Notes under the pieces: model-generated
Database searches by the model: none
Told to the model about the DNA's origin: nothing
What the model saw: the letters and a program-made list of their open reading frames with translations, nothing else
Program-made: the position numbers and the translations under genes
Virus record (IMG/VR): IMGVR_UViG_3300045988_130745
Reading direction: 5' to 3' (one strand)
Length of the DNA stretch: 64,000 nt
Source: a virus
Shown here: positions 1 through 64,000 of the stretch, one piece after another
How the letters are laid out: each line of letters starts with the position of its first letter
Numbering within the stretch: the stretch's first letter is position 1

Positions 1-57
1 AAATTATTGAATCCGCAGAAGCGGAGTTAATTGAATCTAAGGAGAAAGAATTAAAGG

Positions 58-1050
58 ATGGACAATCAAAGAGTTGATGTTATAATTCCTTTTTATAACC
101 AAAAAGATTTTTTAGTTAGATGCCTAAGTAGTATCCAAGTACAGACAATTTTAGACGATATAAATGTGACTATTATTGATGATTGTTCTGATGAAAATAT
201 TGATGATATTATTGCATTTTTTAAGCGTTTCTTAAATATAAATGTACTCCATTTAAATCGTAATAAAGGACCTGGCTATGCCCGCCAATTAGGGATAGAC
301 ATTACTTCCGCGCCCTATATTTGTTTTATAGATGCAGACGACATTTTTGAAAATGCTTATGCCGTAGAATATATGCGTGGGTTGATGCTTGTTAATAAGA
401 AAAGACCTGCTATATTCACATCATTTGTTGAAGAGTGTAGCAATGGACGGAAAATTCCTCATGTTAAAGATAATACATGGATATTTGGGAAAATTTACTC
501 TCGTGAGTTTCTTAATGAAAATAAAATTGTCTTTAGTGACAGTCGGGAAAATGAAGATAAAGGTTTTAATTGCGCGGTAATGCTTTGCGCGCAGAAAGAT
601 CCAAATAACGGGATTCGTTTTGAAGATCGTATTACTTACTCTTGGAAGTGGAATGAAAAATCCATCACAAGAGAAAATAATTTTGATTATCGCCATAGAG
701 ATTTAATTGGTTTTACTTATAACACTCTTGATGCTATTCAAATTGGAATTAAAGCAAATGCTCCGATAAATGCGATAGCAAGACAATCAACTGTTACCAT
801 GATATATCTTTATTACCGCTATCTTGAAAATTTAAAGACTAATGATTATTCTAATGAAGATATAATTAAATATTGTTATGATTTTTATATGCAAGCGTAT
901 AAAAATTATGGCTATAAACCAACAGATAGAGAATTTAAATTTATTAAAGATAATCAAATTACTGCATTTAGAAAAAGAAATTTGATAGATGTAGATAATG
1001 TTCCTATTTCTTTTGAAAATTTTATTCTAAATCTTGATGAAAATATTTGA
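58..1050 (+). CDS. family-2 (GT-A fold) glycosyltransferase
   Basis: 330-aa ORF with VIIPFYNQ, IIDDCSDE, GPGYARQ and FIDADD motifs typical of GT2. No in-frame TAG. Its TGA stop lies inside the next TTGACT box. Confidence 0.8.
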   Translation: MDNQRVDVIIPFYNQKDFLVRCLSSIQVQTILDDINVTIIDDCSDENIDDIIAFFKRFLNINVLHLNRNKGPGYARQLGIDITSAPYICFIDADDIFENAYAVEYMRGLMLVNKKRPAIFTSFVEECSNGRKIPHVKDNTWIFGKIYSREFLNENKIVFSDSRENEDKGFNCAVMLCAQKDPNNGIRFEDRITYSWKWNEKSITRENNFDYRHRDLIGFTYNTLDAIQIGIKANAPINAIARQSTVTMIYLYYRYLENLKTNDYSNEDIIKYCYDFYMQAYKNYGYKPTDREFKFIKDNQITAFRKRNLIDVDNVPISFENFILNLDENI

Positions 1051-1075
1051 CTTTTTACTCTATCTATGCTATAAT
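1047..1075 (+). promoter_or_regulatory. family promoter (-35 TTGACT, 17-nt spacer, TGnTATAAT)
   Basis: TTGACT 1047-1052 and TATAAT 1070-1075, followed by the conserved ATTTATAGAAA. Upstream of tRNA-His. Confidence 0.75.
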
Positions 1076-1120
1076 ATTTATAGAAAATCAAGAGAGGAAA
1101 TAAAATCCTCTCTTATCTAT

Positions 1121-1199
1121 GGCTTTAGTAGTGTAATGGTTTTAAGCACGCCAGTCTGTGGAACTGGTAGAGGGAGTTCGAATCTCCTCTTTAGCCCCA
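1121..1199 (+). tRNA. tRNA-His (GUG), with extra 5' G(-1)
   Basis: Cloverleaf by eye. Anticodon loop CTGTGGA, T loop TTCGAAT, G-1 opposite C73, CCA encoded. Two U-U mismatches in the acceptor stem. Confidence 0.65.
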
Positions 1200-1274
1200 A
1201 TAGAAAGGCTGTTATATGATTACAATTGCAGTTTTCTTCATTCTCCTTTTTGCTTTATGGTATATGTTTTTCTG

Positions 1275-1303
1275 TTGACTTTTTAAAAAATATATGCTAT
1301 AAT
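1275..1303 (+). promoter_or_regulatory. family promoter
   Basis: TTGACT 1275-1280 and TATAAT 1298-1303 with a 17-nt spacer. Upstream of tRNA(CAA). Confidence 0.7.
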
Positions 1304-1342
1304 ATTTAATGTAAGGTTGAGAAATAAATCTTACATTGATAT

Positions 1343-1420
1343 GCTCGCGTGGGCAAATTGGCAAAGCCGGCTGACTCAAAATCAGTAGTTTTGTGGGTTC
1401 AAATCCCACCGTGAGTACCA
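1343..1420 (+). tRNA. tRNA with CAA anticodon (Leu by anticodon) but a short variable region
   Basis: Acceptor gctcgcg/cgtgagt, anticodon loop CTCAAAA, T loop TTCAAAT, CCA encoded. Lacks the long variable arm expected of bacterial tRNA-Leu. Confidence 0.7.
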
Positions 1421-1626
1421 AGGGGTCTGGCTCCTCAACTAAAGAAATGCCAGGGTAGTGATGACTAAGGTTAAGAGCGCTAGATGCCCGGCTACTACCT
1501 AAAATAACAGACAGGGGAATGAGGTCGCTACGGTATCCTTTACTAATACGGTTGTGTACAGACTGTGGGTATAAAAAACAATGCCGCTAGATTGTTGATT
1601 GCTAAGTGGGGTCCTTAGCATTATAA

Positions 1627-1700
1627 TGGGGTATAACCTAATGGCAGGGTAGTGGACTTTGACTCCATATGTAAAGGTTCGATTCCTTTTACCCCAACCA
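1627..1700 (+). tRNA. tRNA-Gln (UUG)
   Basis: U1-A72 acceptor tggggta/tacccca, anticodon loop CTTTGAC, T loop TTCGATT, CCA encoded. Confidence 0.8.
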
Positions 1701-1702
1701 AT

Positions 1703-1776
1703 GTCGCATTAGTTTAATGGTAAAATGTTTCGTTGCCAACGAAAAGTTGGGAGTTCGATTCTCCTATGTGGCTCCA
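1703..1776 (+). tRNA. tRNA-Gly (GCC)
   Basis: Anticodon stem tttcg/cgaaa with loop TTGCCAA, T loop TTCGATT, CCA encoded. Confidence 0.8.
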
Positions 1777-1781
1777 TTTAT

Positions 1782-1872
1782 GCGCAAGTGTCCGAGTGGT
1801 TGAAGGAACCGATCTTGAAAATCGGAGGTCGTGATGAGCGGCCCGTGAGTTCGAATCTCACCTTGCGCGCCA
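1782..1872 (+). tRNA. tRNA-Ser (UGA), type II
   Basis: Acceptor gcgcaag/cttgcgc, anticodon loop CTTGAAA, long variable arm, T loop TTCGAAT, CCA encoded. Confidence 0.85.
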
Positions 1873-1957
1873 AGGGTAGCATTGATTAGCTGTCAATGAG
1901 AATAAGGTGCTCCTACACCGGCCTTTTATATTTTTATTTATCATAGGAGTGATAAAT

Positions 1958-2629
1958 ATGTCTATTTGCGGTATTTATAAGATAACTAATTAGATTAATG
2001 GAAAGTGTTATATTGGCTAGAGCGTAAACATTAAAAGACGCTGGTAGGAACATTATAAATTTAATTCAAGAGAATAGGATGCTGTTATTCATTAGGCTTT
2101 TAAAAAGTACGGAATAGAAAATTTTTCTTTTGAAATATTAGAAGAATGTTCCCAAAATTAGTTAGACGATTTAGAAATTAAATGGATAGCTTATTTTGAT
2201 AGTCAAAATCCAAATAAAGGATATAATTGCACATCTGGCGGGCAAGGAACTTCTTAGTGCGATATTAAACTTTCTAAAGAATAGGTTTTAAAAATTCAAG
2301 ACCTATTGATAAATTCTAGCTTATCTTAGAATGATATTGCTAAATAGTTTAATGTGAGTTATCAAACTATTTCAGATATAAATTAGGGAAAATCAAGAAT
2401 TGATGACTAGCAATTTTATCCTCTAAGAAAATGGTCAGTGCAATCAATCCCTTGTCCTTTAGATAGGGAAGATTTAAAAAGGGAAGTTTACACTAAGACT
2501 TTTGCAGAGCTTGGCAGAAGATTTTCTGTTAGACCAGAAGTTGTTTCAAAATGGTGTAAGAAATATGACCTTCCCTGCAAAAAGAAAGAAATTAATTCTA
2601 TCCCAAACGAAATTTGGGAATAGCTTTAA
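1958..2629 (+). CDS. GIY-YIG homing-endonuclease-like protein (copy a), about 12 in-frame TAG
   Basis: Translates as MSICGIYKITN[TAG]INGKCYIG[TAG]SVNIKRRW[TAG]EH, so TAG falls on conserved Gln positions. Frame is open to the TAA at 2627-2629. The ORF track shows only the last 61 aa. Confidence 0.85.
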
Positions 2630-2845
2630 TAATCAAATTAGATATAGTATAATAGACGATCAACAAAATATTACGCTTGCTTGTTGCGCCATAAGACAGA
2701 ATGAAATGGTTCTGTTGCGAGAAATCTGGTTGGAGAATCGGGAATACCAGTATCTAATTTATATGCAGATTAGGCTGAATTGTGTGAATCAGTAAATCTT
2801 CCATTAGCTGGACGGACTGATAGACCGAAAGCACTATCATTTTAT

Positions 2846-2920
2846 GCGAGTGTAGTTTAATGGTAAAATATCGGCCTCCAAAACCGTATGATTAAGGTTC
2901 AAATCCTTAGACTCGTGCCA
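2846..2920 (+). tRNA. tRNA-Trp (CCA)
   Basis: Acceptor gcgagtg/gactcgt with one mismatch, anticodon loop CTCCAAA, T loop TTCAAAT, CCA encoded. Anticodon stem is weak (3 bp). Confidence 0.65.
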
Positions 2921-2949
2921 TCAGAACAAATGAATTAAGGAGTGGTTTT

Positions 2950-3201
2950 ATGACTAGGACTGAAGATTTTAGACGCAAAGCCGCGAAGAAGCACATTCAC
3001 AAGCGCGAGAATATCATTAAAAATGTGTATTGTGATAAGGCTTGGTTTGACACAATTAAATCTCAATCACATCGCTTATCAAAAGGTAAAGTTCATTGTT
3101 CTTGTCCTCTTTGCGCCTTTCATGGTGAAACTCGCCAAGATTTGCGTAACCGTCTCGCGCAGATAAATAAGATTAAAGACTATATTGAGGAAGGATTCTA
3201 A
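2950..3201 (+). CDS. hypothetical small basic protein with a CxC...CxxC cluster
   Basis: 83-aa ORF from the track, ATG preceded by AAGGAG. Confidence 0.5.
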   Translation: MTRTEDFRRKAAKKHIHKRENIIKNVYCDKAWFDTIKSQSHRLSKGKVHCSCPLCAFHGETRQDLRNRLAQINKIKDYIEEGF

Positions 3202-3482
3202 TGTTTCGTGAAGTAACTATTGATTCTTTTCGACAGATTAGAGCGCTTCAAAGTACCGCGTGCTAGTATAATGTTCCTATTGGGATTCATGATGCAAATG
3301 GTTCTATTGCAGACGCAAAAAGCATTCTTGGTTTAATGAGTTTAGATTATTCTAAACCAGTAAAGATTGTCGTAGAAGATGAAGATAATTGTCTTTTAAA
3401 TATTCTTGCAAGATGTCTATCTGACGAAGATTGCTTGTGTGCGACTTTTGAACGCTTAAATCCTTGTTTGAAAAAGAATTAA
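3201..3482 (+). CDS. HPr-like domain protein lacking the phospho-His
   Basis: TAATG start overlap. Sequence ANGSIADAKSILGLMSLDYSKPVKIVVEDED resembles the HPr core. One in-frame TAG. No His at the HPr His15-equivalent position. Confidence 0.4.
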
Positions 3483-3486
3483 TAAT

Positions 3487-3515
3487 TTGACTTGAGAGTT
3501 AAATTATGATATACT
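3487..3515 (+). promoter_or_regulatory. family-type promoter (variant -10 TATACT) for the suppressor tRNA
   Basis: TTGACT 3487-3492, 17-nt spacer, TGATATACT. A leader hairpin tgagagatgaatttcatctctca follows. Confidence 0.65.
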
Positions 3516-3557
3516 AATTATAGAATCTGAGAGATGAATTTCATCTCTCAATTATAT

Positions 3558-3633
3558 TGACCTTTCAGATAATGGTTAGTCTAGGTGGCTCTAACCCACC
3601 ATGTCTCGGTTCGATTCCAGAGAAGGTCAGCCA
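3558..3633 (+). tRNA. amber-suppressor tRNA (anticodon CUA) with tRNA-Gln-like identity features
   Basis: Anticodon stem ggtgg/ccacc with loop CTCTAAC. Acceptor tgacctt/aaggtca gives U1-A72 and G73, as in bacterial tRNA-Gln. T loop TTCGATT, with a bulged A in the T stem. CCA encoded. Confidence 0.8.
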
Positions 3634-3637
3634 TAGC

Positions 3638-3690
3638 GAGACAGTCGCAGCAATTTATTTTGTATGGCATTTACAGAAAAAGCTGTCTTG
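3638..3690 (+). ncRNA. stem-CAGCAA element E0
   Basis: Terminal helix gagacag/ctgtctt with CAGCAA just inside the 5' strand and a 3' G. Member of a 10-copy family. Confidence 0.5.
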
Positions 3691-3709
3691 AAATAAAATA
3701 AGTTTATGT

Positions 3710-3740
3710 GTCTGGGATATTGCTATTCCAGACATTTTTT
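3710..3740 (+). terminator. intrinsic terminator
   Basis: Stem gtctgg/ccagac followed by a T6 run. Confidence 0.65.
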
Positions 3741-3752
3741 GTATGAGGTAAA

Positions 3753-4322
3753 ATGGAATATTTCACTGGAAAAGGACGTTTAGATTTTGTTAAAGCAATA
3801 ACTGAATTGTTTTGCACGGAATTTCCCTAGACATTGCTGTATTACCGAACTTTTTTTAATTAGTTTTGGTATAAAAGGATTGATAAAAACAATTTTTGGA
3901 TAGATTTATTTCTTGGAATTATTCAATTAGATTTACCAATAGAGAATAAATCTTTTGAAGAAATCGAACAAATTATTTAGAAAATTTTTGTTTTAAATGA
4001 TTAGTATTTAAAATTGGAGATTAACAAAGAAGCAAGAAAACAAATGATTTAGTTTATTTCTTTTTTAATCTGTTATTTCAATTTAAAAGATGTTTCAAAT
4101 TTATCCAATAAAATTCAAATTGTTCAATTAAATTCTTTCCCGCCTAATTCTTTTTTTGGGATATGGGCAATGGAAATTGCTCATAGTTTAAAAATTACAG
4201 ACGGCTGGGAAGAATCAATTATTAAAGAAAATTCTGCACTTGTAGAAGAAACAATAAAACGTTATTATCTGCGCCGGGAGGCTTATTATGAAGACATACT
4301 AGAATGTTAGGGCTAGGATTGA
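3753..4322 (+). CDS. hypothetical protein (TAG-rich), first gene of cluster A
   Basis: Open 190-codon frame only if TAG is sense. ATG 3753, TGA 4320-4322. Absent from the ORF track because of its TAG codons. Confidence 0.5.
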
Positions 4323-4365
4323 CATAGAAGAAGCGCGAAAATATAAGACTTTAAATTTTAAGAAT

Positions 4366-4590
4366 ATGAGTTTGCGTAATCTAATTCAATTAATTTTGAA
4401 AACTTGCCAAGATGAAAGCATAGACCCGACAATTTTGAAAGAATCTTTTGAAAAATATTCTCAAGATTATGTAAAAAATTCAGAAGAGCTTACTAATCTT
4501 GCGCGTGAAATAGCTTTTAAATATGCAGGTAATGTCCCTTGTAATAGAGAAACTAATAATCTTAATTATGTAATTTATCCAGAAGAATAG
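4366..4590 (+). CDS. hypothetical protein
   Basis: 74-aa ORF from the track, directly upstream of radical SAM gene A1. Confidence 0.5.
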   Translation: MSLRNLIQLILKTCQDESIDPTILKESFEKYSQDYVKNSEELTNLAREIAFKYAGNVPCNRETNNLNYVIYPEE

Positions 4591-4606
4591 GAGATAGTAT
4601 ATACTT

Positions 4607-5974
4607 ATGCCGCACAGATTTAAAACATACCAAGAAGAAGTTGCGGAAGCTTTACTTCCTGTTGATTTAGTTACAAAAGGAGATTATTATTTAGGAGCTT
4701 GCCGTGAAGTAACATTTTAGATTACTAATGCCTGTAATTTAAGATGTGATTATTGCTACGAATGTAATAAAAGTTCAGAGAATATGTCTCTTGAAACTGG
4801 CAAGAAAATTTGTGATTTAATTTTAAAAGAAATAGATAAGCCAGAAGGATTTTTAGGACGAAAAACTTTAAGAGGTTTAATTCTTGAATTCATTGGTGGT
4901 GAGCCTTTGCTTTGCCCAGATTTAATTGATGGAATTATGTCTTATTTTCTGCCGCGCTTATATATAATTCGCCCTGAACTTGTTCCTTTTGTGAGAATTA
5001 GCTTAACAACTAATGGACAAAATTATTTTGATTCAAAAGTACAGAAATTTTTGAAAAAATATGAAAGCATTATTAGTCTAACTGTTTCTATTGATGGAAT
5101 AAAGGAATTACATGACGCTCATAGAGTCACAATCGACGGTAAAGGCTCTTTTGATAAGGCTATCGCAGCTTTTGAAGACGCAAAAGCACGGGGATGGAGC
5201 TATAGCAAAATGACTTTTGTTCCTCAAAGTTTTCCTTATATTGCGGATTCAATTAAATTTTTAATCAGTGAAAGTATCCAAGATATTTTTTGTAATTATG
5301 CTTATGAACCTTATTATAATCAAAAGGACGCTAAAGAATTTTATTATCAAATGAAAGAAGTAAGTGATTATTTATTTGATAATAATTTAAAAGACATTTA
5401 TATTTCTTGTCTTGATATGCTTGCGGATGGTAAAAGCTCTATGGAGGGAAATTATTGCGGTGGCACTGGTAATATGCTTTCTTTTGATATGAAAGGTAGA
5501 ACTTTTCCTTGCCTACGCTATCATCCCACCTGTCTTGGAGAAGAACTTTCAAGTACCGTTTAGCTCGGAGATTACAATGGTCTTTATCAAACTGAAGCGC
5601 AATGTAAGGCAAGAGATTGTTTAAATTGTATTACTTATAAATCTCAATCAGAACAAAAATGTATTGATTGTCCTGTTAGTTCTAATTGTGGCTGGTGCAG
5701 TGCGAATAATTTGCAAATGACTGGTTCAATTAATAAACGAGTAACTAATATTTGCTGGGCACATAAAGGAAGAGTTTTAGCTGGGTATTATTATTCTGCC
5801 AAACGTTATTTATTATGGCATGATTTTCGTCCTATGAAAATTTGTTTACCAGACGAAGATGCACTTCAAATTATTTCTCAATCTGAGTGGGATGGATTAA
5901 AAGCATTGGTAAATGAAGCAATTACTGTCTTCGAGAAAGAAAAAGACCCTCTACTTATTTCTTAGGAGGGATGA
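4607..5974 (+). CDS. radical SAM / SPASM-domain maturase A1 (anaerobic sulfatase-maturase-like)
   Basis: VTF[TAG]ITNACNLRCDYCYE gives the CxxxCxxC motif. GGEPLL is present. C-terminal CIDCPVSSNCGWC is SPASM-like. Track fragments 4784-5563 and 5711-5965 join in frame through TAG codons. TGA at 5972-5974. Confidence 0.8.
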
Positions 5975-5977
5975 TTT

Positions 5978-6625
5978 ATGAGTTTAACAAAAGGCAGTAA
6001 AGTTGAAGCTTCAGATTGGAATAATCTCGCTGATGCTTATAATTCTGAAATTGTTGATCGTCGAAAGGTAACTAACGTTAAAATCACTGGCGCGCAGATA
6101 GAATAGCAGATTAATTCTAATTCTACTATTGAGCCTTTAATTGCGGGATTGACTGCAACTACAAATGGCAGAATGGTTAATGAAGATGGTTCTTTAAGTT
6201 CTAACACTTATTCAGTTGCAAAAGGTAGAGGGACTTTGATTTATCCTCTTGAAGATCATCAAAAAGTTCTTTTACAGCTTTCTAAAATTAGTGTTTTTGC
6301 AGAGCCAGGTAAGAGCGGTTGCTACGGTAGCTGTGCTGGGTTATGTGCAAGCGGATGTATGGGCAATTGTAAAAATACTTGTACTGCGGCTTGTAAAAAC
6401 GATTGCGAGGGAACTTGTAAAACAGGTTGTACTTCATGTACCGGCACTTGTTCTGGCGGTTGTTCTAGCTGTTAGGGTGGCTGTGAAGGTTCTTGTTCTG
6501 GCGGTTGTAAAGATAGTTGTGTCCAAGAATGTAAATCAAGTTGTCATGATGCTTGTATGGGTTGCCAAAGTTCTCATGCAAGTTAGGGTTGTTCTTATTG
6601 CGAATGTGGTAATTATCCAGGGTGA
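5978..6625 (+). CDS. Cys-rich CxxxC-repeat protein (candidate maturase substrate)
   Basis: 215 aa. About 100 N-terminal residues lack Cys. Then comes a run of more than 25 Cys, mostly spaced CxxxC (CYGSCAGLCASGCMGNCKNTCTAAC...). Three in-frame TAG. TGA at 6623-6625. Confidence 0.75.
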
Positions 6626-6630
6626 TTTAT

Positions 6631-7221
6631 ATGTATCAAGATGGATATGTTACGCGCAGGGGATTTCTTCAAAAAGTTAAAGATGCTATATTTGATATAG
6701 ATATTGATGGAGAATTAAACGATTTTATTTTTAATCGTAAATGTTATGGACCATCAGATTATTCTCTCTTGCCCTTATTATTTTTAAAACTTGTGGCTTT
6801 ACGAAAAATTAATCATGTTCATCTTGAAAAAAATATCCGTTTTATTGTTGATAAAGCGGATATTTATTTTAATTTAGTTTAGCCGCAATATCACAAAGAA
6901 TTTGTTAATCAATTATCTTTATTGCTTTTATTCTTAATGCGGAGTGATAAATTAGCAATTATATTGTCTCAGAATTAGCTAATTCAAGAGATACTCAATT
7001 TTAAATTATTAAATAATTATATTATTATTTATTTTGCTTATATAGTTTTTAAAGAATTTGAAAGTGTTTATTCCTAGGGGAAATATTTAAAGTATTTCCG
7101 CGCGAAAAATCTTTCAATTATTTCTAATCAACTTTATATTTTAAATAATCATATTGAACAAGTAGAATATTTAATTTATAAAGATTATGAAGAAACTTGG
7201 ATGTGGACTTATGGTGACTAA
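6631..7221 (+). CDS. hypothetical protein (cluster A)
   Basis: ATG 6631. The frame continues through several TAG codons to the TAA at 7219-7221. Confidence 0.5.
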
Positions 7222-7540
7222 AAGAGTTTTTTAGCTAAGTGAAAAAGATAGAATTGAATTGATAAATTTAAACCATAGTATTTAGTCATATGAATAGTTT
7301 ATAGCTTTTATTACTAAATAGTTCTATTCAGACACTTGTGTTATTGAGCATAGCGTTTTAAAAGATTGGCTAATTAATTATTCCGAATAGCTGATTGCTT
7401 GGATAGAATAGAGAAATAGATTATGGGAGTCTATTAATGCTCAATTTGAATATAATATTTTGACGATTCCGAAGATTAAAAATATTTCTTATTCTATTGA
7501 TGCAGAGAAAGGAGTAATTATTTATTGTTATGAAAATTGA
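7211..7540 (+). CDS. hypothetical protein (cluster A)
   Basis: ATG 7211. 110-codon frame is open only with TAG as sense. TGA 7538-7540. Overlaps both neighbours. Confidence 0.4.
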
Positions 7541-8810
7541 AAAACGCTTTGGAGCGATGGCTAATTCTGCTTCTATTGTTTTTTAGATTACGGAATCTTG
7601 TAATTTAAATTGCTCTTATTGCTACTAGCATTTTAAAAGTCCTCGGACATTAGATTTAAATACTGCAATAAAAGAATGTCAAGAAATAATTCGGCTTCTT
7701 GAACAAGAAAATGGAATTTTAGGTAAAAATAATGTAAAAGAATTGACTATTTCTTTTATTGGCGGCGAACCATTTCTTTATCCAGAAATAATGGATATGA
7801 TAATTTAGATGTTAATGTCAGGTATCTCTATTGTAAGACCGGATTTATTACCTTTCATAAGACTTTCATTAAATACCAATGGTACACTTTTATAGAGAGA
7901 AGATGTAAAAAAATTTATTCTTAAACATGAAGATATATTAAATATTGCTCTTTCTCTTGATGGTATTAAAGAATTGCATGATAAAAATAGAATTAACCAA
8001 AAAGGAGAAGGAAGTTTTGACAAGGCTTTTAAAAATGGTTTATGGCTAAAAAAGCATGGCCTAGACCATATTAAAATGACTTTTTCAAAAGAAGATATTA
8101 ATTATATAGCTCCCTCTTTAAAATTTTTTCTTGAAAATGGTTTTAAACATATTGTCAGTACACCTATTTACGAAGACATTTATACCAAAAAAGATGCCCA
8201 ATAGGTTTATAAACAATGTAAAGAAATTGGGCAATACGTAATTAGCAATAAAATTTGGGATGAAAGAATTAGTATTCTCAACGAATACCCCGGATAGATT
8301 CTTGATTTTTCTAATTACCCTTGTGAAATTTTCGGAGATTCATTTTGTTTTTCAGTTGATGGGAAAGCATATCCATGTTGTCGTTTTGCTTCAACTTCTT
8401 TAAATAATAATTGTATAAATTATTCAATAGGAGATTGTGAGAAAGGGATTTTTAATTCAAATGATACCCTTTCGCGCGAAGAATTGAAAAAAATGACAGT
8501 CAATACTTGGATTGATAATGAATGTTTGAATTGTCCAATTTCTGGTGGCTGTGGTTGGTGTCCTGCTTATTGCGCGGAATTAGGGCAATTTGGAAAACGC
8601 ACCAAAGGTAACTGTTGGTTTCATCGTGCAAAAATTTTAGCGCTTTATAATTATAAGAATTAGCGTTCGATTATTTTAGGAGACTGTCAACCAGAGCCTA
8701 TAAAAATTCCAGAAGAAATTGCTCTTAAAATTATATCCCAAGAAGAATATGATACTTTAAAAGAGCAATATAGAAAAGCAAAAATTGCGTAGGCTTCGCG
8801 CAATAAATAA
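7530..8810 (+). CDS. radical SAM / SPASM-domain maturase A2 (paralog of A1)
   Basis: IVF[TAG]ITESCNLNCSYCY[TAG] carries TAG at the same position as in A1. GGEPFL is present. CLNCPISGGCGWCPAYC is SPASM-like. 427 codons to the TAA at 8808-8810. Confidence 0.8.
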
Positions 8811-8811
8811 A

Positions 8812-8840
8812 TTGACTTTCCTTAATTCTTATGCTATAAT
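8812..8840 (+). promoter_or_regulatory. family promoter
   Basis: TTGACT 8812-8817 and TATAAT 8835-8840 plus ATTTATAGAAAATCAAGAGAG leader. Confidence 0.75.
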
Positions 8841-8879
8841 ATTTATAGAAAATCAAGAGAGAGAAAGGAATGATTAAGA

Positions 8880-9596
8880 ATGTATTTTCTTGGAGATGTT
8901 CATGCAGAATCTCCTTTAATGGAAGGTTTTCTTGAATCAAAAGAGAAATATTGCCTTCAATTAGGTGATTTCGGCTTTATTTTCAAGTATAATGATTGGA
9001 AATGGAATAAGTTTCTTAATCATTTCGCGCGAGATTATCCAGAAAAAATGATTTTCACTATTTTAGGTAATCACGAGAATTATGATTCTATTGAGAAAAT
9101 GCCAATTAAGACAATATTTGGTGCGCGGTGTAGAGAAATTCGTTCAAATGTGTACGCAGTAGAGCGTGGAGAAATCCTTTCTATTGAAGGACTGAATATT
9201 CTTTGTATTGGTGGCGCGGATTCTATTGATAAAGTATATCGAGAGCCTAAAGAATCTTGGTGGCATCAAGAAGCAATTACCAGTCAAGATGTTATTAAAA
9301 CCGTAGACAAAGGTTTAACTCATTCTTTTGATATGATTTGTTCTCATACAATGCCTGCATTTTTTATGGATAAAAAATTTGCAACGCTTTTTAACACAGG
9401 TTCAGAGTTTTCTCTTGAAAAAATTTATTGCGATATTGAAAACAATGATAAACATATTCCTTTGTGGCTTGGCGGCCACGTTCATGCTTCAATAAGTTTA
9501 TCTTATAATGATACTTTATTTCGTACTCTTAATATTGGAGAAGGAATTGAATATCGTCAAGGAGACTCAATTAAAGATAAATTTCTAATCCAATAA
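8880..9596 (+). CDS. calcineurin-like metallophosphoesterase
   Basis: GDVH, GDFG, GNHE and GGHVH motifs in canonical order. No TAG. Confidence 0.75.
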   Translation: MYFLGDVHAESPLMEGFLESKEKYCLQLGDFGFIFKYNDWKWNKFLNHFARDYPEKMIFTILGNHENYDSIEKMPIKTIFGARCREIRSNVYAVERGEILSIEGLNILCIGGADSIDKVYREPKESWWHQEAITSQDVIKTVDKGLTHSFDMICSHTMPAFFMDKKFATLFNTGSEFSLEKIYCDIENNDKHIPLWLGGHVHASISLSYNDTLFRTLNIGEGIEYRQGDSIKDKFLIQ

Positions 9597-9625
9597 TTGA
9601 CTTTTTAAAGATTATATGCTATAAT
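9597..9625 (+). promoter_or_regulatory. family promoter
   Basis: TTGACT 9597-9602 and TATAAT 9620-9625. Confidence 0.75.
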
Positions 9626-9657
9626 ATTTATAGAAAATCGGAAAGGAAATAAATTTT

Positions 9658-9873
9658 ATGGAAAAGATTAAGACTTCTCGCTATGCGCTTGGTACTAATT
9701 ATACTATGCCGGGTTCGGTGACTAATTTTGATAATTTCTTCATTGATAAGAAGAATGCTAAGGCAGTTTATACTAAATACACTCGTTTTGCCGCAAAGCG
9801 AGATAAGGAAATGGGTTTGATTACTGATGCGGCTTACAATGAGATTATGCGCCAGTTGAGTTTTAGGAAGTAA
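9658..9873 (+). CDS. hypothetical protein (GC-richer, TAG-free)
   Basis: 71-aa ORF with an SD-like GGAAAGGAAA upstream. CGT/GCT-rich codon usage like 10482-11972. Confidence 0.6.
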   Translation: MEKIKTSRYALGTNYTMPGSVTNFDNFFIDKKNAKAVYTKYTRFAAKRDKEMGLITDAAYNEIMRQLSFRK

Positions 9874-9885
9874 GAAATGAAATAA

Positions 9886-9914
9886 TTGACTTTCTATGAA
9901 TGTTATGATATAAT
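9886..9914 (+). promoter_or_regulatory. family promoter
   Basis: TTGACT 9886-9891 and TATAAT 9909-9914. Drives E1 and tRNA-Leu. Confidence 0.75.
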
Positions 9915-9930
9915 ATTTATAGAAACTTGA

Positions 9931-9989
9931 GAGACGATTACAGCAAGATTTAAACATAATGCTGTGAACTTATGGAAAAAATCGTCTCG
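9931..9989 (+). ncRNA. stem-CAGCAA element E1
   Basis: Helix gagacgatt/aatcgtctc, CAGCAA after the 5' strand, inner hairpin acagca/tgctgt, 3' G then TTTT. Confidence 0.5.
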
Positions 9990-9995
9990 TTTTAT

Positions 9996-10082
9996 GCTCG
10001 TGTGGTGGAATTGGCAGACACCAGGGACTTAAAATCCCTTGTTGGAAACAGCGTGCGGGTTCAAATCCCGCCATGAGCACCA
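9996..10082 (+). tRNA. tRNA-Leu (UAA), type II
   Basis: Acceptor gctcgtg/catgagc, anticodon loop CTTAAAA, long variable arm, T loop TTCAAAT, CCA encoded. Confidence 0.85.
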
Positions 10083-10216
10083 GTGGTTAGAACCAAACCA
10101 TTGACCAAAAGGTTCTCGAACGCCTTATCGTTACATGTGTGCTGACTTGGGCAGGTTCAAGATGAATCTGCGGCCTGGCACAGGCAGAAAAGAGCGTGGT
10201 TGCTCAGTGCTTATAT

Positions 10217-10295
10217 GGGGGATGGAATTGCTAGGAGTGATTGCCTGTTTTGCAAACAGGATAGCAGATGGGTTCGAATCCCATATCCTCCACCA
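10217..10295 (+). tRNA. tRNA-Ala (UGC)
   Basis: Anticodon stem cctgt/acagg with loop TTTGCAA. G3-U70 pair in acceptor gggggat/atcctcc. T loop TTCGAAT, CCA encoded. D arm is unusually long. Confidence 0.65.
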
Positions 10296-10374
10296 TTAAA
10301 TCTTTCCGAAACGGCGAGGGTCGTAGCGAATTATCTAAACGTAGCCAACGTTTTCTGGCGGCACAGGAAAGATT

Positions 10375-10455
10375 AAGACACATTTCAGCAAATTTTAATT
10401 ACCTTGCCATGTTTAAGGTATCCGACATTGCCGGATTTTATTATTTAGTGTCTTG
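10375..10455 (+). ncRNA. stem-CAGCAA element E2, in the 5' leader of the DUF2828/vWA gene
   Basis: Helix aagacac/gtgtctt and TTTCAGCAAA. Ends 27 nt before the ATG at 10482. Confidence 0.5.
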
Positions 10456-10481
10456 AGTTCCTCAAGAGAAAGGAAGAATAT

Positions 10482-11972
10482 ATGAATAAGTTTGTAAATG
10501 CTATTTCCAATGAGGCTTCTCTTAATGGTTCTGCGAAGTTGACCGAGAATGGTGCAATTGCTCGCTCTACCACTGGGGATTGTCTGCTTGATTTTTATGC
10601 GGTTTCTGGTGCGTTGCGTACTCGCAGTGAAGCTGATATTTTGAGTCTCTTTAAGAAGGCTTGGAATGAGAATCCTCTGTATGCGCTGAAGACTGTGTTT
10701 ATGACTCGTGATATTCGCGGTGGACGTGGAGAGCGTCGTACTGCTCGTATCATTCTGAAGTATCTGGCAGATGTCGCGCCGCAGACTGTTATCAAGAACT
10801 TTGATAATATCATGGAGATGGGTCGTGCTGATGACTTTTATGAGTTCGTTGGCACTTCTGTCGAATCTGCTATGTGGCAGTATTTGCGTAATCAGATTGT
10901 TGAAGACTTGAAGAATATGCGTGCGGAGAAGCCTATTTCTTTGACCGCAAAGTGGCTGAAGTCTATTAACACTTCTTCTAAGGAGTCTCGTGCGCTTGGT
11001 CGTAAGACTGCTCGTGCGCTTGGCCTGACCGAACGTGAATATCGTAAGACTCTTTCTCGGCTGCGTAATTACCTCAAGGTTGTTGAGGTAAAGATGTCTG
11101 CTGGCGAGTGGACCGATATTGATTATGCTGCGGTGCCTGCTGTAGCGATGAATCGTTATCGTAAGGCTTTTAAGCGTCATAATCCTTCTGCTTTCGATAC
11201 TTATATCGAAAAGGTCGAAAAGGGTGAAGAGAAGATTAATGCTTCTACTTTGTATCCTTATGACCTGGTAGAAAAGATTATGCAGAACAATAGCTACTGG
11301 TCTACTGATGTTAAGGAAGACCCCGTTATTGAAGCTCAGTGGAAGGCTTTGCCCAACTACATTGAGGGTGAGAATAACGTGCTGGTTATGGCTGACGTAA
11401 GTGGTTCTATGTATGGTCGTCCTATGGCTACTTCTGTTGGCTTGGCAATTTATTTTGCCGAGCGCAATAAGGGTGCTTTTAAGAACACTTACATGACCTT
11501 TACTAACTGTCCTCATTATATCCAGATTCAGCCTGGTCAGACTCTGGCGGAAAAGGTTGAAGCCGTGATGCGTACTGATGTCGGTTATAGCACTAATTTG
11601 GAGCGTGCATTTATGCAGGTTCTGGATACTGCCGTGATGAATCGTGTACCTCAGAAGGATATGCCTAAGGCAATGGTGGTTATTTCCGACATGGAAATTG
11701 ATCGCTACTTCCGTGGACAGGGACTTGATTTCGTGTCTGAGATGGTCCGTCGTTTCCGCGCGGCTGGCTATCAGATGCCTCGTCTGGTTCTTTGGAACGT
11801 ACAGGCTCGTTCCAACACTTTCCACGCCAACTCTACTAATCCTTATGTTACTTTTGCGAGTGGGCAGGGTGTTGCGGAGTTTAAGAATGTGTTGGCCGGC
11901 ATTTCTCTTGACGCTTATGCAGCAATGATGAAGGCTTTGGATGACGAGCGTTATGCTTCTGTTGTCCTGTAA
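10482..11972 (+). CDS. DUF2828-like protein with C-terminal vWA domain (TROVE/Ro60-like architecture)
   Basis: 496 aa. N-terminal helical region contains NPLYALKTVFMTRDIRGGRGERR. C-terminal MADVSGSM fits a DxSxS MIDAS motif. No TAG. Clearly higher GC than its neighbours. Confidence 0.7.
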   Translation: MNKFVNAISNEASLNGSAKLTENGAIARSTTGDCLLDFYAVSGALRTRSEADILSLFKKAWNENPLYALKTVFMTRDIRGGRGERRTARIILKYLADVAPQTVIKNFDNIMEMGRADDFYEFVGTSVESAMWQYLRNQIVEDLKNMRAEKPISLTAKWLKSINTSSKESRALGRKTARALGLTEREYRKTLSRLRNYLKVVEVKMSAGEWTDIDYAAVPAVAMNRYRKAFKRHNPSAFDTYIEKVEKGEEKINASTLYPYDLVEKIMQNNSYWSTDVKEDPVIEAQWKALPNYIEGENNVLVMADVSGSMYGRPMATSVGLAIYFAERNKGAFKNTYMTFTNCPHYIQIQPGQTLAEKVEAVMRTDVGYSTNLERAFMQVLDTAVMNRVPQKDMPKAMVVISDMEIDRYFRGQGLDFVSEMVRRFRAAGYQMPRLVLWNVQARSNTFHANSTNPYVTFASGQGVAEFKNVLAGISLDAYAAMMKALDDERYASVVL

Positions 11973-12065
11973 ATGAACGATTAAAAGGTGTTCTAAAATT
12001 TTCTTGCTTTGCAAGTTGGGTAAATAAGAAGTTAGGACCAAGTGATGGGAGTTCAAGCCTTTTAA

Positions 12066-12094
12066 TTGACTTTTTATGATTTCTATGATATAAT
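12066..12094 (+). promoter_or_regulatory. family promoter
   Basis: TTGACT 12066-12071 and TATAAT 12089-12094. Confidence 0.75.
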
Positions 12095-12111
12095 ATTTAT
12101 AGAAATCAATT

Positions 12112-12296
12112 AGATGGATTCAGCAATTAAAGTTTTTTAGATATAAATTATTATTTTAATTGTACAGATTTAGCTATTTTCTCGGTGAAATTTGGACATT
12201 TCATTTAGAGGTTGCTGTCAAGATGTTCTTATAGCTAAATCACCGCGCGGTACTTTTAACTTTTAACTTTTAACTTTTAACTTTTAATCCATCTAG
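12112..12296 (+). ncRNA. stem-CAGCAA element E3 (long variant)
   Basis: Helix agatggatt/aatccatct, which covaries relative to other copies. CAGCAA follows the 5' strand. Contains a 7-mer tandem repeat. Confidence 0.45.
12253..12287 (+). repeat. tandem repeat (CTTTTAA) x5
   Basis: Five perfect head-to-tail 7-nt units, read directly. Confidence 0.9.
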
Positions 12297-12305
12297 TTTT
12301 TATAT

Positions 12306-12381
12306 GACTTCGTAGCTCAGATGGTAGAGCAGTGGCCTGAAGAGCCGCGCGTCGAGGTCTCGAAAGCCTCCGAAGTCACCA
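12306..12381 (+). tRNA. tRNA-Phe (GAA)
   Basis: Acceptor gacttcg/cgaagtc, canonical D arm agctcagatggtagagc, anticodon loop CTGAAGA, CCA encoded. T loop CTCGAAA is atypical. Confidence 0.8.
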
Positions 12382-12390
12382 TTTATTATT

Positions 12391-12528
12391 AAGACGATTT
12401 CAGCAAATAATTTTTAAATATAATTAATAGCGTAGGGCTAGCAGTTATTGGTTCGAATCCAATCGACCCCACTTGAGGGGTTGTAGCTTAATTGGCAAAG
12501 CGGCTAATAAATTATTGATGTCGTCTTG
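12391..12528 (+). ncRNA. stem-CAGCAA element E4 enclosing a circularly permuted tRNA-like module
   Basis: Order: helix 5' strand aagacga, CAGCAA, small hairpin, T arm attgg-TTCGAAT-ccaat, acceptor 3' strand cgacccc, 6-nt loop, acceptor 5' strand ggggttg, D arm gctt-aattggca-aagc, helix 3' strand tcgtctt. There is no anticodon loop. Confidence 0.5.
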
Positions 12529-12534
12529 TTTTAT

Positions 12535-12625
12535 ACTCCCTTATCTCAACGGTAGAGAAGCGGACTTATAACCCGTATTAGCACCAGATTAGTGCATGAT
12601 GTCCGTTCGAATCGGACAGGGAGTA
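12535..12625 (+). tRNA. type-II-like tRNA with UAU anticodon (identity ambiguous)
   Basis: Acceptor actccct/agggagt, anticodon loop CTTATAA, 24-nt variable arm with a gcac/gtgc stem, T arm gtccg-TTCGAAT-cggac. No encoded CCA. Confidence 0.55.
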
Positions 12626-12632
12626 TTTATAT

Positions 12633-12708
12633 CGGGGATTAGCGCAGTTGGTAGCGTACTTGATTTGGGATCAAGGGGTCGCGAGTTCGAGTCTCGCATC
12701 TTCGACCA
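12633..12708 (+). tRNA. tRNA-Pro (UGG)
   Basis: Anticodon stem cttga/tcaag with loop TTTGGGA, T loop TTCGAGT, CCA encoded. Confidence 0.85.
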
Positions 12709-12793
12709 TTAGGGAAGCGCTGAGTAGCTACAGCGAGACTAAGGTGCCTTCACACCGGCCTTATATTTTATTTATTCTGAAGGAGAATAAATT

Positions 12794-13588
12794 ATGTATA
12801 ATCCTATTTGTGGTATTTATAAAATTACTAATTTGATTAATGGACATTGCTATATTGGGCAAAGTAGGAATATTAAGAAACGATGGGAAGAGCATCGAAC
12901 TAGAGCTTTTAATATTAAAGATGATGGATATAATTATCCTCTTTATAAAAGTTTTAGAAAATATGGTCTTTAGAACTTTTCTTTTGAAATAATTGAGCAA
13001 TGCTCAGAAAAGTAGTTAAACGAAAAAGAAAATTATTGGATTTAGTTTTATTAGGCAAATTATAATTAGACTATTGGACAAGATTATTAGGTAGTTCCTA
13101 AAAAATTAACAATAGAGGAAGTACAAGAAATACAAAATTACTTAATTGAAAGTTCAAATGATTCTTTAGATATTTCATTAAAATAGTTGGCAGAAAATTA
13201 TCATGTTTCTTAGCTTACTATTCGAGATATTAATGTAGGACGTTCTTGGGCTAATAGTAAATTAAAATATCCTTTGTACCAATCTAAATATAATCCGAAT
13301 AATAAAATAACTAATAACTATTGTCCTATTTGCGGATAGAAAATTTCTTAGAAAGCTAAATTTTGTCCTCAGTATTATTCAACTATAAATATCAGTCCTC
13401 GAAAAAGTAAAATTAATATCACAAGAGAAGAATTAAAAAGACGAATTAGAATAGAATCTTTTTCTTAGATAAGCAAAGATTTTAATGTTAGTGATAATGG
13501 TATAAGAAAGAAATGCCAAAAGCTAAATCTTCCTTATCGTAAGAAAGATATAGATACTTATTCTGATGAAGAATGGGCAAAACTTTAA
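12794..13588 (+). CDS. GIY-YIG homing-endonuclease-like protein (copy b)
   Basis: MYNPICGIYKITNLINGHCYIGQS... 265 codons are open only with TAG as sense (many TAG). C-terminus resembles copies a, c and d. Conserved leader upstream. Confidence 0.85.
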
Positions 13589-13611
13589 GAGGTTTTACCT
13601 CTTTTATATTG

Positions 13612-13688
13612 CGGGATGTAGCAGTAGTTCGCTAACGGGTCTCATAAGCCCGTGTAGGCCGTGAGCATAACCGGCTCCCGCATCCAAT
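13612..13688 (+). tRNA. tRNA with CAU anticodon (Met, fMet or Ile2)
   Basis: Acceptor tgcggga/tcccgca, D stem tagc/gcta, anticodon loop CTCATAA, CCA encoded. T arm is non-canonical. Confidence 0.6.
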
Positions 13689-13833
13689 AAAACCTTCGTT
13701 AAAACAACTCTCTAAACCTTTGGGTCTACGGTAGTGCTTTGACGGAAGCCTAGGTTAAGCGTAATGAGTTGACGAGACCTAGTTAATTACAGATAAGCCA
13801 GCGGGTTTCTGCGAAGGTCACCCGCAATCATAC

Positions 13834-13909
13834 GGGTATAGCTCAGTTGGTAGAGCATCTGGCTTACATCCAGAAGGTCAACAGTTCAAGCCTGTTTATC
13901 CGTTCCATT
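13834..13909 (+). tRNA. tRNA-Val (UAC)
   Basis: Acceptor acgggta/tatccgt, D arm agctcagttggtagagc, anticodon loop CTTACAT, T loop TTCAAGC, CCA encoded. Confidence 0.85.
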
Positions 13910-13913
13910 AGAG

Positions 13914-14000
13914 ACACATTTAAAACAGCAATTATTTTTGGTTAAAATACTAATCTGATAAATTGGTTAAGCAGTTCAAATCTGTAAGTTGTGTCTTGTT
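13914..14000 (+). ncRNA. stem-CAGCAA element E5 (contains one T-arm-like hairpin)
   Basis: Helix agacaca/tgtgtct, CAGCAA, internal gcag-TTCAAAT-ctgt hairpin, 3' TG then TTTT. Confidence 0.45.
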
Positions 14001-14004
14001 TTGC

Positions 14005-14093
14005 GGAGTGAACCAGTCGGGGAACTGGGTACGCCTGCTAAGCGTTACGACAGAGAGATCTGTTTGGGGTCGGCACCCACGCTCCGCGCCATA
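14005..14093 (+). tRNA. tRNA-Ser (GCU), type II
   Basis: Acceptor gcggagt/gctccgc, anticodon loop CTGCTAA, variable-arm hairpin acaga-gaga-tctgt, CCA encoded. T loop GTCGGCA is atypical. Confidence 0.7.
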
Positions 14094-14096
14094 AGC

Positions 14097-14173
14097 ATCT
14101 ATAGGCAAATTGGCAAAGCCGGCACATTTAGGATGTGCTGTTTAAGAGTTCAAGTCTCTTTGGATGCACCAAT
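14097..14173 (+). tRNA. tRNA with UAG anticodon (Leu by anticodon), short variable region
   Basis: Acceptor gcatcta/tggatgc, anticodon stem gcaca/tgtgc with loop TTTAGGA, T loop TTCAAGT, CCA encoded. Shares its D arm with tRNA(CAA) at 1343. Confidence 0.7.
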
Positions 14174-14241
14174 AGTCATATAATTGAAACGGAAATGGGC
14201 ATAAGTCGGAAATGGTTGATATTTTATGACTTTTTAATAAA

Positions 14242-14358
14242 GACGATTGCAGCAATAATTCTTAACAAGAATTTATCATCGGTTCAACTCCGATATTACC
14301 CGCCATTAAACAGAGTAATTAGCTCAATTGGTAGAGCGCTTCTTTTAATCGTCTTGAA
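14242..14358 (+). ncRNA. stem-CAGCAA element E6 enclosing a circularly permuted tRNA-like module
   Basis: Perfect 9-bp helix aagacgatt/aatcgtctt and GCAGCAA. Then hairpin aattctt-aac-aagaatt, T arm atcgg-TTCAACT-ccgat, acceptor 3' strand attaccc followed by GCCA, loop, acceptor 5' strand gagtaat, and D arm agctcaattggtagagc. Confidence 0.5.
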
Positions 14359-14398
14359 ATTGAATAATTCTAGTCAGACAATAACAGCTACCCAACGT

Positions 14399-14467
14399 CA
14401 GGATAGTGTAGAGGTTAGCACGCTGTGAAAGACCAGTATCCTGGGTTCGAATCCCAGTCCTGAGGAA
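14399..14467 (+). tRNA. tRNA-like gene with truncated or aberrant anticodon arm (possible pseudo-tRNA)
   Basis: Good D arm (gtgt-agaggtta-gcac), T arm (ctggg-TTCGAAT-cccag) and acceptor. The anticodon arm is 3-4 nt too short, with a loop near TGAAAGAC. No CCA. Confidence 0.4.
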
Positions 14468-14498
14468 ACGTACATTGTCTAGTTGAAAGGTATCTTAA

Positions 14499-14684
14499 AT
14501 GAGGATGAATGTATTTACGGGACGAGGTAATTCATATGACTCCGCCGCAGAACAAGCACAGGATGATTTAATCAATTATTGCCAAGTTAATTGTATATCT
14601 GGTAATGATGTGATTTCATTAGCACCAACAGTTGTTAGCGATCAATTCGGTTATATAATTTCTTTGTGGCTCTTGTTAAAGTGA
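14499..14684 (+). CDS. hypothetical small protein
   Basis: 61-aa ORF from the track. No recognisable motif. Confidence 0.35.
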   Translation: MRMNVFTGRGNSYDSAAEQAQDDLINYCQVNCISGNDVISLAPTVVSDQFGYIISLWLLLK

Positions 14685-14781
14685 TACTAGATTTAGATAC
14701 AAAATTCAATAGAACTACTAAATATATAGTAGGAAATGAAGCTCCAATTTTGTTGGGGCTTCTTTTTATAAGGAGGCTCCA

Positions 14782-17058
14782 ATGAATAAAGTTATTAAAA
14801 GAAATGGCTAGGAAGTTGATTTTAAGATTGAAAAAATTGAAAGAGCTATTTCTGCGGCAAATAATGAAGTCGAAGGTGCAGACAAAATAAGTGTAATTGG
14901 GTTACGCTCTATTGTTGATGAAGTTGAAAGACAATGTGAGAGAGCTACTCATGCGCTTAATGTAGAAGATATTCAGAATATTGTTGAAGAAACTATTATG
15001 GAAGAGGGATATTTTGAAGTCGCACGACATTATATTAAATATCGTTATCTCCATGAAATGATTCGTGACCAATATCAAGTTTTAATGAATGAAGTGTCTA
15101 AGAAACTTGACGCGACTGACATTCAAAATCAAAATGCAAACGTTGACGAAGCATCTTTCGGTGGGCGCCAAGGTGAGGCATCAAATTATTTAACTAGTCA
15201 ATATGCTCTTGATTATTGTATGTCAAAAATGGCAAGAGAAAATCATTTGAATAATGAAATTTATACTCATGATCTTTCTTCTTATGCTGTTGGTTGCCAT
15301 AATTGTTTGACAATTCCTTTTGATGATTTACTTGCAAAAGGTTTTAATACTCGTCAAACAGATGTTCGTCCCGCGCAATCGGTTAGTACTGCTTTTCAAT
15401 TAGTTGCAGTTATTTTTCAAATTCAATCATTGCAACAATTCGGTGGAGTTAGTGCAAGTCATCTTGATTGGACAATGGTTCCTTATGTAAGAAAGAGCTT
15501 CCGTAAGCATTATCGAGACGGTAGAAAATATATCTATTTTGATAATGAAGGGGATAGAGTCAGAGGAATTGCTGATGAAGCGGTCTTGGCTAAAGATGAT
15601 TTTAGTATTACCGATCCTATTTTTGAAAAATATTATCCAAAAGCATATAAATATGCAATGGATATGACTGAACGCGAAGTCCATCAAGCTGTTGAGGGAA
15701 TGTATCATAATCTTAATACTCTTCAGTCTCGCTCTGGCAATCAATTACCGTTTACTTCAATTAATTACGGGACTTGCACTTTACCCGAAGGACGCATGAT
15801 TACTAAAGCTTTGCTTGAAGTTTCTATTGACGGTATTGGAGAATTGCATAGAACTTCTATTTTCCCTTGTGGTATTTTTCAAGTAATGAAAGGTGTTAAT
15901 AAAGAGCCTGGTACTCCTAACTATGATTTGTATAGATTGGCTTTAAAGTCAACAGCTCAGAGACTTTATCCTAATTATGCCAATGTTGATTGGAGTGGTA
16001 ATGCTGGTTATGATAGGAATGATCCTCGTACTTACTTTTCAACCATGGGCTGTAGAACTGCAAATGGCTGGGACATTAATGGTTTTGGTCAATTAAAAGA
16101 TGGACGCGGAAATATTTGCCCAGTAACAATTATTCTTCCTACACTTGCAATGGAAGCAAAAGAGTATATTCTCAAACACTCTACTGGTGAAGATCTCGAA
16201 GGACAAACAGTTGATAAATTTTTGTCTGTTCTCGATCAAAAATTGTATGAAGCAAAAGATCAATTAATTGAGCGTTTTGAATGGATTTGTAAGCAAAGTC
16301 CAGAAGCCGCGAAATTCATGTATGAGAACAATGTTATGGCTGGATATAATCCAGAAGAAGGAATCCGCTCTGCTTTGAAACATGGTACTTTAGCTATTGG
16401 TTTATTAGGCATGGCAGAAACACTCCAAATTCTTATTGGATGCAATCAACTTGAACCAGAAGGTATGGAACTAGCTAAACGAATTTGCCAGTTGTATAAA
16501 ATTCGTTGTGCAGAATTTAAAGAGCAATATAAATTAAATTTTGGTGTTTACTACACTCCCGCTGAAAATTTATGTTATACTGCGATGAAGAAGTTCCAAA
16601 AAAAATACGGTAAGATTCCTAATATTTCTGATAGAGATTTCTTTACTAATTCTATTCATGTTCCTGTTTGGGAAGAAATAGATATTTTCAAAAAGATTGA
16701 CATTGAATCTCAATTAACTGGATATTCTAGCGCGGGTTGCATCACTTATATTGAACTTGACTCAGGCGCAAAACATAACATTGATGCTCTTGAAACAATA
16801 GTTAATTATGCAATGGACCATGATATTCCTTATTTTGCAATCAATGTTCCTAATGATATGTGTATGGATTGCGGCTATACTGATGAAATTGGTAACGATT
16901 GTCCTCAATGTCATGGCGAAAATATTCGTCGTTTGCGCAGAGTGACAGGATATTTAACTGGTGATTATAAAACTGCTTTTAATCCTGGCAAGCAAGCCGA
17001 AGCAGAAGCAAGATTTAAGCATAGTAAAATTACCAAATTTGGGAAAGGGAATAATTAA
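14782..17058 (+). CDS. nrdD: anaerobic ribonucleoside-triphosphate reductase with N-terminal ATP-cone
   Basis: MNKVIKRNG[TAG]EVDF is an ATP-cone start. C-terminal CMDCGY..CPQCHG zinc ribbon and RRVTGYL glycyl-radical motif. In frame with track ORF 14998-17058. Confidence 0.9.
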
Positions 17059-17777
17059 TGGTTTATCAAGGTTCAAAATCGAGAGTAGCTAAAGATATTT
17101 GTCCTATTATTCAAAAAGCAATAGATGAATCAAATTGTGATACATTTATTGATGCCTTTGTTGGCGGTGCGAACCTAATCTAGCATATTAAATGTGAAAA
17201 TAGAATTGGATATGATATTAATCCTTATCTGATTGCATTACTTAATAATTTAGATAAGATTCCAAATTTTGAAGTCCCTATTTCAAAAGAAGAGTATGAT
17301 ATTTGTCGAGCTGAGTGGCGCTCCGCTCAATTAACACATCCAGACTGGTATATTGGTGCCGTTGGCTATATTGCTTCTTTTGGTGGAAGATTTTATGATG
17401 GTGGATATGCAAAAGATGTTCCAGCAAGCGACCCAAAACGGCATGAACATCGTAATAGAAAGAATAACATTCTTAAACAGACACCAGAATTAACTGGTTG
17501 CAAATTTGAAGTAAAAGATTTCTTTTCTCTTGATTGCACGAATGCCATTATTTATTGCGATCCACCTTATAATGGAACTAAGCCTTATCCATATGATAAC
17601 TACGATAAAGAAGCGTTTTGGAATAAGGTTAGAGAATTATCTGAACATAACCAAGTCTTTATTTCTGAGTTGAGCGCACCAGATGATTTTAAGATGGTTT
17701 GGCATAAGAAAATTAAAAATACTGTCGGATTAAATAATTCTCTTGACCAAGTCGAGAAACTATTTATTAAGAAATAA
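17058..17777 (+). CDS. N6-adenine DNA methyltransferase (Dam-like, D12 class)
   Basis: YQGSKSR near the N-terminus and CDPPY catalytic motif. One in-frame TAG. TAATG overlap with nrdD. Confidence 0.75.
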
Positions 17778-17782
17778 CATTA

Positions 17783-17811
17783 GAAAGTCAGGCTTTAATG
17801 CTTGACTTTCT
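17783..17811 (+). terminator. hairpin terminator overlapping the next -35 box
   Basis: Stem agaaagtcaggc/gcttgactttct followed by a T run. Confidence 0.5.
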
Positions 17812-17830
17812 TTTTCTTTTGTGATATAAT
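17802..17830 (+). promoter_or_regulatory. family promoter
   Basis: TTGACT 17802-17807 and TATAAT 17825-17830. Confidence 0.75.
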
Positions 17831-17858
17831 ATTTATAGAAATATGAAAGAGGTGCTTT

Positions 17859-18989
17859 ATGGAATTAAGTATTGAACAGCAAATGGCTGTGGAAACCAAT
17901 GCTGAAAAAGTCCTGGTTATTAGCTGTGCGGGAGCAGGTAAAACCCGTACTCTAACTGAACGCGCGAAGTATTTGCTTCTTAATGGAGTAAAACCATCAG
18001 AGCTTATTCTTATTACATATACAAATAACGCTGCGCAGGAAATGAAAGATCGTTTATCTGATTGTCCTGGCTTTGATAAGGTGTCTATTGGTACAATCCA
18101 TAGTTATGCTGCGCAATTACTTTCGATGAACAAAATTGGATTGGATAATATTCTTGAACGCGCGCGCGAAGATGACGATTTTGATAGCCTTTTCCGCGAA
18201 GTGAAAAAGCATCTGAATACGATGTTTATTCCCACTATTGACCATCTGCTCATTGACGAGTTCCAAGACGTAGCTCCGCAAGAATATGAGTTCATTAAAA
18301 CAATTTTAAAGCCAAAACATTTTTTCGCCGTTGGTGACCCGCGTCAGATGATTTATTCTTTTAAGGGCAGTTCAAAAGAAGTATTCAATAGCCTATACAA
18401 TGATCCGCAAACAAAGATTTTTGAGCTGACTGAAAATTATCGTTCTCGTTCTGGCATTCTCAAAGTTGCACAACAAGCTATTCGAGATCTTGATGAAGCT
18501 GCGATTACAGATGTTGTTCCGATGAAGCGAGGAATGGCAGAAGTTACTTCTATGGCTTTTGATATTCCTGCAGTCGCATATATGCTTAAAGAACGTGGCG
18601 ATTATAAGGACTGGTTTGTTCTTGCGCGTTCAAATAAACTTGTCGCAGAAATTGCGGCAGAATTTGACGCATTAGGTGTTCCTTATGTCAATTTTCGCCA
18701 AGCAGAAAAAACGACTGAGGAAATCCATCAATTGATGAATGAGAATGTTGTTAAATTACTTACCATCCACTCTGCTAAAGGACTTGAATCTAAGAATGTT
18801 GTTCTGTTTGAGAATTTCTTAGGTAACAATCGTTATTCTCAGGAAGCAAGAGACGAGGAACGTCGTATCCGTTATGTCGGTATCACTCGTGCGGAAGATA
18901 AACTTGTACTTGTCAAGCAAAAGCGAGCAGGTCGTGCGAGGATGCAAAGACCTACAAATTTTAATTATGCTCGAGGTTTTGGATTTTGA
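17859..18989 (+). CDS. UvrD/PcrA-like superfamily-1 helicase (short form)
   Basis: Walker A CAGAGKTRT, DEFQD, GDPRQMIY and VGITRA motifs. Confidence 0.8.
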   Translation: MELSIEQQMAVETNAEKVLVISCAGAGKTRTLTERAKYLLLNGVKPSELILITYTNNAAQEMKDRLSDCPGFDKVSIGTIHSYAAQLLSMNKIGLDNILERAREDDDFDSLFREVKKHLNTMFIPTIDHLLIDEFQDVAPQEYEFIKTILKPKHFFAVGDPRQMIYSFKGSSKEVFNSLYNDPQTKIFELTENYRSRSGILKVAQQAIRDLDEAAITDVVPMKRGMAEVTSMAFDIPAVAYMLKERGDYKDWFVLARSNKLVAEIAAEFDALGVPYVNFRQAEKTTEEIHQLMNENVVKLLTIHSAKGLESKNVVLFENFLGNNRYSQEARDEERRIRYVGITRAEDKLVLVKQKRAGRARMQRPTNFNYARGFGF

Positions 18990-19498
18990 ATTATGCAGGA
19001 ATAAAGTATTTTGATATTGCAAATGCGCCGGGTGTTGGAGTAAGTCTTTTTGTGTCTGGATGTCCTCTTCATTGCGAGGGATGTTTTAATTCCGAAGCGC
19101 AAGATTATAATTTTGGAGAGCCTTATACAAATAAAACTACTTCTACTATTGTAGAGTTTTTTAAGAAGCATCCACAAGTGAAGAGCTTTTCCCTTCTTGG
19201 CGGGGAGCCTTTTGCATAGGACGTTAATGGACGTTCTCATATAGCCCACCTTGTGCAAAGGCTAAGAGATGAAACTCAATGTGAAAATTATTGGGTTTGG
19301 TCTGGACAGAAATTTGAAGATTTAATTCAAAAGCCAGAGGGTAAACTACTTTTGATGTTTGATGTGTTGGTGGATGGTCCTTTTGAACTCGATAAAAAAG
19401 ATCTCAGTCTGGCTCACAGAGGTTCTTCAAATCAGCGAATAATTGATTTAAAGCATTTCTTTAAAACGGGTGAGGTCGAATTATGGAGTGAATCTTAA
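18986..19498 (+). CDS. nrdG: anaerobic RNR activating enzyme (radical SAM)
   Basis: MNYAGIKYFDIANAPGVGVSLFVSGCPLHCEGCFN. Track ORFs 18986-19219 and 19253-19498 are in frame and join through one TAG. TTG start. Confidence 0.85.
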
Positions 19499-19821
19499 TG
19501 ACTTACACTTGTACAATATATTATTTGCATGATAGTTTTGTTAATTTAGCGCTGAATCGTTTTGGCAAAGAGATTGGGAAAAATCTTGATATGCCATTAA
19601 GTGCGACAATAGATAATGCCACATTTGCACTTGATGATAACAAAAGAATTGTTGTTTAGACAATTAAAGGTTTATCTCGTGGCTCAATAGCGAGTTGCAG
19701 GTCAACCTATGCTATTGTTGAAGGCGCACTTATAACACCAGAAACAGTGGATATTTACAATCAGTTGACCCAAACAACGGGTGAAATATTCCTTTGGGAA
19801 GAAAGAGAGTTGCAGGAGTAA
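19498..19821 (+). CDS. hypothetical protein
   Basis: TAATG overlap start. 108 codons with one in-frame TAG. Confidence 0.5.
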
Positions 19822-19829
19822 TGACGTAA

Positions 19830-20900
19830 ATGGGAATTTTGTTCTCTGTAATAGGAGCACTCGTTGGCGCAATTATAGTTTATATTATAATGCGCAGGCG
19901 CCAAGAAGAAATTAAACAAATCAATAGGGCGCAATTAGAAGCGTTTGATAAAGAAGTTCAAGAGAAAAAGGTAGTTACTTAGCGTTTAATAGATTCTTAT
20001 AATGAATCACTTGAGCGTGCAAAACAAGAAAATAATAAGGCGTTAGAACACGCGAGACGATACAATCAAGAACAATTAAAGCAAGTTCAATCAGATTATT
20101 ATAATAAAGTTCAAGATTATACTAATCAAGCGGAAGAACAAAAGACCTTTCTAAACAGGGATATTGCCGAGCTTCAGGCTAAGATTGTTGCTCTTGAAAA
20201 AGACTATGATCATAAGATTGCTGATTTTGATAGGCAATGGTAGTCTTTGATGAAAGAACGCCGTGAAGCGATGGATAAATTAGAAGAAGAGAATTTGGAT
20301 GATTACCTTGATTAGCAAATGTCTCTTGAATCTCAATATCAAAAGGACAAAGCAAAACTTTAGTCTGAGATCAATAATTTATCTGCTTTGCGCGCGAGCC
20401 TTATTGAAGCGCAAATTCGTGAACAAAAGCTAAAAGATGAACAAGACTTTTATCGTATTCATCTTTCTATTGATGCTCAAGAGGATATTGATAAATTACT
20501 TCGTTTTGCTAAAGAGTGCCACAGTCAACAACCTTTGCGCAAATTGATTTGGAGTGAATACTTCTTAAAGCCTTTCGGTGAAATGGCAGGACGTATCCTT
20601 GGTAAGGACAAAATTTCTGGCATTTACAAGATTACTAATATTAAAGACGGTAAAATATATATTGGGCAGAGTACGGATATAAAAACTCGTTGGTCCAATC
20701 ATATCAAAGCCGCGCTCAAAATAGATTCAATAGCTCATTCAAGAGTCCACGATGCGATGGGTGACGAAGGTATTTGGAACTTTACTTTTGAGTTATTGGA
20801 GCAATGCCCAAAGGAGAAGCTAAATGAGCGAGAGAAATATTACATAGAATTTTATCAATCAAATATCTATGGATATAATAAGACTATTGGTGGAGCTTAA
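19830..20900 (+). CDS. membrane-anchored coiled-coil protein with C-terminal GIY-YIG nuclease domain
   Basis: N-terminal TM helix MGILFSVIGALVGAIIVYIIM, about 180 aa of heptad-like Q/E/K-rich sequence with TAG codons, then GIYKITNIKDGKIYIGQSTDIKTRWSNH. Confidence 0.7.
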
Positions 20901-21226
20901 TGGATATTCTTAATAAAATGTACTTTCAAAGTGGGACTGCGAGATTAAGAAATGACGGACTTATTGATTTGTCTCTTAATTATATATACAATAATGGAAA
21001 AGAAGATAAGTCTTTTAGTTTAAAAGGAGTTGTCGATAATCCGGTTGTTACAATCGAGAATGCCTATCGCGGCCCGAAAGAAAGAACCGCAGAAATGTTG
21101 ACTGATAACCGTAATTATAAACTAAACGGAATTGTTTCCTTTGAATTTATAACAGATAAAGGCACAGGTAATCTTTATACGCTTGAAATAGCAGATATTC
21201 AAAAAATAGAGGGAATTGATAAATGA
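20900..21226 (+). CDS. hypothetical protein
   Basis: 108-aa ORF with a TAATG overlap. Confidence 0.6.
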   Translation: MDILNKMYFQSGTARLRNDGLIDLSLNYIYNNGKEDKSFSLKGVVDNPVVTIENAYRGPKERTAEMLTDNRNYKLNGIVSFEFITDKGTGNLYTLEIADIQKIEGIDK

Positions 21227-21552
21227 CTTATTCTGATATATTAAAAGAAATGAAACACCACGGAATGGATGATTTTTGTATTGAGCGTTATGAAGTTGAA
21301 GCAGTTGCGCGAAATAAATATCTTATTCATATCATTTTTGATAGCGAAAAGAAAAAAATGTATTTGACTGCACGGGCGACCGATATAATTGGATCTCATA
21401 CATTTGAATCTTTTTCTGCTTTTGGTGGGTATAATTCAGAGAAGATAATGGAATGCCAAGGTCCAATTATTAAATTTGGACTGGAAACTTCTATTGATTT
21501 TACTAAAGACAACCCCGTCACGATTTATTTCGTTGACAAGGAGAAAAACTAA
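21223..21552 (+). CDS. hypothetical protein
   Basis: 109-aa ORF with an ATGA overlap. Confidence 0.6.
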   Translation: MTYSDILKEMKHHGMDDFCIERYEVEAVARNKYLIHIIFDSEKKKMYLTARATDIIGSHTFESFSAFGGYNSEKIMECQGPIIKFGLETSIDFTKDNPVTIYFVDKEKN

Positions 21553-22382
21553 TGCAATTTGATAATACAAGAACTTTTAATTGGGAAGGTGCTTTTCATG
21601 GTATGAGAGCGCCACTTGAATCTTGGGCAAAATCGGATAGTATGTTTGGTCTTGCGCCAATGGAAAGTACATATGATTTAGAGATGCTAAATACTTGGCG
21701 TGATAAAGAATACCCTGACGGATTTAACACAGAACAAGAAAGGACCGCTTATAATGCAGAAAAAATTTCATGGATTGACAATAATGGCATTTTGTGTTGC
21801 GATAATAATTGCATGGAGTTTGCTTTTCTTGGACCGGCGGACTTGGATCTCGCTCAGCGATTAATTAAAGCTGGCCCAGAGCATAGAAAATTTTTGCGTC
21901 AGATTTTTGTTTCGGCTTATATTAGTCTACCTTTGTCTATATGGAAATAGCTTGATACATATAAAATTGGTACTGTAACCAATTCTACTTCTACTATGCA
22001 TAAAATTCAGTCTAAGCCGCTTACAAGAGAAAGCTTCGAGATTGAACAAATTCCTTATGAAGAACAGGAAGAAATGGAACAACGTGATGGTATTTACTGT
22101 GCGGGTGAACTAAGTGATTTGCTTGATGAAACAATTCAAACTTGTGAAGATTTGCGCAGAGCATTTAATCAAACAAAAGATAAACGCTATTGGCGTAAGC
22201 TAATTGAATTGCTCCCTGAATCTTATCTCCAAGCGCGTGAATATACCTTAAACTATGAGGTTCTTCGTTCTATTGTTCATCAGCGCAAAGGGCATAAGCT
22301 AGGCGAATGGCAGAAATTTATTCATTGGGTTCATACTTTACCTTATGCAGAGGAGTTAATTTTCTATGATGGAGACAAGTAA
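21552..22382 (+). CDS. ThyX-like (flavin-dependent thymidylate synthase family) protein
   Basis: Track ORFs 21552-21950 and 21996-22382 are in frame and join through TAG. EHRKFLRQIFVS...NSTSTMH resembles the ThyX RHR/S motif region. Confidence 0.5.
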
Positions 22383-22383
22383 T

Positions 22384-22725
22384 ATGAATTATGAGGAACG
22401 TTCTTTGAATACTTCTAAAGCTGTTGGGCAATGTGTTGACTAGATTTCATTGCTCGATCCTATTCAAGAGGACCCTGGCAATGAGCTTCATGAAGTTCCT
22501 AATGACATGGTAGACCATCCTAATCATTATCAAGCCGGTGGTCTTGAATGTATTGATGTTATGGAACAACTTTATGGACGTGAAGCAGTAGAGTCTTGGA
22601 TTAAACTAACTATCTTTAAGTATGTCTGGCGCGCGGATAAAAAAGATGGCGCACAAGATATTGATAAAATTCGATGGTACTCTGAGAAATTGGTTGAAAT
22701 GTTGAAAGAGGATGGAGAATATTGA
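22384..22725 (+). CDS. DUF3310-like phage protein
   Basis: HPNHYQAGGLECIDVME...KYVWRA is typical of DUF3310. N-terminus is extended through one TAG. Confidence 0.5.
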
Positions 22726-22928
22726 CTCGGAAGAGATTTATAAAGTCTATGATGGCAGTTGGCTGGCAGCGAAACGAAGCTAATGATTACGCTCGTTTAA
22801 AGCCGAGTTATCTTTCTTATTCTCGCTATTGGAGTATCTATTGTCAATGGATTAAAAAGATGAGATATGCGCTCGAGAACGATTCGACTGAGGAATTTAT
22901 AAAGGAGTATTATCTTGTCACAGATTAA
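22722..22928 (+). CDS. hypothetical protein (paralog of the next gene)
   Basis: MTRKRFIKSMMAVGWQRNEAN resembles MTKKRFIKLLMGIGIPRNQAE in the next gene. Confidence 0.55.
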   Translation: MTRKRFIKSMMAVGWQRNEANDYARLKPSYLSYSRYWSIYCQWIKKMRYALENDSTEEFIKEYYLVTD

Positions 22929-22953
22929 CTCTCTATTTTTGAAAGGACGAATC

Positions 22954-23187
22954 ATGACTAAGAAAAGATTTATTAAACTCCTAATGGGCATTGGGATTCC
23001 GCGGAATCAAGCGGAAGTATTTGCCTATTGGAAACATAAATGGCTTAAACCCTATGCTCAAAGCTGGAATGATTATGCTGCAACTCTTTCGCATAATCTT
23101 CGGTTTAGTTATTCACCAGGAGAGCCTGGTGAAGAGATTATTCTTCGAGATTTAAAATATTTGGAGTTACATAGAAATGAAAGATAA
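22954..23187 (+). CDS. hypothetical protein (paralog of the previous gene)
   Basis: An internal ATG aligns its N-terminus with the upstream paralog. Confidence 0.55.
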   Translation: MTKKRFIKLLMGIGIPRNQAEVFAYWKHKWLKPYAQSWNDYAATLSHNLRFSYSPGEPGEEIILRDLKYLELHRNER

Positions 23188-23338
23188 TAATCCCATGGGC
23201 AATTTGATTGATTTATTTTTTGATCCAGATTACGTCAAAGCTATGTCTCAACTTAACACTGTTGATGTAGGCAAGCTGAGCGATTCTGAAATAGCTAAAA
23301 TGATTGATCTACTTTGCAACGGAGCAAAAACAGAATAA
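23177..23338 (+). CDS. hypothetical small protein
   Basis: 53-aa ORF, below the track cutoff, followed by a terminator. Confidence 0.35.
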   Translation: MKDNNPMGNLIDLFFDPDYVKAMSQLNTVDVGKLSDSEIAKMIDLLCNGAKTE

Positions 23339-23348
23339 ATTATTTAAT

Positions 23349-23378
23349 TGCGTCGGATTTTATATCCGGCGCATTTTT
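23349..23378 (+). terminator. intrinsic terminator
   Basis: Stem tgcgtcgga/tccggcgca followed by T5. Confidence 0.65.
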
Positions 23379-23448
23379 ATTTAATACTTATAATTAATGC
23401 CCAAAAATCTTACTTTACCATTAGATAACTTCAATAGGAGGGAGAGGT

Positions 23449-23796
23449 ATGCTTTCTACACAAGGAACAAACATCACAATCACTCGTGGAGATAGTGCTT
23501 ATATCACAGTTTCCATTACTGATTCTAAAGGCAACCCCTATACTCCAGGTCCCGACGATAAGATTCGCGCGCAAGTTAGACAGGATGCTTCTGCCACAAA
23601 AATATTGTTTGAAAGTCAAATTCCTTACGATACTCTTGTTTGGCATATAAAACCAGAAGACACCGCTCAAGCGCAAATGGGCAAATCTTATGTTTATGAC
23701 ATGGAGATTGAGACTGCCGAAGGCGATGTTTTTACTTTTATTCCTTTGTCTAGTTTCACCGTAAGCAAGGAAGTGACTAGAATTGGAACAGAATGA
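23449..23796 (+). CDS. hypothetical structural-module protein
   Basis: 115-aa ORF with a GGAGGGAGAGG SD. First gene of the tail-fibre block. Confidence 0.55.
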   Translation: MLSTQGTNITITRGDSAYITVSITDSKGNPYTPGPDDKIRAQVRQDASATKILFESQIPYDTLVWHIKPEDTAQAQMGKSYVYDMEIETAEGDVFTFIPLSSFTVSKEVTRIGTE

Positions 23797-24370
23797 AATT
23801 TTATATGGTGCGATAAAAAATTAGTCTTCTCTTGAAGGTGTGCTTGATGCAACTTCACTAAGCGGTGACATTGCGTGCTATTCTACTTTATCTGGCGCTC
23901 TTGCGGCTGATGGTAGTATTTCTGGCGCGCTATCTAATCCTGTTTTACGTGGTTACTCTGCTTATGCTATTGCAGTCATGCATGGCTTTAAAGGCACAGA
24001 GAAAGAATGGCTAGATAGCTTAAAGCCTGTAAATGGAGTTGATTACTTCATTGATGAAGACAAAATCGTTGAAACGGTTAAAGCTGATTTAAAAGATACT
24101 TTTGTTGTAAGACGAGATGGCTATTCTTTAATCTCTTTAACCGATATTGCTAAATTAACTAATATTGCTGATAGAGCGACTCGCGTAGAACCATCTACTA
24201 TCAATGGTAATATCATTATCAATGGCAAAGAAACAAAGGTTTATCGCGGGCTTCCTCTTGATGATTCCGAATATATAAAGAACCAAGATGAGGTTCGATT
24301 GTGCTCTGGTGGCGCCGCAGATGATTATGGCTTCGGTAAAGAGGACGATACATTCATCTTTGAGGGGTGA
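23783..24370 (+). CDS. tail-fibre-module protein (paralogous N-terminus to 36792-37139)
   Basis: ILYGAIKN[TAG]SSLEG...[30 protein letters not shown] parallels the protein at 36792. The TTG start is uncertain. Confidence 0.5.
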
Positions 24371-24375
24371 GATAA

Positions 24376-26217
24376 ATGCCGGGTAAAACACTAAAAACTA
24401 GAATACAAAACAAAGTTGACTCATTAGCTAACTTACAAGCTAATAACCCCTATATTCTTGCGGGCGAGCTTGTAACTGCTTACACTACCGTTGGAGTTAA
24501 GCAAGAGGATGGTAATGTAGTTCAAAAGAGAGTCGCTTATATCTATGTAGGTCCGGGCAACTTTAACGACTTGTATCCTATTGTAGGACCTTCTGCCGAT
24601 GTTAAGGCTTGGGCCAAGGTCGATAATTTTGTCGATGTCGTTATTGAAAAATTAACTAAGACTGACGAGAAAGGCGACATTGCTGAGAATGATACAGTTA
24701 ATACAATGATTAACCGTATCAATAATAACTTCGCGCAAATTAAAACTGATATGCCATCTAAGACTTCTGATTTAACCAATGATGGCGAAGGTGCTGAAGT
24801 TCCTATTAAGGATTTCATTACTGGTTATGAGTCTTATTAGTTTGTAAGTCGAGATTCAGTTAAAAATTATATTAACACTTTTGGTTTGCAAGACCTAGAA
24901 GAAATCAAAAAGAAACTTGCCGAACTCGAAAAGAAAGTTGATGATAATTTAAAGGCGATTGATGAACGCTTTAAGTTATATTATACTAAGACTGAAATTA
25001 ACGATTTACTTGCTGGTTATCTTAAAGGTGTTTAGATTGGCGATAAAGATGGCGGAGTTGTACTCAGTCCTGCTTCTACTGTGGTCACTTCTGGACAGCT
25101 TTGGACTCAGATTAAAGATGCTTCTCAAAAGGATATTGAGAAGATTGCTGACGCAGCTGCTTCTACTGCTCTCAGTCAAGCTAAGACTTATACTGATACT
25201 AAGTTAAGTGAATTTATCACTATTTCTTATAAAGGCCCTTATGATTCTTATGCGGCTTTACTTGCAGACAATGTTGATGGCGGTAAAGCTGGTGTCATTT
25301 ATCTTGTAAGTCATAACCATAATGATAATGATAGTTATGATTCAACAGATAGTGATATATTTGATGAGTACATTTGGGTTACACGTCAAGATGGTGGGCA
25401 ACCTGGCTTTGAGAAAGTTGGTAATACAGATGTTAAGTTAAGCAGCTATCTCCAGGCCGCACTCAAAGAAGATAAAACTGGGGTTCTTGAAGGCGACGAA
25501 GGTTCTGTCTCTAAAATTGAGGTTGTTGAAGATCCTGTTGGTAGTGGCAACAAGTTCTTTAAAGTAACTTATAAGACTTTAATCAAGAGTGAGACATTTG
25601 ATGCTGGTAAGGTTGCTGTTGGTTTTGGTAATGGTGCATTAAAATCATCTGCTTTAGTCAATATTCCTTTAGCTGGTATCGTAGCAGGTAGCGCAGAATC
25701 TGATATTAACGAAACCACTACATTGGGTGGGGCAATTAGAAACTTAGAAACCAAGATTGCTGATGCAAAAGCCGACGGTGTTAAAGAGGTTGATATTGCT
25801 ACCGATGGCGGCGTTGATGTTAGTGGTGGCCCGATTACAAATAAGGGCACATTAAAGGTTAGCCACTCTTTAAGAGCAACTGCAACTTCTGCTGTCAGTG
25901 ATACTGTTGGTTCCGCAGATGAACGCACTTACGTTAAAGAAATTGCTCTCGATAAATATGGTCATATTGTTAATGTTACTACTGGTAAGGAAACAAATGT
26001 TGATAGTTATGCTACCGGTGGTTCATTTGCTGCGGATAATACAAAAATTGAATTAACCGTTACTGGCACTGGTCCTAATTTCAAAACATTTAAAGCAGGA
26101 CTTAATAAATTGCCTGCTATGTTATTATCTCAAACTGATGCCGAAGATGATTTTTTAGTACTTTATTGTGGCACCAGTAGCATTTTAGCTTCAACAGAAC
26201 AAATCAATTATACCTGA
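24376..26217 (+). CDS. tail fibre protein
   Basis: Track ORFs 24376-24840 and 25081-26217 are in frame and join through TAG codons (614 codons). Ala/Thr/Gly-rich fibre-like sequence. Confidence 0.65.
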
Positions 26218-26232
26218 TAAGGTGGTGAGTTG

Positions 26233-26634
26233 ATGCTCAAGGCTAGAATACAACTTAAAAAAGACACCAGCGAGGCTTGGCGCATCAATAATCCTGTTCT
26301 ATTGGATGGCGAAGCTGGTTATGAATCAGATACAAATTTAATGAAAGTTGGCGATGGGATTCATCGCTGGCTTGAATTAGACTATACAAACTCTGGTGCA
26401 ACTGCGATAGCAAGTACAGCTAACTATGCTATTAATGCTGGTGCGCTAGGCGGAACTTCTGCGGCTGATTGGGCTAAGAAGTTTGACAATTATGTTTTAA
26501 ATACTCGAATTGAAGCCGTTATGTCAACTGCTTCAGCCGCGGACAAAATACCAACCTCAATAGCAGTTACTAATTGGGTTAAGTCGCAAAATTTCGCGGG
26601 TGCCGGTGATATTACTACTTGGGAGGACTTTTAA
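26233..26634 (+). CDS. tail-fibre-like protein
   Basis: IQLKKDTSEAWRINNPVLLDGEAGYESDTNLMKVGDG resembles the N-terminal domain found in phage tropism and hyaluronidase-type fibres. Confidence 0.55.
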   Translation: MLKARIQLKKDTSEAWRINNPVLLDGEAGYESDTNLMKVGDGIHRWLELDYTNSGATAIASTANYAINAGALGGTSAADWAKKFDNYVLNTRIEAVMSTASAADKIPTSIAVTNWVKSQNFAGAGDITTWEDF

Positions 26635-28880
26635 TGGCTAATAAATTATTAAAACCAAAGAGAGGTAGGGTAGAGAACCTGCCTAAATTGGCTGTTGAAG
26701 ATGGCTCTCTTATTTTTGCTTATGATACCAAATCTCCCACTAGTACTGTTTTAGTTGATGTTGGAGAAACTAGATATGAATTATCTGCGGCGACGGCAAA
26801 GAAAGCAGATGATTCTAATGCTCTTGGCGGCAGTAGTCTTCAAAATATTGTTGACAAGATTGACAATGCGACGGGTGATGGAACTGCCTTTACTGGTTTA
26901 GATACTACTACTAATAATAAAGTAAAACTGACAAGAGCCAATGGAACTACAGTTGAAAAAACAATTAATAATGTTTCTAATGCTTCGACTGCTGATTACG
27001 CAAAAGTAAGCAATAAAATTGGAACTGGGACTATTGGTTCGTCAACTAAACCAGTTTATATTAATGCTGGTACCCCTACTGCGGTTAGCTCTATCCCATC
27101 TACTTTTGTTGCAGCATCGCAAATAAATGGTATTAATCTTGATACTTTGCGCACGCCAGGTATGTATTGGGCTGGTGGTGGCAATACTAATACTAATAAG
27201 CCCACGGGTATTGATGCTTTTGGTTTAGAAGTTCTTTAGAGTGCGGCCGGATGGTATACTCAAATTTGCTATGCTTCTGATGATTAGGAGAAACAATTCG
27301 TTCGTTATTATGATGCAGGAACAAAAGTTTGGAAAGATTGGGTTGAATAGAACCGTTTAAACACTAAAACTCAAAGTGGTTACGCCCCTGCACCGAATGC
27401 GGCAAATAAAGTTTATCGTACTGACGCGAGTGGCAATCCTGGTTGGGGCACATTAAACGACAGTTCTATTGGTAGACTTGCGTCTACTGTTACTTTTGGT
27501 GACGGTGGTCCTGCGGTAATTGATTAGAATAATGAAACTTATCGCCAGCGTATCAATATTTTCGATAATGCAACAGCTAATGACGCGGTATTTAGTTTCT
27601 AGCAATCAACAGATGCCGGTAAGACCTATAAAGATTTATTTGCTATTAATGATAATGGTACTGTTATTGCTGGTACATTTCAAGGCGCACTTAAAGGAAC
27701 AGCAGATTATTCAAAGAACTCTGGCGCTCTTGGTGGCAGTAGTTTAAAAAATATTATTGATAAAATTAATAGTTCTACTGGTGATGGTACCGCTTTTACT
27801 GGTTTAGATATAACTATAAACAATAAGGTTAAATTAACCAGAGCCAATGGTAGCACAGTTGAAAAGACAATCAATAATGTGTCTAATGCTTCAACTGCAA
27901 ACTATGCTAATAGCGCGGCAAATGCTTCGACAGCAGAGTATGCTAAAAGCGCACCACCAACCGTGAATTCTGTCAATTATGTCCGAGTTTATAATAGTTC
28001 CAATGTCGGTGGAAGCAATACTGTAACTGTCAATGATTTATCAAAGAAGCATTTTGCTCAAGGCATGATTAATTCTGCGACTGATAATCCATTAGGTAAA
28101 GCTGGCTGGGTTCATGTGCAAAGTATGGCTTGGGCAGATGGTAGTGATTAGTGGGCTTCTCAAATTGCTTTTGATGTTCAAAATGGTACTGGCGCTTACT
28201 ATCGTTCTTCTAACGGCAGTGGACATTTAGCTGGACGTGACTGGAATAAATTCCTTGATAGTTCAAATTATACAGAATATGCTGCTGATAGAACTGCTCT
28301 TGTAAGCGCTTTGGCATCCAGCTCAAAAGTCACTTTTACAAGGGCAAATGCGGGAACATTTGCTATCAATATTAACTATGTAGAAAATGCTTCGACAGCA
28401 AATAATGCAAACAAGCTAGGCGGACTTCCATCAAGTGAGTACGCCCTTAAAAGCCAATTAAGTGGTGATATTAATGCTTTGTCTGCTAAACGCTTGCCAT
28501 CTTATCAATCAATCTCTGTAGCTAACTCTTTCTTCTATCGTTACGGTACAGCTGGTAATACTTCTGATGGCGGAGCTTGGACTGGATTTCCTTCAGCGAT
28601 TCTCTACAATGCCGATTCAACTGTTAATGGCTTCGGCAATGCGCTTTTTCAAAAGAAAGTTGGTGTTCTTCACTTAGCAGCTGGTTCTTCTGCTCATGAC
28701 CTTGTATTTCAAGCTGGAGGTACCAATGGCGGTATTGCTTATGTTGCAACTGGACGTAATCCCGCATACATTCTCGACACTCTTAACTACAAAGATAAAG
28801 CATATACATTTAACAAATTAACTGCAACCAGTACATTTACGGCAACTGGTGGCGTAGTTATTGACGGGGGAAGTTATTAA
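26634..28880 (+). CDS. large tail fibre protein with an internal duplicated module
   Basis: 749 codons, assembled in frame from track ORFs 26619-27239, 27879-28151 and 28311-28880 through TAG codons. Confidence 0.65.
26820..27000 (+). repeat. intragenic repeat, copy 1 (about 180 nt)
   Basis: GGSSLQNIVDKIDNATGDGTAFTGLDTTTNNKVKLTRANGTTVEKTINNVSNASTADYA recurs with few changes at 27727-27907. Confidence 0.75.
27727..27907 (+). repeat. intragenic repeat, copy 2
   Basis: GGSSLKNIIDKINSSTGDGTAFTGLDITINNKVKLTRANGSTVEKTINNVSNASTANYA. Confidence 0.75.
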
Positions 28881-29683
28881 TGGCCTTACAATTAATGGGC
28901 GCAGCGCCTACGGCAAAAGAAATCGGAAGTTACTTGGACTTCCACGTGGACGCGAATAAAGGTGCGAAAGATTATGATGTAAGACTTCAAGCTAAAGATA
29001 GTGAACTTGATGTTATTGGTTCAAAAGGCGATTCAAGTACTATCCTCAAAGTTGGTAGCAATTTTATGGCTTGGACAGATTCCGAAGGTGGTAATATTCG
29101 TATCTATTCTCCATCTCAAGCCTATTTTTATGAGATGGATGCATATAATCATAGTTTAAGGATTGGTGGTAGAAAAGTAAGCAATGGTGCTTTTAAAAGT
29201 ATTACACTTCTTGACACTGATGGCTATTCAACTTTCAATCGCGCCTATAATGCTGTCTATAATGATTATGCTGAATTTTTCCCTCGTGGAGAAGACACAG
29301 AGCCTGGTGACATCATCGCTCTTGATGATTCTGTTGACCAAGAGCAATACGTTAAAGCCACTATTGATTCTTGTCGAGTCGTTGGAATTCATTCTAACGA
29401 ATATGCTTTTTTAATTGGTGGTGAAAATCCACCGGAAGGACAAGATTTTTACTCTTACAATATTTCTAAATATATCCCAGTTGGTTTAGCAGGACGTTGT
29501 AGAGTTAAAGTTCTCGGTCCCATTCGCAAAGGTTAGGATATAATTCCTACTTCTATCCCTGGTGTTGGACGTGCGTTTAATAAAGAAAAAGATAATCCGT
29601 CACTTCTTTATTTGTCTGTTGGTTTTGCTGTTGAAAACTCAACAGACGAGTCAATCAAATTAGTCCGCGTGAAATTAAAGTAA
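28880..29683 (+). CDS. tail-fibre-associated protein
   Basis: Track ORF 28880-29536 is extended through one TAG to the TAA at 29681-29683. YNDYAEFFPRGED..GDIIAL resembles fibre C-terminal chaperone or peptidase-like domains. Confidence 0.5.
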
Positions 29684-29694
29684 GGTGAAAATCA

Positions 29695-30633
29695 ATGGCT
29701 ATTCAAATGAAACGCCAAGGTGGAGGGGTATCGAATAATGCAACTGCGATTATTCCTACTGCTCTTGCTTATGGCGAAATTGGCATTGATAGTGCGGGTA
29801 ATATTTATTGCGGCAATGGTAAAACTCAAGTTACCTCACAAGTTAAAAATGCCGCTAATGTTCTTTTTTTATATAAAGGGACCTATAAGAAAAACGGGTG
29901 GATTGAGAATAGCGTAAATAGTACTTGGTCTTAGACAGTTACAATTACCGCTCAAGATGGTGGTCCTGCAATTAAAGCAGATTTTACATTGTCTGCGCCC
30001 ATGGCTGCGTAGACGGACAACCGTGAAACTAATGAGCAACGTCAAGATGCTCTTAGCGTAATTGCTGCAGGCAAATGTACTCCAAATGATAGCGGTCAAA
30101 TCACTTGTTTGGTTTTTGAAAAACCATCAATAGACCTTGATGTTTATTGGTATGCGCGATTGTCTGGCGGTTACGATTCAATGGTAGATGCACAAGGGGT
30201 CGGTTCTATTGTTGATTCTGCTGTAAATAAAGCAATAGATGATTTAAAATCAAATATTTCTTCTATTGTTGATAATGCAATTAATAGTAGTAATGTATAT
30301 ACTAAAATCAATGGTGTTTGTGCAGTTTATCGCGCGAAGTATTTAGCTTCAGGTTGGATGGCAGTATCTTCCGATGGTTATAATTACTATCAAGAGGTAA
30401 CTACTTCTAAGGTATCTGATGGTAGCGCCAATTTGAATGCGTCAAGTATATTCTTGACTCCTGGCTTCTTCTTACCGAGTGGCACAGCATCAACTGATGC
30501 AGCTTATGCACAAGCAATGGGTATTATCAATGATGGTTATTCAACAAGTGGTACAAATAGAATTATGACCTATACTACAGCTAAACCAATTAGCGATATA
30601 TGGGTTTATTGGGTGGTTAGAGAAGCGGTATGA
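29695..30633 (+). CDS. tail-module protein
   Basis: Track ORFs 29695-29934 and 30109-30633 are in frame and join through two TAG codons. Confidence 0.55.
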
Positions 30634-31202
30634 TTTATGATGAATTAACTGGTGAAGTAATTGAGAATCCAGACCTTACAAAAGGCAAAGTTTATACTGA
30701 AGAAAAAGTTATTGGACGCAAAGAAGCTCAACGGGTTCTTCTTGAAGGTAGTATAACTGACTTTGACCCAGAGGGCTGTTGGATGGAGATACCAGCCGAA
30801 GATATAACTGAGACTGTTGAAAAGTATCACAAATATACCATCGACGAATTGATTGCATAGCAGCAAGCCGCGATTAAGCCAAATGATACTTCAATTTCTC
30901 AAGAAAAAAAACTTGAGCTGTTGCTTAATGCTATACCCACTGCCGCTTATCCAACCGAATCACCTAAGGTAGGCTATAAATGGTCTCCAATGTATAATAA
31001 TGAAGCGGGATTTGGTTGGGAAATGGTAGCTGATCCAGACGCTTTTGGCACTCAAGAAAGACCTTTATATTGGAAAGAAGGTATGGAGGTTAAAGCTGGA
31101 TACTATTATACAGATAAAAGTGAACGGCTGATGCTTGCTGTTGAGAATGGAGTGCCTGATTATTTTGGTTAGTACACTTTTATGGAAGAAATGACTAGTT
31201 AA
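30630..31202 (+). CDS. tail-module protein
   Basis: Track ORFs 30630-30860 and 30921-31172 are in frame and join through TAG. TAA at 31200-31202. Confidence 0.5.
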
Positions 31203-31215
31203 GAGGTATAAGTTT

Positions 31216-31335
31216 ATGGGTACTTTATCTAGGGGGGGGGCTACAATGCCCTTACCTCGTTGTGTACATTTGGAAACGAACGGCTTAATCATTAGTTTGA
31301 CTTTTCTTTCTATTGATGGTATAATAAAATAGTAA
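31216..31335 (+). CDS. short ORF with a G9 tract after a conserved MG-x-L-S-R start
   Basis: MGTLSRGGG... shares its start with the two poly-C genes downstream. May be a remnant or a leader. Confidence 0.3.
31232..31240 (+). repeat. homopolymer G9
   Basis: Read directly from the sequence. Confidence 0.9.
31297..31325 (+). promoter_or_regulatory. family-like promoter
   Basis: TTGACT 31297-31302, 17-nt spacer, TGGTATAAT. Confidence 0.6.
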
Positions 31336-31357
31336 TTAAATATTGAGGGAGATAGTT

Positions 31358-31757
31358 ATGGGTAATATTCCAAGAACTACCCCCCCCCCCCGATACATCA
31401 TTAAGTCTATCGGGAGTGGCGGCAGATTCTAAAATAGTTGGCGATTAGATTTCAAATTTAACATCATCTTTAGATACTAAATTTTTTTCATCTGAAATTC
31501 CTGCTAATTCGACTTTAACCTAGTCGTTTGACAAATTACGTTATGGACATGGGCAATGCGGTTCTGTTTATCTGTCTGCATCAAATGGCGTGCCGGCTTC
31601 ATGGTATTGGTATATTTACATACCTCATCGAGATGGTGGCAATGTTAGTGGCAGCGATAATATGCAATATGGTGTTTTAATCTTAATTGATTTTTGGTCA
31701 AATGCTTTTTATATCGCACGTTATACAAATGGCACAATTAATGTCCGTTCAATTTAA
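31358..31757 (+). CDS. tail-module protein interrupted by a C12 tract (out of frame as sequenced)
   Basis: ATG 31358 gives MGNIPRTT then the poly-C tract. The long downstream frame (DTSLSLSGVAADSKIVGD... to the TAA at 31755-31757) is in another phase. C11 or C14 would fuse the two. Confidence 0.5.
31380..31391 (+). repeat. homopolymer C12
   Basis: Read directly from the sequence. Confidence 0.9.
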
Positions 31758-31776
31758 ATATTAAGGAGAAATTTTT

Positions 31777-32327
31777 ATGGGGAGTATTCCTAGAGCTAAT
31801 ACCCCCCCCCCGTAATAGATAAAACTCTATCGGTGGAGGGTGCAGTAGCAGAAAGTAAAGCGGTTGGTGACAAATTTAATTCAACAATTTTATCTTCGCC
31901 GTTATATAAATCAAAATTTGTTACCGGCTTAGGAATTTACAATTACAATTTTGGCCAACTTGCGACTAATGTAATTACAAAATATCAAGATGGTTCTTTT
32001 CTTGTTGAAATTACATTTGTAGGACATTAGCATAGCATTAGCTCAAATTCAGCTTTTGATTGGCTAAGCGGCAATGGCTTAACAGAAGACGCAAAAAGTC
32101 TAACTGGTAAAAGCAATTATAAACCAACAGCTAATTGTTTCCCCCTATTGGGCAAAGGAGTAATTCCTGCCGAAGAAGGATATAGTCCTTATGTTAGATT
32201 AACTGGAATTAATGGACATCTAAGAGTTGGACGTATTTATGAAGCAACTGCCAATCTAGGTGATTACCAGAACTCTGTATAGCACACTGGTAATTATAGT
32301 TTTAGAATTACTTTAATTCTTTATTAA
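31777..32327 (+). CDS. paralogous tail-module protein interrupted by a C10 tract (out of frame as sequenced)
   Basis: ATG 31777 gives MGSIPRAN then the poly-C tract. The downstream frame (VIDKTLSVEGAVAESKAVGD... to the TAA at 32325-32327) needs C8 or C11 to fuse. Confidence 0.5.
31802..31811 (+). repeat. homopolymer C10
   Basis: Read directly from the sequence. Confidence 0.9.
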
Positions 32328-32348
32328 TTATATAAAATTCTTAATGTT

Positions 32349-32380
32349 AGTGCTCTCCATATTGGAGGGCACTTTTATTT
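32349..32380 (+). terminator. intrinsic terminator
   Basis: Stem agtgctctcc/ggagggcact followed by a T-rich run. Confidence 0.65.
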
Positions 32381-32412
32381 TAGAACAAAATTTTTTATAG
32401 GAGGAAATCGCA

Positions 32413-34770
32413 ATGGATATACTCCTTTTCGGAACTCTCCGAAAATATATCGACGATACTCTTCAAGGCATGGGTGCGCTCAAAGGCGAAAAAGGCGATC
32501 GTGGAGAAAAAGGTGCCCAAGGTCCAAAAGGCGATAAAGGCGACAAGGGAGACAAAGGCGCACAAGGACTTCGCGGTATTCAAGGCTTAACTGGTGCCAC
32601 TGGCGCGAAAGGCGAACGTGGCGCTCAAGGTATCCAAGGTTTAACCGGCCCCCAAGGTATCCCTGGCGTGCAAGGCATCCAAGGTCCAAAAGGCGAGAAA
32701 GGTGACAAAGGTGAAACCGGTCCCGTTGGTAAACGCGGTGTCCCTGGAGTTAATTACAACATTAAATACTTCTTGTCTACTCTTAATGAATTAAATGCCA
32801 TCACTCCTGTTACCGGTTATGACGAAGCTATTTTCGCTTATGTTGCTGAGAATAAATCAATCTATTATTCTTATGAAAGTTCTCCTTGGGCTTTCTTTGC
32901 AGATGCGTCTAATCTTTAGTTTGCGCGCGGAGAGCAAGGTGAGCAAGGTCCTCAAGGTGAGAAAGGTGATAAAGGTGACCAAGGCATTCAAGGCATCCAA
33001 GGACCGCAAGGTATCCAAGGGCCTCAAGGTCTTCAGGGCATCCAAGGAGGTAAAGGAGATAAAGGCGACAAAGGCGACAAAGGCGACCCTCTCACTTGGA
33101 ATGAAGTTCCAGCAGCTGCGCGCAAAGAACTTAAAGGTGAGAAAGGCGACAAAGGCGACACTGGTGATTCTGGTGTTTATTATGGTCCAACTGAGCCAGA
33201 AATTGACCAAGAAAAACTCGTTTGGATTGATTCATCAGTAGAAGAATCGGCTACCACAATTGATATTGCCAACATTCCTGGACTTCAAAAAGAACTTGAT
33301 TCTAAAGTTCAACTCCCAGCCAAAATTGAAAATGATACTCAATTATTTCCCGTTGTAACTTCAAAAGGTACGTCATGGGTCACTCTTGAAGAAACTGTCA
33401 ACGGAATTGTTAGTGAATGTGTAAATATCATCGTGCGTGGCACAGACAATGCGACTCTTAAAGGCACTGAAATTTATCTTCACGATGTAACAACTGACAC
33501 TATATCTACTTTTGAATGGAATGGAACCAGTTTGACTATTTATGTTTTAAATGGACACAAATATTTTATCAGTGGCGCTGAAGTTGAAGGATATGAGCCT
33601 GCCGCGGATAGTTTACAATATATTGCGCGAGCTGCATAGACTCGTACAATCACTTTATCTTATCCGCGCTCAGAAGAAGCAGAATATGGCATCCGATTTT
33701 TAATTGAATCATCAGATCCATCATGTGAGCGTGTAGTAGTCAAAAATAATATTACAACTTATGGCGAAGATACGGGTTTGGTGGCTGCTATTGGTACCAA
33801 ACTCACTATGCCTAAAAACAGTTTTGACGACATCTATCCTTGGTCAGATATTCGCATTGTAACTGATTCTGATAATGCTGCCGAGGCTGCGCAAACGATG
33901 GTTAAAATTCCAAAATATTATGTCAAGGTCACTGTTGATGATACCTATGAAACTTGGATGATTAGTCGTTATAAAAAAGCAGGATACCGTGTCGCAAAAA
34001 TGTTTGCTCGTCCTGATGGAACCGAAGCAGACTATTATGAATATGCCCGTTACGAGACCAGTGACACTAATCGTTCTCAAACTGGCGTCACTCCTCAAAG
34101 TTCAACCACTATTGAAGCATTTAGAACTGCCGCTCTTGGATTAGGTGATAATTGGCATCCAGCTGGACTTGCAGATCGAACTGATGGACTTCAGATGCTA
34201 ATGACTATTGAATTTGCTACTCGCAACATTCAGTCAATAGCAGAAGGTTTGGTTAATTCTAAAACCGTTTCTGATTGCGGTTTGACCGATGGTTTAACTA
34301 TTACCGAAGATTCAAAGGGCATTAAGCCTTATTCTGGTATTGTTAAAAATGCTTTTTCTTATCGTGGAATTGAAAACCCTTACGGTAATTTACTTGAATA
34401 TGCTGATGGTATTATTTTAAACAATTCTCGTGTGTACTATTGCGACGATTGGACTCGTTGGAGTAATTCAATCAATTCAAGTTACGTTCAAGCCGTTGGT
34501 ACTATTCCAACTTTAAGCGGATTTATTACTAAATTGAATTATAATGAAGCTAATCCTTGGATGCGTTTGCCTAGCGAAGTAGTCACTACTGGCGATAGCG
34601 ATAGTAATTATGGCGACTATTATAATGCTCCAACCGCAGATTATACCTTGCCAGTTTATGGCGGTGGTTATTCTACCAATTTGCGTGCGGGCTTATTCCA
34701 CTGGAATTGTACTCGTACTTTTAATGAAACAAATAGAGACATTGGTTCTCGTTTGGCTCGTAGTTTTTAA
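32413..34770 (+). CDS. collagen-like (GXY repeat) tail fibre protein
   Basis: Track ORFs 32413-32919, 33433-33639 and 33778-34770 are in frame (786 codons) and join through TAG. Two GXY blocks ([19 protein letters not shown]...). Confidence 0.75.
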
Positions 34771-34782
34771 GAGGTGATTGAA

Positions 34783-35106
34783 ATGAGAATATCAAAAGCA
34801 ACAAGCGAAATTCGCCCTCAAGATATTATTGAGCAATTATCAGCTAATCGTTTTTCTTGTCGCATTTGCGCGGACATTATTGAAACTGATAATGGTTTTG
34901 ATTTCACTAGCTATCGTGATTCATTTAGCGCATCTTCTTATCCAGAATTACTTGTGAATATTATTCACACTCGTTATACCTATGACGATGAAAACAATTT
35001 TATCAATGATTATATCGCAGAAGGCATGACTAAAAAATATCAAGACTACCGCGATTTTGTTGCTTGGGCTAAATCCCAAGCAAAATCTTATTTTAAGGAG
35101 GACTAA
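34783..35106 (+). CDS. hypothetical protein (possible fibre accessory)
   Basis: ATG at 34783 with an AAGAGG SD. Confidence 0.5.
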   Translation: MRISKATSEIRPQDIIEQLSANRFSCRICADIIETDNGFDFTSYRDSFSASSYPELLVNIIHTRYTYDDENNFINDYIAEGMTKKYQDYRDFVAWAKSQAKSYFKED

Positions 35107-35109
35107 CCT

Positions 35110-35769
35110 ATGCCTATAATGCAGCTATATGATAAAAATACAAGCACTTGGCAAGAAGTTCCTGCCTTAAAAGGTAGTGCCGCGAAAGTAGAAGTTGGCA
35201 CAGTAAAAACAGTGCCAGCCGCGGGACAAGCAAAAGTAACTAATGTTGGTACAAATACTAATGCAATTTTTGATTTTTAGCTTCCTCGTGGTATGGATGG
35301 TATTACTCCTATTCGCGGTACTGATTACTGGACGGCTGCAGACCAATAGCAAATCGTTAAGGATGTTTCTGATAAAATGAATTATCAGTTTACAGATTTA
35401 ATGAATGCTATTCAAAATAAACCAGTCACTTACATTTTTGATGATAAGGCTTCTCTTGATGGCGCGCTCAATCTAACTAATAACACAGTTACCTATAATG
35501 AAAAAGTATGTAAGCTAAATCCTGGTGATGTATTTCTTTTGGTTTCAATTAACGAACCAGATTATTGGTTTGGCGAGGATTCCAATGGTGAGAAACTCCA
35601 TGAACTTGATGCACGAAAAATGGAATTAACTGAATATGTTAAATCAAGTCAATTTCAAGTGATGAATATTGATGCTTATAATGCTATTGCTACAAAAGAT
35701 CCAAATACATTTTATTTCATCATTGAAAAATCAGACCCGACTTCAAGCGATGGGGAGGCAACAATCTAA
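35110..35769 (+). CDS. tail-module protein
   Basis: 220 codons. The N-terminal part, with two TAG codons, is in frame with track ORF 35377-35769. Contains GMDGITPIRGTDYWTAAD. Confidence 0.55.
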
Positions 35770-36602
35770 TGCCTATCTTCATTAATAACAAGCGAGTTTA
35801 GCTCATTTACAAAGGCGAAACTCCTATTGAAGAAATCCACGCTCAAAACGCAACTATTTGGACTCCAAAAGCAGATTTCGCCACGGCTTCATGGGCTGAA
35901 ATTAAAAAGTGGATTGAAAAGGGCACTTGGAAAGAATAGAATTGGAGCGAAGGAGACGCTCATACTATTCATATGAAGGATGGCCATATTCTCACTGCTC
36001 GAATTCTTGCAATATATGATGGCCGTGAGGAAAAAGCAACTTACAAAGGTCAAATTGATAGAGATGAAAATAATGTAAAACCGCACATGGTTCTTGAACT
36101 AACTACTTGTTTACCAGATTTTTATTCTATCAATCTAGAGCCAGAAGTAGAAAATACTCCTCAATCTTGGGGCACTTCAAATCTTTACAAGCTAATGTCT
36201 CCTGGTGGCGAAATATATGACAATCTGCCAAATGAACTTCAATCAATGATTATCCCGGTAATGAAAAAATCTGGTATTAGTGGCAAGGTTCAAAATTCAA
36301 CTCCTGAAACCACTAAGTCCTATCTTTTCCCGCTCTCAATTCGAGAGTATGTCGCAAAAGACAATATTACAAGTGAAATTAATAACAGCGAGGGTTCTCA
36401 ATATCAATATTATATTGATCATCCTGGCTATGTTACTAAAAAAGAATATGCTGGCGATAAAAATATCGTCTATTACACTCGTTCCGCAATGCAAGCTGAA
36501 AATGAACTTTATGAATATTTTTGGGCTATTGGCGGTGCGAATAACTATGCAACTTATCCATCCTATATTAGTTTAGGGACAAGTTTTGCATTTTGTATTT
36601 AA
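35769..36602 (+). CDS. tail-module protein
   Basis: TAATG overlap start. In frame with track ORF 35973-36602 through two TAG codons. Confidence 0.55.
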
Positions 36603-36613
36603 GGAGGTCTATT

Positions 36614-36787
36614 ATGGGTTTTAGCACTTTTAAGCAAGGCGCAGATAGTTATTATGAGTTTGTTTGCGATTCTGTTGATGATATTGCTAGTCTTCCTACT
36701 GATTGCGCACCCGGCTCTGTTGCTTTTGTTATTGAAGGTTCAGTTTGCTATATGCTAAACAATCAAGAGACATGGAAGCCTATTTGA
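36614..36787 (+). CDS. hypothetical small protein
   Basis: AAGGAGG SD at 36601-36607 and ATG at 36614. Confidence 0.5.
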   Translation: MGFSTFKQGADSYYEFVCDSVDDIASLPTDCAPGSVAFVIEGSVCYMLNNQETWKPI

Positions 36788-36791
36788 TTTT

Positions 36792-37139
36792 ATGAAACTT
36801 TACGGAAGTATTGCGAATTATAACTCTATATCTGGCACAATTAATCCAGCGGGTGATATTTCCGGTGCGCTATCTAATCCGCTGGCGCGTGGTGCTTCAG
36901 CCTATGAAATTGCTGTTGCTAATGGCTATGTAGGAACTGAGGAGAAGTGGCTTGAATCACTCTAGGGGCGAACTCCTTAGCGTGGAGTTGATTATTGGAC
37001 GGCCGCAGATATAGAGCAAATGAAACAAGAGTTTAGAGAATAGATGGCTAATGAAATTCAATAGGCAGTCAAAAATTTAAACTTAGATGTTTCTTTTGAT
37101 ATTGAAGATGGACATTTATTTGTGGATATAAAGGGGTGA
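36792..37139 (+). CDS. tail-module protein (paralog of 23783-24370 N-terminus)
   Basis: [42 protein letters not shown]...[10 protein letters not shown]. Several in-frame TAG. TGA at 37137-37139. Confidence 0.5.
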
Positions 37140-37143
37140 GTTA

Positions 37144-37461
37144 ATGGACATAATTACACTTGCGTTGACTCGTAAGGCAGTTAGAGATGCTCACGTTGAC
37201 CATATAGGACCACAAGGACCGGTTGGACCGAAAGGTGAGAAAGGCGATAAAGGTGACCCATTTACTTGGAACGATCTCACTGCGGAGCAAAAGAAAGAAT
37301 TAACTGGTCCAAAAGGTGATAAAGGCGATACAGGTGGAGTTGGCTATGTCTCTTTTGAGAGTGGCAACGATGGACACTTGTACGCCGTTATTGCCGAAGG
37401 GACTGATGAAATCAGTTTCAGAATTTCCGATGATGGTAAGCTGGAGGTAATCTACGCATGA
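37144..37461 (+). CDS. small collagen-like protein
   Basis: 105 aa with [17 protein letters not shown] and [10 protein letters not shown] blocks. Confidence 0.6.
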
Positions 37462-39881
37462 GTAAAAGAATAGATTTAGGCGCAGTAACCGCTTACGCCA
37501 TTGCAGTTAAAAATGGATTTGAAGGCACAGAAGTAGCCTGGCTTGCAAGTCTTAAAGGTGCAAAGGGCGACAGGGGTGAAAAAGGCGAGCAAGGCGCGCC
37601 AGGTATTTAGGGAGAAAGAGGAGCAACTGGTGAAACTGGCCCTATTGGCCCTCAAGGTATCCAAGGACCAAGAGGTGCTCAAGGTGAGAAAGGAGATACT
37701 GGCAATGTCGGCCCAGCTGGTCCTCAAGGACTAAAAGGCGAAACTGGTGCAGTTGGACCAGCTGGGCCGCAAGGTAAGCAAGGCATCCAAGGTGAAAAAG
37801 GTGAAACTGGTGCTGCAGGCGCCCGAGGTGAACAAGGTCCGCAAGGTATTCAAGGCATTCAAGGTCCAAAAGGCGAGAAAGGCGATCCTTTCAGTATAAA
37901 GAAAATTTATGTTTCTGTTGCTGCAATGAATGCTGATTTTGACGGTACTGATACTTCTACTGGTGATTTTGTTCTTATTAACACTGGCAATGTTGCAGAT
38001 GAAGATAATGCAAAGCTCTATGTAAAAGGCGAGAGTGCTTTTACTTTTGTCACTGATTTGTCCGGCGCGGCTGGTATACAAGGTCCGCAAGGTCCTCAAG
38101 GAGTGCAGGGTGTTCAAGGAGAACAAGGTATTCCGGGTGTAAAGGGTGACAAAGGTGATCCAGGCTCTGATGCAACTGTCACTACTGATAATATCACCTC
38201 TGCTCTTGGCTATACTCCCGCAGATTCAACCAAAGTTTACACTAAAACTGAAGTTGACGGAATGATTGATGGTGTTTATGCTCAAGCCGTTCGCAATGCG
38301 ACTTCTGTTGCTCAAGTCAACGGCTTGTTCCAAGAGTGGTGGAAGAAAAATTGGGTTGAAGATACCTCCACCCACACTCAAATGCTTGAGCGTTGGTTTG
38401 GAAATGTTCTTACCAGTAGCAAGGTTTATGGTACCAAGCTACCTTTGTTTGCTACTTCAAATAGTGCAAATGGCGAGTATATTGACGATTCTGTTGGCAT
38501 GACTTGCACTCCTTCAACTAACGCAGTTCTTGGTCAAGATGACTTCGCATTCAAGCCAGAGTTCTGGTGCATCGAAGCATCTGGTGAGCATAATTCTGAC
38601 GGTTCAATTACTATCTATGCTGTTGAATTAATTGATGACATTGCTACCGTTCGTTCTGGCGAGCATTTGACTTGGGTTCTTCAAAAGAATACTTATTGGC
38701 ATGAATATACCAGTGAAGGTTATCATTTCGTCGAACTCAAATCAACTCCTGATGAAACTTGGCATCGTTGGCCGCAAGGTACATCAAAAGATGGTACAGT
38801 TCATGAGTTTATTGCTAACCCGAAGTATTATGCCGGAATGAAAGATGGAACTATTACTGTTGGCACTAATCTTCCTGCAATTAATTTTACTTCTCATCAA
38901 TCTGGCGTTGCTCTATGGCGCAAGCGTGGCAGTCAATACTCTGGCGCGAGTGGCAACCTTATCAAGTTCCTTGATATTATGATGAAGTTAAAGTATGCTA
39001 AGAAAGGTAACTCTGGGACTATTGAAGGTTGTTCAAACTATAACTGGCAATATACTACTCCTGTTGGCGAGACAGGCGTAGAACGTATTATTGTTACTAC
39101 CGCGCAGGGTGCAAATATTAAAGTTGGCTCAACTGTTATTATTGGTAAGAAAGGCGGCTCTACCGATCGTGGCGATAGTGCTATGAGAAGCCTTGTTTCA
39201 ATGAAGAAAGTCAAAAGTTTGGAGCCAGTCACTATTGATGATACTTCTTATACAGCCGTTAATATTGATAATGGCGGAACAACTTTTGATACAGTTGCGA
39301 GTGAGACAATGATTTCTTCTATGCCTTATCACTCTGGATACAATGACAACGTATTAGGTTATGATGGCAGTGCAACTAATTACACCAATGGTTCTGAACC
39401 TGGTTTGCTCCAGAAGATTGAGTTCCAGAATGGTGCTTATCTGATTATTTCAGATGAATTGTGGCAATGGAGCAAAGATGATACAAACTATATGTTTGAT
39501 TGCTATACTTGCCATGATTAGTCAAAAGTTACTACTAATGGAACAATTTCTTCTGACTATACAAAGCAAGCTGATTTGACTTTGAAGTGGGCAGTTGAGG
39601 GTGCTAATACAAGTTGGCACTGGGAATATATTGAAGATACTGCAATCGCTAATGATCCAGCAGTTTGCTGGCCAGCTAAAGTATCCACGACAGCTGGTAG
39701 CGGAACTGGTTGTAAAGCTGGCTTCGGCGTCGCTTTGGCGTCGTCTGGTGTGCGTGCTGGTTGGTGTTTCTGCGGTTTGTGGGGTGGCGGTCTTTGTGGT
39801 GTTTCAGCTCGTAACTCGGACGTTTCTCCTTCGTATTCTGGCTGGTACGGGGCGCTCGGCGGTCCAGGTCTTGCGGGGTGA
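37458..39881 (+). CDS. collagen-like tail fibre protein carrying the DGR variable region at its C-terminus
   Basis: ATGA overlap start. 807 codons in one frame, joining track ORFs 37926-39521 and 39576-39881 through TAG. GXY blocks are present. The last roughly 55 codons are the VR. Confidence 0.8.
39719..39865 (+). repeat. DGR variable repeat (VR)
   Basis: 147 nt align without gaps to 40222-40368. All 19 mismatches I counted sit at adenines of the other copy. Confidence 0.85.
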
Positions 39882-39920
39882 ATCGAAGCCTAGGAGCACG
39901 AAGTGCGGATAGGCAAGAGA

Positions 39921-39936
39921 GGGGACGCAAGTCCCC
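39921..39936 (+). promoter_or_regulatory. GC hairpin downstream of VR (candidate DGR target-recognition hairpin)
   Basis: ggggac-GCAA-gtcccc, a 6-bp stem with a GNRA-type loop, about 55 nt after the VR end. Confidence 0.45.
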
Positions 39937-40221
39937 GTTATAATGGAAACGACCCATCCGTGCGATACGCCCGACTGTTGACTCGATCTCAATTGAATGC
40001 AGCAATAGCATGATTTAATTGAACCATTAACTTTCAAGTCTTGTTTCATACGAAACCGAGATAGATTCAATGACTTTACCGCCATTCAAGAATCTATATA
40101 ACCTAGAATAAAATTCCAAGGATACGATTCAAAGTTTAGGGAAGGATTTCTCTACTACAAAATCCTCCATTCAGTTCTTTCGGCGCTTAACGAAAGTAGG
40201 GACGTATTCCGTTGGCAGATT

Positions 40222-40368
40222 TGGCTTCAACGTCAATTTGGCGTCGTCTGGTGTGCGTGCTGGTTGGTGTTTCTACAATTTGTAGAATGGCGGTAATTGT
40301 GGTGTTTCAGCTCGTAACTCGAACAATTCTCCTTCGAATTCTAACTGGAACGGGGCGCTCGGCGGTCC
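40222..40368 (+). repeat. DGR template repeat (TR)
   Basis: Adenine-rich copy with many AAC/AAT triplets. Invariant GC-rich end GGGGCGCTCGGCGGTCC is shared with VR (IMH-like). Confidence 0.85.
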
Positions 40369-40566
40369 TAGCCGGTCTTGCTTGCGGAGCAGTTTTACAA
40401 CAATAATGCGGATTACGTTCCTAGACTTATTTAGTTGAAATTGCTCCTGCGTAGTCAAGACCGGCTTATTTTTTTATTCAGAAAAGAATAAGCTTAACCG
40501 CGTCTAGTAGCTTCGGCGAAAGTCGCACGGGGAGACCGGCCAAAGGACTAATAAGGAGGGCTACTT

Positions 40567-41874
40567 ATAAAGACTTTTTGTAAGCCCGCAAATACTAATA
40601 TATGCGATCCAGAGTTTATTTACTGGGCGGTTTATGATTGTGTTAAGCATAAACTTTATCGTAATGATTTTCTTGATTTATTATGTACTCAAACAGGTAT
40701 ATCTCGCCGCGTAGTGATAAAGGAGCGTTCACAATTAAATGAATCAACTCCTATGATTGACGGCGCAATCAAGAAATTATCTGAAAAATGCGCTCAAATG
40801 ATTGCTGATAACAAACTTAAATTTAGAGAACTTCGTCAATTCAATCGAGTTGATGGTATTTCTGGAAAGAAAAGAGATATTTGTCAAGAATCTCCTCTCC
40901 AGCAAGTATTTGAATACATCGCGGTTTACGCACTTCAACCACTTTTTGATGCTAAAATTTTATATTGCCAATTTGGCAGTATCCCAGGTAAGGGACAAGT
41001 CAAGGGCGCGCAAAGAATTTCATATATTCTCAATAGTCCAAAGTTCAAAGACAAACGAGTGGACTGTATTAAATGTGACGTCCGCAAGGCTTATCCATCA
41101 ACAAAAGTAAGCACTGTTCATAATCTTATCACTAAATATTGCGGTAAGAATAAATAGTTAATTGGTTTAGTTGATGCTATCATGGCAAACTACCCTAATC
41201 ACCATTTAATTATTGGTGGCTACTTTTCCACTTGGACATTTAATTTAGTAATGAGTGAAGTTTTGCGTGAGTTTAATAAACTTTATAAAGAGCGCCGTGG
41301 ACAGCGAATTAAACTGGTCGAAAAAATTGTTTGCTATGCAGATGATTTTCTCTTGTTTGGATACAAGTCCAATTTGGAGCGTGCGATTAAGACAGTTGCT
41401 AAACGTATTAAAGCACAATTTGGTTTAGAAATCAAAAATGTCTGGACGATAATTCAATTCCCATCTAAAGAGGTTGAAAACCATCCTCGCTATAAAAATA
41501 CTTTTATTGATATGATGGGTTTCAGAATTTATCGCCATTACCGTGGCATCCGCAAGAAAATTTTTCGCAGAGCGCGTAGACAATTTATCCGTGCAAATCA
41601 ACTCTCTTATGTACCTGTTTGGAGAGCGCGAAAAGTTGCGGCATATAATAGCTGGCTTACATATTCTAAAAGTCGTGGAGTAATCCTCAATTATCATATA
41701 AATACCCTAATGAATCGTTCGAAGCAATCCATATCTAATCATTCTAGGGAGGAATTGACAAGTTATGAAAGAGACTTATTGCTCTATCCCGAAAGCTGTT
41801 TTGACTTTCCCCGTTGGCGGAAAAACCGACGTTATTTTGAGGAAAAATATCGAAAAAGTCACCAAACAGGGTAA
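40567..41874 (+). CDS. DGR reverse transcriptase
   Basis: YADDFLLFG gives the YxDD motif, and IPGKGQVKG is present. Track ORFs 40714-41157 and 41182-41874 are in frame and join through one TAG. The frame is open from 40555, just after AAGGAGG. No canonical start exists before the GTG at 40714, so the 5' end is uncertain. Confidence 0.75.
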
Positions 41875-42118
41875 TTCGGAAGAAGAAACCTATGATGCTT
41901 ACGAGTGCGACGAAGTTCAATTCCGTTATGATGGCGCGCTGACAGTAGAAGAAGTTGAAAATGATTTTGACTCTTGGTGGAATTATCCAGCCAAGGCTTC
42001 TATGACTCTTGACGAGCGTGTCTCCGCACTTGAAAATTCAAAAGCAGATAAATCAGATGTAGAACAAATTTACGATGCTATTGCTGCAGCCTATCAAGAA
42101 GGAGTGCAATCAGTATGA
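41765..42118 (+). CDS. hypothetical acidic protein
   Basis: 117-aa ORF. Its start overlaps the RT 3' end by about 110 nt. Confidence 0.45.
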   Translation: MKETYCSIPKAVLTFPVGGKTDVILRKNIEKVTKQGNSEEETYDAYECDEVQFRYDGALTVEEVENDFDSWWNYPAKASMTLDERVSALENSKADKSDVEQIYDAIAAAYQEGVQSV

Positions 42119-42552
42119 CAAGTAAAGATTTTATTTTGAATACTTTCCGCGCGAAAGGCAAAGCAGATGCTCAAGCACTTCAAAAGCAAGCAAAAAATTT
42201 AACTGGTACTGAAATTATTGCCAATGAAGGATGTATTCCCGAATGGGAACCTAATAAGGATTATTCTTCTTGGTTAGTTGGCGCGCCAGTTAAGTATGAC
42301 GAACAAGTATGGATTTTATTGGTTCCTCATACTGTTTCAGCAATTTCACCAAAAGAAGATCGTGAAAATTGGTCATTGTGCCATACAACAGATGCCTTCG
42401 CTGCAAAGAAATGGGTAGCTCCTGTTGGCAGCTATGGACACTACATGAAAGATGAAGTTTACGTTGATGATAATGGCTTCATCTGGAAATGCTTACAAGA
42501 TGACACAATTCTTTCTGCGGCCGACTATGCTGATGCTTGGATTGAAGTTTGA
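42115..42552 (+). CDS. hypothetical protein (Trp/Tyr-rich, possible carbohydrate-binding)
   Basis: 145-aa ORF with an ATGA overlap. Confidence 0.55.
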   Translation: MTSKDFILNTFRAKGKADAQALQKQAKNLTGTEIIANEGCIPEWEPNKDYSSWLVGAPVKYDEQVWILLVPHTVSAISPKEDRENWSLCHTTDAFAAKKWVAPVGSYGHYMKDEVYVDDNGFIWKCLQDDTILSAADYADAWIEV

Positions 42553-42560
42553 CATATATT

Positions 42561-42589
42561 GGGTTGGAAGAAATTCCAGCCCATTTTTT
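42561..42589 (+). terminator. intrinsic terminator
   Basis: Stem gggttggaa/ttccagccc followed by T6. Confidence 0.7.
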
Positions 42590-42592
42590 GTA

Positions 42593-42621
42593 TTGACTCC
42601 CGCACAAAGATATGATATAAT
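42593..42621 (+). promoter_or_regulatory. family promoter
   Basis: TTGACT 42593-42598 and TATAAT 42616-42621. Confidence 0.75.
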
Positions 42622-42642
42622 ATTTATAGAAAGTTAAGGAGA

Positions 42643-42948
42643 ATGATTATGACAAAGTTTAAAATTTATGCTGGTTTGAAGCGCCCTTATGCGCCATTGC
42701 ATTTAGTTGATGAAAAAGAATTTTTGACTAATCGAGAAGCAAAATGGTATGCTCGTGAGTGCGCGAGAAAGATTTATCGCGATCATGAACCTTATGATTC
42801 TGCTCTTGTGACTAAAGAAGAAATTCGTGAGCATCCAACTGATTTTGGCATTTATCCTTTGGAAGAGGAAGATTTCTTTGAGTCCGATGTTGAGCTTGAG
42901 TATCTTCACGCAATGGATAATTGGTTGCTTTTTGATGTGGAATTTTAA
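42643..42948 (+). CDS. hypothetical protein
   Basis: 101-aa ORF behind a promoter and a TAAGGAG SD. Confidence 0.6.
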   Translation: MIMTKFKIYAGLKRPYAPLHLVDEKEFLTNREAKWYARECARKIYRDHEPYDSALVTKEEIREHPTDFGIYPLEEEDFFESDVELEYLHAMDNWLLFDVEF

Positions 42949-42957
42949 TTATTCCTA

Positions 42958-42986
42958 TTGACTTTTTAAGATATATATGATATAAT
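42958..42986 (+). promoter_or_regulatory. family promoter
   Basis: TTGACT 42958-42963 and TATAAT 42981-42986. Confidence 0.75.
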
Positions 42987-43019
42987 ATATATAGAAAATC
43001 AAGAGAGGAAGAATGAGTA

Positions 43020-43328
43020 TTGGGTTTTGATTTTGTTATCTACGATTATGAGAATCAAAAAACTATTTGTCATGTTGAAGGGTACGATATATCCGATATT
43101 AAAGAAATTTTTATTTGGATTGTAGCTGGTGATGAAACTGGCAGTCTAACAATGCAAGATGGCACTGTTTATGATTTTGATGCCTCGGATAATCGTTTTG
43201 CAGATTTTAATGATGGCTCCTATACTGTTGAAGGGAAGGAAAACATCGAGAAGTGGCTTAATTTTCAACCGACTGAAAAGGAGTCTCATCTCACTTTTTC
43301 TTATGTGCGCCAAGGGAAATGGGGTTAA
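43020..43328 (+). CDS. hypothetical protein
   Basis: 102-aa ORF with a TTG start after GAGAGGAAG. Confidence 0.5.
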   Translation: MGFDFVIYDYENQKTICHVEGYDISDIKEIFIWIVAGDETGSLTMQDGTVYDFDASDNRFADFNDGSYTVEGKENIEKWLNFQPTEKESHLTFSYVRQGKWG

Positions 43329-43537
43329 TATCAATGTGGCTTGTTCGTTATAAAGCAAAAGCAGATACTAGCTGGGCGACTTTCATTTCCAATGCCGCTT
43401 TGATGAATTTTGCTGCACAGGATTTTATTGATTACTGGTTTAAACGGCATGATAAAATTCCGCCGCAGATTAAAGATTTTCACGAAGCTCGAAAAATTAT
43501 GTGGAATGAAGGTATAGATTTTTATATTACCTTGTAA
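43319..43537 (+). CDS. hypothetical protein
   Basis: 72-aa ORF. Alternative start at the ATG at 43334. Confidence 0.5.
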   Translation: MGLISMWLVRYKAKADTSWATFISNAALMNFAAQDFIDYWFKRHDKIPPQIKDFHEARKIMWNEGIDFYITL

Positions 43538-43552
43538 GAAAGGAAGATTATT

Positions 43553-44002
43553 TTGATTGTTTCTGAGATTGAAATGAATATGAAAGCCGCGCTGAAACAG
43601 GATAGAATGGAAGATAAGAATGATTATTCTTATCTTTTATCTCGCTTTCGCGCGAAAGAAGTTGAGCTTCGCCGTGAATTGACTAATGACGAAGCTATCG
43701 ACGTTATCCGCAAGGAAGTCAAACAGATGCAGAAAGATTATGACGCAATGTCTGGCGATTTGCTCAACACTCATTATGCTAAGGGCTTGAAGCGTCAGAT
43801 TGACCTTTATTCCATCTACTTGCCTAAAATGATGTCTTATGATGAGGTTTTGGATTATCTGCGTGGAATGGATGCTGAGTGTATGCTCCCAACTGCTTTT
43901 GGCGCAGCGATGAAAGCTGTTCGCGCGGAGATTGGCGCAAAAGCAGATGGTAAGACCATCTCTCAGGCGTTGAAAAATTATATGGCTCAGGAGAAAAAGT
44001 AA
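43553..44002 (+). CDS. GatB/YqeY-domain protein
   Basis: The length (149 aa) and the pattern MKAALKQD...LLSRFRAKEVE...IDVIRKEVKQ...YLPKMMSYDEV...KTISQALKNYM match YqeY-type proteins. Confidence 0.55.
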   Translation: MIVSEIEMNMKAALKQDRMEDKNDYSYLLSRFRAKEVELRRELTNDEAIDVIRKEVKQMQKDYDAMSGDLLNTHYAKGLKRQIDLYSIYLPKMMSYDEVLDYLRGMDAECMLPTAFGAAMKAVRAEIGAKADGKTISQALKNYMAQEKK

Positions 44003-44305
44003 ATGAAGATTTTTAGAATGAAACGTGGAGAAGGCAAAACCTCTCGTCTGATCGAGGAGAGCGCAAATTCTGGCGTTCCTATTTTTGCTATTGATGACCA
44101 TCGGCGACGTATTCTGATGGAAAAGGCAAATGTGATGGGTTATAAGATTCCTTCGCCTGTTACTTTTGATGACCTTGCTGCGGATAAGACAATTGAAAAA
44201 ATCATTGTAGACGATGCAGAATATACTTTGCCTGCTATCATTGAGTATTTCCTTGGTATCCACATTACAGCCGAAGCTTTTTCTACTAACACTCTTGAAG
44301 ATTAA
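44003..44305 (+). CDS. hypothetical protein
   Basis: 100-aa ORF immediately after the YqeY-like gene. Confidence 0.55.
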   Translation: MKIFRMKRGEGKTSRLIEESANSGVPIFAIDDHRRRILMEKANVMGYKIPSPVTFDDLAADKTIEKIIVDDAEYTLPAIIEYFLGIHITAEAFSTNTLED

Positions 44306-44334
44306 TTGACTTTAGAACGATTTTATGCTATAAT
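44306..44334 (+). promoter_or_regulatory. family promoter
   Basis: TTGACT 44306-44311 and TATAAT 44329-44334. Confidence 0.75.
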
Positions 44335-44367
44335 ATTTATAGAAAGTTAAGAAAGGATATTTAAATT

Positions 44368-44898
44368 ATGACTAAGTTTATTCCTGCTGTTCCTCGTTTG
44401 ACCGCTAAGCGTGACGGCGACATCGCTTATCACAAGCCGAGTTTTTCGTATTACATTGACCGAGATAAAACTGGATGTATCAATGGTCAGCTGTATCATG
44501 GCGTCGTAGTCGCTAAGCTGAGTGGCGGTGTTCGCGATCTGGTAAATATTTGGACTAAGCGTGACGCTTTTAGGATTTGTGAGCTAGGGGAGATTGCCTC
44601 TCTACTCCATGTTAATTCCGACCTTGGTCCTGCTTATTGCGTGTTTGAGGGCAAGGCTTACTGTTCGGTTGATGATAAGTGGGACGAGAACGAGGGTATG
44701 AAGATTGCTCGTCGCAAGGCTTGGACTCAGTATTACCATGCTCTGGCAAATTATACCTATGATTATCAGAAGCGTGTCGCTGCGCTGTATGAGCAGATTA
44801 CCAAGTATGCTGATTTTGCGGTAAAGCGCAGTTGCGAGCTAGATATGGAGAATACTGAAGTCCAGAAGATGCTTGAAGGAATGTCGGAAACTGTTTAA
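44368..44898 (+). CDS. hypothetical protein (GC-richer, TAG-free)
   Basis: 176-aa ORF with the same CGT/GCT-rich codon style as 10482-11972. Confidence 0.6.
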   Translation: MTKFIPAVPRLTAKRDGDIAYHKPSFSYYIDRDKTGCINGQLYHGVVVAKLSGGVRDLVNIWTKRDAFRICELGEIASLLHVNSDLGPAYCVFEGKAYCSVDDKWDENEGMKIARRKAWTQYYHALANYTYDYQKRVAALYEQITKYADFAVKRSCELDMENTEVQKMLEGMSETV

Positions 44899-44927
44899 TT
44901 GACTTTTTCTAAAAATTGTGATATAAT
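44899..44927 (+). promoter_or_regulatory. family promoter
   Basis: TTGACT 44899-44904 and TATAAT 44922-44927. Drives tRNA-Cys. Confidence 0.75.
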
Positions 44928-45008
44928 ATTTATAGAGTTTGGGAATTGATTCCTACTCTTTTTATACATACCTCTTTCTTTTAGGGAGAAGCAATTCTCC
45001 CTTTATAT

Positions 45009-45092
45009 GCGACTGTGGCCCAGTGGACAAAGGCGGGTGCCTGCAAAGCACTTAATTTTTTATCGTTGGTTCAAATCCAACCAGTCGCTCCA
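45009..45092 (+). tRNA. tRNA-Cys (GCA) with an enlarged variable region
   Basis: Acceptor gcgactg/cagtcgc, anticodon stem ggtgc/gcact with loop CTGCAAA, 12-nt AT-rich variable region, T loop TTCAAAT, CCA encoded. Confidence 0.65.
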
Positions 45093-45104
45093 AGGAGTTT
45101 TGCT

Positions 45105-45881
45105 ATGAAAGATGTAATAGGAATTTATAAAATCACAAATTAGATTTCTGGGAAAGTCTATATCGGGTAGTCTAGGCATATCCATAAAAGATGGCAGGAA
45201 CATTGTTAGCCTTCTTCAGATTCAGTTATTTCAAGAGCTATTAAAAAGTACGGTCAAGAAAATTTTACTTTCGAAATAATTGAAGAATGCCCGTTAGAAT
45301 CGTTAAATGAGAGAGAAGAATTTTATATTAAAAAATATAATTCTTGTGTACCTAATGGCTATAATGTTATGTCTTCTTCAAATGGAATCTAGTCTAAATT
45401 CTTTCTTTTAGAAGAAAAGCAACTAGATAAAGTAATTTAGTTTTTACAAGCTGATGATAAAACCTATTCTCAGATTGCTGATTTAACTGGTTTAGATATT
45501 TCTACTATTTCAAGAATTAATAATGGCGAAATTCATTATAATGAGAATCTTTCTTATCCTATTTCAAAGAGAGATGCTGGTAAATGGTTAAAAGTAAATC
45601 ATTATTGCATTGATTGCGGTACACCCATTTGTCGATAGGCGATCCGTTGTAAAAAATGTAATGTTATATTTTTAACTAAAAATAAAATTTCTAGTCCAAG
45701 ACTTGAATGTCCAGCAAGAGAAATTTTAAAACAGGAAGTATTTTCTTTACCTTTAGAAGCGGTTGGAAGAAAATATGGAGTAACTGGTAGTGCAGTTAAA
45801 AAATGGTTGGGAAAATATAATTTGCCAACTCGGAAAAGTGATATTTCATCTTATTCAAAAGAAGAATGGGATAAATTATAA
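45105..45881 (+). CDS. GIY-YIG homing-endonuclease-like protein (copy c)
   Basis: MKDVIGIYKITN[TAG]ISGKVYIG[TAG]SRHIHKRWQEH. 259 codons with several TAG. Starts 13 nt after tRNA-Cys. Confidence 0.8.
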
Positions 45882-46040
45882 TATGCAGTTAGTGAGTTTG
45901 ACTCTCACCCGCTGCTCCAGAACGGAGTTCCCTATTAGATTTCCAATGGGAATTGAGCTTCACGGTTTGATTGAGTTAGTCCGTCGTCCTCAGTATTGAA
46001 TAGGCAATCAAGAGGAGAAGATACGAAAATTCTTCATTAT

Positions 46041-46116
46041 GCGCGAGTAGTCGAACGGCATAGACACTACGCTAAGGACGTAGGATTTGTGGGTTCAAAT
46101 CCCACCTTGCGCACCA
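46041..46116 (+). tRNA. tRNA with AAG anticodon (Leu by anticodon), short variable region
   Basis: Acceptor gcgcgag/cttgcgc, anticodon stem ctacg/cgtag with loop CTAAGGA, T loop TTCAAAT, CCA encoded. Confidence 0.65.
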
Positions 46117-46134
46117 ATAGGAAGGAGAGTTATT

Positions 46135-46365
46135 ATGGGCAAATTGAAGACGACCAAGATGGTTTATGGTCGAGCAATGGTTGGAACTGATGCTTACAAA
46201 AAGAATTTGTCTAGTAAGCGCTCAAGGCGTAGTGATCAGAAGAGAAAACAAAACTATTGTTCAGCCGCGATTAAAACCAATCTGACTTGGGAACAGAAAC
46301 TAATTCGATGGTTTGAAAAAATTGAGCGCTGGTTTTTAGATTATTTTGAAAGGTTTTTTAATTGA
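46135..46365 (+). CDS. hypothetical basic protein
   Basis: GGAAGGAGAG SD and ATG at 46135, in frame with track ORF 46087-46365. Confidence 0.5.
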   Translation: MGKLKTTKMVYGRAMVGTDAYKKNLSSKRSRRSDQKRKQNYCSAAIKTNLTWEQKLIRWFEKIERWFLDYFERFFN

Positions 46366-46655
46366 TGAAAATTTTGACTGCGCCAGTTGTTAGTTATGAA
46401 GTTCTTCAAGATGATTTGATTCATGCCAACATTATTAAAAGAGAAGATGTTGATAATGATTATTCATACGTCCTTGGTTTGCTTTTTGCTGATAATTGGA
46501 GTTACGATTGCTATTTGAAACTTTATCTAAATGGCAAACCCATTCCAGAGAATCTTGATATAAGCGCAACTGCTTATCTGAAGAAGTGCAATGAGATTTA
46601 TACTTATTTACGCGAGAAGGCTCCGGGTTATGATTTTATTTTGATTGAGACTTAA
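46362..46655 (+). CDS. hypothetical protein
   Basis: 97-aa ORF with an ATGA overlap. Confidence 0.55.
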   Translation: MMKILTAPVVSYEVLQDDLIHANIIKREDVDNDYSYVLGLLFADNWSYDCYLKLYLNGKPIPENLDISATAYLKKCNEIYTYLREKAPGYDFILIET

Positions 46656-46681
46656 AATCTATAAAAAAGTGGGATGAAGTA

Positions 46682-46915
46682 ATGGAACAGACTATATTCT
46701 ATGAGACAGGTTGGTATGAACCTGAGATTTTGGGGTCTGGCGGTTCCTATACCGGAGTTGCAAAAACGACTTCTGAGGAGGAAGCGTTACAACGGTTGTT
46801 GAAATATTCTGCCAATTATGCATATCGTATTACTGTATATAAAAAAGATGGCAAAATCATAAAGCGGGAAATTGCCGAGTATGATCAATGGGAAAAGAGA
46901 TGGAGAGCAACCTGA
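46682..46915 (+). CDS. hypothetical protein
   Basis: 77-aa ORF. Confidence 0.55.
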   Translation: MEQTIFYETGWYEPEILGSGGSYTGVAKTTSEEEALQRLLKYSANYAYRITVYKKDGKIIKREIAEYDQWEKRWRAT

Positions 46916-47015
46916 TGAAGTAGAAATTTATACTGAGTAACGGAGCAATCCATAGAAATTAAAAGTCTTGAAATTTATAATCACTTGTGCGAGAAGGCTT
47001 AAAGAAAGGATTAAA

Positions 47016-47426
47016 ATGAGTAAGAGGAAAAAGAATACTCCTGTAAGTGATTGGGTTTATGATGATTTGATGAATTATTTTGAGTTCTGTTTTGGTGGCG
47101 CTCATGTATTTCGTTCAAATAAAGCGAAGAAGTATCTTTTTGAAATTCTTACTCACGATTCTAACTGGACTGTTGAAAATGTGCATAATGAATATTATGT
47201 TCTTTATCATAATCCAGTTTATCAACCTCGCGCGAAGATTCATGTTCAAGCAAAAGATACCAATTTGATTTGGCTTTTGTGGATTGCATATACGCATGAT
47301 TTCTACAAGTATAACAAACTTCCTTTTGAAAAAGGAAAAGGCAAAGATTATTGGCGTTTCGTTGAAGATTTTAAACACTATCTTACTTATAAAGGTCTTC
47401 ATTGGACAGAAGATGATTTTCAATGA
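47016..47426 (+). CDS. hypothetical protein
   Basis: Internal ATG of track ORF 46968-47426, preceded by AAGAAAGGA. Confidence 0.5.
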   Translation: MSKRKKNTPVSDWVYDDLMNYFEFCFGGAHVFRSNKAKKYLFEILTHDSNWTVENVHNEYYVLYHNPVYQPRAKIHVQAKDTNLIWLLWIAYTHDFYKYNKLPFEKGKGKDYWRFVEDFKHYLTYKGLHWTEDDFQ

Positions 47427-47427
47427 T

Positions 47428-47456
47428 TTGACTTTTGATAGATAATATGCTATAAT
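47428..47456 (+). promoter_or_regulatory. family promoter
   Basis: TTGACT 47428-47433 and TATAAT 47451-47456. The transcript into 47457-47612 has no ORF. Confidence 0.7.
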
Positions 47457-47614
47457 ATTTATAGAAAATGAGATTCATTCGTAGATAAGAATTAAAAATC
47501 GCTAAAGACAATAATGTTGCTCTAATGTGGGAACGTGAAGGCTACGACATATCCGATACTGTTAAACGAAATCCCTATGAGCTTGCGTGAGATTGAAACT
47601 GCTCACCGAATGAA

Positions 47615-47643
47615 TTGACTTTTTATGATTTCTATGATATAAT
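47615..47643 (+). promoter_or_regulatory. family promoter
   Basis: TTGACT 47615-47620 and TATAAT 47638-47643. Confidence 0.75.
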
Positions 47644-47658
47644 ATATATAGAAAATGA

Positions 47659-47725
47659 AAGACAGAAGCAGCAAAATACTTACAATCAGAACTTAAAATT
47701 CTAATATTGGTAAGAAGCTGTCTTG
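47659..47725 (+). ncRNA. stem-CAGCAA element E7a
   Basis: Helix aagacag/ctgtctt, AAGCAGCAAA, 3' G. Confidence 0.5.
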
Positions 47726-47747
47726 ATATGGGATGAAATGAGATTCT

Positions 47748-47817
47748 AAGACGATTTCTGCAAAACTTTTGATGTTTTAACAATATGGATGATAAAACAA
47801 AATGAAAAATCGTCTTG
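47748..47817 (+). ncRNA. stem-CAGCAA element E7b (CTGCAA variant)
   Basis: Perfect helix aagacgatt/aatcgtctt, TCTGCAAA, 3' G. Confidence 0.45.
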
Positions 47818-47828
47818 ATTTTTATTAT

Positions 47829-47903
47829 GGATGGTTCGTACAACGGCTAGTACAAGAGACTGTTAATCTCCTAATGGGGTTTCGACTACCTCACCGTCCG
47901 CCA
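47829..47903 (+). tRNA. tRNA-Asn (GUU)
   Basis: Acceptor ggatggt/accgtcc, anticodon loop CTGTTAA, T loop TTCGACT, CCA encoded. Confidence 0.85.
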
Positions 47904-48026
47904 AGAGCGTTGATGGGACGCTTCTTAATATCCCATTGCCAATAGGGGAGCATTAACGACGGTTAATGAGATTAAGGTGCCTCCACACCGGCCTTATATT
48001 TTATTTATTCTGGAGGAGAATAAATT

Positions 48027-48773
48027 ATGCATAATCCTATTTGTGGTATTTATAAAATTACTAATTTGATTAATGGAAAATGTTACATCGGTTAGAGTGT
48101 GAATATCAAACAAAGATGGAGAGATCATCGTTCAAGGGCCATATCCAAAGGTTCAGAAGGGTTTGAGAGTTATTTTTATCGTTCTATTAGAAAATATGGA
48201 CTAGAGAATTTTTCTTTTGAAATCTTGGAAGAATGTCCTAAAGAATAGTTAAATGAAAAAGAGCAATTTTATATTGCAAAGTATCATTCAAATCAAGAAA
48301 GTTTTGGTTACAATTTAACTGAAGGCGGCGATTCTGTAGGAGGAAAAGCAAAGAAACTTTCTGATAAAGAGTTGCAAAGCATAATTTATGATTTGAAGAA
48401 TACGTTGTTATCATAGGCTGAAATTGGGTAGAAATACCATATTGCTTAGACTACAGTTAGTGGTATTAATCGAGGAGAATTTCGTTATTAGGACAATGAA
48501 ATTTATCCATTAAGGACAAGAAATGTTTTAAAAGAACGTGGTTTTGTTGATGGCTATAAGACTTGCCCAATTTGCGGAAAGAAATTTCAAGGCAAAGCTA
48601 AAACTTGTTCGATTGAATGTGGTAAAATTCGTGTAAGAAAAATAAAAGTAATTCCTAAACGAAGTGCTTTAAAATATCTAATTCGTAATTATTCATTTGA
48701 ATGGATTGGTCATCAATTCGGAGTAAGTAGTAACACAATAAAGAAATATTGTGATAAAGCTAATTTACCTTGA
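48027..48773 (+). CDS. GIY-YIG homing-endonuclease-like protein (copy d), ending at a premature-looking TGA
   Basis: MHNPICGIYKITNLINGKCYIG[TAG]SVNIKQRW. The conserved C-terminal tail (SYSDGEWEKV) continues in frame after the TGA at 48771-48773 up to the TAA at 48822-48824. Confidence 0.75.
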
Positions 48774-48852
48774 ACAAAGACTTTAATCAATTCTTATTCA
48801 GATGGAGAATGGGAAAAGGTTTAAAATTCTGCCAGGTAACTGGCATTTATAT

Positions 48853-48928
48853 GCGCGTGTAGTTTAATGGTAAAATCGCGGACTTTTAATCCGTCAGACT
48901 GGAAGTTCAAGTCTTCTCACGCGCACCA
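48853..48928 (+). tRNA. tRNA-Lys (UUU)
   Basis: Acceptor gcgcgtg/cacgcgc, anticodon loop CTTTTAA, T loop TTCAAGT, CCA encoded. Confidence 0.85.
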
Positions 48929-48961
48929 TTAGCTCGTCTACCATGCGTAGAAAGAGTTTTT

Positions 48962-48987
48962 GAAACCGTTTGCGCGGTTTCTGTTTT
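48962..48987 (+). terminator. terminator-like hairpin between two tRNAs
   Basis: Stem gaaaccg/cggtttc followed by a T-rich run. Confidence 0.4.
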
Positions 48988-48989
48988 AT

Positions 48990-49073
48990 CCCTCATTAGA
49001 CCATAAGGATTGGGGTGGGTCTGTAAAACCCATGCGTTTCGCCGGGATGGTTCGATACCATCATGAGGGACCA
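48990..49073 (+). tRNA. tRNA-Tyr (GUA), type II
   Basis: Acceptor ccctcat/atgaggg, anticodon stem tgggt/accca with loop CTGTAAA, long variable arm, T arm gatgg-TTCGATA-ccatc, CCA encoded. Confidence 0.8.
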
Positions 49074-49096
49074 CTTATTTTAAGAAAGGATATATT

Positions 49097-49381
49097 ATGG
49101 ACTTTTTTGTTGGGAATTTTACTGACTGGTTCAATAGTTATGCTAAGGATAAGTTGTTTCGTCTTTGGTATAAAGAGGACGAAAAACTTGGTCTGGATGA
49201 TGGCTATGATGGAGTTTGTCAGTATGTTTATCTGAGACAGGCAATCAATCTTGGTAACGATTGGTTGATTGGTTATGCTGTATTTGATGAACGCGAAAAG
49301 GATAATATGTATCCTAGTTTGAACTGGGTTAAGTTGAGTGAAATTGATTTAGCTTGGTACAAAGGTGACGAGGAAAAGTAA
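49097..49381 (+). CDS. hypothetical protein
   Basis: 94-aa ORF with an AAGAAAGGA SD. Confidence 0.55.
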   Translation: MDFFVGNFTDWFNSYAKDKLFRLWYKEDEKLGLDDGYDGVCQYVYLRQAINLGNDWLIGYAVFDEREKDNMYPSLNWVKLSEIDLAWYKGDEEK

Positions 49382-49395
49382 TTTCCTCATTTTAT

Positions 49396-49471
49396 GGCTC
49401 TGTAGTTCAGTGGCTAGAACAGCGGACTGTCTCTCCGAAGGTCGGGAGTTCGAATCTCCCCAGAGTCGCCA
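49396..49471 (+). tRNA. tRNA-Asp (GUC)
   Basis: Acceptor ggctctg/cagagtc, anticodon loop CTGTCTC, T loop TTCGAAT, CCA encoded. Confidence 0.8.
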
Positions 49472-49741
49472 ATGTAGTTCGGAAGGACTACGAGCCTTGC
49501 GCCTAGGAGATAAGGCGTCAAACTCGCGAGGTTTGGACCTAGATAAGTCGTTAAAAACTGTCCAGTCAACACCGCTAAGACTAGTAAATTTGCGGAGACC
49601 GAGATAGGATGGATTCGAGGTAAACTACCACCGGCGCTTAGCGATATGTGGCTTAGTCATTTGGAATCGGTCTATAAAACAAAGAAAACGAAAGTAACCT
49701 CCAATGGACGTGAGGGATAGTCTGAAAACTCCCTCTTATAT

Positions 49742-49816
49742 GTGCGAGTGGTATAACGGCAATTATTCCTGCCCTCCAAGCAGGTGACGAGGGTTCGACT
49801 CCCTTTTCGCACACCA
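49742..49816 (+). tRNA. tRNA, probably Gly (UCC), with C at position 33
   Basis: Acceptor gtgcgag/ttcgcac, anticodon stem cctgc/gcagg with loop CCTCCAA, T loop TTCGACT, CCA encoded. D arm is weak. Confidence 0.5.
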
Positions 49817-50351
49817 TTAATCAAAGTTTTTAATTAGGTTTAACCCTTTCGAAGGATTATAGCTGAAGTGGAGCAATGCCTGAGCTAGACACGCATTGTA
49901 TGGTACACTGAAACACCAAATAAACCGCGGTATAATAGGTGTTATAATGCCGAACACTTAATTAAAGTAAAAGAACGCCAATCTTTGATTAAATTGGGCT
50001 GGAGTTTATCTCCTTGGTCCACTAATCCAGTGGAATTTCTACTGGCGGCTTTACGACAGACCCGTAAGAAATCTGTCCCTCTGAATAGATACTCGCATAG
50101 CAGCAAACTCTTTCTAGTTGGAAGAATAAAAGTAAGTATTACTTGATAATGCTTTGATCGCTCGCCCATTCAAACTGGGAGTATCTAGTAATAAAAGAGG
50201 TCTGGGATGAATGTGCGAGTAAAATTTTTAATAGCTGGGTTTAGAATGACCGCTATTGAAAATAGGTTTTCATTACCTAAGTGTGAACCTTTGCAGGGCA
50301 GGTATCCTTTGCAAGTATGAATCCTTGTGGGGTGGGTATCCCCTGCTTTAT
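49817..50351 (+). ncRNA. about 535-nt ORF-poor segment between two tRNAs (candidate large structured RNA)
   Basis: No credible + strand ORF even with TAG as sense. Many local inverted repeats. Flanked directly by tRNA genes. Confidence 0.3.
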
Positions 50352-50424
50352 GTCTCCTGAGCTGGGAACTCACGGATGTTTCATAAGCAACCTATGCACA
50401 GTTCGATTCTGTGAGGAGACACCA
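50352..50424 (+). tRNA. tRNA with CAU anticodon (second copy)
   Basis: Acceptor gtctcct/aggagac, anticodon loop TTCATAA, T arm cacag-TTCGATT-ctgtg, CCA encoded. D arm is poor. Confidence 0.55.
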
Positions 50425-50470
50425 TTGGCAAAGTTTGATGTAAAGATAGACACATTACGTTTATGGAGAA

Positions 50471-50503
50471 AAGACCTTAGAGTAAAATCTGAGGTCTTTT
50501 TTT
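50471..50503 (+). terminator. intrinsic terminator
   Basis: Stem aagacctta/tgaggtctt followed by T7. Confidence 0.65.
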
Positions 50504-50504
50504 A

Positions 50505-50533
50505 TTGACTTTAGAACAAATTTATGATATAAT
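50505..50533 (+). promoter_or_regulatory. family promoter
   Basis: TTGACT 50505-50510 and TATAAT 50528-50533. Confidence 0.75.
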
Positions 50534-50564
50534 ATTTATAGAAAATCAAGAGAGGAAGACGAAA

Positions 50565-50789
50565 ATGACAGTTAAAGATTTGCTCGATGTGCTGTGTAAG
50601 TATCAGTGGATTGAGATTGCTGGCGATCGTTATAGTGAAAGTCCTCATTTTGTAGGAACTGTGAAAGATTTGATGAACAATAATGAATATGAGTTCCTTT
50701 GTGCGCAGAAAGTAAATGGAATATTATCTCAAAGTGAGGATAAAAATCATTATATCCTTATTTATTACAATGATTTTGAGTTAGGGTAG
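50565..50789 (+). CDS. hypothetical protein
   Basis: ATG after the AGAGAGGAAG leader. The track ORF start at 50505 lies inside the promoter. Confidence 0.55.
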   Translation: MTVKDLLDVLCKYQWIEIAGDRYSESPHFVGTVKDLMNNNEYEFLCAQKVNGILSQSEDKNHYILIYYNDFELG

Positions 50790-50801
50790 GTGTAGTAATT
50801 T

Positions 50802-51050
50802 ATGTTGGTTAAAGAGTTTATTGCAGCGGCATATCCAGAAGATTTGGAAATTAGTATTCGAGCAAACGCCACGATTGATCGGTATGGAAATAATCCTATG
50901 TATTTTGGAAAAATTAAAGACTTTGGCAAAGAAAAATTCCATGGATACATTGGTGATTTAGAAGTCGCAGGATTCTTTTTGCCTACTGAATTTACGAACA
51001 ATAAAGGATTTATTGATTTATACTATAAGTTAAATTCTTATAACGAATAA
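50802..51050 (+). CDS. hypothetical protein
   Basis: 82-aa ORF. Confidence 0.55.
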   Translation: MLVKEFIAAAYPEDLEISIRANATIDRYGNNPMYFGKIKDFGKEKFHGYIGDLEVAGFFLPTEFTNNKGFIDLYYKLNSYNE

Positions 51051-51062
51051 AAGAGAAAACTG

Positions 51063-51272
51063 ATGAAAATTAAAAAGCTATTTAAAATCTTCCCAAGTGT
51101 CGAAAGAATTAGAATTATTGATAATATTACTTTTAAAGAACTTTATTCTGGCGATATGGGCCACTTGCCTGGTGGACTTCTTGAGTTTTCTATAGATTGC
51201 GCGAGAAGTGCAATTGATTTGAAAGAGAATAAACCAATGCTGTACGTCTATATAAGAAAGGCAGAAGAATGA
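51063..51272 (+). CDS. hypothetical protein
   Basis: 69-aa ORF. Confidence 0.55.
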   Translation: MKIKKLFKIFPSVERIRIIDNITFKELYSGDMGHLPGGLLEFSIDCARSAIDLKENKPMLYVYIRKAEE

Positions 51273-51487
51273 TTTTTAATGGGAAAAAAGTTGGAGAACT
51301 TCATCATTTAACTTTTCGCCACAATAAATTCCCTAATAAGCAAAATTTTGATCCAACTGATTTATTTGGCGTAAAGAAATTTTTATATGAACATCCCGAA
51401 GTTAATGTACTTGACTTTTCACAATTTTGCTCAGACGGTGTGGTTTATACTACTATTTGGTATACTGTCCCGCGCGATCAAAATTAA
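51269..51487 (+). CDS. hypothetical protein
   Basis: 72-aa ORF with an ATGA overlap. Confidence 0.55.
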   Translation: MIFNGKKVGELHHLTFRHNKFPNKQNFDPTDLFGVKKFLYEHPEVNVLDFSQFCSDGVVYTTIWYTVPRDQN

Positions 51488-51506
51488 ACTCAAAAGGAGG
51501 AGCATT

Positions 51507-51698
51507 ATGGAAATGTTTGTTTGGACTTTGTATTACACGTATACTAAGGACGGTAAATCCACTCGACGAGTTTCTACCATTAATGCTCCTACTCTTGGAC
51601 GAGCATTTCAAATTTTGCGTCATCGAATGATTAAGAATCCTGATGAACATATTACTAATTTATGCGCCAAGCGCAAGAAAATTGAGAAAGAGGATTAA
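51507..51698 (+). CDS. hypothetical protein
   Basis: AAAGGAGGAG SD, then an ATG at 51507 inside track ORF 51387-51698. Confidence 0.5.
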   Translation: MEMFVWTLYYTYTKDGKSTRRVSTINAPTLGRAFQILRHRMIKNPDEHITNLCAKRKKIEKED

Positions 51699-51699
51699 A

Positions 51700-52209
51700 G
51701 TGAAAGAATTTTTAAAAACGGCAATATCAGTTATTCTGTCAGCTATAATTATTTTTGGGTGTTGTTTTTACACTTATGCCGATAGGGAATTGCCTGGTAG
51801 GACAAAACAAATTACTGTCACGTCAGAATATAATGACAATGTGACTATTAAAAAGTTGGCTAAGCAATATCGAGAAGCGTGGAAAGAGGGAACGGATTTT
51901 TCTCCCGCCGCGAAAAGAATGGATTTGAAGTTTGAAGGTAAAATTAAAGCTGACCAAATTTCTGTCTCTGAAGATGGACGATTGATTGTTTCTACCGAAG
52001 ATTTTTATTGGGACTATGGCGGAATTCCTGGTTTCTTTGTCGTTGCTAATACTGAAAGTGATCCTTCTCCCTATGGCGCAAAGATTGTAATTTATCTCAA
52101 TAGCACTAATCAAAAAAAGTTCAGTACAGGGCAGACTATTAAATTTAAAGCTGACTTTTGGGGCATGGATGGACGTACAATGGTTTTAACGAATGGAGTA
52201 CTTGAATAA
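51700..52209 (+). CDS. hypothetical secreted or membrane-anchored protein
   Basis: GTG after GAGG. N-terminal hydrophobic segment AISVILSAIIIFGCCFY. Confidence 0.5.
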   Translation: MKEFLKTAISVILSAIIIFGCCFYTYADRELPGRTKQITVTSEYNDNVTIKKLAKQYREAWKEGTDFSPAAKRMDLKFEGKIKADQISVSEDGRLIVSTEDFYWDYGGIPGFFVVANTESDPSPYGAKIVIYLNSTNQKKFSTGQTIKFKADFWGMDGRTMVLTNGVLE

Positions 52210-52838
52210 TGCTTTTGCTTTTGATTGTCCATGTTATAATTTTTGTTATAATGGGAATTATTTCTGCTTTATGCGGCGTGACATATGACGAAGATGAATT
52301 TATGTCTATGGTATGTCCTTTTATTGGAATTGCCACAACTATTTATGCTATTCCAACAGCAATAGAAAAGAAATTAGATAAATATGATTTGATTGATGTT
52401 GATTTTGAGGATTCAAATGATAATATTATCCGAGAAAATGCCAGGTCGATTCATATAGACCATAAAGTATGCTTGTCTTACAAACAGTTTGTCGATTTTT
52501 ATTCTGTTAATCCAGCACGCTGGGACGTTACTAAGCAAAGGTGTCCTGAAAGACGTTATTTGAGATTTAAAAATGGCGAGACTTGGTACTGGATTTATTT
52601 TAAAACTGCTAAGGAATATAAGGCCGCAGTAAAATATTATTATATGCGAGAAGAAGTAAAAAATGGTTCTCACGCAGTTGATTATGACTCGCAAGAAAAA
52701 GAAAAACTCGATAAAGATACAGTTGCTTTGCTTCGTTGCGTCCAAACTGATATTAATAAAATTAAATTTCAGGCTGAATCTGAAATCAATGAAGCTACTG
52801 GCGGCATCCAGAAAATTTCAGAACGTCTAAATAATTAA
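52209..52838 (+). CDS. hypothetical membrane protein
   Basis: Two N-terminal hydrophobic helices. TAATG overlap. Confidence 0.55.
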   Translation: MLLLLIVHVIIFVIMGIISALCGVTYDEDEFMSMVCPFIGIATTIYAIPTAIEKKLDKYDLIDVDFEDSNDNIIRENARSIHIDHKVCLSYKQFVDFYSVNPARWDVTKQRCPERRYLRFKNGETWYWIYFKTAKEYKAAVKYYYMREEVKNGSHAVDYDSQEKEKLDKDTVALLRCVQTDINKIKFQAESEINEATGGIQKISERLNN

Positions 52839-52842
52839 TTTT

Positions 52843-52876
52843 AAGTCAATAGGTATCTAGCCTATTGACTTTTTTG
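52843..52876 (+). terminator. hairpin terminator overlapping the next -35 box
   Basis: Stem aagtcaatagg/cctattgactt followed by T6. Confidence 0.6.
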
Positions 52877-52893
52877 TTTATATATGATATAAT
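52865..52893 (+). promoter_or_regulatory. family promoter
   Basis: TTGACT 52865-52870 and TATAAT 52888-52893. Confidence 0.75.
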
Positions 52894-52926
52894 ATTTATA
52901 GAAAATGAGAAAGGAAGAATGATGGA

Positions 52927-53748
52927 ATGGTAATGAAAGAACTTGCTACTTTTGATGAAAATGTTTTTAATCAGATGATGCGTCATGTCAAGTTCGCGCA
53001 GTTAAAAGGTTATGACGTAATTGTAGCGTCTATTTACGGCTCTCAGAATTACGCGCTTGAGACTGAAGAATCTGATGTCGATTCTTATCTGATTGTCATG
53101 CCTTCTCTTGAAGATTTGGCTTTGAATCGTAAGCCTGTTTCAAAAGAATTGATGTACGTTGACGAAAATGGCACTCCCAATGGCGAGCATATCGTAGTTA
53201 AAGATTTTCGTATTTTTGTTGAAGCACTGATGAATGCGGATTTCCATGCCCTTGAAGTCGCAAGTTCTAAATATACTACTATTATGCGTTGGACTGATGC
53301 TGGCGAAGGAGTAAATCCTTTTGAGGATATGGATTGTTTTACTGCGGTTTTATTTAAGTTTTACTGGCGCGTGGTGAATTGCCTTGAGGGCGCGCTCAAG
53401 AGTAAGAAGTTTGAACGGTTGGATTGGGATAAGAAAGGCGACCGCAAAACTCTCGTTGATATTGTTTTGCATTATTTTGTTTTTCTCCATGCTTTTGAGC
53501 GAGACGAGTATCCTTATTCTACTTATTCTAAAAATTTGCGTGATGCTCTTCTTGAAATTAAAAATGGTTCAATGTCTAAAGAAGATGCTCTTGCAATGTT
53601 TGATTTAAATACCATGCTCTATAACGTGCGCGACCGTTGGGAGCATGACCAGCCCGCAGACAAAGGTAAAACTGAAAATCAGCTTCGTAAAGAGTTAAAT
53701 CAAATGCTGATTAATCAGTTTGAAGCAAAATTTGAGGAGTTGAAATAA
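52927..53748 (+). CDS. Pol-beta-superfamily nucleotidyltransferase (type often linked to RNA-repair loci)
   Basis: IYGSQNYALETEESDVDSYLIV fits the GS-x-YG...SD-x-D nucleotidyltransferase signature. Confidence 0.6.
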   Translation: MVMKELATFDENVFNQMMRHVKFAQLKGYDVIVASIYGSQNYALETEESDVDSYLIVMPSLEDLALNRKPVSKELMYVDENGTPNGEHIVVKDFRIFVEALMNADFHALEVASSKYTTIMRWTDAGEGVNPFEDMDCFTAVLFKFYWRVVNCLEGALKSKKFERLDWDKKGDRKTLVDIVLHYFVFLHAFERDEYPYSTYSKNLRDALLEIKNGSMSKEDALAMFDLNTMLYNVRDRWEHDQPADKGKTENQLRKELNQMLINQFEAKFEELK

Positions 53749-54128
53749 TGAGTCATCCTCGAACTCGTGCAGAACGTCGAGTTGCAAAAAGAAAAGAATT
53801 TAATAGGAAATACTTTTTAAGCCAGAATACTGGCTACCCGGCACCTTATTTTTTAACTTATGCTCGGAACAAAGGTCGGCGTCGGACTTTACACACTAAA
53901 CCTCCTGTTGATTATGATTTTAAAGTACCTGGAGAGTATAGAGATTATTATTCTTGGCGCGGAAAGTACAGAGCTGAAAAAATTTATTTTCGTCAGCTTG
54001 GTCATGCCAGTCGTTATCATTATTTCAAGAGAAAAGCGAATCAAGCTGTGCGTAGGAGCAAGAATTTTTCGACTCGAAAGAGTAATGATTATCGTAAAGT
54101 TTATGAATATGCTTGGATGGTGGATTAA
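53748..54128 (+). CDS. hypothetical highly basic protein
   Basis: 126 aa, rich in Arg, Lys and Tyr. TAATG overlap. Confidence 0.55.
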   Translation: MSHPRTRAERRVAKRKEFNRKYFLSQNTGYPAPYFLTYARNKGRRRTLHTKPPVDYDFKVPGEYRDYYSWRGKYRAEKIYFRQLGHASRYHYFKRKANQAVRRSKNFSTRKSNDYRKVYEYAWMVD

Positions 54129-54424
54129 TGGATAATTATATTGTAAGTGTTTCGCTTCCCGCCGCACCGGTAATGACTCCTCAAGGGGTAACTTTGCCGA
54201 CTGATAGTTTAGTAACTTTCTTTTGTTCTTGCGGCGGGCGCATTGATTTTGCTAATGCGAATATTGCTAGTGAAGCAGTTAATGAGGATAAAATTGTTTG
54301 TCCCCAATGTTTTCAAAAGCATAAAAGAAAAGATTACATGTGGCTGTTTAGTGGGAAAGGACAATTTATCACCCTGCCGCAATCAATGTACAAAGAGGTA
54401 GAAAATGAAAACGAAGAAGAATGA
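54128..54424 (+). CDS. hypothetical zinc-ribbon protein
   Basis: CSCGG...CPQC pairs. TAATG start inside track ORF 54113-54424. Confidence 0.5.
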   Translation: MDNYIVSVSLPAAPVMTPQGVTLPTDSLVTFFCSCGGRIDFANANIASEAVNEDKIVCPQCFQKHKRKDYMWLFSGKGQFITLPQSMYKEVENENEEE

Positions 54425-54602
54425 TAATTTTCAGTTGACTCCCGATGGGAAGAGATTTAAAAATTACCTGACAGATATGTTGAACGGTGAGCAGTATAGA
54501 GTGGCCCTTTTTGAAGAGAATATTAAAGAATTGGGTGATAAAATGGGGCTTGAGCGTATGGATATGATTAAGGCTTTTCTGGAAGTAATGGAGGAACTTT
54601 AA
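54405..54602 (+). CDS. hypothetical protein
   Basis: 65-aa ORF. Confidence 0.45.
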   Translation: MKTKKNDNFQLTPDGKRFKNYLTDMLNGEQYRVALFEENIKELGDKMGLERMDMIKAFLEVMEEL

Positions 54603-54988
54603 TGGCTTATTTGATTTTGTTTTCGATGCTGTTTCTTCATTTGATTGCTGATTATAACCTTCAAGGTGTACTCGCGCAATTTAAACAGAAAAAGTGGTGG
54701 AAAGAGAATTACCCGCAGGCTCAGTATAAGAACGACTGGATGATTGCTCTTGTTGAACATTCTTTTATGTGGAGCTTTTTGGTTTGTTTGCCGTTGTTGG
54801 GCTATATGGGAATGACTAGTGGATGGAATGAGGCTGGTTGGCTGTTTAGCGCGCTGGTTGGATTCAACACGGTGGTTCACGCGATGGTGGATAATGAGAA
54901 GGCCAATAAAGGAACTTTTAATTTGATTGAGGATCAGCTGGTACATTTTGTTCAGATTTGGACGAGTTGGATGTTACTTTTTCATTGA
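54602..54988 (+). CDS. hypothetical membrane protein (DUF3307-like)
   Basis: LHLIADYNLQG and HSFMW motifs with hydrophobic helices. Confidence 0.45.
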   Translation: MAYLILFSMLFLHLIADYNLQGVLAQFKQKKWWKENYPQAQYKNDWMIALVEHSFMWSFLVCLPLLGYMGMTSGWNEAGWLFSALVGFNTVVHAMVDNEKANKGTFNLIEDQLVHFVQIWTSWMLLFH

Positions 54989-54999
54989 GGTGAATATCA

Positions 55000-55245
55000 A
55001 TGGAAAAAGATTATTTTAAAATATCTCGTAATGAATTAAGGCGACTTCTTATCTTAGAAATGTATTTTGATGCAATTATAAAATTATCTCCTGTTGGAGA
55101 TTTTTATGGAGAATTGTATAAAAATACAACTGGAGAAGAATTAGAAGAAGAGCTTTCTCAAGATGAATGTCGAGAAAAAGCAAATATGGCGGTTGAAGAG
55201 AAATCTTCAGAAATTATAAGAACTAAATTTGAGAGCTTAGAGTAA
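55000..55245 (+). CDS. hypothetical protein (paralog of 60694-60993)
   Basis: DFYGELYKNTTGEELEEE parallels DFYGEIYRGLTGEELTIP in the other copy. Confidence 0.55.
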   Translation: MEKDYFKISRNELRRLLILEMYFDAIIKLSPVGDFYGELYKNTTGEELEEELSQDECREKANMAVEEKSSEIIRTKFESLE

Positions 55246-55262
55246 AATCTAAGCTCTTTTTT
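55233..55262 (+). terminator. intrinsic terminator
   Basis: Stem agagcttag/ctaagctct followed by T6. Confidence 0.65.
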
Positions 55263-55289
55263 GACATAAACATAATTTTATGTTATAAT
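55261..55289 (+). promoter_or_regulatory. sigma70-type promoter of cluster B (TTGACA variant)
   Basis: TTGACA 55261-55266, 17-nt spacer, TGTTATAAT. Lacks the family ATTTATAGAAA tail. Confidence 0.65.
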
Positions 55290-55311
55290 GATTATAAAAG
55301 GGGTGAAACAA

Positions 55312-55848
55312 ATGGCTTGGACTTAGGGTGGGGCAATAGGAGCTTCTGAAGTTAATAATTGGTATACTAGTCTTAATAAAACTATTGGAAGTTATGGCGG
55401 TGGAATTGCATAGCTATCTAATCCTATAAGAGCGGGAAGAGACGTATATGCTTCTGATTTAAATAATTTAATAACTAAATTAAACGAATTAAAAAGAGAC
55501 GAATATTTAAGCTAGGCAAGTTATGGTAGTTATAGCTCAGTTTCTGTTGGATAGATTATTCGCGCATCAGATTGGACTGGAATAAATTCAAGTATTTCTA
55601 GTTTGACTGGTGTAAAATGTCGGAATAGAGCTACTTATACAAATGGCGCATCTACAACTACTAATGGTAATGGAGTATGTCGGCAAGGCTATGATAGTAA
55701 TGGAACAGATTAGAATGGCGGAATGTGGGCGAATACTTGCACGAACGGTTGGTATGATAATTCTTCAAATTCTCATGGCACAAATAGCGCTAGTCCAAAT
55801 CGTAATGGCAGTAGGGTAGATATATGGTGTCAAAATAGCACGGGGTAA
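55312..55848 (+). CDS. Gly/Ser/Asn-rich protein with C-terminal Cys residues (candidate substrate of cluster B)
   Basis: 178 aa, with six in-frame TAG, so invisible in the ORF track. GASEVNNWYTSL and IRASDWTGINSSI echo EASDWNNLADAY of the protein at 5978-6625. C-terminal region has 5 Cys among N/G/S/T. Confidence 0.6.
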
Positions 55849-55850
55849 AA

Positions 55851-57197
55851 ATGAATAAAAAAGATACTGCAATTTTTTATAGCTGCGGAATTTGTAATTT
55901 AAATTGCAATTATTGCTGTATAGATAAAAATCCAATTTTGAAAGAGATAGATAAAGAATTAGGAGAAAGTTTTTAGGGAGACTATTATTTTAATCAAGTA
56001 AAAAAATATTTCCCATTACCAGGTTCTCTTCGCCAAATTGAAACTTGGGGAGGCGAACCATTTTTAAAAATGGAACGAATGCATAATTTAATTCGTCAAT
56101 TATGCGATTATTATTTTTATTTTAATAGTTTTTATAGTTCTACAAATTTCTCATTTCCTCAATGGGCAGATAAAGTTTTAGATCTATTGAAGGTTTTTGG
56201 GGAATTTTCTCCGCGTCGCTTTACGATACATTTACAGCTTTCTATTGACGGACCAGAATATATTAATGACAGAAATAGAGGCATTGGGACTACTCAAAAA
56301 TGTTTAAATAATTTTAATATTTTGATTTCTCGTTTGCCAAATGAGTTGCCTAAAAATATAAATTTGATAATTACAACTAAAGAAACTTTAGATAATTCTT
56401 CTATTATGGCTTTAGATTCTAAAAATAAAGTCATAGAATATTATCAATTTATTGAAAATAATTTTATTAGAAAAATAGATTTACTTAATTTGGACAATGT
56501 TAAAATAGAATTTTGTATTCCTAATACAGCAGATCCTTCTCCAGTTACAAAAGAAATAGGAAAGCATTTTGCAAATATCTGTAAATGGTGCAGAGAAATA
56601 GAACAAGAAAATGAAAAATATGGCTATTTTAGATATTATAAATCAATTACTCCTTTTTCTTAGAATGTTGACAATTTAAAATTGTCTTATAATTATCCAA
56701 ATTACACTTGCGGGACTGGTTATAATATGATTGGATTTTTACCGAATAATATGATTGCTAGTTGTCATGAAAGTTTTGTTTACTTAATTGAAAAATATAA
56801 AGATTTTGCAAAAGAATAGATGTCAACTGAAGTAGATAAAACCATTAATTTTAATAATTTTATTTCTAATTGTAATGCTTGTAAAATGTGTATGTCCGAG
56901 AAAAATTTCCCTGAGCATGAAAGATGTATGTCGTATTATAATCAATCTAATACGATGTTTAGATTAGCAAATATTACAAATGAAATTATGTGTTTAGCAT
57001 TGGCAAAACAAATAGATCCTAAATATGCTGAAGAAGAAAAAGCTCTTTCTGCGGCGATTTATCTTCAATCCGCTACCGCTTACTGTATAAAAAATAATTA
57101 TGAAATGACAGGAAGCTATAGTTTAGTTTCAGATGGGATATTAAAATTATTATTTAACGGAGCAGCAGATATTATTGAGGGAATAAATGATGTATAA
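55851..57197 (+). CDS. radical SAM enzyme B1
   Basis: YSCGICNLNCNYCC gives the CxxxCxxC motif and WGGEPFL is present. Track ORFs 56070-56663 and 56820-57197 are in frame (449 codons) and join through TAG. Confidence 0.75.
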
Positions 57198-58606
57198 CGC
57201 AATAACAAACAAAAGAATATATCAAGAAGAGCAAAATGAATTATTATATAATCTTTTGTAGAAAAGATTTTTTCAATTCTGGGAAAAACCTGAACTTTTC
57301 CAAGATAATACTTCTTTGAGTAATAATTCTAATATAGAACTATTTATTACTCCATATTGTAACCAATCTTGTTCTTATTGTTATTTAGTTAAATATCCAG
57401 AATTATATCCTAAAGGAATTTCGAATGATAAAATTTTAGAAAATTTAAAAATTTTTTTAAATTGGATTAACGAAAAAAATTTTTATCTTCCCGATATTGA
57501 TTTATTTTCTGGAGAAATTTGGCATACAAAATTAGGTTTTGATATTTTAGATATAATTTTAGATTATTGTAAAAATAATAAATTAAAAATTAAGCAATTA
57601 ATGATTCCAACAAATGGAACGTTTTTAAAATCAGATGAAACTTTTTATAAAATGCAAAATTTTATAGATGATTTTAAAGAAATAGGCGTTCGGCTTTGTA
57701 TTTCTTTATCAATTGATGGAGCAATTATAGAAAATAAAACACGTCCTTTGAATAATAAAGAATTAAAAACAGATTCTTTTTATGAGAGAGCTTTTGCATT
57801 TGCTAAATATAATAATTTTGCCTTTCATCCAATGATAAGTGCGGTTTCTGTAAAAGACTGGGTGGAAAATTATAAATGGTGGAAATCAGAATGTAAAAAA
57901 TATGATTTGAATATTTATGATTTAATGATGCTAGAAGTGAGAAATAGTGATTGGACAGAAGAATCAATTCAAGATTATAATCATTTTTTAAATTTTTTAT
58001 TACAAGATTTTTTATCTGATTGTAAATCTGTTGATGAAGCAGTTCAATGTCTATTCAATTTAAGTCCTTCTATAAAAAAATCAATAAATTTAAACAATAA
58101 TAATTATTTACCCTATGCTATTACTAAAAGTAATACATATCCTGCTTGTACTATTGCCACACACCTCTGTGTAAGGTTAGGAGATTTAGCTATTTCTCCA
58201 TGCCATAGAGCTGGATATGAAAAAAAATATTTATGGATATTTTCAAATTGAAAACAATAGAATTGTTGGTATAAAAGCGAATAACCCTTATATGGCAATG
58301 AGAATTTTATTTGGTAATAATACTATTTGTTCTCCAAAATGTGACACTTGCGATTTTAATAAAGTTTGTTTACAAGGCTGTTTTGGCGCGCAAATGGAAT
58401 ATAATCAAGATCCTTTTATGCCAATCCCCGAAGTATGCACTTTCTTTAAAAGTAAATATATTAATCTTGTAAGACAATATAAAAAATTAGGGATTTTAAA
58501 TGCTTTAGAAAAATATCATTCTTTAGAATGCATCCAATATCCTATGGCACATTTTGTTTTAAATTTTTGCAATGGAGTGCTAGATAAATATGGCATGGAA
58601 TCTTGA
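57187..58606 (+). CDS. radical SAM / SPASM enzyme B2, split by a frameshift in an A8 run
   Basis: ELFITPYCNQSCSYCY gives the CxxxCxxC motif. The C-terminal CDTCDFNKVCLQGC (SPASM-like) lies in track ORF 58217-58606, in the next frame. Removing one A at 58220-58227 fuses ...SPCHRAGYEK to NIYGYFQIENN... Confidence 0.65.
58220..58227 (+). repeat. homopolymer A8 at the B2 frameshift site
   Basis: Read directly from the sequence. Confidence 0.9.
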
Positions 58607-58886
58607 CACTATTTTTAATTTAGGTCCTATATTTTCTTTAGAATATGGCAATATTACTAAAGAAGATTTTGTAAATTAGGATATTAAAAGTATGTCTTTT
58701 GATTGTTGTACTCTTGAAAGACAAATGCTAGGAAGTATCGAACGGACTTTTATAAAAGAGGATGGCACAGTTAAAAGGGAAAAGGTTTATAATCTCTATC
58801 CAGAAGGAGCATTAAAGCAATCTTCAAGGTGCCTGAACGCATTTGGGGAAACCGTTTTTAATTGGGAGAATAAAAATGAATTTTAA
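58590..58886 (+). CDS. hypothetical small protein of cluster B
   Basis: ATG at 58590. One TAG joins it to track ORF 58692-58886. 98 aa. Confidence 0.4.
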
Positions 58887-60636
58887 TTTTAATACGAAAT
58901 ATAAAGCAAGAACTCCAGAAGATACAATTTCTATAGTAAAACATTTTTTCGAGGGAAGAGGTTATACCCTTACAGAAGTTACTTTTTAGACTGAGGCTGG
59001 CACATGGACGGTTCATATTGAACTTTTTGATAAAGGATTTTATATTCTTCAATCTAATGGAAAGGGCATGACTAAATTATTTAGTTTGGCTAGTGGATAT
59101 GCTGAACTATATGAACGTTATTGCAATATGCATCCTATTCTTTCCAATAGAATTTTCCAGAAAAGATTTTTCAATAGTAATTTTGAGAAAAACGGTTTTT
59201 ATTTTTAGAAAGGAGAAAAAGAAATTTCTTATACAGAAATGTTCCAGTCGAACCCAGAAATTAAAGACTTTTTTTATAAAATTTTAAAAACCCCTCAAAA
59301 TGTTCAAAGATTTTTTAAAGAAAGTTTTAATAATAAATTCATTGGAGTTCCTTTTGTTTCGACTAAAAATGATTCAGATATTATTTATATAGACCCAAGA
59401 ATTTCCGCTTTAATTTGGACTTCAATTGGATTAGCTGCAGGAAATAGTATTGAAGAAGCATTAACTCAAGGCCTTTCTGAAATTTGTGAAAGAATTGGTT
59501 TGGTAAATTTTTATTTTAAACCTCAAGAACGATTTTATGCTATAGATTTAACTAAAATTAAAAATAAAGATTTAAAAGATAAAATAGATAAAATTAATAA
59601 AGCTGGATATTTATTTTATGTTATTGATTTATCCTATAATTTTAATGTCCCTACTTTAATGTCTATTTTGATTGATCCAATAAGTTTACTTACATCAGTT
59701 GATTTTGGTTCTTATCCAGTCTTTAATATTGCTTTTGAAAGAGTAATTACAGAAATTTATCAAGGTGTTGCGACTTTTAAAAATAAAGAAATTAATATCC
59801 AAACACCTTATTCTCCTAATGGAGCAATTGGATTTTTAAATAGTGCATTAAATAATATTTCAGAAGCTAATAGTATTGATGAAAATTTCTTTTCTAAAGT
59901 TACTTTTGTAGAATCTTGCAATAAAAAAATTTTTTTAGAAGAAGCTATAGATTTTTCGTCATTGATAAAATATTTAAATAATATTTTCGATAATCTTGGA
60001 TATAAATGTTATTATGCAAATATGAGCTTATCAAAAGATATTGCTGCTATTCGTATTAATGTTCCTGGATTATATTTAATGAATGAAAAAATTGAACTTT
60101 TAAGTAAAGCTAGTTCTTTGATTGTAGAAGATTGTTTGGATATAATTAAAAATATTAACAATAACATGGATAAATTGCTTTCTTTGAACGAAAATGTTAC
60201 TTCGGACGAATTAAAAGAAATTTATCAATGTTTTTATAAAATATCTGATAAACAAGAATCTATGCCACCTATTACAGGAGCAATTATTGGGACTTTACTT
60301 TTTTCTAATCCTTATATGGTTTTTGGACAAAGTAATAGTAATATAATTCATTCTTTAAAAAATTGGCCGGATATTTTTCTTTTTGAATATAAACATTCGT
60401 ATTGGATGCCTGATTTAAAGAAATATTTAACTTTAGTAAGATATAAACAAAATAAATGCTATTCTAAAGAATAGACAATTAACTTTTTTGCTGCTCTAGG
60501 AAGTTATATTTCAGAAGAAGATTATGATAATGCTTTAAATTCAGATTATATTTTTTCTCAAATCTTTATTAACGGGACTTTAAAATTATATTACAGTTCT
60601 TTTTATGACGAACTTATTTAGAAGTTTCTTTATTGA
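58876..60636 (+). CDS. YcaO-domain protein
   Basis: NGKGMTKLFSLASGYAELYERY and SIGLAAGNSIEEALTQGLSEICERIG match the two YcaO ATP-binding signature regions. In frame with track ORF 59239-60474. Extends through TAG codons at both ends to the TGA at 60634-60636. Confidence 0.75.
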
Positions 60637-60661
60637 CTTTTCTCTAATCTTATGCTATAAT
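60633..60661 (+). promoter_or_regulatory. family promoter
   Basis: TTGACT 60633-60638 (contains the YcaO stop) and TATAAT 60656-60661. Confidence 0.75.
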
Positions 60662-60693
60662 TATTATAGAAAATGAGGAAAGGAAATGAGATT

Positions 60694-60993
60694 ATGAGCG
60701 AAAAGAATTATGAGACTAAATGGCATACTGTTCGTGAATCTTATCTTCGAATGCTTATTGGTAAAGCCATGAAATATGACATTCTTATGGATGATTTTTC
60801 TAAAATCGAAATCAATAGTGAAGATTTTTATGGTGAAATTTATCGAGGTTTAACTGGTGAGGAACTCACTATTCCCAATGATCAAGCTCACTTTATCAAG
60901 CGCGTAAATTTCGTCAATGGCGAAATCATCAAGCAGACCGATGAGACTCTTGAAAAACTTGATCTTGCCGCTAAGAAACACGGATTTGAATAA
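60694..60993 (+). CDS. hypothetical protein (paralog of 55000-55245)
   Basis: An internal ATG aligns with the paralog N-terminus. Confidence 0.55.
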   Translation: MSEKNYETKWHTVRESYLRMLIGKAMKYDILMDDFSKIEINSEDFYGEIYRGLTGEELTIPNDQAHFIKRVNFVNGEIIKQTDETLEKLDLAAKKHGFE

Positions 60994-61022
60994 TTGACTT
61001 TTCTTCAAATCTATGCTATAAT
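60994..61022 (+). promoter_or_regulatory. family promoter
   Basis: TTGACT 60994-60999 and TATAAT 61017-61022. Drives a long non-coding leader and then a tRNA array. Confidence 0.75.
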
Positions 61023-61029
61023 ATTTATA

Positions 61030-61508
61030 GAAAGTTAAGGAAAGATTACTTAATTTTTACGACAGTTTTGTTGGCAGACACTTCACTGAGCAAAAAAATG
61101 TGAGCTGCTAGGTTTTACGAGAGGGGTCACAGGCTACCAGAAATGGAGCTGAACCGAGCCAAACCTCCTAACGCAGAAGTTGCGTTCATAAATTACTTGT
61201 AATCTTAGCCTAAAGTGACAGGGTGCTAAAAGATTACTTCGCCACTCTTAATTGAGTGGTAAGGTTCGCTATAATTGATACCTCCACGCGGTGCGAACTG
61301 GACAATCTGATGAACTTGGAAGTCAGATTGACGAAAATCAATAGACATGAAAGACGAAATGAATACAAGCTCTCTTTCGTCAGTTAAATTGCACCAGCTT
61401 CGATGGTAGAATGGATTAACGTTCTGATAATTGTCGGCGCAATGCGCATCTACGGCACGGGTAAAGACGTCCCTTGCAAAAGCAATTAGACCATGTCGTT
61501 TTTATTAT
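61030..61508 (+). ncRNA. about 480-nt non-coding transcript segment between a promoter and tRNA-Glu (candidate large structured RNA)
   Basis: No ORF in any + frame even with TAG as sense. GC is above local background. Multiple hairpins, for example gacgaaa...tttcgtc. Confidence 0.3.
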
Positions 61509-61584
61509 GACCCCTTCGTCTAAAGGTGAGGATAGGAGGCCTTCAACCTCCAGATGCAGAGTTCGACTCTCGCAGGGGCCACCA
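61509..61584 (+). tRNA. tRNA-Glu (UUC) with C at position 33
   Basis: The 5' half ccccttcgtctaaagg is typical of tRNA-Glu. Anticodon stem ggagg/cctcc with loop CCTTCAA. T stem has a bulged A. A2-C71 mismatch. CCA encoded. Confidence 0.6.
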
Positions 61585-61587
61585 TAT

Positions 61588-61662
61588 ACTTCCGTAGTCT
61601 AACGGTTAGGACACGGTCCTGATAAGGCCGATACACTAGTTCAACTCTAGTCGGAAGTACCA
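61588..61662 (+). tRNA. tRNA-Ile (GAU)
   Basis: Acceptor acttccg/cggaagt, anticodon stem cggtc/ggccg with loop CTGATAA, T loop TTCAACT, CCA encoded. Confidence 0.85.
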
Positions 61663-61796
61663 GTTGCGTGACAGTCGTAGAACTCCTATCGGCTGTTTAA
61701 AAAACTAGGGTAGGACTTATGAGTGGAGTTCGCTTGTAAGACGCGCGAGAAAACGTCGCCCAGAGTATTTGCTTCAAAGTCACTCGCGCATTATAA

Positions 61797-61874
61797 CGGC
61801 CAGTAAAGGAAATGGCTAAACTTACTTCCCTCTCAAGGAAGAATTTGGCGGTTCAAATCCGCCCTGGTCGACCA
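61797..61874 (+). tRNA. tRNA with CUC anticodon (Glu by anticodon), poor D arm
   Basis: Acceptor cggccag/ctggtcg, anticodon stem cttcc/ggaag with loop CTCTCAA, T arm ggcgg-TTCAAAT-ccgcc, CCA encoded. Confidence 0.5.
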
Positions 61875-62056
61875 AGGTGTTGATACCTGCAAGCCTCAAG
61901 AAACGATTTAATAGGATACTAGTTACCTATTGAATTAAAGTATTGAGAAACTACAAATCAAAAGATACGTTGTGGAACGGGAATGATACTAACCGGAAAG
62001 CGTAAATCGTATTAGAGAAAAATGGTCTGGAACTCTTTAAATTATCGGACTACCGA

Positions 62057-62132
62057 GCTGGAGTGGCGCAATTGGTAGCGCAGCTGATTTGTAATCAGAA
62101 GGTTGCGGGTTCAAGTCCTGTTTCCAGCACCA
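62057..62132 (+). tRNA. tRNA-Thr (UGU)
   Basis: Acceptor gctggag/ttccagc, D arm gcgc-aattggta-gcgc, anticodon loop TTTGTAA, CCA encoded. Confidence 0.8.
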
Positions 62133-62136
62133 TTAT

Positions 62137-62211
62137 GCGTTTGTAGTTCAATGGAAGAATCGCAGACTCTTAATCTGTCAGATGCAGGTTCAAATCCTGT
62201 CAAGCGCACCA
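62137..62211 (+). tRNA. tRNA-Lys (CUU)
   Basis: Acceptor gcgtttg/caagcgc, anticodon loop CTCTTAA, T loop TTCAAAT, CCA encoded. Confidence 0.8.
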
Positions 62212-62215
62212 TTTA

Positions 62216-62338
62216 AAGACCATCACAGCATCTGAAATTGGCTTGTAACCCGCTTGTCGTCGAGTTCGATTCTCGACAGTATCTTCTCTTAAATGGGAAC
62301 ACTTAGCTCAGTGGTAGAGCAGCGTATTGTTGGTCTTG
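62216..62338 (+). ncRNA. stem-CAGCA element E8 enclosing a circularly permuted tRNA-like module
   Basis: Helix aagacca/tggtctt and CACAGCA. T arm gtcgag-TTCGATT-ctcgac, imperfect acceptor tcttctc / loop ttaaat / gggaaca, canonical D arm tagctcagtggtagagca. Confidence 0.45.
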
Positions 62339-62344
62339 TCTTAT

Positions 62345-62419
62345 GCGCTCATAGTTCAACGGAGAGAATATTGGTCTACGAAACCAAAGATGGAAGTTCG
62401 ATTCTTCTTGGGCGTACCA
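62345..62419 (+). tRNA. tRNA-Arg (ACG)
   Basis: Acceptor gcgctca/tgggcgt, anticodon stem ttggt/accaa with loop CTACGAA, T loop TTCGATT, CCA encoded. Confidence 0.8.
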
Positions 62420-62493
62420 CTTGTAATTTCTACGAATCTTATACAAATCTCCTTGTCGTTTGCGGCTCGACGCTAATAAAGCCGCACTCCTAT

Positions 62494-62570
62494 GCGGCTG
62501 TAATTCAGTTGGATAGAATATCGGACTTCTAATCCGAAAGCCAAGAGTTCAAGTCTCTTCAGCCGTACCA
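62494..62570 (+). tRNA. tRNA-Arg (UCU)
   Basis: Acceptor gcggctg/cagccgt, anticodon stem tcgga/tccga with loop CTTCTAA, T loop TTCAAGT, CCA encoded. Confidence 0.85.
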
Positions 62571-62620
62571 TTTTATCCTTTCTATCGTTCTGGCGCGATG
62601 AAAATAATGCCAGATTTTAT

Positions 62621-62697
62621 ACGGTTGTAGCTTAATAGGATAAAGCTGCGTGATTCCTAATCCGTCTATACCAGTTCAAATCTGGTCAGCCGTTCCA
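62621..62697 (+). tRNA. tRNA, probably Arg (CCU), with a bulge in the anticodon stem
   Basis: Acceptor acggttg/cagccgt, loop TTCCTAA if one stem nucleotide is bulged, T loop TTCAAAT, CCA encoded. Close relative of the Arg(UCU) gene. Confidence 0.55.
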
Positions 62698-62736
62698 CGA
62701 TTAACTAATAAGTGTCTCCTTTCTTTTCTCATCTTG

Positions 62737-62767
62737 GAGCCTAGCCTGTAATGGGCTAGGCTCTTTT
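62737..62767 (+). terminator. intrinsic terminator
   Basis: Stem gagcctagcc/ggctaggctc followed by TTTT. Confidence 0.7.
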
Positions 62768-62770
62768 CTA

Positions 62771-62799
62771 TTGACTTGCGCGAAAAGATATGATATAAT
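62771..62799 (+). promoter_or_regulatory. family promoter
   Basis: TTGACT 62771-62776 and TATAAT 62794-62799. Confidence 0.75.
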
Positions 62800-62828
62800 A
62801 TTTATAGAAAGTTAAGAAAGGAATAGTT

Positions 62829-63083
62829 ATGTTTTATTCTAACTCTAACTCTAACTCTAATTCTAAAGATACTGGTATTTATGGGGTTGTGCTTGAAATT
62901 CTTCCTAATGATTTTAGAAAAGTAAAAATACTCAATGGCACGCGAGTAAATGAAATTGTTAATGCAAAAATATCTTCTGAATTAAAAATTGAGTTTATTT
63001 ATATACTTCCAGATGATAAAGTTGCATTAAAAATGGACTCAAATAGAATAACTATTGTGTGGAGAATGGATTTACTTCCTTAA
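62829..63083 (+). CDS. hypothetical protein with an N-terminal (Ser-Asn)4 repeat
   Basis: 84-aa ORF. (TCTAAC)-type hexamer repeat at 62838-62864. Confidence 0.55.
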   Translation: MFYSNSNSNSNSKDTGIYGVVLEILPNDFRKVKILNGTRVNEIVNAKISSELKIEFIYILPDDKVALKMDSNRITIVWRMDLLP

Positions 63084-63112
63084 TTAAATATATAATGTAA
63101 AGGAGATAAGTT

Positions 63113-63367
63113 ATGACCATTCGAGAATTTGTTGAAAAATGCTCAGTTATTACCGAGATTGGCATTACCAAATGCGGTGATGAAGATGCACTTTATTCTT
63201 ACAAAATCGAAGATTTCGATGCTATTGGTTTCAACAGACAAATTCTTGAAGGTAAGCGCGGAAAGTATGTTCGTGATAATGGTATTTTAGACAAAGAAGT
63301 TTACGCTTTTCGAGATACTACAGATTTGTATGACCCATTCCAAGGCATTGTCGTAGTTTATAAATAA
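63113..63367 (+). CDS. hypothetical protein
   Basis: 84-aa ORF with an AAAGGAGA SD. Confidence 0.55.
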   Translation: MTIREFVEKCSVITEIGITKCGDEDALYSYKIEDFDAIGFNRQILEGKRGKYVRDNGILDKEVYAFRDTTDLYDPFQGIVVVYK

Positions 63368-63382
63368 GAAAGGTTGGATTTT

Positions 63383-64000
63383 ATGCTAACTTTAAATGGC
63401 AAATATGGTTCCGCGCGAGTTTATACCGATTTGATTGAGCAAGAAGCTATTGCACAGATTATTGAGATGCTGAATCAGTCCTTTGCAGAAAATGCAAATG
63501 TGGCTATTATGCCCGATGTTCATGCCGGCGCTGGTTGTACCATTGGTACTACTATGCGAATTTCTGATTGCGTTGTCCCGAATCTGGTTGGCGTGGACAT
63601 TGGTTGTGGTATGATTTGTGCAAAGCTTACTCATTTGCATAAAGAAGAAGTCGATTTTGAAAAATTGGATAAGGTTATTCGAGAGCATATCCCTTCTGGT
63701 ATGTCTATCCGCGATAAAATGGTTAATATTAAAATGTCTAATCGCGCGGGTGTCAACGCAAAAGATTGGGCAAATCAACTTCATCAACTGAAATGTTGGG
63801 ACGCAATCAAAACTAAAGAAGATTACTTTTTGAAGTCTATTGACACTCTTGGAGGTGGCAATCACTTTATTGAAATGAATGTTGATGAAGATAATCAATG
63901 TTATCTTGTTGTTCATTCTGGCTCTCGTAATCTTGGTATTCAGGTTTGCAAATATTACCAGAAATTAGCTGAAACTGATTACCAAAAGGCTTGTAGCAAA
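63383..64000 (+). CDS. rtcB: RtcB-family RNA 3'-phosphate ligase (5' part, runs off the window)
   Basis: MLTLNGKYGSARVYTDLIEQEAIAQI...AIMPDVHAGAGCTIGTT...PNLVGVDIGCGM...GGGNHFIE are hallmark RtcB motifs. The track shows only a spurious antisense ORF here. Confidence 0.85.
   Translation, partial: MLTLNGKYGSARVYTDLIEQEAIAQIIEMLNQSFAENANVAIMPDVHAGAGCTIGTTMRISDCVVPNLVGVDIGCGMICAKLTHLHKEEVDFEKLDKVIREHIPSGMSIRDKMVNIKMSNRAGVNAKDWANQLHQLKCWDAIKTKEDYFLKSIDTLGGGNHFIEMNVDEDNQCYLVVHSGSRNLGIQVCKYYQKLAETDYQKACSK

Follow-up and report, generated by a model that had tools for sequence, protein, structure and literature searches.

Organization of the locus

The window analysed here (the whole 64-kb stretch of viral DNA) carries, on one strand, a tail-fibre gene, a pair of repeats (VR and TR) and a reverse transcriptase (RT) gene in the arrangement of a diversity-generating retroelement (DGR), together with a distant suppressor tRNA gene. 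The features are as follows:

3558..3633, plus strand: suppressor tRNA with anticodon CTA (ARAGORN)
37458..39881, plus strand: DGR target, 807-aa collagen-like tail-fibre protein (ORF, Pfam Collagen, PHROG)
37557..37891, plus strand: first collagen-like G-X-Y tract of the fibre (9-nt-periodic repeat families D1 and D2; PF01391)
38064-38170, plus strand: second collagen-like tract of the fibre (D1 and D2, likewise 9-nt-periodic; PF01391)
39719-39865, plus strand: VR, codons 755-803 of the target (19/19 mismatches to TR at TR adenines)
39849..39881, plus strand: IMH-like end of VR, in which a GC-rich 17-mer (39849-39865) matches TR exactly and the remainder, up to the stop codon, has diverged
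39888..39936, plus strand: two hairpins 3' of VR (DNA fold), at 39888-39914 and, as the GC hairpin GGGGAC-GCAA-GTCCCC, at 39921-39936
40222-40368, plus strand: TR, with 25 adenines; in register it has 11 AAY codons and one TAG codon (40283-40285)
40369..40566, plus strand: structured non-coding spacer of 198 nt, putative DGR RNA 'Sp' region (RNA fold, motifs of relatives)
40567..41874, plus strand: DGR reverse transcriptase, 435 aa (Pfam, PHROG, PDB profile, fold match)

TAG is read as glutamine

The phage decodes TAG as Gln (genetic code 15). In-frame TAG codons, 112 in total, occur in 32 of the 40 plus-strand ORFs of at least 150 aa, and public gene calls of the same proteins render TAG as Q. 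Two of these codons lie in the fibre ORF (37608-37610 and 39519-39521), which ends with TGA at 39879. The first, residue 51, occupies the Y position of a G-X-Y triplet in a region where GIQ and GPQ are abundant, and the second, residue 688, falls in a column that is invariantly Q in 52 homologues, including standard-code ones. A further TAG lies in the RT ORF (41155-41157), which the standard code splits there. The 807-aa fibre ORF and the RT ORF stay uninterrupted only when the TAGs at 37608, 39519 and 41155 are translated, and tRNA-CTA is needed to read the TAG codons in the target, the RT and the TAG-bearing VR alleles. Similarity to other tRNAs yielded no amino-acid identity for tRNA-CTA.

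The target gene and its predicted fold

As proposed in a preliminary description of this DNA, the 807-aa fibre ORF contains VR near its C-terminus. Collagen (PF01391, E 1.6e-21) was the only Pfam family matched by the fibre, and residues 275-797 matched PHROG tail-fibre families as well as phrog_17147. In an AF2 model of a protein 96% identical to the fibre (P0135), most of residues 270-770 had a pLDDT above 90, and nothing in the PDB matched the model significantly except TaqVP, the Thermus aquaticus DGR variable protein (5vf4; E 4e-5, prob 1.0). The global TM of the Foldseek alignment was low (0.22-0.45), because only part of the multidomain model aligns. TaqVP differs from the fibre in being a cellular protein without a collagen stalk, and the two share 7-9% sequence identity. 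This match agrees with the C-type-lectin-like fold that had been expected for VR, and the model supports the prediction that the tip of the target adopts a CLec-type fold.

The repeats differ only at template adenines

Rigorous alignment bore out the claim that VR and TR are gapless 147-nt repeats (the register holds at an offset of 503) with 19 mismatches, each opposite an A in TR; no mismatch was found outside the TR adenines, where its presence would have spoken against a DGR. At the mismatched sites VR has G 13 times, T four times and C twice. With 25 adenines among the 147 nt of TR, the hypergeometric chance that all 19 mismatches fall on A is 4.8e-19. The pair was also recovered independently, as repeat D3, in a repeat search. 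The richness of TR in AAC and AAT triplets, noticed earlier, corresponds to 11 such codons in the frame of the target. No further VR for this TR was found on either strand of the 64-kb window. Among relatives of the RT, about 50 of 80 loci have their own A-only VR/TR pair of about 150 nt directly upstream.

Both repeats close, as had been described, with an identical GC-rich block (GGGGCGCTCGGCGGTCC) and then diverge. Past this block, homology resumes with indels, VR reading A-GGTCTTGC-GGGG and TR reading TAGCC-GGTCTTGC-TTGCGGAG; the motif GGGGTGAAT in the end of VR is conserved among relatives. By sequence and fold, the repeat ends resemble an IMH/IMH* pair with an inverted repeat after VR only. 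In each of the 12 relatives inspected, VR is followed by hairpin 1, AAGAG and GGGGC-loop-GCCCC in this order, with stems of altered sequence, and the two hairpins are candidates for a target-recognition inverted repeat and/or a terminator.

The non-coding spacer between TR and the RT gene folds, as RNA, with -80.4 kcal/mol (z -4.25), and none of 200 shuffled sequences was equally stable. The fold contains a long hairpin (40370-40466) with a U-run downstream of it, a stem-loop CUAGUAGC...GAAAG at about 40500-40530 and a possible closing helix of AGCCGGTC (40370-40377) with GACCGGCC (40534-40541). Its motifs and a consensus structure are common to 15 relatives, with double changes in five of the 12 consensus pairs. 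No Rfam family matched the spacer.

The reverse transcriptase

The ORF downstream of TR was correctly recognized as a YADD reverse transcriptase (YADD at 41335-41346); it matches Pfam RVT_1 with 36.9 bits as well as PHROG 1423, and has a very basic C-terminal extension. The assignment to the DGR RTs rests on profile, structure and locus association. The best PDB match of the RT profile is 8ub7_A, the RT of a Bordetella phage DGR RNP (E 7e-8); group II and retron-type RTs scored far behind, with E values of 3e-3 to 7e-3. An AF2 model of P0003, a homologue 54% identical to the RT of the window (pLDDT 85.9), had 8ub7_A and 8ubd_A as its top Foldseek matches (E 1e-14, TM 0.82), compared with a TM of 0.57 to the GsI-IIC group II RT. 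Grouping with group II intron or retron RTs had been named as an outcome that would refute a DGR; the profile of this RT and the Foldseek matches of its homologue point to the DGR RTs instead. The canonical [I/L/V]GxxxSQ motif is absent from the RT, which reads IGGYFSTW; in the HMM alignment the SQ of the Bordetella RT (bRT) aligns with TW, the W of which is nearly invariant in the RT family. Since GxxxSP and similar variant motifs are known in other phage DGR RTs, according to PMC12386605, IGGYFSTW is a variant feature and does not exclude the protein from the DGRs.

The probable start of the RT lies 147 nt before the apparent ORF, the first GTG of which is at 40714. Relatives have N-termini of the form MKT(Y/F)CKP..., to which the 49 codons before this GTG are homologous. 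This conserved segment is preceded by an in-frame TAA TAA and offers no ATG, GTG or TTG start. An SD motif (AAGGAGG, 40553-40559) is followed 7 nt downstream by ATA, which is the probable start codon. All 20 related loci compared retain the ORF, the ATA and the SD motif.

Natural variation

Nineteen distinct VR alleles were obtained from related phage contigs that are 95-98% identical over the flanking 2.2 kb. All 25 A-templated VR sites vary among them, with an overall A retention of 43%, and non-A differences number at most two per allele. TR is nearly invariant, with about three to four variants that are single substitutions among 27 related contigs. That every A-templated site varies among the 19 alleles while TR stays nearly invariant indicates that the element is active, and this comparison of natural strains supports an A-specific and ongoing diversification.

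If the repeats had arisen by ordinary duplication or gene conversion, with an A bias due to coincidence or composition, only the existence of a repeat would be explained, which is all that favours this idea. We regard it as refuted, with virtually no probability left to it, by the A-only mismatches (p about 5e-19), the same A-only pattern in about 50 independent relatives, the adjacent DGR-type RT and strain variation strictly at A-templated sites.

It is also very improbable that the cassette is a relic, with TR/VR differences from the past and an RT that is now a TAG-interrupted, startless pseudogene. Under the standard code the RT ORF would indeed be split at 41155 and its conserved N-terminus would lack an ATG, GTG or TTG. 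However, the many in-frame TAGs and the tRNA-CTA show TAG to be a sense codon throughout the window, conservation in 20 of 20 related contigs covers the ORF together with its ATA and SD motif, and the diversity of VR in near-identical genomes with an invariant TR requires recent and repeated diversification. The DGR reading of the preliminary description is upheld by the A-only pattern, the DGR-type RT, the TaqVP-like fibre model and the natural VR alleles.

Many assemblies break exactly at TR, which also speaks for the element; on the other side, the 'VR alleles' labelled L013 and L106 resemble VR/TR assembly chimeras.

A reassigned stop codon within the template

The TAG codon of TR is kept in all 27 related contigs, and TAG is found at the same TR codon (NLqNG) in the sister recoded lineages L113 and L114, at an RT identity of 54-56%. 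In contrast, the standard-code relatives, with 22 distinct TRs, have AAC at that codon and no stop in register in any of these TRs. Since this phage translates TAG, the codon can stand in the template, where it gives Q, S, W or L, and no A-to-N change of the template makes a stop (TAA or TGA). Mutagenesis of TAG thereby adds Trp and Gln, neither of which can be reached from AAY; under the standard code, each cDNA that faithfully copies the adenine of TAG would truncate the fibre.

Alternatively, the TAG of TR and of certain VR alleles could be a real or leaky stop, cutting off the last 27 fibre residues. This is improbable. The A at the TAG site is kept in five of the 19 VR alleles, somewhat under the 43% average, but the other A sites range from 2 to 15 of 19, which includes this value, and in these five alleles TAG is retained in frame. 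Furthermore, VRs with the TAG stand as the consensus sequence in genomes assembled from several samples, and such a stop would remove the nearly invariant scaffold residues that follow the codon (G778, S787, W796, G798, G801 and G807). The two other in-frame TAGs of the fibre lie at conserved Gln positions, and the TAG of TR is conserved among lineages whose RTs share only 54-56% identity. We lean towards the view that the template has become co-adapted to the alternative code of the phage, with TAG where standard-code relatives have AAC. If true, then together with the TAG and the ATA start of the RT, the suppressor tRNA would be required both for making the diversifier and for reading part of what it produces. 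The literature searched yielded no description of stop-derived sense codons within a DGR template, and a TAG codon inside TR or VR is not mentioned in the passages retrieved from Lou et al. (bioRxiv 10.1101/2023.08.07.552389) or PMC12386605.

Absence of an accessory gene from the cassette

The only non-coding gaps in the cassette are those from VR to TR (340 nt) and from TR to the RT gene (198 nt), and neither contains an ORF. Among the 11 neighbouring ORFs scanned (34774 to 44898) no Avd-like Pfam or PHROG match was found, and no accessory avd, HRDC, MSL or CH1, none of which is obligatory in a DGR, was found near the cassette. In the relatives, VR and TR are only about 100 nt apart. A cassette without a nearby avd is the known 'Architecture A'. 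In the catalogue of Wu et al. 2018 (PMC5758913), 29% of the DGRs have no accessory gene, and avd is thus not obligatory; a profile search of the accessory-less genomes found no avd elsewhere, and the RTs of 'Lineage 3' occur without avd altogether.

The element might still need an Avd-like protein in trans, supplied by the host or by a gene in another part of the phage genome (about 176 kb), and we consider this unlikely, although less so than the alternatives above. Avd is essential in the system of Bordetella phage BPP-1 (PMC5758913), and with 64 of about 176 kb inspected, a gene could lie outside the window. Against this, the whole RT family, including relatives in phages of 35-65 kb, has the order target-VR-TR-RT with no room for avd, the catalogued accessory-less DGRs manage without an avd elsewhere in their genomes, and the present RT is about 100 aa longer than bRT, its C-terminal extension being the very basic one.

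Discussion

Taken together, we are confident that the locus is an active DGR without an accessory gene, organized as target-VR ... TR-spacer-RT in the tail-fibre module of a gut phage of about 176 kb that reads TAG as Gln. By analogy to BPP-1, the RT would bind the RNA of TR and the structured 198-nt spacer, and cDNA synthesis would begin near the GC-rich 3' end of TR (IMH*), the presumed priming site. Random nucleotides would be inserted opposite the 25 template adenines, and the cDNA would replace VR, guided by IMH and the two hairpins past the stop codon of the target. In this way 13 codons (11 AAY, one TAC and one TAG) on the predicted C-type-lectin-like tip would be re-randomized, for which about 1.4e14 proteins are possible. 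Homing would proceed without Avd, and the ATA start and in-frame TAG of the RT may limit its synthesis to the phase in which the suppressor tRNA is active. Rewriting of the fibre tip presumably alters receptor binding, and the 'tropism switching' proposed earlier may be its consequence.

The BPP-1 DGR (mtd-VR, avd, TR, brt) shares with the present element the A-specific mutagenesis from TR to VR, the location of VR at the 3' end of a tail-fibre gene with a C-type-lectin-type tip (here predicted), the GC-rich IMH/IMH* at the repeat ends with an inverted repeat downstream of VR, and a structured spacer between TR and RT. Its bRT (8ub7) is the closest solved relative of the RT by profile and the best structural match of the 54%-identical homologue. 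The two differ in that BPP-1 has avd and the window's cassette does not, that the RT here has N- and C-terminal extensions (about 435 aa versus 328 aa) and IGGYFSTW in place of IGxxxSQ, that two hairpins follow VR, the second about 55 nt past the GC-rich block, that the fibre stalk is collagen-like, and that TAG encodes Gln and occurs in TR. In architecture, the element resembles the 'Architecture A1'/'Lineage 3' DGRs of Wu et al. 2018 (PMC5758913), in that it has target, TR and RT on one strand, lacks an accessory gene and carries its CLec-type VR C-terminally. Unlike the set of Wu et al., the present RT family comes from gut phages of 35-180 kb.

According to Lou et al. and PMC12386605, the DGRs of TAG-recoded gut phages likewise have a TAG-containing RT beside a recoded tail-protein target, the VR of which changes over time, and most of these cassettes lack Avd. 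Such phages also resemble the present one in genome size (about 176-189 kb), tRNA-CTA, many tRNAs and a class III RNR. The likeness to the Zeta crAss-like phages (proposed Echekviridae) is circumstantial and comprises a genome of about 176 kb, 28 tRNAs, tRNA-CTA, a class III RNR with ATP-cone and a DGR; however, the Zeta crAss RTs are reported in the two papers to carry GxxxSQ, which the window's RT lacks. No GenBank phage record had a nucleotide match of at least 85%, and hence the clade is not among the deposited genomes.

It should be noted that the diversification of fibre tips by DGRs is well known and that DGRs in TAG-recoded gut phages have been published. The present element is a clean natural case of an active Avd-less phage DGR, in which IMH, the post-VR hairpins and a conserved TR-RT spacer RNA are mapped across a large family, and it should help to explain how retrohoming works without Avd and to engineer compact DGRs. 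With the in-register TAG of the template, a reassigned stop codon joins the hypermutation repertoire, a small but concrete interaction between a code change and targeted mutagenesis. Cassettes of this kind may be split or overlooked by DGR finders built on the standard code, on ATG/GTG/TTG starts or on GxxxSQ.

Evidence for an active diversity-generating retroelement

The repeat pairs that differ at adenines only, the type of the reverse transcriptase (RT), the predicted fold of the target and the variation among strains support the interpretation of the cassette as a diversity-generating retroelement (DGR), as the preliminary description had proposed, and more specifically as a genuine, active DGR that lacks the accessory protein Avd and is directed at a collagen-like tail fibre in a phage that reads TAG as glutamine. 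The variable repeat (VR, 39719-39865), located at the 3' end of the fibre gene, and the template repeat (TR, 40222-40368) form a gapless 147-nt alignment at an offset of 503, with 19 mismatches, and at all 19 the TR carries an A, replaced in the VR by G (13), T (4) or C (2). Adenine accounts for 25 of the 147 TR bases, and the chance that 19 random differences would all fall on A is 4.8e-19. The A-only repeat pair noticed earlier is therefore confirmed, and it was also recovered independently by a repeat finder (as repeat D3). Two further observations from the first inspection held: the TR is rich in AAC and AAT, with 11 such codons in the frame of the target ORF, and both copies end in the identical GC-rich block GGGGCGCTCGGCGGTCC, beyond which they diverge through two short insertions in the TR copy. 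A scan of both strands of the window, with any base permitted at template adenines, revealed no further copy of the TR.

Contigs of the same phage clade were gathered by exact protein look-up, by searching viral and metagenome collections for an invariant 37-nt pattern, and by the RT; their alignment with the window across the 2.2 kb surrounding the cassette is gapless, at 95-98% identity. Diversity across 10 strains is highest in the VR, at 0.11-0.18 per site over 39750-39849, and drops to zero at the GC-rich repeat end (the IMH block) and over most of the TR. All 25 A-templated sites vary among 19 distinct VR alleles, with at most two non-A differences per allele, and 27 copies of the TR contain three single-base variants only. 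This is indirect but strong evidence, drawn from sequence comparison, that mutagenic retrohoming is ongoing in the clade. Many short assemblies of the clade stop inside the TR, and a VR/TR collapse of 503 nt is seen in contig L013, as is expected for a hypervariable repeat; evidently, the DGR repeats fragment or mis-join assemblies of these phages. In the related contigs L009-L012 and L015-L020, the break inside the TR lies about 500 nt before the gene called as the RT.

The target fibre

The target gene is the last in a run of fibre-like genes. The N-terminal third of its product is collagen-like (Pfam Collagen, E 1.6e-21), the protein matches many PHROG tail-fibre families, and residues 275-797 match phrog_17147, a family of unknown function. 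The structural evidence comes from a database homologue 96% identical to the fibre (P0135) and not from the window's own sequence: its AlphaFold model is confident over residues 260-807, and significant PDB matches are confined to three chains of TaqVP (E 4e-5 to 2e-4, probability 1.0), the variable protein of a Thermus aquaticus DGR, whose fold is of the C-type-lectin kind. The global TM score is low because the alignment covers only part of the model. The C-type-lectin-like fold anticipated for the VR domain is thus borne out by the homologue, and the DGR may serve receptor binding and tropism switching.

A second collagen-like fibre of 808 aa is encoded at 32344-34770, and its C-terminus resembles the ends of DGR targets of the CLec/FGE type. 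It was rejected as a second target, since a TR-like repeat for it is absent from the window, and it is therefore a paralogous fibre that is not diversified or else was a target in the past.

The reverse transcriptase

As described previously, an RT gene follows the TR; it matches Pfam RVT_1 (36.9 bits) and PHROG family 1423. Its relatives among 5.8 billion proteins form a large family of about 418 aa (42-48% identity), with a few closer members (54-60%). In the family alignment, the first GTG lies 49 codons downstream of the true N-terminus, and in the window this stretch is open and homologous (IKTFCKPANTNICDPEF...), and therefore the RT comprises 435 aa (40567-41874). An in-frame TAA TAA precedes the stretch, the earliest possible start is an ATA at 40567, and an AAGGAGG motif ends 7 nt before it. 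All 20 related loci examined (L001-L020) show the identical arrangement, and in sister lineages the matching codon is ATG or TTG. On this comparative reading, the conserved N-terminus would be translatable from a non-canonical start only.

The alternative that the enzyme clusters with group II intron or retron RTs, raised in the preliminary description, was weighed with profile and fold comparisons. A single-sequence phmmer search of the PDB gave nothing useful, and a family profile was required; the profile retrieved the DGR ribonucleoprotein RT 8ub7_A (328 aa) of Bordetella phage BPP-1 with E 7e-8, and group II intron and retron-type RTs only with 3e-3 to 7e-3. The AlphaFold model of a homologue (P0003, 54% identical to the RT and thus likewise not the window's own sequence; pLDDT 85.9) has 8ub7_A and 8ubd_A as top PDB matches (E 1e-14, TM 0.82), as opposed to a TM of 0.57 with the group II RT GsI-IIC. 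The best matches are hence to DGR RTs. The most telling support for this class is that about 50 of 80 fetched loci of RT relatives have a repeat pair of about 150 nt directly upstream that differs at template adenines only; taken together, this is a family of DGR RTs. The canonical IGxxxSQ motif was not found in the RT of the window, which reads IGGYFSTW, the SQ of the BPP-1 enzyme (bRT) being aligned with TW.

Accessory gene and non-coding regions

No ORF is present in the gap between VR and TR (340 nt, in relatives only about 100 nt) or in that between TR and RT start (198 nt), and none of the 11 neighbouring ORFs scanned with Pfam and PHROG (34774-44898) resembles Avd. Two ORFs of 117 and 145 aa after the RT were considered for the role of Avd and rejected: their products are acidic or neutral, without a match to Avd, Pfam or PHROG. 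The layout equals the known accessory-less 'Architecture A', which makes up 29% of catalogued DGRs, and RT Lineage 3 of the same survey is also without avd (PMC5758913).

The region following the VR has a common layout in the window and in 12 of 12 inspected relatives, namely GGGGTGA(stop)AT, a hairpin, AAGAG and a GC hairpin, with differing stem sequences. DNA folding and the layout in relatives place the hairpins of the window as follows:

39888-39914, plus strand, first post-VR hairpin
39921-39936, plus strand, second post-VR hairpin

In BPP-1, an inverted repeat after the VR promotes target recognition (PMC5758913), and the hairpins might be its counterpart; a terminator function is also possible.

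The RNA downstream of the TR folds with -80.4 kcal/mol (z -4.25 versus shuffles), and a U-run comes after a 97-nt hairpin that begins one base past the TR. The TR-RT spacer has sequence blocks and a consensus structure in common among the relatives, in which the 3' end of the TR pairs with a segment just before the SD motif of the RT, followed by a GGCUAGUA(C/G)C...GAAAG stem-loop; double changes occur at 5 of 12 consensus pairs. We read this spacer as the family's putative equivalent of the spacer (Sp) region of BPP-1. An Rfam search of 36-43 kb at permissive E-values gave a chance-level match in the collagen repeats only. Downstream of the RT, a direct repeat of 50 nt (42583-42632 and 42948-42997, 76% identity) with the motif TTGAC..N..TATGATATAATAT lies ahead of small ORFs and looks like a repeated phage promoter.

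TAG as a glutamine codon

The target ORF (37458-39881, 807 codons) and the RT ORF are open only when TAG is a sense codon. Their in-frame TAGs, from the ORF reading, are:

37608, plus strand, TAG in the target gene
39519, plus strand, TAG in the target gene
41155, plus strand, TAG in the RT gene

In-frame TAGs occur in 32 of the 40 large plus-strand ORFs (112 altogether), and one of 28 tRNA genes detected by ARAGORN in the 64-kb window is a suppressor with the anticodon CTA (3558-3633); similarity to the other tRNAs of the window gave no answer as to its amino-acid identity. At the position of the TAG of fibre residue 688, all 52 homologues have Q, including proteins of relatives without any in-frame TAG. 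The TAG of residue 51 stands where a collagen G-X-Y triplet has its Y, and GIQ and GPQ triplets are plentiful in the fibre. Gene calls of near-identical public contigs already render these codons as Q. TAG thus encodes Gln in this phage.

The tRNA genes form clusters at 1122-3633, 9996-14171, 45009-49816 and 61588-62697, and ARAGORN also reported a 93-nt tRNA-Ile(tat) (12534-12626) and, at 62621-62697, an unusual tRNA-like gene whose anticodon has 2 nt. Three paralogous ORFs resembling GIY-YIG homing endonucleases (1907-2629, 12794-13588 and 48027-48773; the Pfam check, E 3e-10, covers the first) each adjoin a tRNA cluster, have the N-terminus ICGIYKITN.ING.CYIGQS in common and show the highest TAG density of the window, with 6-13 in-frame TAGs each.

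A reassigned codon within the template

One codon of the TR itself is a TAG in the target frame:

40283-40285, plus strand, in-register TAG of the TR

It is kept in every TR copy of the clade, and two recoded sister lineages (L113 and L114, RT identity 54-56%) have TAG at the same codon; 22 distinct TRs of standard-code relatives have AAC at the homologous codon and no in-register stop. In the 19 VR alleles the codon is TAG (5), TCG (7), TGG (6) or TTG (1), and the A retention of 26% is inside the range of the other A sites. No A-to-N change of the TR yields TAA or TGA, and so it takes the phage's own code for the template to be free of stops. In the papers searched, no TR is described as containing a reassigned stop codon. 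An apparent parallel, in which the TRs of 'TGA-recoded' relatives seemed to contain TGA codons, was withdrawn: it came from the wrong, stop-poor GC-rich frame, and the effect is absent in the AAY-rich frame.

The RTs of L113 (logan ERR10610497_63419), L114 and a third sister contig, L115, are 54-60% identical to that of the window. The target of L113 carries in-frame TAGs, and a T4-type RNA ligase is encoded downstream of its cassette; L115 holds only the 3' end of the TR, the homologous codon being off the contig.

Relation to known phages

An Avd-less DGR on the fibre of a TAG-recoded gut phage is of a kind already known. According to Lou et al. (10.1101/2023.08.07.552389), DGRs of TAG-recoded gut phages have in-frame TAGs in the RT and the adjacent tail target, with VR change over three years. 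Zeta crAss-like phages, as described in PMC12386605, have genomes of 176-189 kb, a tRNA-CTA, a class III ribonucleotide reductase and mostly Avd-less DGRs on CLec-tipped fibres. The window phage resembles them in genome size (about 176 kb), tRNA-CTA (among 28 tRNAs) and the anaerobic class III enzyme NrdD (14782-17058, Pfam E 1e-146), which has an N-terminal ATP-cone. A megablast search with 16 kb of the window gave no close nucleotide match among GenBank phages. The ATA start, the non-SQ motif, the conserved spacer, the post-VR hairpins and the TAG in the TR are worth recording and leave the category unchanged.

The phage also encodes a homologue of the YcaO cyclodehydratase (58843-60636, Pfam E 3e-33) together with radical-SAM ORFs at 4607-5974, 7530-8810 and 55824-57197; the radical-SAM assignment has E 5e-14 for 7530-8810, is weak for 55824-57197 and is by the CxxxCxxC motif only for 4607-5974. 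Judged by these matches, the ORFs look like a peptide-modification (RiPP-like) gene set.

Follow-up and report, generated by a model that had tools for sequence, protein, structure and literature searches.

A recoded five-gene operon

The window analysed here is a stretch of 64,000 nucleotides (IMG/VR record IMGVR_UViG_3300045988_130745) from a large gut phage in which the TAG stop codon is used as glutamine. Within it, positions 55261-60636 form one operon of five tightly coupled, co-directional ORFs on the plus strand, B0, B1, B2, B3 and YcaO (B4), which resolve as the initial annotation had proposed when TAG is read through as glutamine. In-frame TAG codons occur in every gene, as had also been claimed (five in B0, three in B1, one each in B2 and B3, and four in the YcaO gene), and reading these 14 codons requires a suppressor tRNA with anticodon CTA, which ARAGORN places at 3558-3633 on the same strand. 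The assignment of TAG to glutamine is supported by the YcaO gene, where TAG codons 38, 533 and 582, three of the four positions, align with CAA/CAG glutamine codons in the relative L002. Under the standard code the same region is only a string of fragments. One 411-aa YcaO fragment nevertheless survives, and full-length relatives tagged PF02624 can already be found in public protein sets, so that the expectation of standard annotation missing the operon entirely was overstated. Nor does TAG recoding explain why an operon common to a whole group of large phages is yet undescribed as a system, since the relatives L018 and L013 have few or no in-frame TAGs and databases contain the full-length proteins.

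Here we show that five translationally coupled genes, read with TAG as glutamine, are driven by a host-type promoter. This sigma-70-type consensus promoter (TTGACA-N17-TATAAT with a TG extended -10; 55261-55289, plus strand) matches at 12 of 12 positions and is alone among the window's 20 consensus promoters in being a TTGACA variant (0.21 expected by chance). The TTGACA promoter of the earlier description stands, but it was also said to be the only one lacking the ATTTATAGAAA tail, which is in fact absent from four of the 20, the operon promoter among them. Upstream of the operon, and abutting the -35 box, a terminator-like hairpin with an 11-bp stem and a T-run (55231-55260, plus strand; -15.9 kcal/mol) insulates the operon from the genes upstream; it was found with RNAfold, and a simple scan did not list it. 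The two genes flanking the operon had no match in PHROGs, the sole search made on them.

The enzymes and the small protein B3

Profiles and invariant cysteines bear out the earlier identification of a YcaO, two radical SAM (rSAM) enzymes and a SPASM domain. B1 (55851-57197, plus strand; 448 aa) carries the CX3CX2C triad at C15/C19/C22 together with a GGE motif; another three cysteines (287, 305 and 412) are invariant and may hold one auxiliary, twitch-like cluster. It is recognised by Pfam with E = 1.3e-4 and by phrog_1802, and its best NCBIfam matches are the cyclophane-type maturases YhhB/XyeB (1e-5 to 1e-6). B2 (57190-58606, plus strand; 471 aa once repaired) has its CX3CX2C at C57/C61/C64 and a seven-cysteine SPASM signature (C320, C338, C384, C387, C393, C397 and C416), with cysteines invariant in 13 of 13 homologs. 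Its match to the NCBIfam PapB family is full-length and runs across the repaired junction (E = 1e-12), at 48 bits against a curated cutoff of 340. Both Pfam rSAM scores are likewise sub-threshold (22.7 and 23.3 versus 29.5), whereas the cysteine triads, GGE motif and auxiliary-cluster cysteines are invariant in 13-14 homologs. Such scores leave both rSAM enzymes far short of the curated cutoffs of the families named, which we count against the reading of the operon as a maturation cassette set out below.

B2 does not form the single ORF initially described. An A8 homopolymer at 58220-58227 (plus strand) contains a 1-nt insertion that causes a +1 shift and splits the gene over two frames, while L055 and L002 have A7 at the same site and an intact 472-aa B2. 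Furthermore, two close relatives have lost the cassette through independent microhomology deletions, corresponding to window positions 55342-59819 in L001 and 55290-59329 in L012. Because of this frameshift and the deletions in sister genomes, the copy in the window may be inactive, a further point against the cassette reading. It could then be a decaying, non-functional remnant of a family that may itself be real, which we consider a possible but unlikely state of affairs, as every ORF except B2 is undamaged and shares 94-98% identity with the intact copy of L055. Moreover, a one-base homopolymer difference is often a sequencing or assembly error, and slippage could bypass the A-tract.

The small protein B3 (58590-58886, plus strand; 98 aa) overlaps both B2 and YcaO, and homologs follow B2 in about nine lineages. 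A check for an RRE in B3 or the enzyme N-termini had been proposed, and no RRE signal was found in either; hhalign of B3 against the bacterial N-terminal domains gave a probability of 0.15%, and its AF2 model has a pLDDT of 41.

The last gene encodes a standalone YcaO of 586 aa (58876-60636, plus strand), with its domain at aa 61-399 (PF02624, E = 3e-33, 116 bits versus a cutoff of 25.7). The ATP/Mg residues are invariant across 53 sequences and the ATP site is intact, while BLASTP comparisons confine the C-terminal ~190 aa to the phage clade. The best PDB match is E. coli YcaO (4Q84) and the best curated match is the NCBIfam S12-accessory family, at 90.8 bits versus a cutoff of 700. That this E. 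coli type has a ribosomal protein as its target, and not the product of an adjacent gene, weighs against the cassette reading. The closest cellular relative found is a Bacteroidaceae YcaO (L032; 29% identity over aa 9-399, E = 2e-30). In agreement with the initial annotation, none of the five proteins of the operon was recognised by Pfam or NCBIfam profiles as E1/ThiF, TfuA or a dehydrogenase, and because these partners are absent the YcaO chemistry cannot be placed in the azoline or the TfuA class. A canonical azoline system, of the thiazole/oxazole-modified microcin or linear azole-containing peptide type, in which YcaO cyclodehydrates Cys, Ser and Thr of B0, would be in line with the intact ATP site and with the Cys-, Ser- and Thr-rich loop of B0. 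We nonetheless regard it as very improbable, given that the operon has neither an E1-like or Ocin-ThiF partner nor an FMN dehydrogenase, that the SagD-family model scores 34 versus a cutoff of 219, that YcaO ends in ...ELIQKFLY without a Pro-rich C-terminal motif, and that the nearest cellular relatives found are the Bacteroidaceae YcaO of one Itf-like cluster and the YcaO of the E. coli type.

The putative substrate B0 and its divergence with the enzymes

B0 (55312-55848, plus strand) is a TAG-read-through ORF of 178 aa, and its earlier description as a Gly/Ser/Asn/Thr-rich protein with C-terminal cysteines is accurate: these four residues make up 48%, and all four cysteines (103, 123, 143 and 173) lie within the last 76 residues. 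A Cys-free head of three predicted helices (aa 1-101; 55312-55614) is followed by the anchor K-C-R-N with its invariant cysteine (aa 102-105; 55615-55626), a hypervariable loop (aa 106-165) and a closing strand (aa 166-171; 55807-55824), all on the plus strand. AF2 models the head at pLDDT 85-93 and the loop as clamped, with low confidence. The head had no match in Pfam, NCBIfam or PHROG, and no structural neighbour among PDB folds. The protein falls into a new family with 156 cluster representatives, in which Cys content is 0.1% in the head and 6% in the tail, and 105 of the 124 full-length members carry C[RK]N. The tail of this family is a hypervariable period-5 repeat, [N/H]-G-T-X-S with Cys at X, its cysteines standing in the fixed context G-T-C-S-N-G (period-5 z = 11-21). 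In L006 the tail is expanded to ~15-20 Cys-containing repeats, about ten of which are Cys-X3-Asp. The loop in the window has just three cysteines besides that of the anchor and lacks a regular repeat, which speaks against the cassette reading, as does the stronger conservation of the head compared to the enzymes, atypical for a disposable leader.

Linkage among relatives, an earlier proposal for a check, was found both from the YcaO side and from the B0 side. YcaO and both rSAM genes occur together in 16 of 20 phage lineages, and the order B0-B1-B2-B3-YcaO is kept at 96%, 73% and 47% YcaO identity; at 30-35% the order is shuffled and glycosyltransferases are added. Among the distant B0 homologs sampled, B1 is next in five of five loci and YcaO nearby in four of five, and B1 directly adjoins B0 in every lineage examined. 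Compared to L003, the backbone is 85-98% identical, while identity is 48-71% in the stretch that starts at the KCRN junction (~55620) and runs as far as the YcaO stop. The breakpoint falls exactly at the B0 head/loop junction, and the loop co-diverges with all four genes that follow it, within a conserved backbone. This co-divergence of the Cys-repeat loop with the enzymes supports B0 as their putative substrate.

Alternatively, the enzymes could modify another target, be it a host or phage protein or something other than protein, with B0 as an unrelated structural or effector fellow traveller. There is precedent for this in ribosomal protein S12, on which E. coli YcaO acts together with RimO, an rSAM enzyme, and in the uL16 thioamide that has been proposed. 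Discussion of the E. coli enzyme treats it as one that modifies proteins (PMC7550191), and both the best NCBIfam and the best PDB match of the phage YcaO are of this S12-accessory type. The B0 head being conserved above the enzymes, no RRE or leader-like recognition element being found in B3 or the enzyme N-termini, and the glycosyltransferases of some lineages, which could indicate different targets, point the same way. We still judge this reading improbable: the phage YcaO is far from the S12-family cutoff, the NCBIfam matches of B1 and B2 are all RiPP-type maturases, MoaA or viperin and include no methylthiotransferase family, and among the cellular cousins the enzymes belong to RiPP clusters linked to a precursor. 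Moreover, the constant B0-B1 adjacency and the exact position of the breakpoint tie B0 to the enzymes.

A proposed RiPP-like maturation cassette and its closest known relatives

The explanation that we favour, and hold to be reasonably probable, is a phage-borne, RiPP-like protein-maturation cassette acting on its own first gene product. The initial reading of a multiply modified RiPP or protein gains from the comparative data and from the RiPP-cluster relatives, while the modification of B0 itself is what we infer. The operon would probably cross-link and chemically edit the variable loop of B0. Beyond the conserved three-helix head, a short beta-hairpin would clamp this loop with its many Cys, Asn, Gly, Ser and Thr residues, one strand standing after K-C-R-N and the other being formed by the conserved x-[IV]-D-[IVL] end. 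B1, with its one auxiliary cluster, and the SPASM enzyme B2 would introduce radical-mediated cross-links, for which thioethers derived from Cys, of the kind known in sacti- and ranthipeptides, are the likeliest form, and the invariant Cys103 of K-C-R-N is the candidate modification site throughout the family. The standalone YcaO would activate a backbone amide of B0 with ATP, an amidine or thioamide being a more likely product than an azoline, and B3 may serve as accessory or adaptor, replacing the RRE domains fused to rSAM enzymes in bacterial cousins. No leader protease, exporter, immunity gene or RRE is present with the operon, which counts against the cassette reading. Because protease and exporter are absent, the product would probably be the whole modified protein of ~18 kDa, a conserved scaffold bearing a variable loop that is stapled, which acts within the infected cell or is freed at lysis. 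That the cassette diverges and is repeatedly lost suggests a role in conflict (host defence, rival phages or competitors), which is a guess.

The chemistry had been considered not predictable from known classes. The pairing of rSAM and standalone YcaO does have a precedent: the Itf pathway of Bacteroides thetaiotaomicron combines the rSAM enzyme ItfD with a standalone YcaO, ItfB, which forms a backbone amidine from ammonia (PMC11002830, PMC10352776). As proposed for the cassette, Itf and related Bacteroidales clusters direct an rSAM enzyme and a partner-less YcaO at one ribosomal product; the sequence comparison was made with the YcaO of the Itf-like locus L032. Itf differs in its short GG-leader peptide, C-terminal I-T-F motif, PCAT exporter/protease and TonB-type transporter, none of which the cassette has, whereas the substrate of the cassette would be a protein of 178 aa whose head is folded, and the C-terminal ~190 aa of the cassette YcaO are unrelated. 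Clostridia clusters of the Ca. Limiplasma type (L043), uncurated and unstudied, similarly combine three rSAM/SPASM enzymes with a YcaO and a Cys-rich core with CYHGD. Unlike the cassette, they have a Nif11 leader and a ~95-aa N-terminal extension on each rSAM, absent from B1 and B2, and their YcaO is only 23% identical to that of the phage. The cellular relatives of the cassette enzymes lie in classical RiPP clusters with rSAM and YcaO.

E. coli YcaO, an accessory factor of the S12 methylthiotransferase and a candidate thioamidase of uL16, is likewise 586 aa long and shares the ATP-binding residues; its presumed targets are whole proteins, in one instance together with an rSAM enzyme. Its 25% identity is however confined to the N-terminal 300 residues, and its genomic context is different. 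YcaO modification at the scale of a protein is also exemplified by the thioglycine of McrA, a system from which the cassette differs in having no TfuA. Proteusins and NHLP/Nif11 RiPPs resemble B0 in placing a large N-terminal domain ahead of the modified region, but in B0 this region would be a loop closed by a C-terminal strand instead of a free tail.

PapB/freyrasin (Cys-X3-Asp), the TIGR04115 CXXX-repeat systems and CefB (Cys every fifth residue) use paired or single SPASM maturases on tails with periodic cysteines. The cassette is alike in that PapB is the best curated match of B2, that cysteines of the B0 family have period 5, and that L006 carries Cys-X3-Asp. YcaO is missing from these systems, whose precursors are short peptides with conventional leaders and whose enzymes bear RREs, while B1 and B2 stay far below every curated cutoff. 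The same phage also has a CXXX-repeat system of its own, cluster A, in which a B0-like head precedes a CXXX-repeat tail and two TIGR04115-type maturases are encoded.

Operon layout and linkage across phages

The standard code leaves 55261-60636 broken into fragments; once TAG is translated as glutamine, the region resolves into five co-directional genes on the plus strand. These encode a putative substrate (B0, 55312-55848, 178 aa), a radical SAM enzyme (B1, 55851-57197, 448 aa), a radical SAM/SPASM enzyme (B2, 57190-58606, 471 aa once repaired), a small protein (B3, 58590-58886, 98 aa) and a YcaO (B4, 58876-60636, 586 aa), with neighbouring genes separated by a 2-nt gap or overlapping by 8-17 nt. 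Read-through of TAG raises the coding content in ORFs above 100 aa from 12,842 to 21,630 residues across the window, and a suppressor tRNA with a CTA anticodon is found at 3558-3633 as one of 28 tRNA genes in the window. The YcaO gene has four TAG codons, and at three of these positions a 73%-identical relative has a CAA or CAG glutamine codon. The initial annotation had proposed that this recoding may be the reason why such systems are undescribed; since in-frame TAG is scarce in some of these phages, recoding does not explain the missing description.

A hairpin followed by a T-run (-15.9 kcal/mol) lies directly upstream of the operon and touches its promoter, a perfect TTGACA-N17-TATAAT with an extended -10. 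Consensus promoters of the form TTGAC[TA]-N17-TATAAT occur 20 times in the window (e.g. at 1047-1086, 8812-8851, 60633-60672 and 60994-61033), all on the plus strand, against an expectation of 0.21, and the operon promoter is the sole TTGACA variant among them. Sixteen of the 20 are followed by a conserved ATTTATAGAAA element, perhaps a regulatory sequence or 5' leader that they have in common. While it is correct that the operon promoter lacks this tail, as had been noted, it is one of four tail-less promoters among the 20 and not the only one. The GC content of the enzyme genes is 25-27% compared to 36% for the window. The small genes on either side of the operon (55000-55245 and 60673-60993) match nothing in PHROGs; by eye they look like paralogs, both carrying the motif FYGE[LI]Y..TGEEL, which would place the cassette between duplicated genes.

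Independent occurrence of the genes in relatives, which would speak against a functional unit, was looked for and not found. The five-gene order is retained at 96%, 73% and 47% YcaO identity, and at 30-35% identity the genes come in other orders (e.g. YcaO-B0-B1-B2), with B0 homologs of up to 442 aa and with GT2/GT8 glycosyltransferases or a C39-like peptidase added. Of 20 distinct phage lineages that carry this YcaO, 16 have both radical SAM genes and 13-14 have B0, those without such neighbours being mostly truncated contigs. Approached from the other side, the distant B0 homologs sampled have B1 next to them in five of five cases, and the YcaO beside them in four of five. One related locus (L060, 8001-11600) has B0-B1-B2 and no YcaO within 8 kb. 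As such, the lineage counts and this locus indicate that B0 and the two radical SAM genes form the core, to which the YcaO is a near-constant addition. The radical SAM ORFs of L060 break under TAG-only read-through, perhaps a sign that its genetic code is a different one. The loci mostly reside on viral contigs of 130-240 kb. Deposited phage genomes, searched at both the DNA and the protein level, gave nothing save an E. coli ycaO on a prophage-like record, and in bacterial genome records the single full-length match was a contig within a Faecalibacterium MAG bin that is identical to one of the phage loci (L008).

The putative substrate and its enzymes

Neither Pfam, NCBIfam nor PHROG families matched B0, and a single-protein scan of IMG/VR gave no match. 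An exhaustive profile search did recover 156 cluster representatives of 36-372 aa, fragments included, 124 of which are at least 150 aa long. In this family a head of about 100 residues is essentially devoid of cysteine (0.1%) and ends in C[RK]N, mostly as KCRN, in 105 of the 124 full-length members; it is followed by a tail of 54-265 aa that consists for 56% of N, S, G and T and for 6% of cysteine (median of five), and the protein closes with a conserved x-[IV]-D-[IVL]-x-[NC] strand. The tail repeats with a period of five residues, [N/H]-G-T-X-S, with cysteine at X; the context G-T-C-S-N-G is enriched in these tails (z = 11-21) and the spacing between cysteines peaks at 4-5 and 9-10. An AlphaFold model of B0, built on a 76-sequence alignment, has three helices with a pLDDT of 85-93. 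The strand just after KCRN and the C-terminal strand probably pair as a hairpin, since the model has no others, and they enclose the variable region, which is modelled as a loop of low confidence. Foldseek found no neighbour of this model in the PDB and, in the viral library BFVD, one marginal match to an uncharacterised gut Myoviridae protein.

A comparable arrangement may occur a second time in this phage, in a RiPP-like cluster at 3753-8810 (cluster A). Here, the head of a 215-aa protein (5978-6625) aligns co-linearly, if weakly, with that of B0 (hhalign E = 6e-4, probability 30%), and the tail of this protein has a cysteine at every fourth residue. Two radical SAM/SPASM genes flank it (4607-5974 and 7530-8810); their products match TIGR04115, the curated family of CXXX-repeat maturases, with E-values of 2e-80 and 5e-59, under its cutoff of 350 bits. 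This likeness suggests that a folded head, a cysteine-repeat tail and paired radical SAM enzymes have come together twice.

Both B1 and B2 carry the radical SAM motif CX3CX2C, which is invariant (C15/19/22 and C57/61/64, respectively), and B1 additionally has WGGEP. Their scores against PF04055 are 22.7 and 23.3 bits versus a gathering threshold of 29.5 (E about 1e-4), and both match phrog_1802 (1e-6 and 1e-13). A phmmer search of the two against PDB sequences yielded nothing useful. Besides its weak Pfam match (~1e-4), B1 matches cyclophane-type maturases at 1e-5 to 1e-6; beyond the triad and a GGE motif it has three further invariant cysteines, which would fit a single auxiliary cluster. In B2, a seven-cysteine SPASM signature (C320, C338, C384, C387, C393, C397 and C416) is invariant in 13 of 13 homologs; this signature, of which CX2CX5CX3C is a part, would serve two auxiliary clusters. 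B2 scores 16.2 against the SPASM profile TIGR04085 (cutoff 27) and matches the PapB-family ranthipeptide maturase NF047865 over its full length with 48 bits (E = 1e-12; cutoff 340). PapB substrates are marked by Cys-X3-Asp/Glu; the B0 of the window has no regular C-X3-D, and a homolog (L006) has about ten Cys-X3-Asp units amid many cysteine-containing repeats in its tail.

The B2 gene is split by a run of eight adenines (58220-58227). Removal of one A yields the 471-aa protein, along which the PapB-type profile match continues across the junction. Two related loci, one of which is 96% identical (L055; the other is L002), have seven adenines and an intact B2 of 472 aa, so that the eighth is either an artefact of the homopolymer or a true mutation that inactivates the gene. 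Programmed frameshifting at this run was also considered, and is unlikely because the relatives carry the in-frame A7. In a further B2 homolog (L008 12750-15200, identical to L030), an intein with Hint and LAGLIDADG domains is inserted exactly at the third cysteine of the CX3CX2C motif.

That B4 is a YcaO, as first proposed from motifs, is confirmed by PF02624 (116 bits against a gathering threshold of 25.7, E = 3e-33, aa 61-399) and by TIGR00702 (82.6 against a cutoff of 75.65). Its catalytic residues are intact: E77, E80, R81, N190, E202, E205, E288, R289 and E293, which correspond to ATP and Mg2+ binding, are invariant in 53 family members and line up with the motifs of E. coli YcaO. The best-scoring family is the E. 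coli-type S12 accessory factor NF040716, at 90.8 bits against an equivalog cutoff of 700, and the best PDB match is E. coli YcaO (4Q84). Likewise, the scores against the SagD-family profile TIGR03604 (34.4, cutoff 219) and TIGR03266 (39.8, cutoff 365) leave the protein far under the cutoffs of the S12-accessory, SagD/azoline and McrA-thioamide families. Azoline-forming YcaOs, the TOMM/LAP cyclodehydratases, are marked by a Pro-rich C-terminus; B4 ends in ...YDELIQKFLY and lacks it. Family profiles detect no E1-like or Ocin-ThiF partner and no FMN dehydrogenase among the five operon proteins, and a profile search of the same five finds no TfuA, in agreement with the initial annotation. With partner proteins absent from the operon and signature motifs missing, we reject a canonical azoline (TOMM) system as improbable. 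Thioamidation without TfuA exists, and hence the YcaO may still form a thioamide.

What, then, of a recognition element in the form of a PqqD-like RRE? In B1 and B2 there is no room for an N-terminal RRE, as CX3CX2C starts at residues 15 and 57. No RRE signal supports this role for B3, whose hhalign probability against the N-terminal domains of bacterial radical SAM relatives is 0.15% and whose single-sequence AF2 model, at a pLDDT of 41, is too poor to judge the fold. Neither B3, B1 nor B2 matches the PqqD Pfam family, but the bacterial N-terminal domains that are RRE candidates fail to match it equally. A word-indexed search with B3 gave two near-identical matches, and other lineages have an unrelated acidic helical protein in its place.

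Cellular relatives, divergence and possible role

True cellular relatives of the YcaO share 24-32% identity with its N-terminal domain, and several are found inside classical RiPP clusters. At 29% identity (aa 9-399) stands the YcaO of a Bacteroidaceae locus that also has radical SAM genes, a B12-radical SAM gene, a PCAT exporter and an outer-membrane protein, an architecture equal to that of the characterised Itf pathway, in which the YcaO ItfB forms a backbone amidine (PMC11002830, PMC10352776). At 23% follows a YcaO of Ca. Limiplasma (L043), preceded by a precursor with a Nif11 leader and the core GGCYHGDPNC.... and by three radical SAM/SPASM genes, whose products each have an N-terminal extension of about 95 aa. 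This uncurated chromosomal locus as a whole (L043 2307-15608) holds the Nif11 precursor, four radical SAM/SPASM genes, two YcaOs, a B12-radical SAM and a further radical SAM gene. The phage system would act like a radical SAM and YcaO RiPP pathway, closest to Itf, to repeat-core SPASM systems and to uncurated clusters of Clostridia. It differs from these in that its substrate is a protein with a predicted new fold and a clamped loop, that no RRE, protease or exporter genes are among the profile matches of the operon, that the YcaO ends in a domain specific to the phages (for its last ~190 residues no relative is detectable beyond the phage clade), and that the system is carried by large phages. 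The cassette belongs to none of the curated families, and we found no description of it in the literature.

Comparison with a related locus (L003) shows that the backbone flanks are 85-98% identical, while identity drops to 48-71% from ~55620, at the KCRN junction, to ~60640, at the YcaO stop. At the protein level the head of B0 is 88% identical, its tail 40%, the enzymes 47-61% and B3 22%. Because the drop spans the loop and the four downstream genes, these form one exchangeable or fast-evolving unit, which is what a relationship between enzyme and substrate predicts. As in RiPP clusters, B0 is adjacent to the enzymes in all lineages examined, and loop and enzymes diverge together. The combination of radical SAM enzymes and glycosyltransferases in phages also calls to mind a DNA-hypermodification pathway. 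We reject such a pathway: no glycosyltransferase gene lies in the window operon, B0 is a constant neighbour, loop and enzymes co-diverge and the cellular cousins modify peptides. We regard the cassette as a B0-directed maturation system, an assignment that we consider likely to be right.

Our confidence in any specific chemistry is low. B1 and B2 may place radical cross-links in the B0 loop, most likely cysteine thioethers, for which the invariant Cys103 would be a candidate site throughout the family. The YcaO would use ATP to activate a backbone amide and, since it stands alone, an amidine or thioamide is likelier than an azoline; B3 may assist the enzymes. A profile search found no leader protease or exporter in the window operon, so the product is probably an intact modified protein.

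In two close relatives from one metagenome the cassette has been mostly lost at short repeats. In the first (L001, ~10000), the equivalent of window 55342-59819 is deleted via a 12-nt repeat encoding GAIG, which leaves codons 1-10 of B0 joined in frame to aa 316-586 of the YcaO; in the second (L012, ~10000), 55290-59329 is deleted and the -10 box is joined to YcaO residue ~153. The different endpoints indicate independent losses in two sister genomes and, together with the A8 frameshift, indicate that the cassette is dispensable and unstable in this lineage. Despite these losses, it is conserved across the wider clade. Swapping and repeated deletion inside an otherwise conserved genome are typical of conflict genes, and the pattern seen here suggests involvement in a conflict, which makes the cassette a lead for a new phage weapon or counter-defence.

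Bacteria are well known for RiPP-type chemistry, and reports of it in phages concern almost solely bacteriocins that temperate phages carry as cargo (bioRxiv 2020.10.01.322628). In the present case, an entire clade of gut phages of 130-240 kb keeps a dedicated cassette of radical SAM, radical SAM/SPASM and YcaO enzymes along with a new substrate family, with a predicted novel fold and a loop of period-5 cysteine repeats. Tentatively, and with more doubt than conviction, one may see in this a class of protein-scale RiPPs that is new and native to phages: a conserved three-helix scaffold presenting a hypervariable loop that is stapled by two radical SAM enzymes, edited by a YcaO and swapped together with these enzymes. 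The product would be a binding or antagonist module that can evolve in conflicts of phages with their hosts or with other phages. If true, it would be comparable in function to other hypervariable targeting proteins, with the diversity fixed by enzymatic cross-linking, and the cassette would be the first maturation system with a YcaO that large, apparently lytic phages have as their own, as opposed to one borrowed by a prophage. The enzymology on offer would include a standalone YcaO, of a clade related to an Itf-like Bacteroidaceae YcaO and to that of E. coli, that acts on a folded protein, and two divergent radical SAM maturases that work without RRE domains. Furthermore, the system could help to find out what E. 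coli-type YcaO proteins do, a question of long standing.

Other features of the window

TAG-rich ORFs elsewhere in the window were considered as B0 paralogs and rejected, as by eye they have GIY-YIG homing-endonuclease-like motifs instead. These ORFs (1907-2629, 12794-13588, 44946-45881, 48027-48773 and the C-terminal end of 19830-20900) look paralogous to each other, sit among the tRNA genes and contain up to 13 in-frame TAG codons in 240. The tRNA genes form three arrays (1122-14171, 45009-49816 and 61588-62697), and a tRNA-like gene called by ARAGORN at 62621-62697 is odd in having a two-base anticodon. Opposite a gene for a TROVE/Ro-like RNA-binding protein (10404-11972; phrog_850, E = 3e-131), the minus strand carries a TAG-free ORF of 547 aa (10413-12056), an open antisense frame of a length that is unusual at 36% GC. 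Finally, two proteins of about 800 aa (32344-34770 and 37458-39881) have long collagen-like G-x-y repeats and are presumably fibres.

Follow-up and report, generated by a model that had tools for sequence, protein, structure and literature searches.

The candidate substrates encoded at two radical SAM clusters of a phage, here called proteins A and B, are supported as remote homologues that share an N-terminal domain (N-domain) some 100 residues long, as judged from the comparison of their sequence profiles. This N-domain, common to both proteins, is ancient. Given that the domain is shared and the enzymes at the two loci are unlike, the clusters point to one substrate superfamily served by two enzyme sets and not to a duplicated system. 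The superfamily reading is in itself supported; joined to the proposal that the mature protein keeps the N-domain as a handle instead of losing it as a cleaved leader, it has in our view an even chance of being correct. The DNA analysed, referred to as the window, is the whole stretch of 64,000 nucleotides of IMG/VR record IMGVR_UViG_3300045988_130745, and the positions of its relevant features are provided in Table 1.

Reading frames, motif copies and cysteines

TAG is a sense codon in the cluster genes of this phage, since a tRNA with a CTA anticodon was detected, readthrough of TAG yields full-length enzyme ORFs that match the Pfam and NCBIfam models from end to end, and public gene calls agree (P0011 with 100% identity to protein A, P0001 with 97% identity to protein B). 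The tRNA scored below the Rfam tRNA gathering score and is a candidate that would permit TAG as sense in both clusters. There were three in-frame TAG codons in the gene of protein A and five in that of protein B. The motif strings quoted in the preliminary description were all recovered, although only with in-frame TAG as sense: KVEASDWNNLADAYNSEI corresponds to residues 8-25 of protein A, and IGASEVNNWYTSLNKTI and IRASDWTGINSSISSL to residues 9-25 and 83-98 of protein B. With TAG read as glutamine, the observation of a shared motif stands. A third copy in protein B, absent from that description, was found at residues 45-60 (VYASDLNNLITKLNEL). The location of all cysteines in the C-terminal regions was likewise as described, the 25 of protein A being at residue positions of at least 115, with 17 of their 24 spacings exactly 4, and the four of protein B at residues 103, 123, 143, and 173.

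Table 1. Features of clusters A and B in the window
Feature	Position	Strand	Remarks
Candidate suppressor tRNA, CTA anticodon	3558..3633	+	ARAGORN
Small ORF, 111 aa	4288..4623	+	ORF call; precedes and overlaps A maturase 1
Cluster A radical SAM/SPASM maturase 1, 455 aa	4607..5974	+	3 in-frame TAG
Protein A, 215 aa	5978..6625	+	N-domain residues 1-114 (5978-6319)
Protein A motif ASDWNNL, residues 11-17	6008..6028	+	aligned by hhalign to helix 1 start of B-family domain
Protein A CXXX-repeat region, residues 115-215	6320-6622	+	
ORF inside cluster A, 196 aa	6631..7221	+	no family found
ORF directly upstream of A maturase 2, 117 aa	7187..7540	+	no family found
Cluster A radical SAM/SPASM maturase 2, 426 aa	7530..8810	+	8 TAG; paralogue of maturase 1
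Protein B, 178 aa	55312..55848	+	5 TAG; predicted three-helix N-domain residues 1-105 (55312-55626)
Protein B motif copy 1 ASEVNNW, residues 11-17	55342..55362	+	predicted helix 1 start
Protein B motif copy 2 ASDLNNL, residues 47-53	55450..55470	+	predicted helix 2 start
Protein B motif copy 3 ASDWTGI, residues 85-91	55564..55584	+	predicted helix 3 start
Protein B variable N/G/S/T-rich loop	after N-domain	+	
Protein B conserved C-terminal strand, residues 163-170	55798-55821	+	
Cluster B radical SAM enzyme 1, 448 aa	55851..57197	+	4 TAG; highly divergent
Cluster B radical SAM/SPASM enzyme 2	57187..58606	+	two frames in window
Small protein, 104 aa	58572..58886	+	conserved position in B-type cassettes
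YcaO-domain protein, 586 aa	58876..60636	+	4 TAG

Homology and predicted fold of the N-domain

The N-terminal similarity between proteins A and B proved real and extends collinearly over a domain some 100 residues in length. The homology is a matter of profile-profile statistics at about 15-20% identity: pairwise BLASTP was not significant (E 0.5), and Smith-Waterman comparison against shuffles gave p values of 0.04-0.006, which were not counted as significant pairwise. The HMM of one family recognized the sequences of the other with p from about 0.004 to <0.0003 (3000 shuffles), and hhalign of 105 B-family against 14 CXXX-family N-domains gave a probability of 90% and an E-value of 1.7e-6 (79% and 1.5e-5 without the window's own A rows). 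Therefore, the expectation that alignment would exceed shuffled controls was borne out by the profiles, with real scores of 38.0 and 33.5 against 17.2 for the best of 300 column shuffles and about 12 for reversed profiles, but not by pairwise BLASTP. The profile alignment runs collinearly over about 90 columns from Met1, beyond the motif alone, and both families begin identically, as MA-x-[ST]-x-G-x-x-I-x-[AS]-S-D.

It must be considered whether this likeness arose by convergence or chance, Ala-Ser-Asp followed by an amphipathic helix being a common helix start, in which case the two proteins would be unrelated. The lack of pairwise significance agrees with it, and the motif occurs three times in protein B and, in weak form, at the C-terminal tails of the A maturases of the window, which indicates that helices readily give rise to such strings. 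Nevertheless, we regard this explanation as very unlikely in view of the collinearity of the profiles, the shared start at Met1, the linkage of both families to radical SAM genes, and the score of only 12, against 38, for reversed profiles, in which helical periodicity is kept.

When AlphaFold2 was run on 97 B-family sequences, residues 10-110 were modelled with a pLDDT of about 90, and the mean pLDDT was 44 with only 8 close sequences. The model contains helices at residues 11-28, 47-62, and 85-99, followed by a strand at 105-111 that pairs with the conserved C-terminal strand, residues 163-170, while the loop at 117-154 is disordered. In this model the domain consists of three helices, each beginning with a motif copy; the motif is not the short leader-like recognition segment that had been proposed. 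Because the strand that ends the N-domain is predicted to pair with the conserved C-terminal one, the core of protein B would be an internal loop and not a free C-terminal peptide. A Foldseek search with the B model gave no PDB or BFVD match at E ≤0.001, and the weak BFVD matches were to uncharacterised proteins.

The large family founded on protein B, as yet unnamed, comprises 153 clusters at 50% identity. Both this family and the CXXX family combine a constant N-part with a hypervariable C-part; among close B-family homologues, the N-domain had a mean column identity of 86% and the C-terminal region was far more variable.

Enzyme sets of the two clusters and their known relatives

Protein A belongs to the known radical SAM target system with CXXX repeats, as a divergent phage member. 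To our knowledge, this system has long been predicted and never characterised; Haft and Basu reportedly described it in silico in 2011. The Pfam model PF27846 (tSAM_targ_Cxxx_rpt) was precomputed on P0011, which is identical to protein A, and there were weak matches to TIGR04114 (16.7 bits, cutoff 20) and TIGR04117. The gene of protein A sits between those of two maturases that are 36% identical (E 1e-92), carry the radical SAM cluster motif CX3CX2C (CNLRCDYC and CNLNCSYC) and have Cys-rich C-terminal parts of SPASM type, as read from their sequences. Maturase 1 matched Pfam Radical_SAM above cutoff (1.9e-11), and TIGR04115 (rSAM_Cxxx_rpt), the best-scoring model for both A maturases, was covered in full length (profile positions 2-359). 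Cluster A is thus alike to the CXXX-repeat system in its cysteine every fourth residue and its flanking TIGR04115-type maturases. It differs in that these score below the curated cutoff of 350 bits (2.4e-80 and 270.7 bits for maturase 1; 4.7e-59 and 200.7 bits for maturase 2), in having two maturase paralogues around one target in a TAG-recoded phage, and in the 114-residue N-domain of protein A, which lies outside every model.

The second-best model for both maturases was that of the PapB/freyrasin family (NF047865; 1.4e-44 and 3.1e-41), again below cutoff (152.7 and 141.7 vs. 340 bits). PapB cross-links its substrates through Cys thioethers within repeats of the motif CX3D/E (PMC12373016); the repeats of protein A differ, being CXXXC with few Asp/Glu acceptors. 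The approximately 25 cysteines in CXXX register would be worked on by the two PapB-related, CXXX-type maturases, probably through thioether (ranthipeptide-like) cross-linking. The small ORF overlapping maturase 1 had no Pfam or PHROG family and was unlike the proteins of about 95 aa that precede A-type maturases at other loci, which in one of them (L037) are fused to the maturase. A mimicry of substrate helix 1 by the C-terminal tails of the A maturases was also considered and was discarded as a general feature, as it was weak in the two of the window (p 0.0015 and 0.006) and absent in three other phages.

The enzymes of cluster B are of a different kind. Enzyme 1 matched Pfam Radical_SAM under cutoff (1.3e-4), with 4.5e-6 for its best NCBIfam match, and orthologues 46-61% identical to it were found downstream of every B-family gene examined. 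Enzyme 2 is split into two frames in the window by an additional A within a run of eight (A8, 58220-58227), and the protein is unbroken in a related locus, L001, as 475 aa; it has, by sequence, a CX2CX5CX3C SPASM motif and gave weak ryptide/PapB matches. The YcaO-domain protein exceeded the cutoffs of both PF02624 (3e-33; 116 bits vs. 25.7) and the YcaO kinase domain TIGR00702 (2.8e-23; 82.6 bits vs. 75.65). The small protein is only 23% identical to its counterpart in L001.

In joining a short-period repeat protein to two different radical SAM enzymes, cluster B resembles the His-Xaa-Ser system (HxsA with HxsB/HxsC), and one of the 97 B-family members matched HxsA4 (2.5e-5). The match of enzyme 2 to HxsB was nevertheless weak (E 0.001; 17.9 bits vs. 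370), as was that to HxsC (E 0.052), and we know of no YcaO in the Hxs system. In E. coli, YcaO assists the radical SAM enzyme RimO, and cluster B is alike in placing a YcaO beside radical SAM enzymes. The best named model for its YcaO was the stand-alone one (NF040716), at 7e-26 and 90.8 bits against a cutoff of 700; however, its radical SAM enzymes had no RimO/methylthiotransferase match among the NCBIfam matches listed, and no TfuA or E1-like partner was seen in the cluster. We propose that the N/G/S/T/H/C-rich loop of protein B, clamped in the model between two conserved strands, would be worked on by the two unrelated, divergent radical SAM enzymes and the YcaO protein, possibly by side-chain cross-links together with YcaO-type backbone activation.

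It had been suggested that the phage carries two diversified copies of one modification system 50 kb apart. The different enzyme sets argue against copies of one system: cluster A has two TIGR04115-like paralogues, whereas cluster B has enzymes unrelated to them plus YcaO. The B radical SAM enzymes align with the A maturases at E 1e-5 to 0.02, over the generic radical SAM core only, and are not related to each other beyond that core; the YcaO and small protein of cluster B are both absent from cluster A. Comparison of the A-type partners of about 95 aa with the window's small ORFs and the B-type small protein revealed no accessory protein common to both clusters. Each of the two N-domain subfamilies is paired with its own family of enzymes, so the reader surface would have had to evolve independently if docking were a function common to both.

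Gene linkage, cassette exchange and role of the N-domain

The motif domain had been expected beside SPASM genes, and this linkage held beyond the window. A TIGR04115-like maturase was present within about 3 kb in 59 of 60 IMG/VR and 9 of 9 GTDB loci with an A-type N-domain (68/69), and both B-type radical SAM genes were directly downstream in all six other B-type loci, four of which also had the YcaO gene. An A-type cassette also occurs in Vallitalea maricola AN17-2 (L095). Cassette B is dispensable: in a close relative (the type of IMGVR_UViG_3300045988_129985) it has been cleanly deleted. A comparison of the window with L001 gave 88-91% nucleotide identity for the N-domain, similar to that of the flanks, and 37-42% for the core; the core and downstream enzymes were swapped as a unit, and the N-domain was conserved like the backbone. 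At protein level, the identity of the N-domain was 88% vs. 46-61% for the enzymes, and with the N-domain so much better kept, a constraint other than enzyme docking fits at least as well. The deletion variant and the swapped cassette, both in near-identical backbones, offer natural comparisons for function.

A classical RiPP pathway, in which the N-part would be a maturase-bound leader that is cleaved to free small modified peptides (toxin, signal or anti-defence) at lysis, agrees with the conserved N-part and hypervariable core, with the RiPP-type radical SAM/SPASM and YcaO enzymes, and with the accessory-like behaviour of cassette B, which is dispensable and swaps as a unit. Long folded leaders exist in the NHLP/proteusin and Nif11 families, which are alike in their long conserved N-region and hypervariable C-terminal cores. 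One RiPP leader family can serve different enzyme classes (PMC10858898). However, no relation in sequence or fold between those families and proteins A and B was found, and no leader peptidase, protease, cleavage motif, double-glycine-type site or exporter was detected among the genes at 4288-8810 or 55312-60636. Neither did any cluster protein match a PqqD/RRE Pfam model at E up to 0.1-1, although divergent RREs can escape sequence methods. Moreover, in the model of the B family a conserved strand at the C-terminus closes off the core as an internal loop of a folded protein, the products would measure 75-220 residues, and in some relatives (P0024, P0032, and L007_237) the domain stands C-terminal of the repeats, where no classical leader cleaved from the N-terminus could lie. 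We consider this pathway very unlikely.

In the preferred reading, that of one superfamily with a retained handle, the phage and prophage proteins of this superfamily would have the N-domain as their constant part, and their variable C-terminal repeats would be the target of the neighbouring radical SAM enzymes. The domain would present the repeat region to the enzymes, which may dock on it, and would stay on the mature protein; the absence of a peptidase or exporter gene in either cluster and the C-terminal position of the domain in those relatives argue against a cleaved leader. If so, a domain of about 100 residues that has no name as yet would be a marker of proteins modified by radical SAM enzymes in the phages and prophages of gut Clostridia-type hosts. 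It would tie the targets with CXXX repeats to another unnamed family that is larger (the 153 clusters above, with two divergent radical SAM enzymes each and usually a YcaO) and provide a search handle for phage peptide- and protein-tailoring systems that standard annotation overlooks, here partly because of TAG recoding.

Alternatively, the N-domain could be a virion or tail-fibre attachment module of structural fibre or adhesin proteins, with repeats hardened by cross-links and recognised directly by the enzymes, an explanation that we deem possible if rather unlikely. A-type cassettes stand beside tail genes in several relatives: in 57-kb myophage-like contigs (L047) they immediately follow the genes for the baseplate wedge and tail fibres, and elsewhere they are found near collagen-like fibres (L014), Mtd_N proteins and a tape measure (L003), or Phage_Wedge1/Phage_tail_fib genes (L007). 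Two fusions (P0026 and P0034) have N-termini judged by eye to be tail-fibre-like together with CXXX repeats, and the TAG-bearing genes of the window include tail fibres and both clusters. Phage tail fibres combine a conserved N-part with an exchangeable C-part and chaperone cassette, and the breakpoint of cassette B between the conserved N-part and the swapped core and processing genes mimics this mosaic; there is, however, no homology, and the downstream genes are radical SAM/YcaO enzymes and not chaperones. On the other hand, the window's own tail-fibre genes lie at 24-40 kb and neither cluster adjoins them, the neighbours in L006 include SSB and peptide deformylase genes (with a by-eye tail-fibre-like protein two genes upstream), no structural match to a virion protein was found, and the deletion of cassette B in a close relative makes B at most an accessory decoration. 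Searches of proteins A and B against PHROG, Pfam, and NCBIfam gave no tail-fibre family match, the sole PHROG exception being phrog_6085, of unknown function (E 6e-4), on the Cys repeats. With regard to the earlier concern that the motif might be a common tail-fibre one unrelated to the maturases, A-type relatives do occur in tail-fibre modules but are not unrelated to maturases.

A variant of this alternative, which we advance tentatively and think unlikely, is that the three-helix domain marks phage particle proteins, such as adhesins or decorations associated with tail fibres, in which radical SAM and YcaO enzymes cross-link the hypervariable repeat loops. RiPP chemistry would then build and diversify host-contact modules of phages, with the N-domain as virion anchor and the core and tailoring enzymes exchanged like a receptor-binding tip and its chaperone. 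This raises the question of whether phages apply RiPP-type cross-linking to structural or host-contact proteins of their own and not to secreted peptides.

Our literature search retrieved no work on CXXX-repeat, radical SAM or YcaO systems of phages. In IMG/VR, neither an exact 24-mer of the B gene nor a scan with close B-family patterns gave any locus, and a B subfamily alignment revealed three. Among GenBank phages there was no match to B or, by megablast, to the window's 50-64 kb, and one unannotated record matched the A-type N-domain.

Coding capacity of the two clusters

The window is phage-like, with 36% G+C, nearly all of its genes on the + strand and 28 tRNA genes. Read with the standard code, clusters A and B break up into fragments at TAG; with TAG as a sense codon, both clusters gave full-length proteins that matched family models end to end. 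Public gene calls place glutamine at the TAG sites, as in P0011 and P0001, which are 100% identical to protein A and 97% identical to protein B, respectively. Reassignment of TAG to glutamine has been described in gut phages (PMC10879173). ARAGORN predicted a tRNA with a CTA anticodon; both this tRNA and the Tyr tRNA score below the Rfam tRNA gathering threshold. Across positions 1-64000, sense TAG codons were confined to part of the gene set, being concentrated in clusters A and B, the tail-fibre genes and endonuclease-like genes; runs of small genes, such as that at 51-55 kb, were TAG-free. Four TAG-rich genes lie amid the tRNA arrays; one has a GIY-YIG-like start by eye, and the syntenic genes of the related phage L001 matched Pfam GIY-YIG. 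They are probably homing endonucleases interspersed with tRNA genes.

Coordinates of the features in the window and in related contigs (protein identities to the L001 cassette are given for cluster B)
Feature	Coordinates	Locus	Remark
Small ORF	4288-4623	Cluster A
Radical SAM/SPASM maturase	4607-5974	Cluster A
Protein A	5978-6625 (+)	Cluster A
Unknown ORF	6631-7221	Cluster A
Unknown ORF	7187-7540	Cluster A
Second maturase	7530-8810	Cluster A	36% identical to first maturase
Protein B	55312-55848 (+)	Cluster B	L001 69%
Radical SAM enzyme, very divergent	55851-57197	Cluster B	L001 61% (enzyme 1)
Radical SAM/SPASM enzyme, split frame	57187-58606	Cluster B	L001 57% (enzyme 2)
104-aa protein	58572-58886	Cluster B	L001 23%
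YcaO	58876-60636	Cluster B	L001 46%
Small genes bracketing cassette B	55000-55245, 60673-60993	Window
CTA-anticodon tRNA	3558-3633	Window
Tyr tRNA	48990-49073	Window
TAG-rich genes	1958-2629, 12794-13588, 45105-45881, 48027-48773	Window	13, 11, 6 and 6 in-frame TAG; GIY-YIG-like start in the first
496-aa protein	10482-11972	Window	Between tRNA genes; PHROG 850, annotated RNA-binding protein (3e-131)
Tail-fibre block	24376-39881	Window	No PHROG match for three large proteins (starts 24376, 26634, 29695)
Two ~800-aa proteins	32344-34770, 37458-39881	Window	Long collagen-like Gly-X-Y repeats; PHROG tail-fibre families
Paralogous CXXX-repeat targets	8001-8612, 11387-12037	L003	Single maturase
Paralogous CXXX-repeat targets	2830-3543, 8001-8594	L007	Single maturase
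~95-aa protein fused to maturase N-terminus	6383-8017	L037

The best model for both cluster A maturases was TIGR04115 (2.4e-80 and 4.7e-59), under its curated cutoff, followed by the PapB family. TIGR04115 describes the maturase that goes with CXXX-repeat targets. Protein A has a cysteine-free N-terminal part of 114 residues and then 25 cysteines; of the 24 intervals between them, 17 measure exactly four residues. Cluster A shows the defining repeat, adjacency and cluster motifs of the CXXX-repeat/TIGR04115 system but misses its curated score cutoffs; it is best classed as a divergent branch of that system in phages.

The two radical SAM enzymes of cluster B were unlike each other in pairwise comparison, and their likeness to the cluster A enzymes (E 1e-5 to 0.02) was confined to the core common to radical SAM enzymes. 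These are different enzyme sets, and the earlier suggestion that one modification system is present in two diversified copies is not upheld. The radical SAM/SPASM gene is split in the window into two overlapping frames by an extra A in an A8 run (58220-58227), and L001 has an intact 475-aa protein spanning this point; possible explanations of the split are slippage, a misassembly or a pseudogene. The HxsB/HxsC, PapB, ryptide and YhhB models gave weak matches only, and the YcaO, though its domain is genuine, fell far under the cutoff of the S12-accessory YcaO model. Cluster B does not correspond to any named system. Literature searches found no RiPP class in which a repeat-loop protein and a small protein occur together with a YcaO and two radical SAM enzymes unrelated to each other, and we know of none.

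Probable homology of the N-terminal domains

Protein A carries ASDWNNL at residues 11-17, and protein B three copies of the motif: ASEVNNW (11-17), ASDLNNL (47-53) and ASDWTGI (85-91). The preliminary description had placed its motif strings correctly, missing the copy at 47-53, and was also right that all cysteines of both proteins are C-terminal. Pairwise, BLASTP gave E 0.5 over a 6-residue match and Smith-Waterman p 0.04-0.006 against shuffles. Since this comparison was not significant, the families of both proteins were gathered. The A-family N-domain has the consensus I-x-A-S-D-F-x-x-L-K-A-R-V-K-A-E-x-x-R-R ... Y-D-Y ... E-H-x-x-K-I, with CXXX repeats next (alignment A2). For B, a word-indexed search gave 10 close clusters and an exhaustive profile search (E up to 0.001) gave 153 clusters at 50% identity, all with one three-part plan: a conserved N-domain of ~105 residues with v-K-C-R-N at its end, a variable part of roughly 60-220 residues with short N/G/S/T/H/C-rich repeats, and a C-terminal stretch conserved as T-(I/V)-I-D-I-x-(N/C)-(A/S)-x-T-K-S-N. 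The cysteines of protein B are at residues 103, 123, 143 and 173 (spacings 20, 20 and 30); Cys103 is the nearly invariant one of the K-C-R-N strand and Cys173 lies in the conserved C-terminal strand.

Alignment of 105 B N-domains with the A family by hhalign gave a probability of 90% and E 1.7e-6 (79% and 1.5e-5 without the window's own A rows), collinear from Met1 over ~90 columns; an earlier, shallow profile-profile comparison had given 55% and 1.2e-4. The real profile-profile scores were 38.0 and 33.5 versus 11.8 and 12.0 for reversed profiles, and none of 300 column shuffles reached the real score (mean 9.4, s.d. 1.9, maximum 17.2). Cross-family HMM searches likewise exceeded 3000 composition-preserving shuffles (p about 0.004 to below 0.0003). 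At the family level, the statistics are therefore well above shuffles and reversals, and judged from these profiles the two N-domains are quite probably remote homologues; the collinear alignment and its controls make pure chance or convergence an improbable source of the likeness. When the whole database was searched, the B profile retrieved no CXXX proteins; the relation thus shows up only when profiles are compared with profiles. Because the proteins share a motif pairwise and a whole domain in the profiles, the original observation is confirmed in a stronger form than first stated, and its interpretation was right in part.

AlphaFold2, supplied with 97 diverse B-family members, modelled residues 10-110 at a pLDDT of about 90. 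The modelled helices (11-28, 47-62 and 85-99) each begin exactly at one ASD/ASE motif, so the motif marks the start of each helix of the predicted three-helix domain. Residues 105-111 form a modelled strand that is paired with the conserved strand near the C-terminus (163-170), and region 117-154 was unmodelled; the variable repeats are thus predicted to loop out between two conserved strands that clamp them. In the hhalign alignment, helices 1 and 3 of the B family fall on helices 1 and 3 of the A family, and helix 2 falls on the A-family helix with E-H-x-x-K-I. The first motif match between A and B proposed earlier is therefore correct, and the second one, at IRASDWTG, resembles an internal-repeat echo. 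No fold match at E 0.001 or better was found in PDB or BFVD, and Pfam, NCBIfam and PHROG have no model for the N-domain. Within their C-terminal 40 residues, the two cluster A maturases bear tails, ALQIISQSEWDGLKALV and ALKIISQEEYDTLKEQY, like the helix-1 motif of the substrate (helix-1 HMM, p 0.0015 and 0.006 versus shuffles); the maturases of three other phages did not score.

Linkage to enzymes and genomic context

A TIGR04115-like maturase was present within about 3 kb of the A-type N-domain at 59 of 60 IMG/VR loci, the sole exception being a sequence that ends 174 bases past the match, and at 9/9 loci in GTDB genomes (Clostridia-type MAGs and Vallitalea). At all six B-type loci with enough flank (L001, L011, L012, L074-L076), the genes immediately downstream encode orthologues of the two B radical SAM enzymes, at 40-61% identity, and four of the loci have a YcaO. 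With radical SAM linkage at 68 of 69 A-type loci and at all six of these B-type loci, the N-domain is no tail-fibre motif that occurs by itself without connection to the maturases, the alternative that the preliminary description had raised. Its proposal of one family of substrates tied to radical SAM enzymes agrees with the shared N-domain and with the linkage in both families. The enzyme families beside the two subfamilies differ, and no accessory protein common to both clusters was found.

In the best-supported reading, A and B would belong together in a superfamily of phage proteins targeted by radical SAM enzymes. Its hallmarks would be a three-helix N-domain that stays constant and a repeat region that varies and is the modification target, on which two different enzyme sets would act, one per locus. 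We favour the N-domain as a retained handle that would hold the repeats out to the enzymes, a function to which we give even chances. The leader-like recognition put forward in the preliminary description may apply, but a structural anchor is a serious competitor to it. A classical RiPP with a cleaved leader would fit the enzyme types; it is unlikely, as no RRE/PqqD domain (Pfam) and no peptidase or exporter were found in either cluster, the model shows the B core as an internal loop and the domain is at times C-terminal of the repeats.

In other phages, A-type cassettes recur inside tail modules. L047, standing for a group of about 57-kb contigs, has in order a tail protein, a baseplate wedge subunit, a tail protein, a tail-fibre/virion structural protein, a small protein, the maturase and the CXXX protein, and L014 a virion structural protein, an 843-aa collagen-like fibre, the CXXX protein, two small proteins and the maturase. 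The L003 cassette, with two CXXX paralogues, lies between Mtd_N proteins and the tape measure. In L007, Phage_Wedge1 and Phage_tail_fib are followed by the maturase and a CXXX protein with a C-terminal domain and, further on, by a second paralogue and lysins; the helical domain is there C-terminal, not N-terminal, of the repeats. L006 (150 kb) has SSB and peptide deformylase genes among the neighbours and, two genes upstream, a protein that is tail-fibre-like by eye. The same applies to the N-termini fused to CXXX repeats in the public proteins P0026 and P0034; in P0182 the B-type domain comes after an unrelated 185-residue domain. In the window, neither cluster is next to fibre genes, the collagen-like ones being at 32-40 kb. 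Most A-type cassettes of other phages (L003, L006, L014, L040 and L047 among them) have a conserved helical ~95-aa protein (Y-V-E-R-L-x-Y-E-x-N) directly before the maturase, with no family assignment and no detectable counterpart in the window.

Variation of cassette B among related phages

Nine close relatives in IMG/VR have an intact cluster A (96-99% protein and 93-96% nucleotide identity over the cluster). One of them, the 179-kb L086 (IMGVR_UViG_3300045988_129985), has a clean 4.48-kb deletion, equivalent to 55342-59819 of the window, between flanks of 92-95% nucleotide identity. It spans B codon 10 to YcaO codon 315 and joins the first nine B codons to YcaO codon 316 at a GCAAT microhomology. 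Cassette B is therefore dispensable.

The proteins flanking the cassette in L001 (183 kb) are 84-99% identical to those of the window, with one small gene at 73%. The nucleotide profile places the left breakpoint within gene B, at the border of N-domain and core: identity is 88-91% in the N-domain, as in the flanks, 37-42% in the core and about 55-75% in the enzymes, returning to 80-94% past position 60615. Core and enzymes thus change together, and the N-domain stays with the backbone. This mosaic pattern and the tail-module contexts would both suit the main rival explanation, an N-domain that anchors the protein to the virion or fibre with the repeats read directly by the enzymes; an essential structural role is opposed by the dispensability of B and by the lack of any structural match, and we consider such an anchor possible, if somewhat doubtful.

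The small genes that bracket cassette B are mutual paralogues (about 34-35% identity via their L001 counterparts), and related phages differ far more in the intervening cassette than in its flanks; the bracketing genes might serve as recombination arms.
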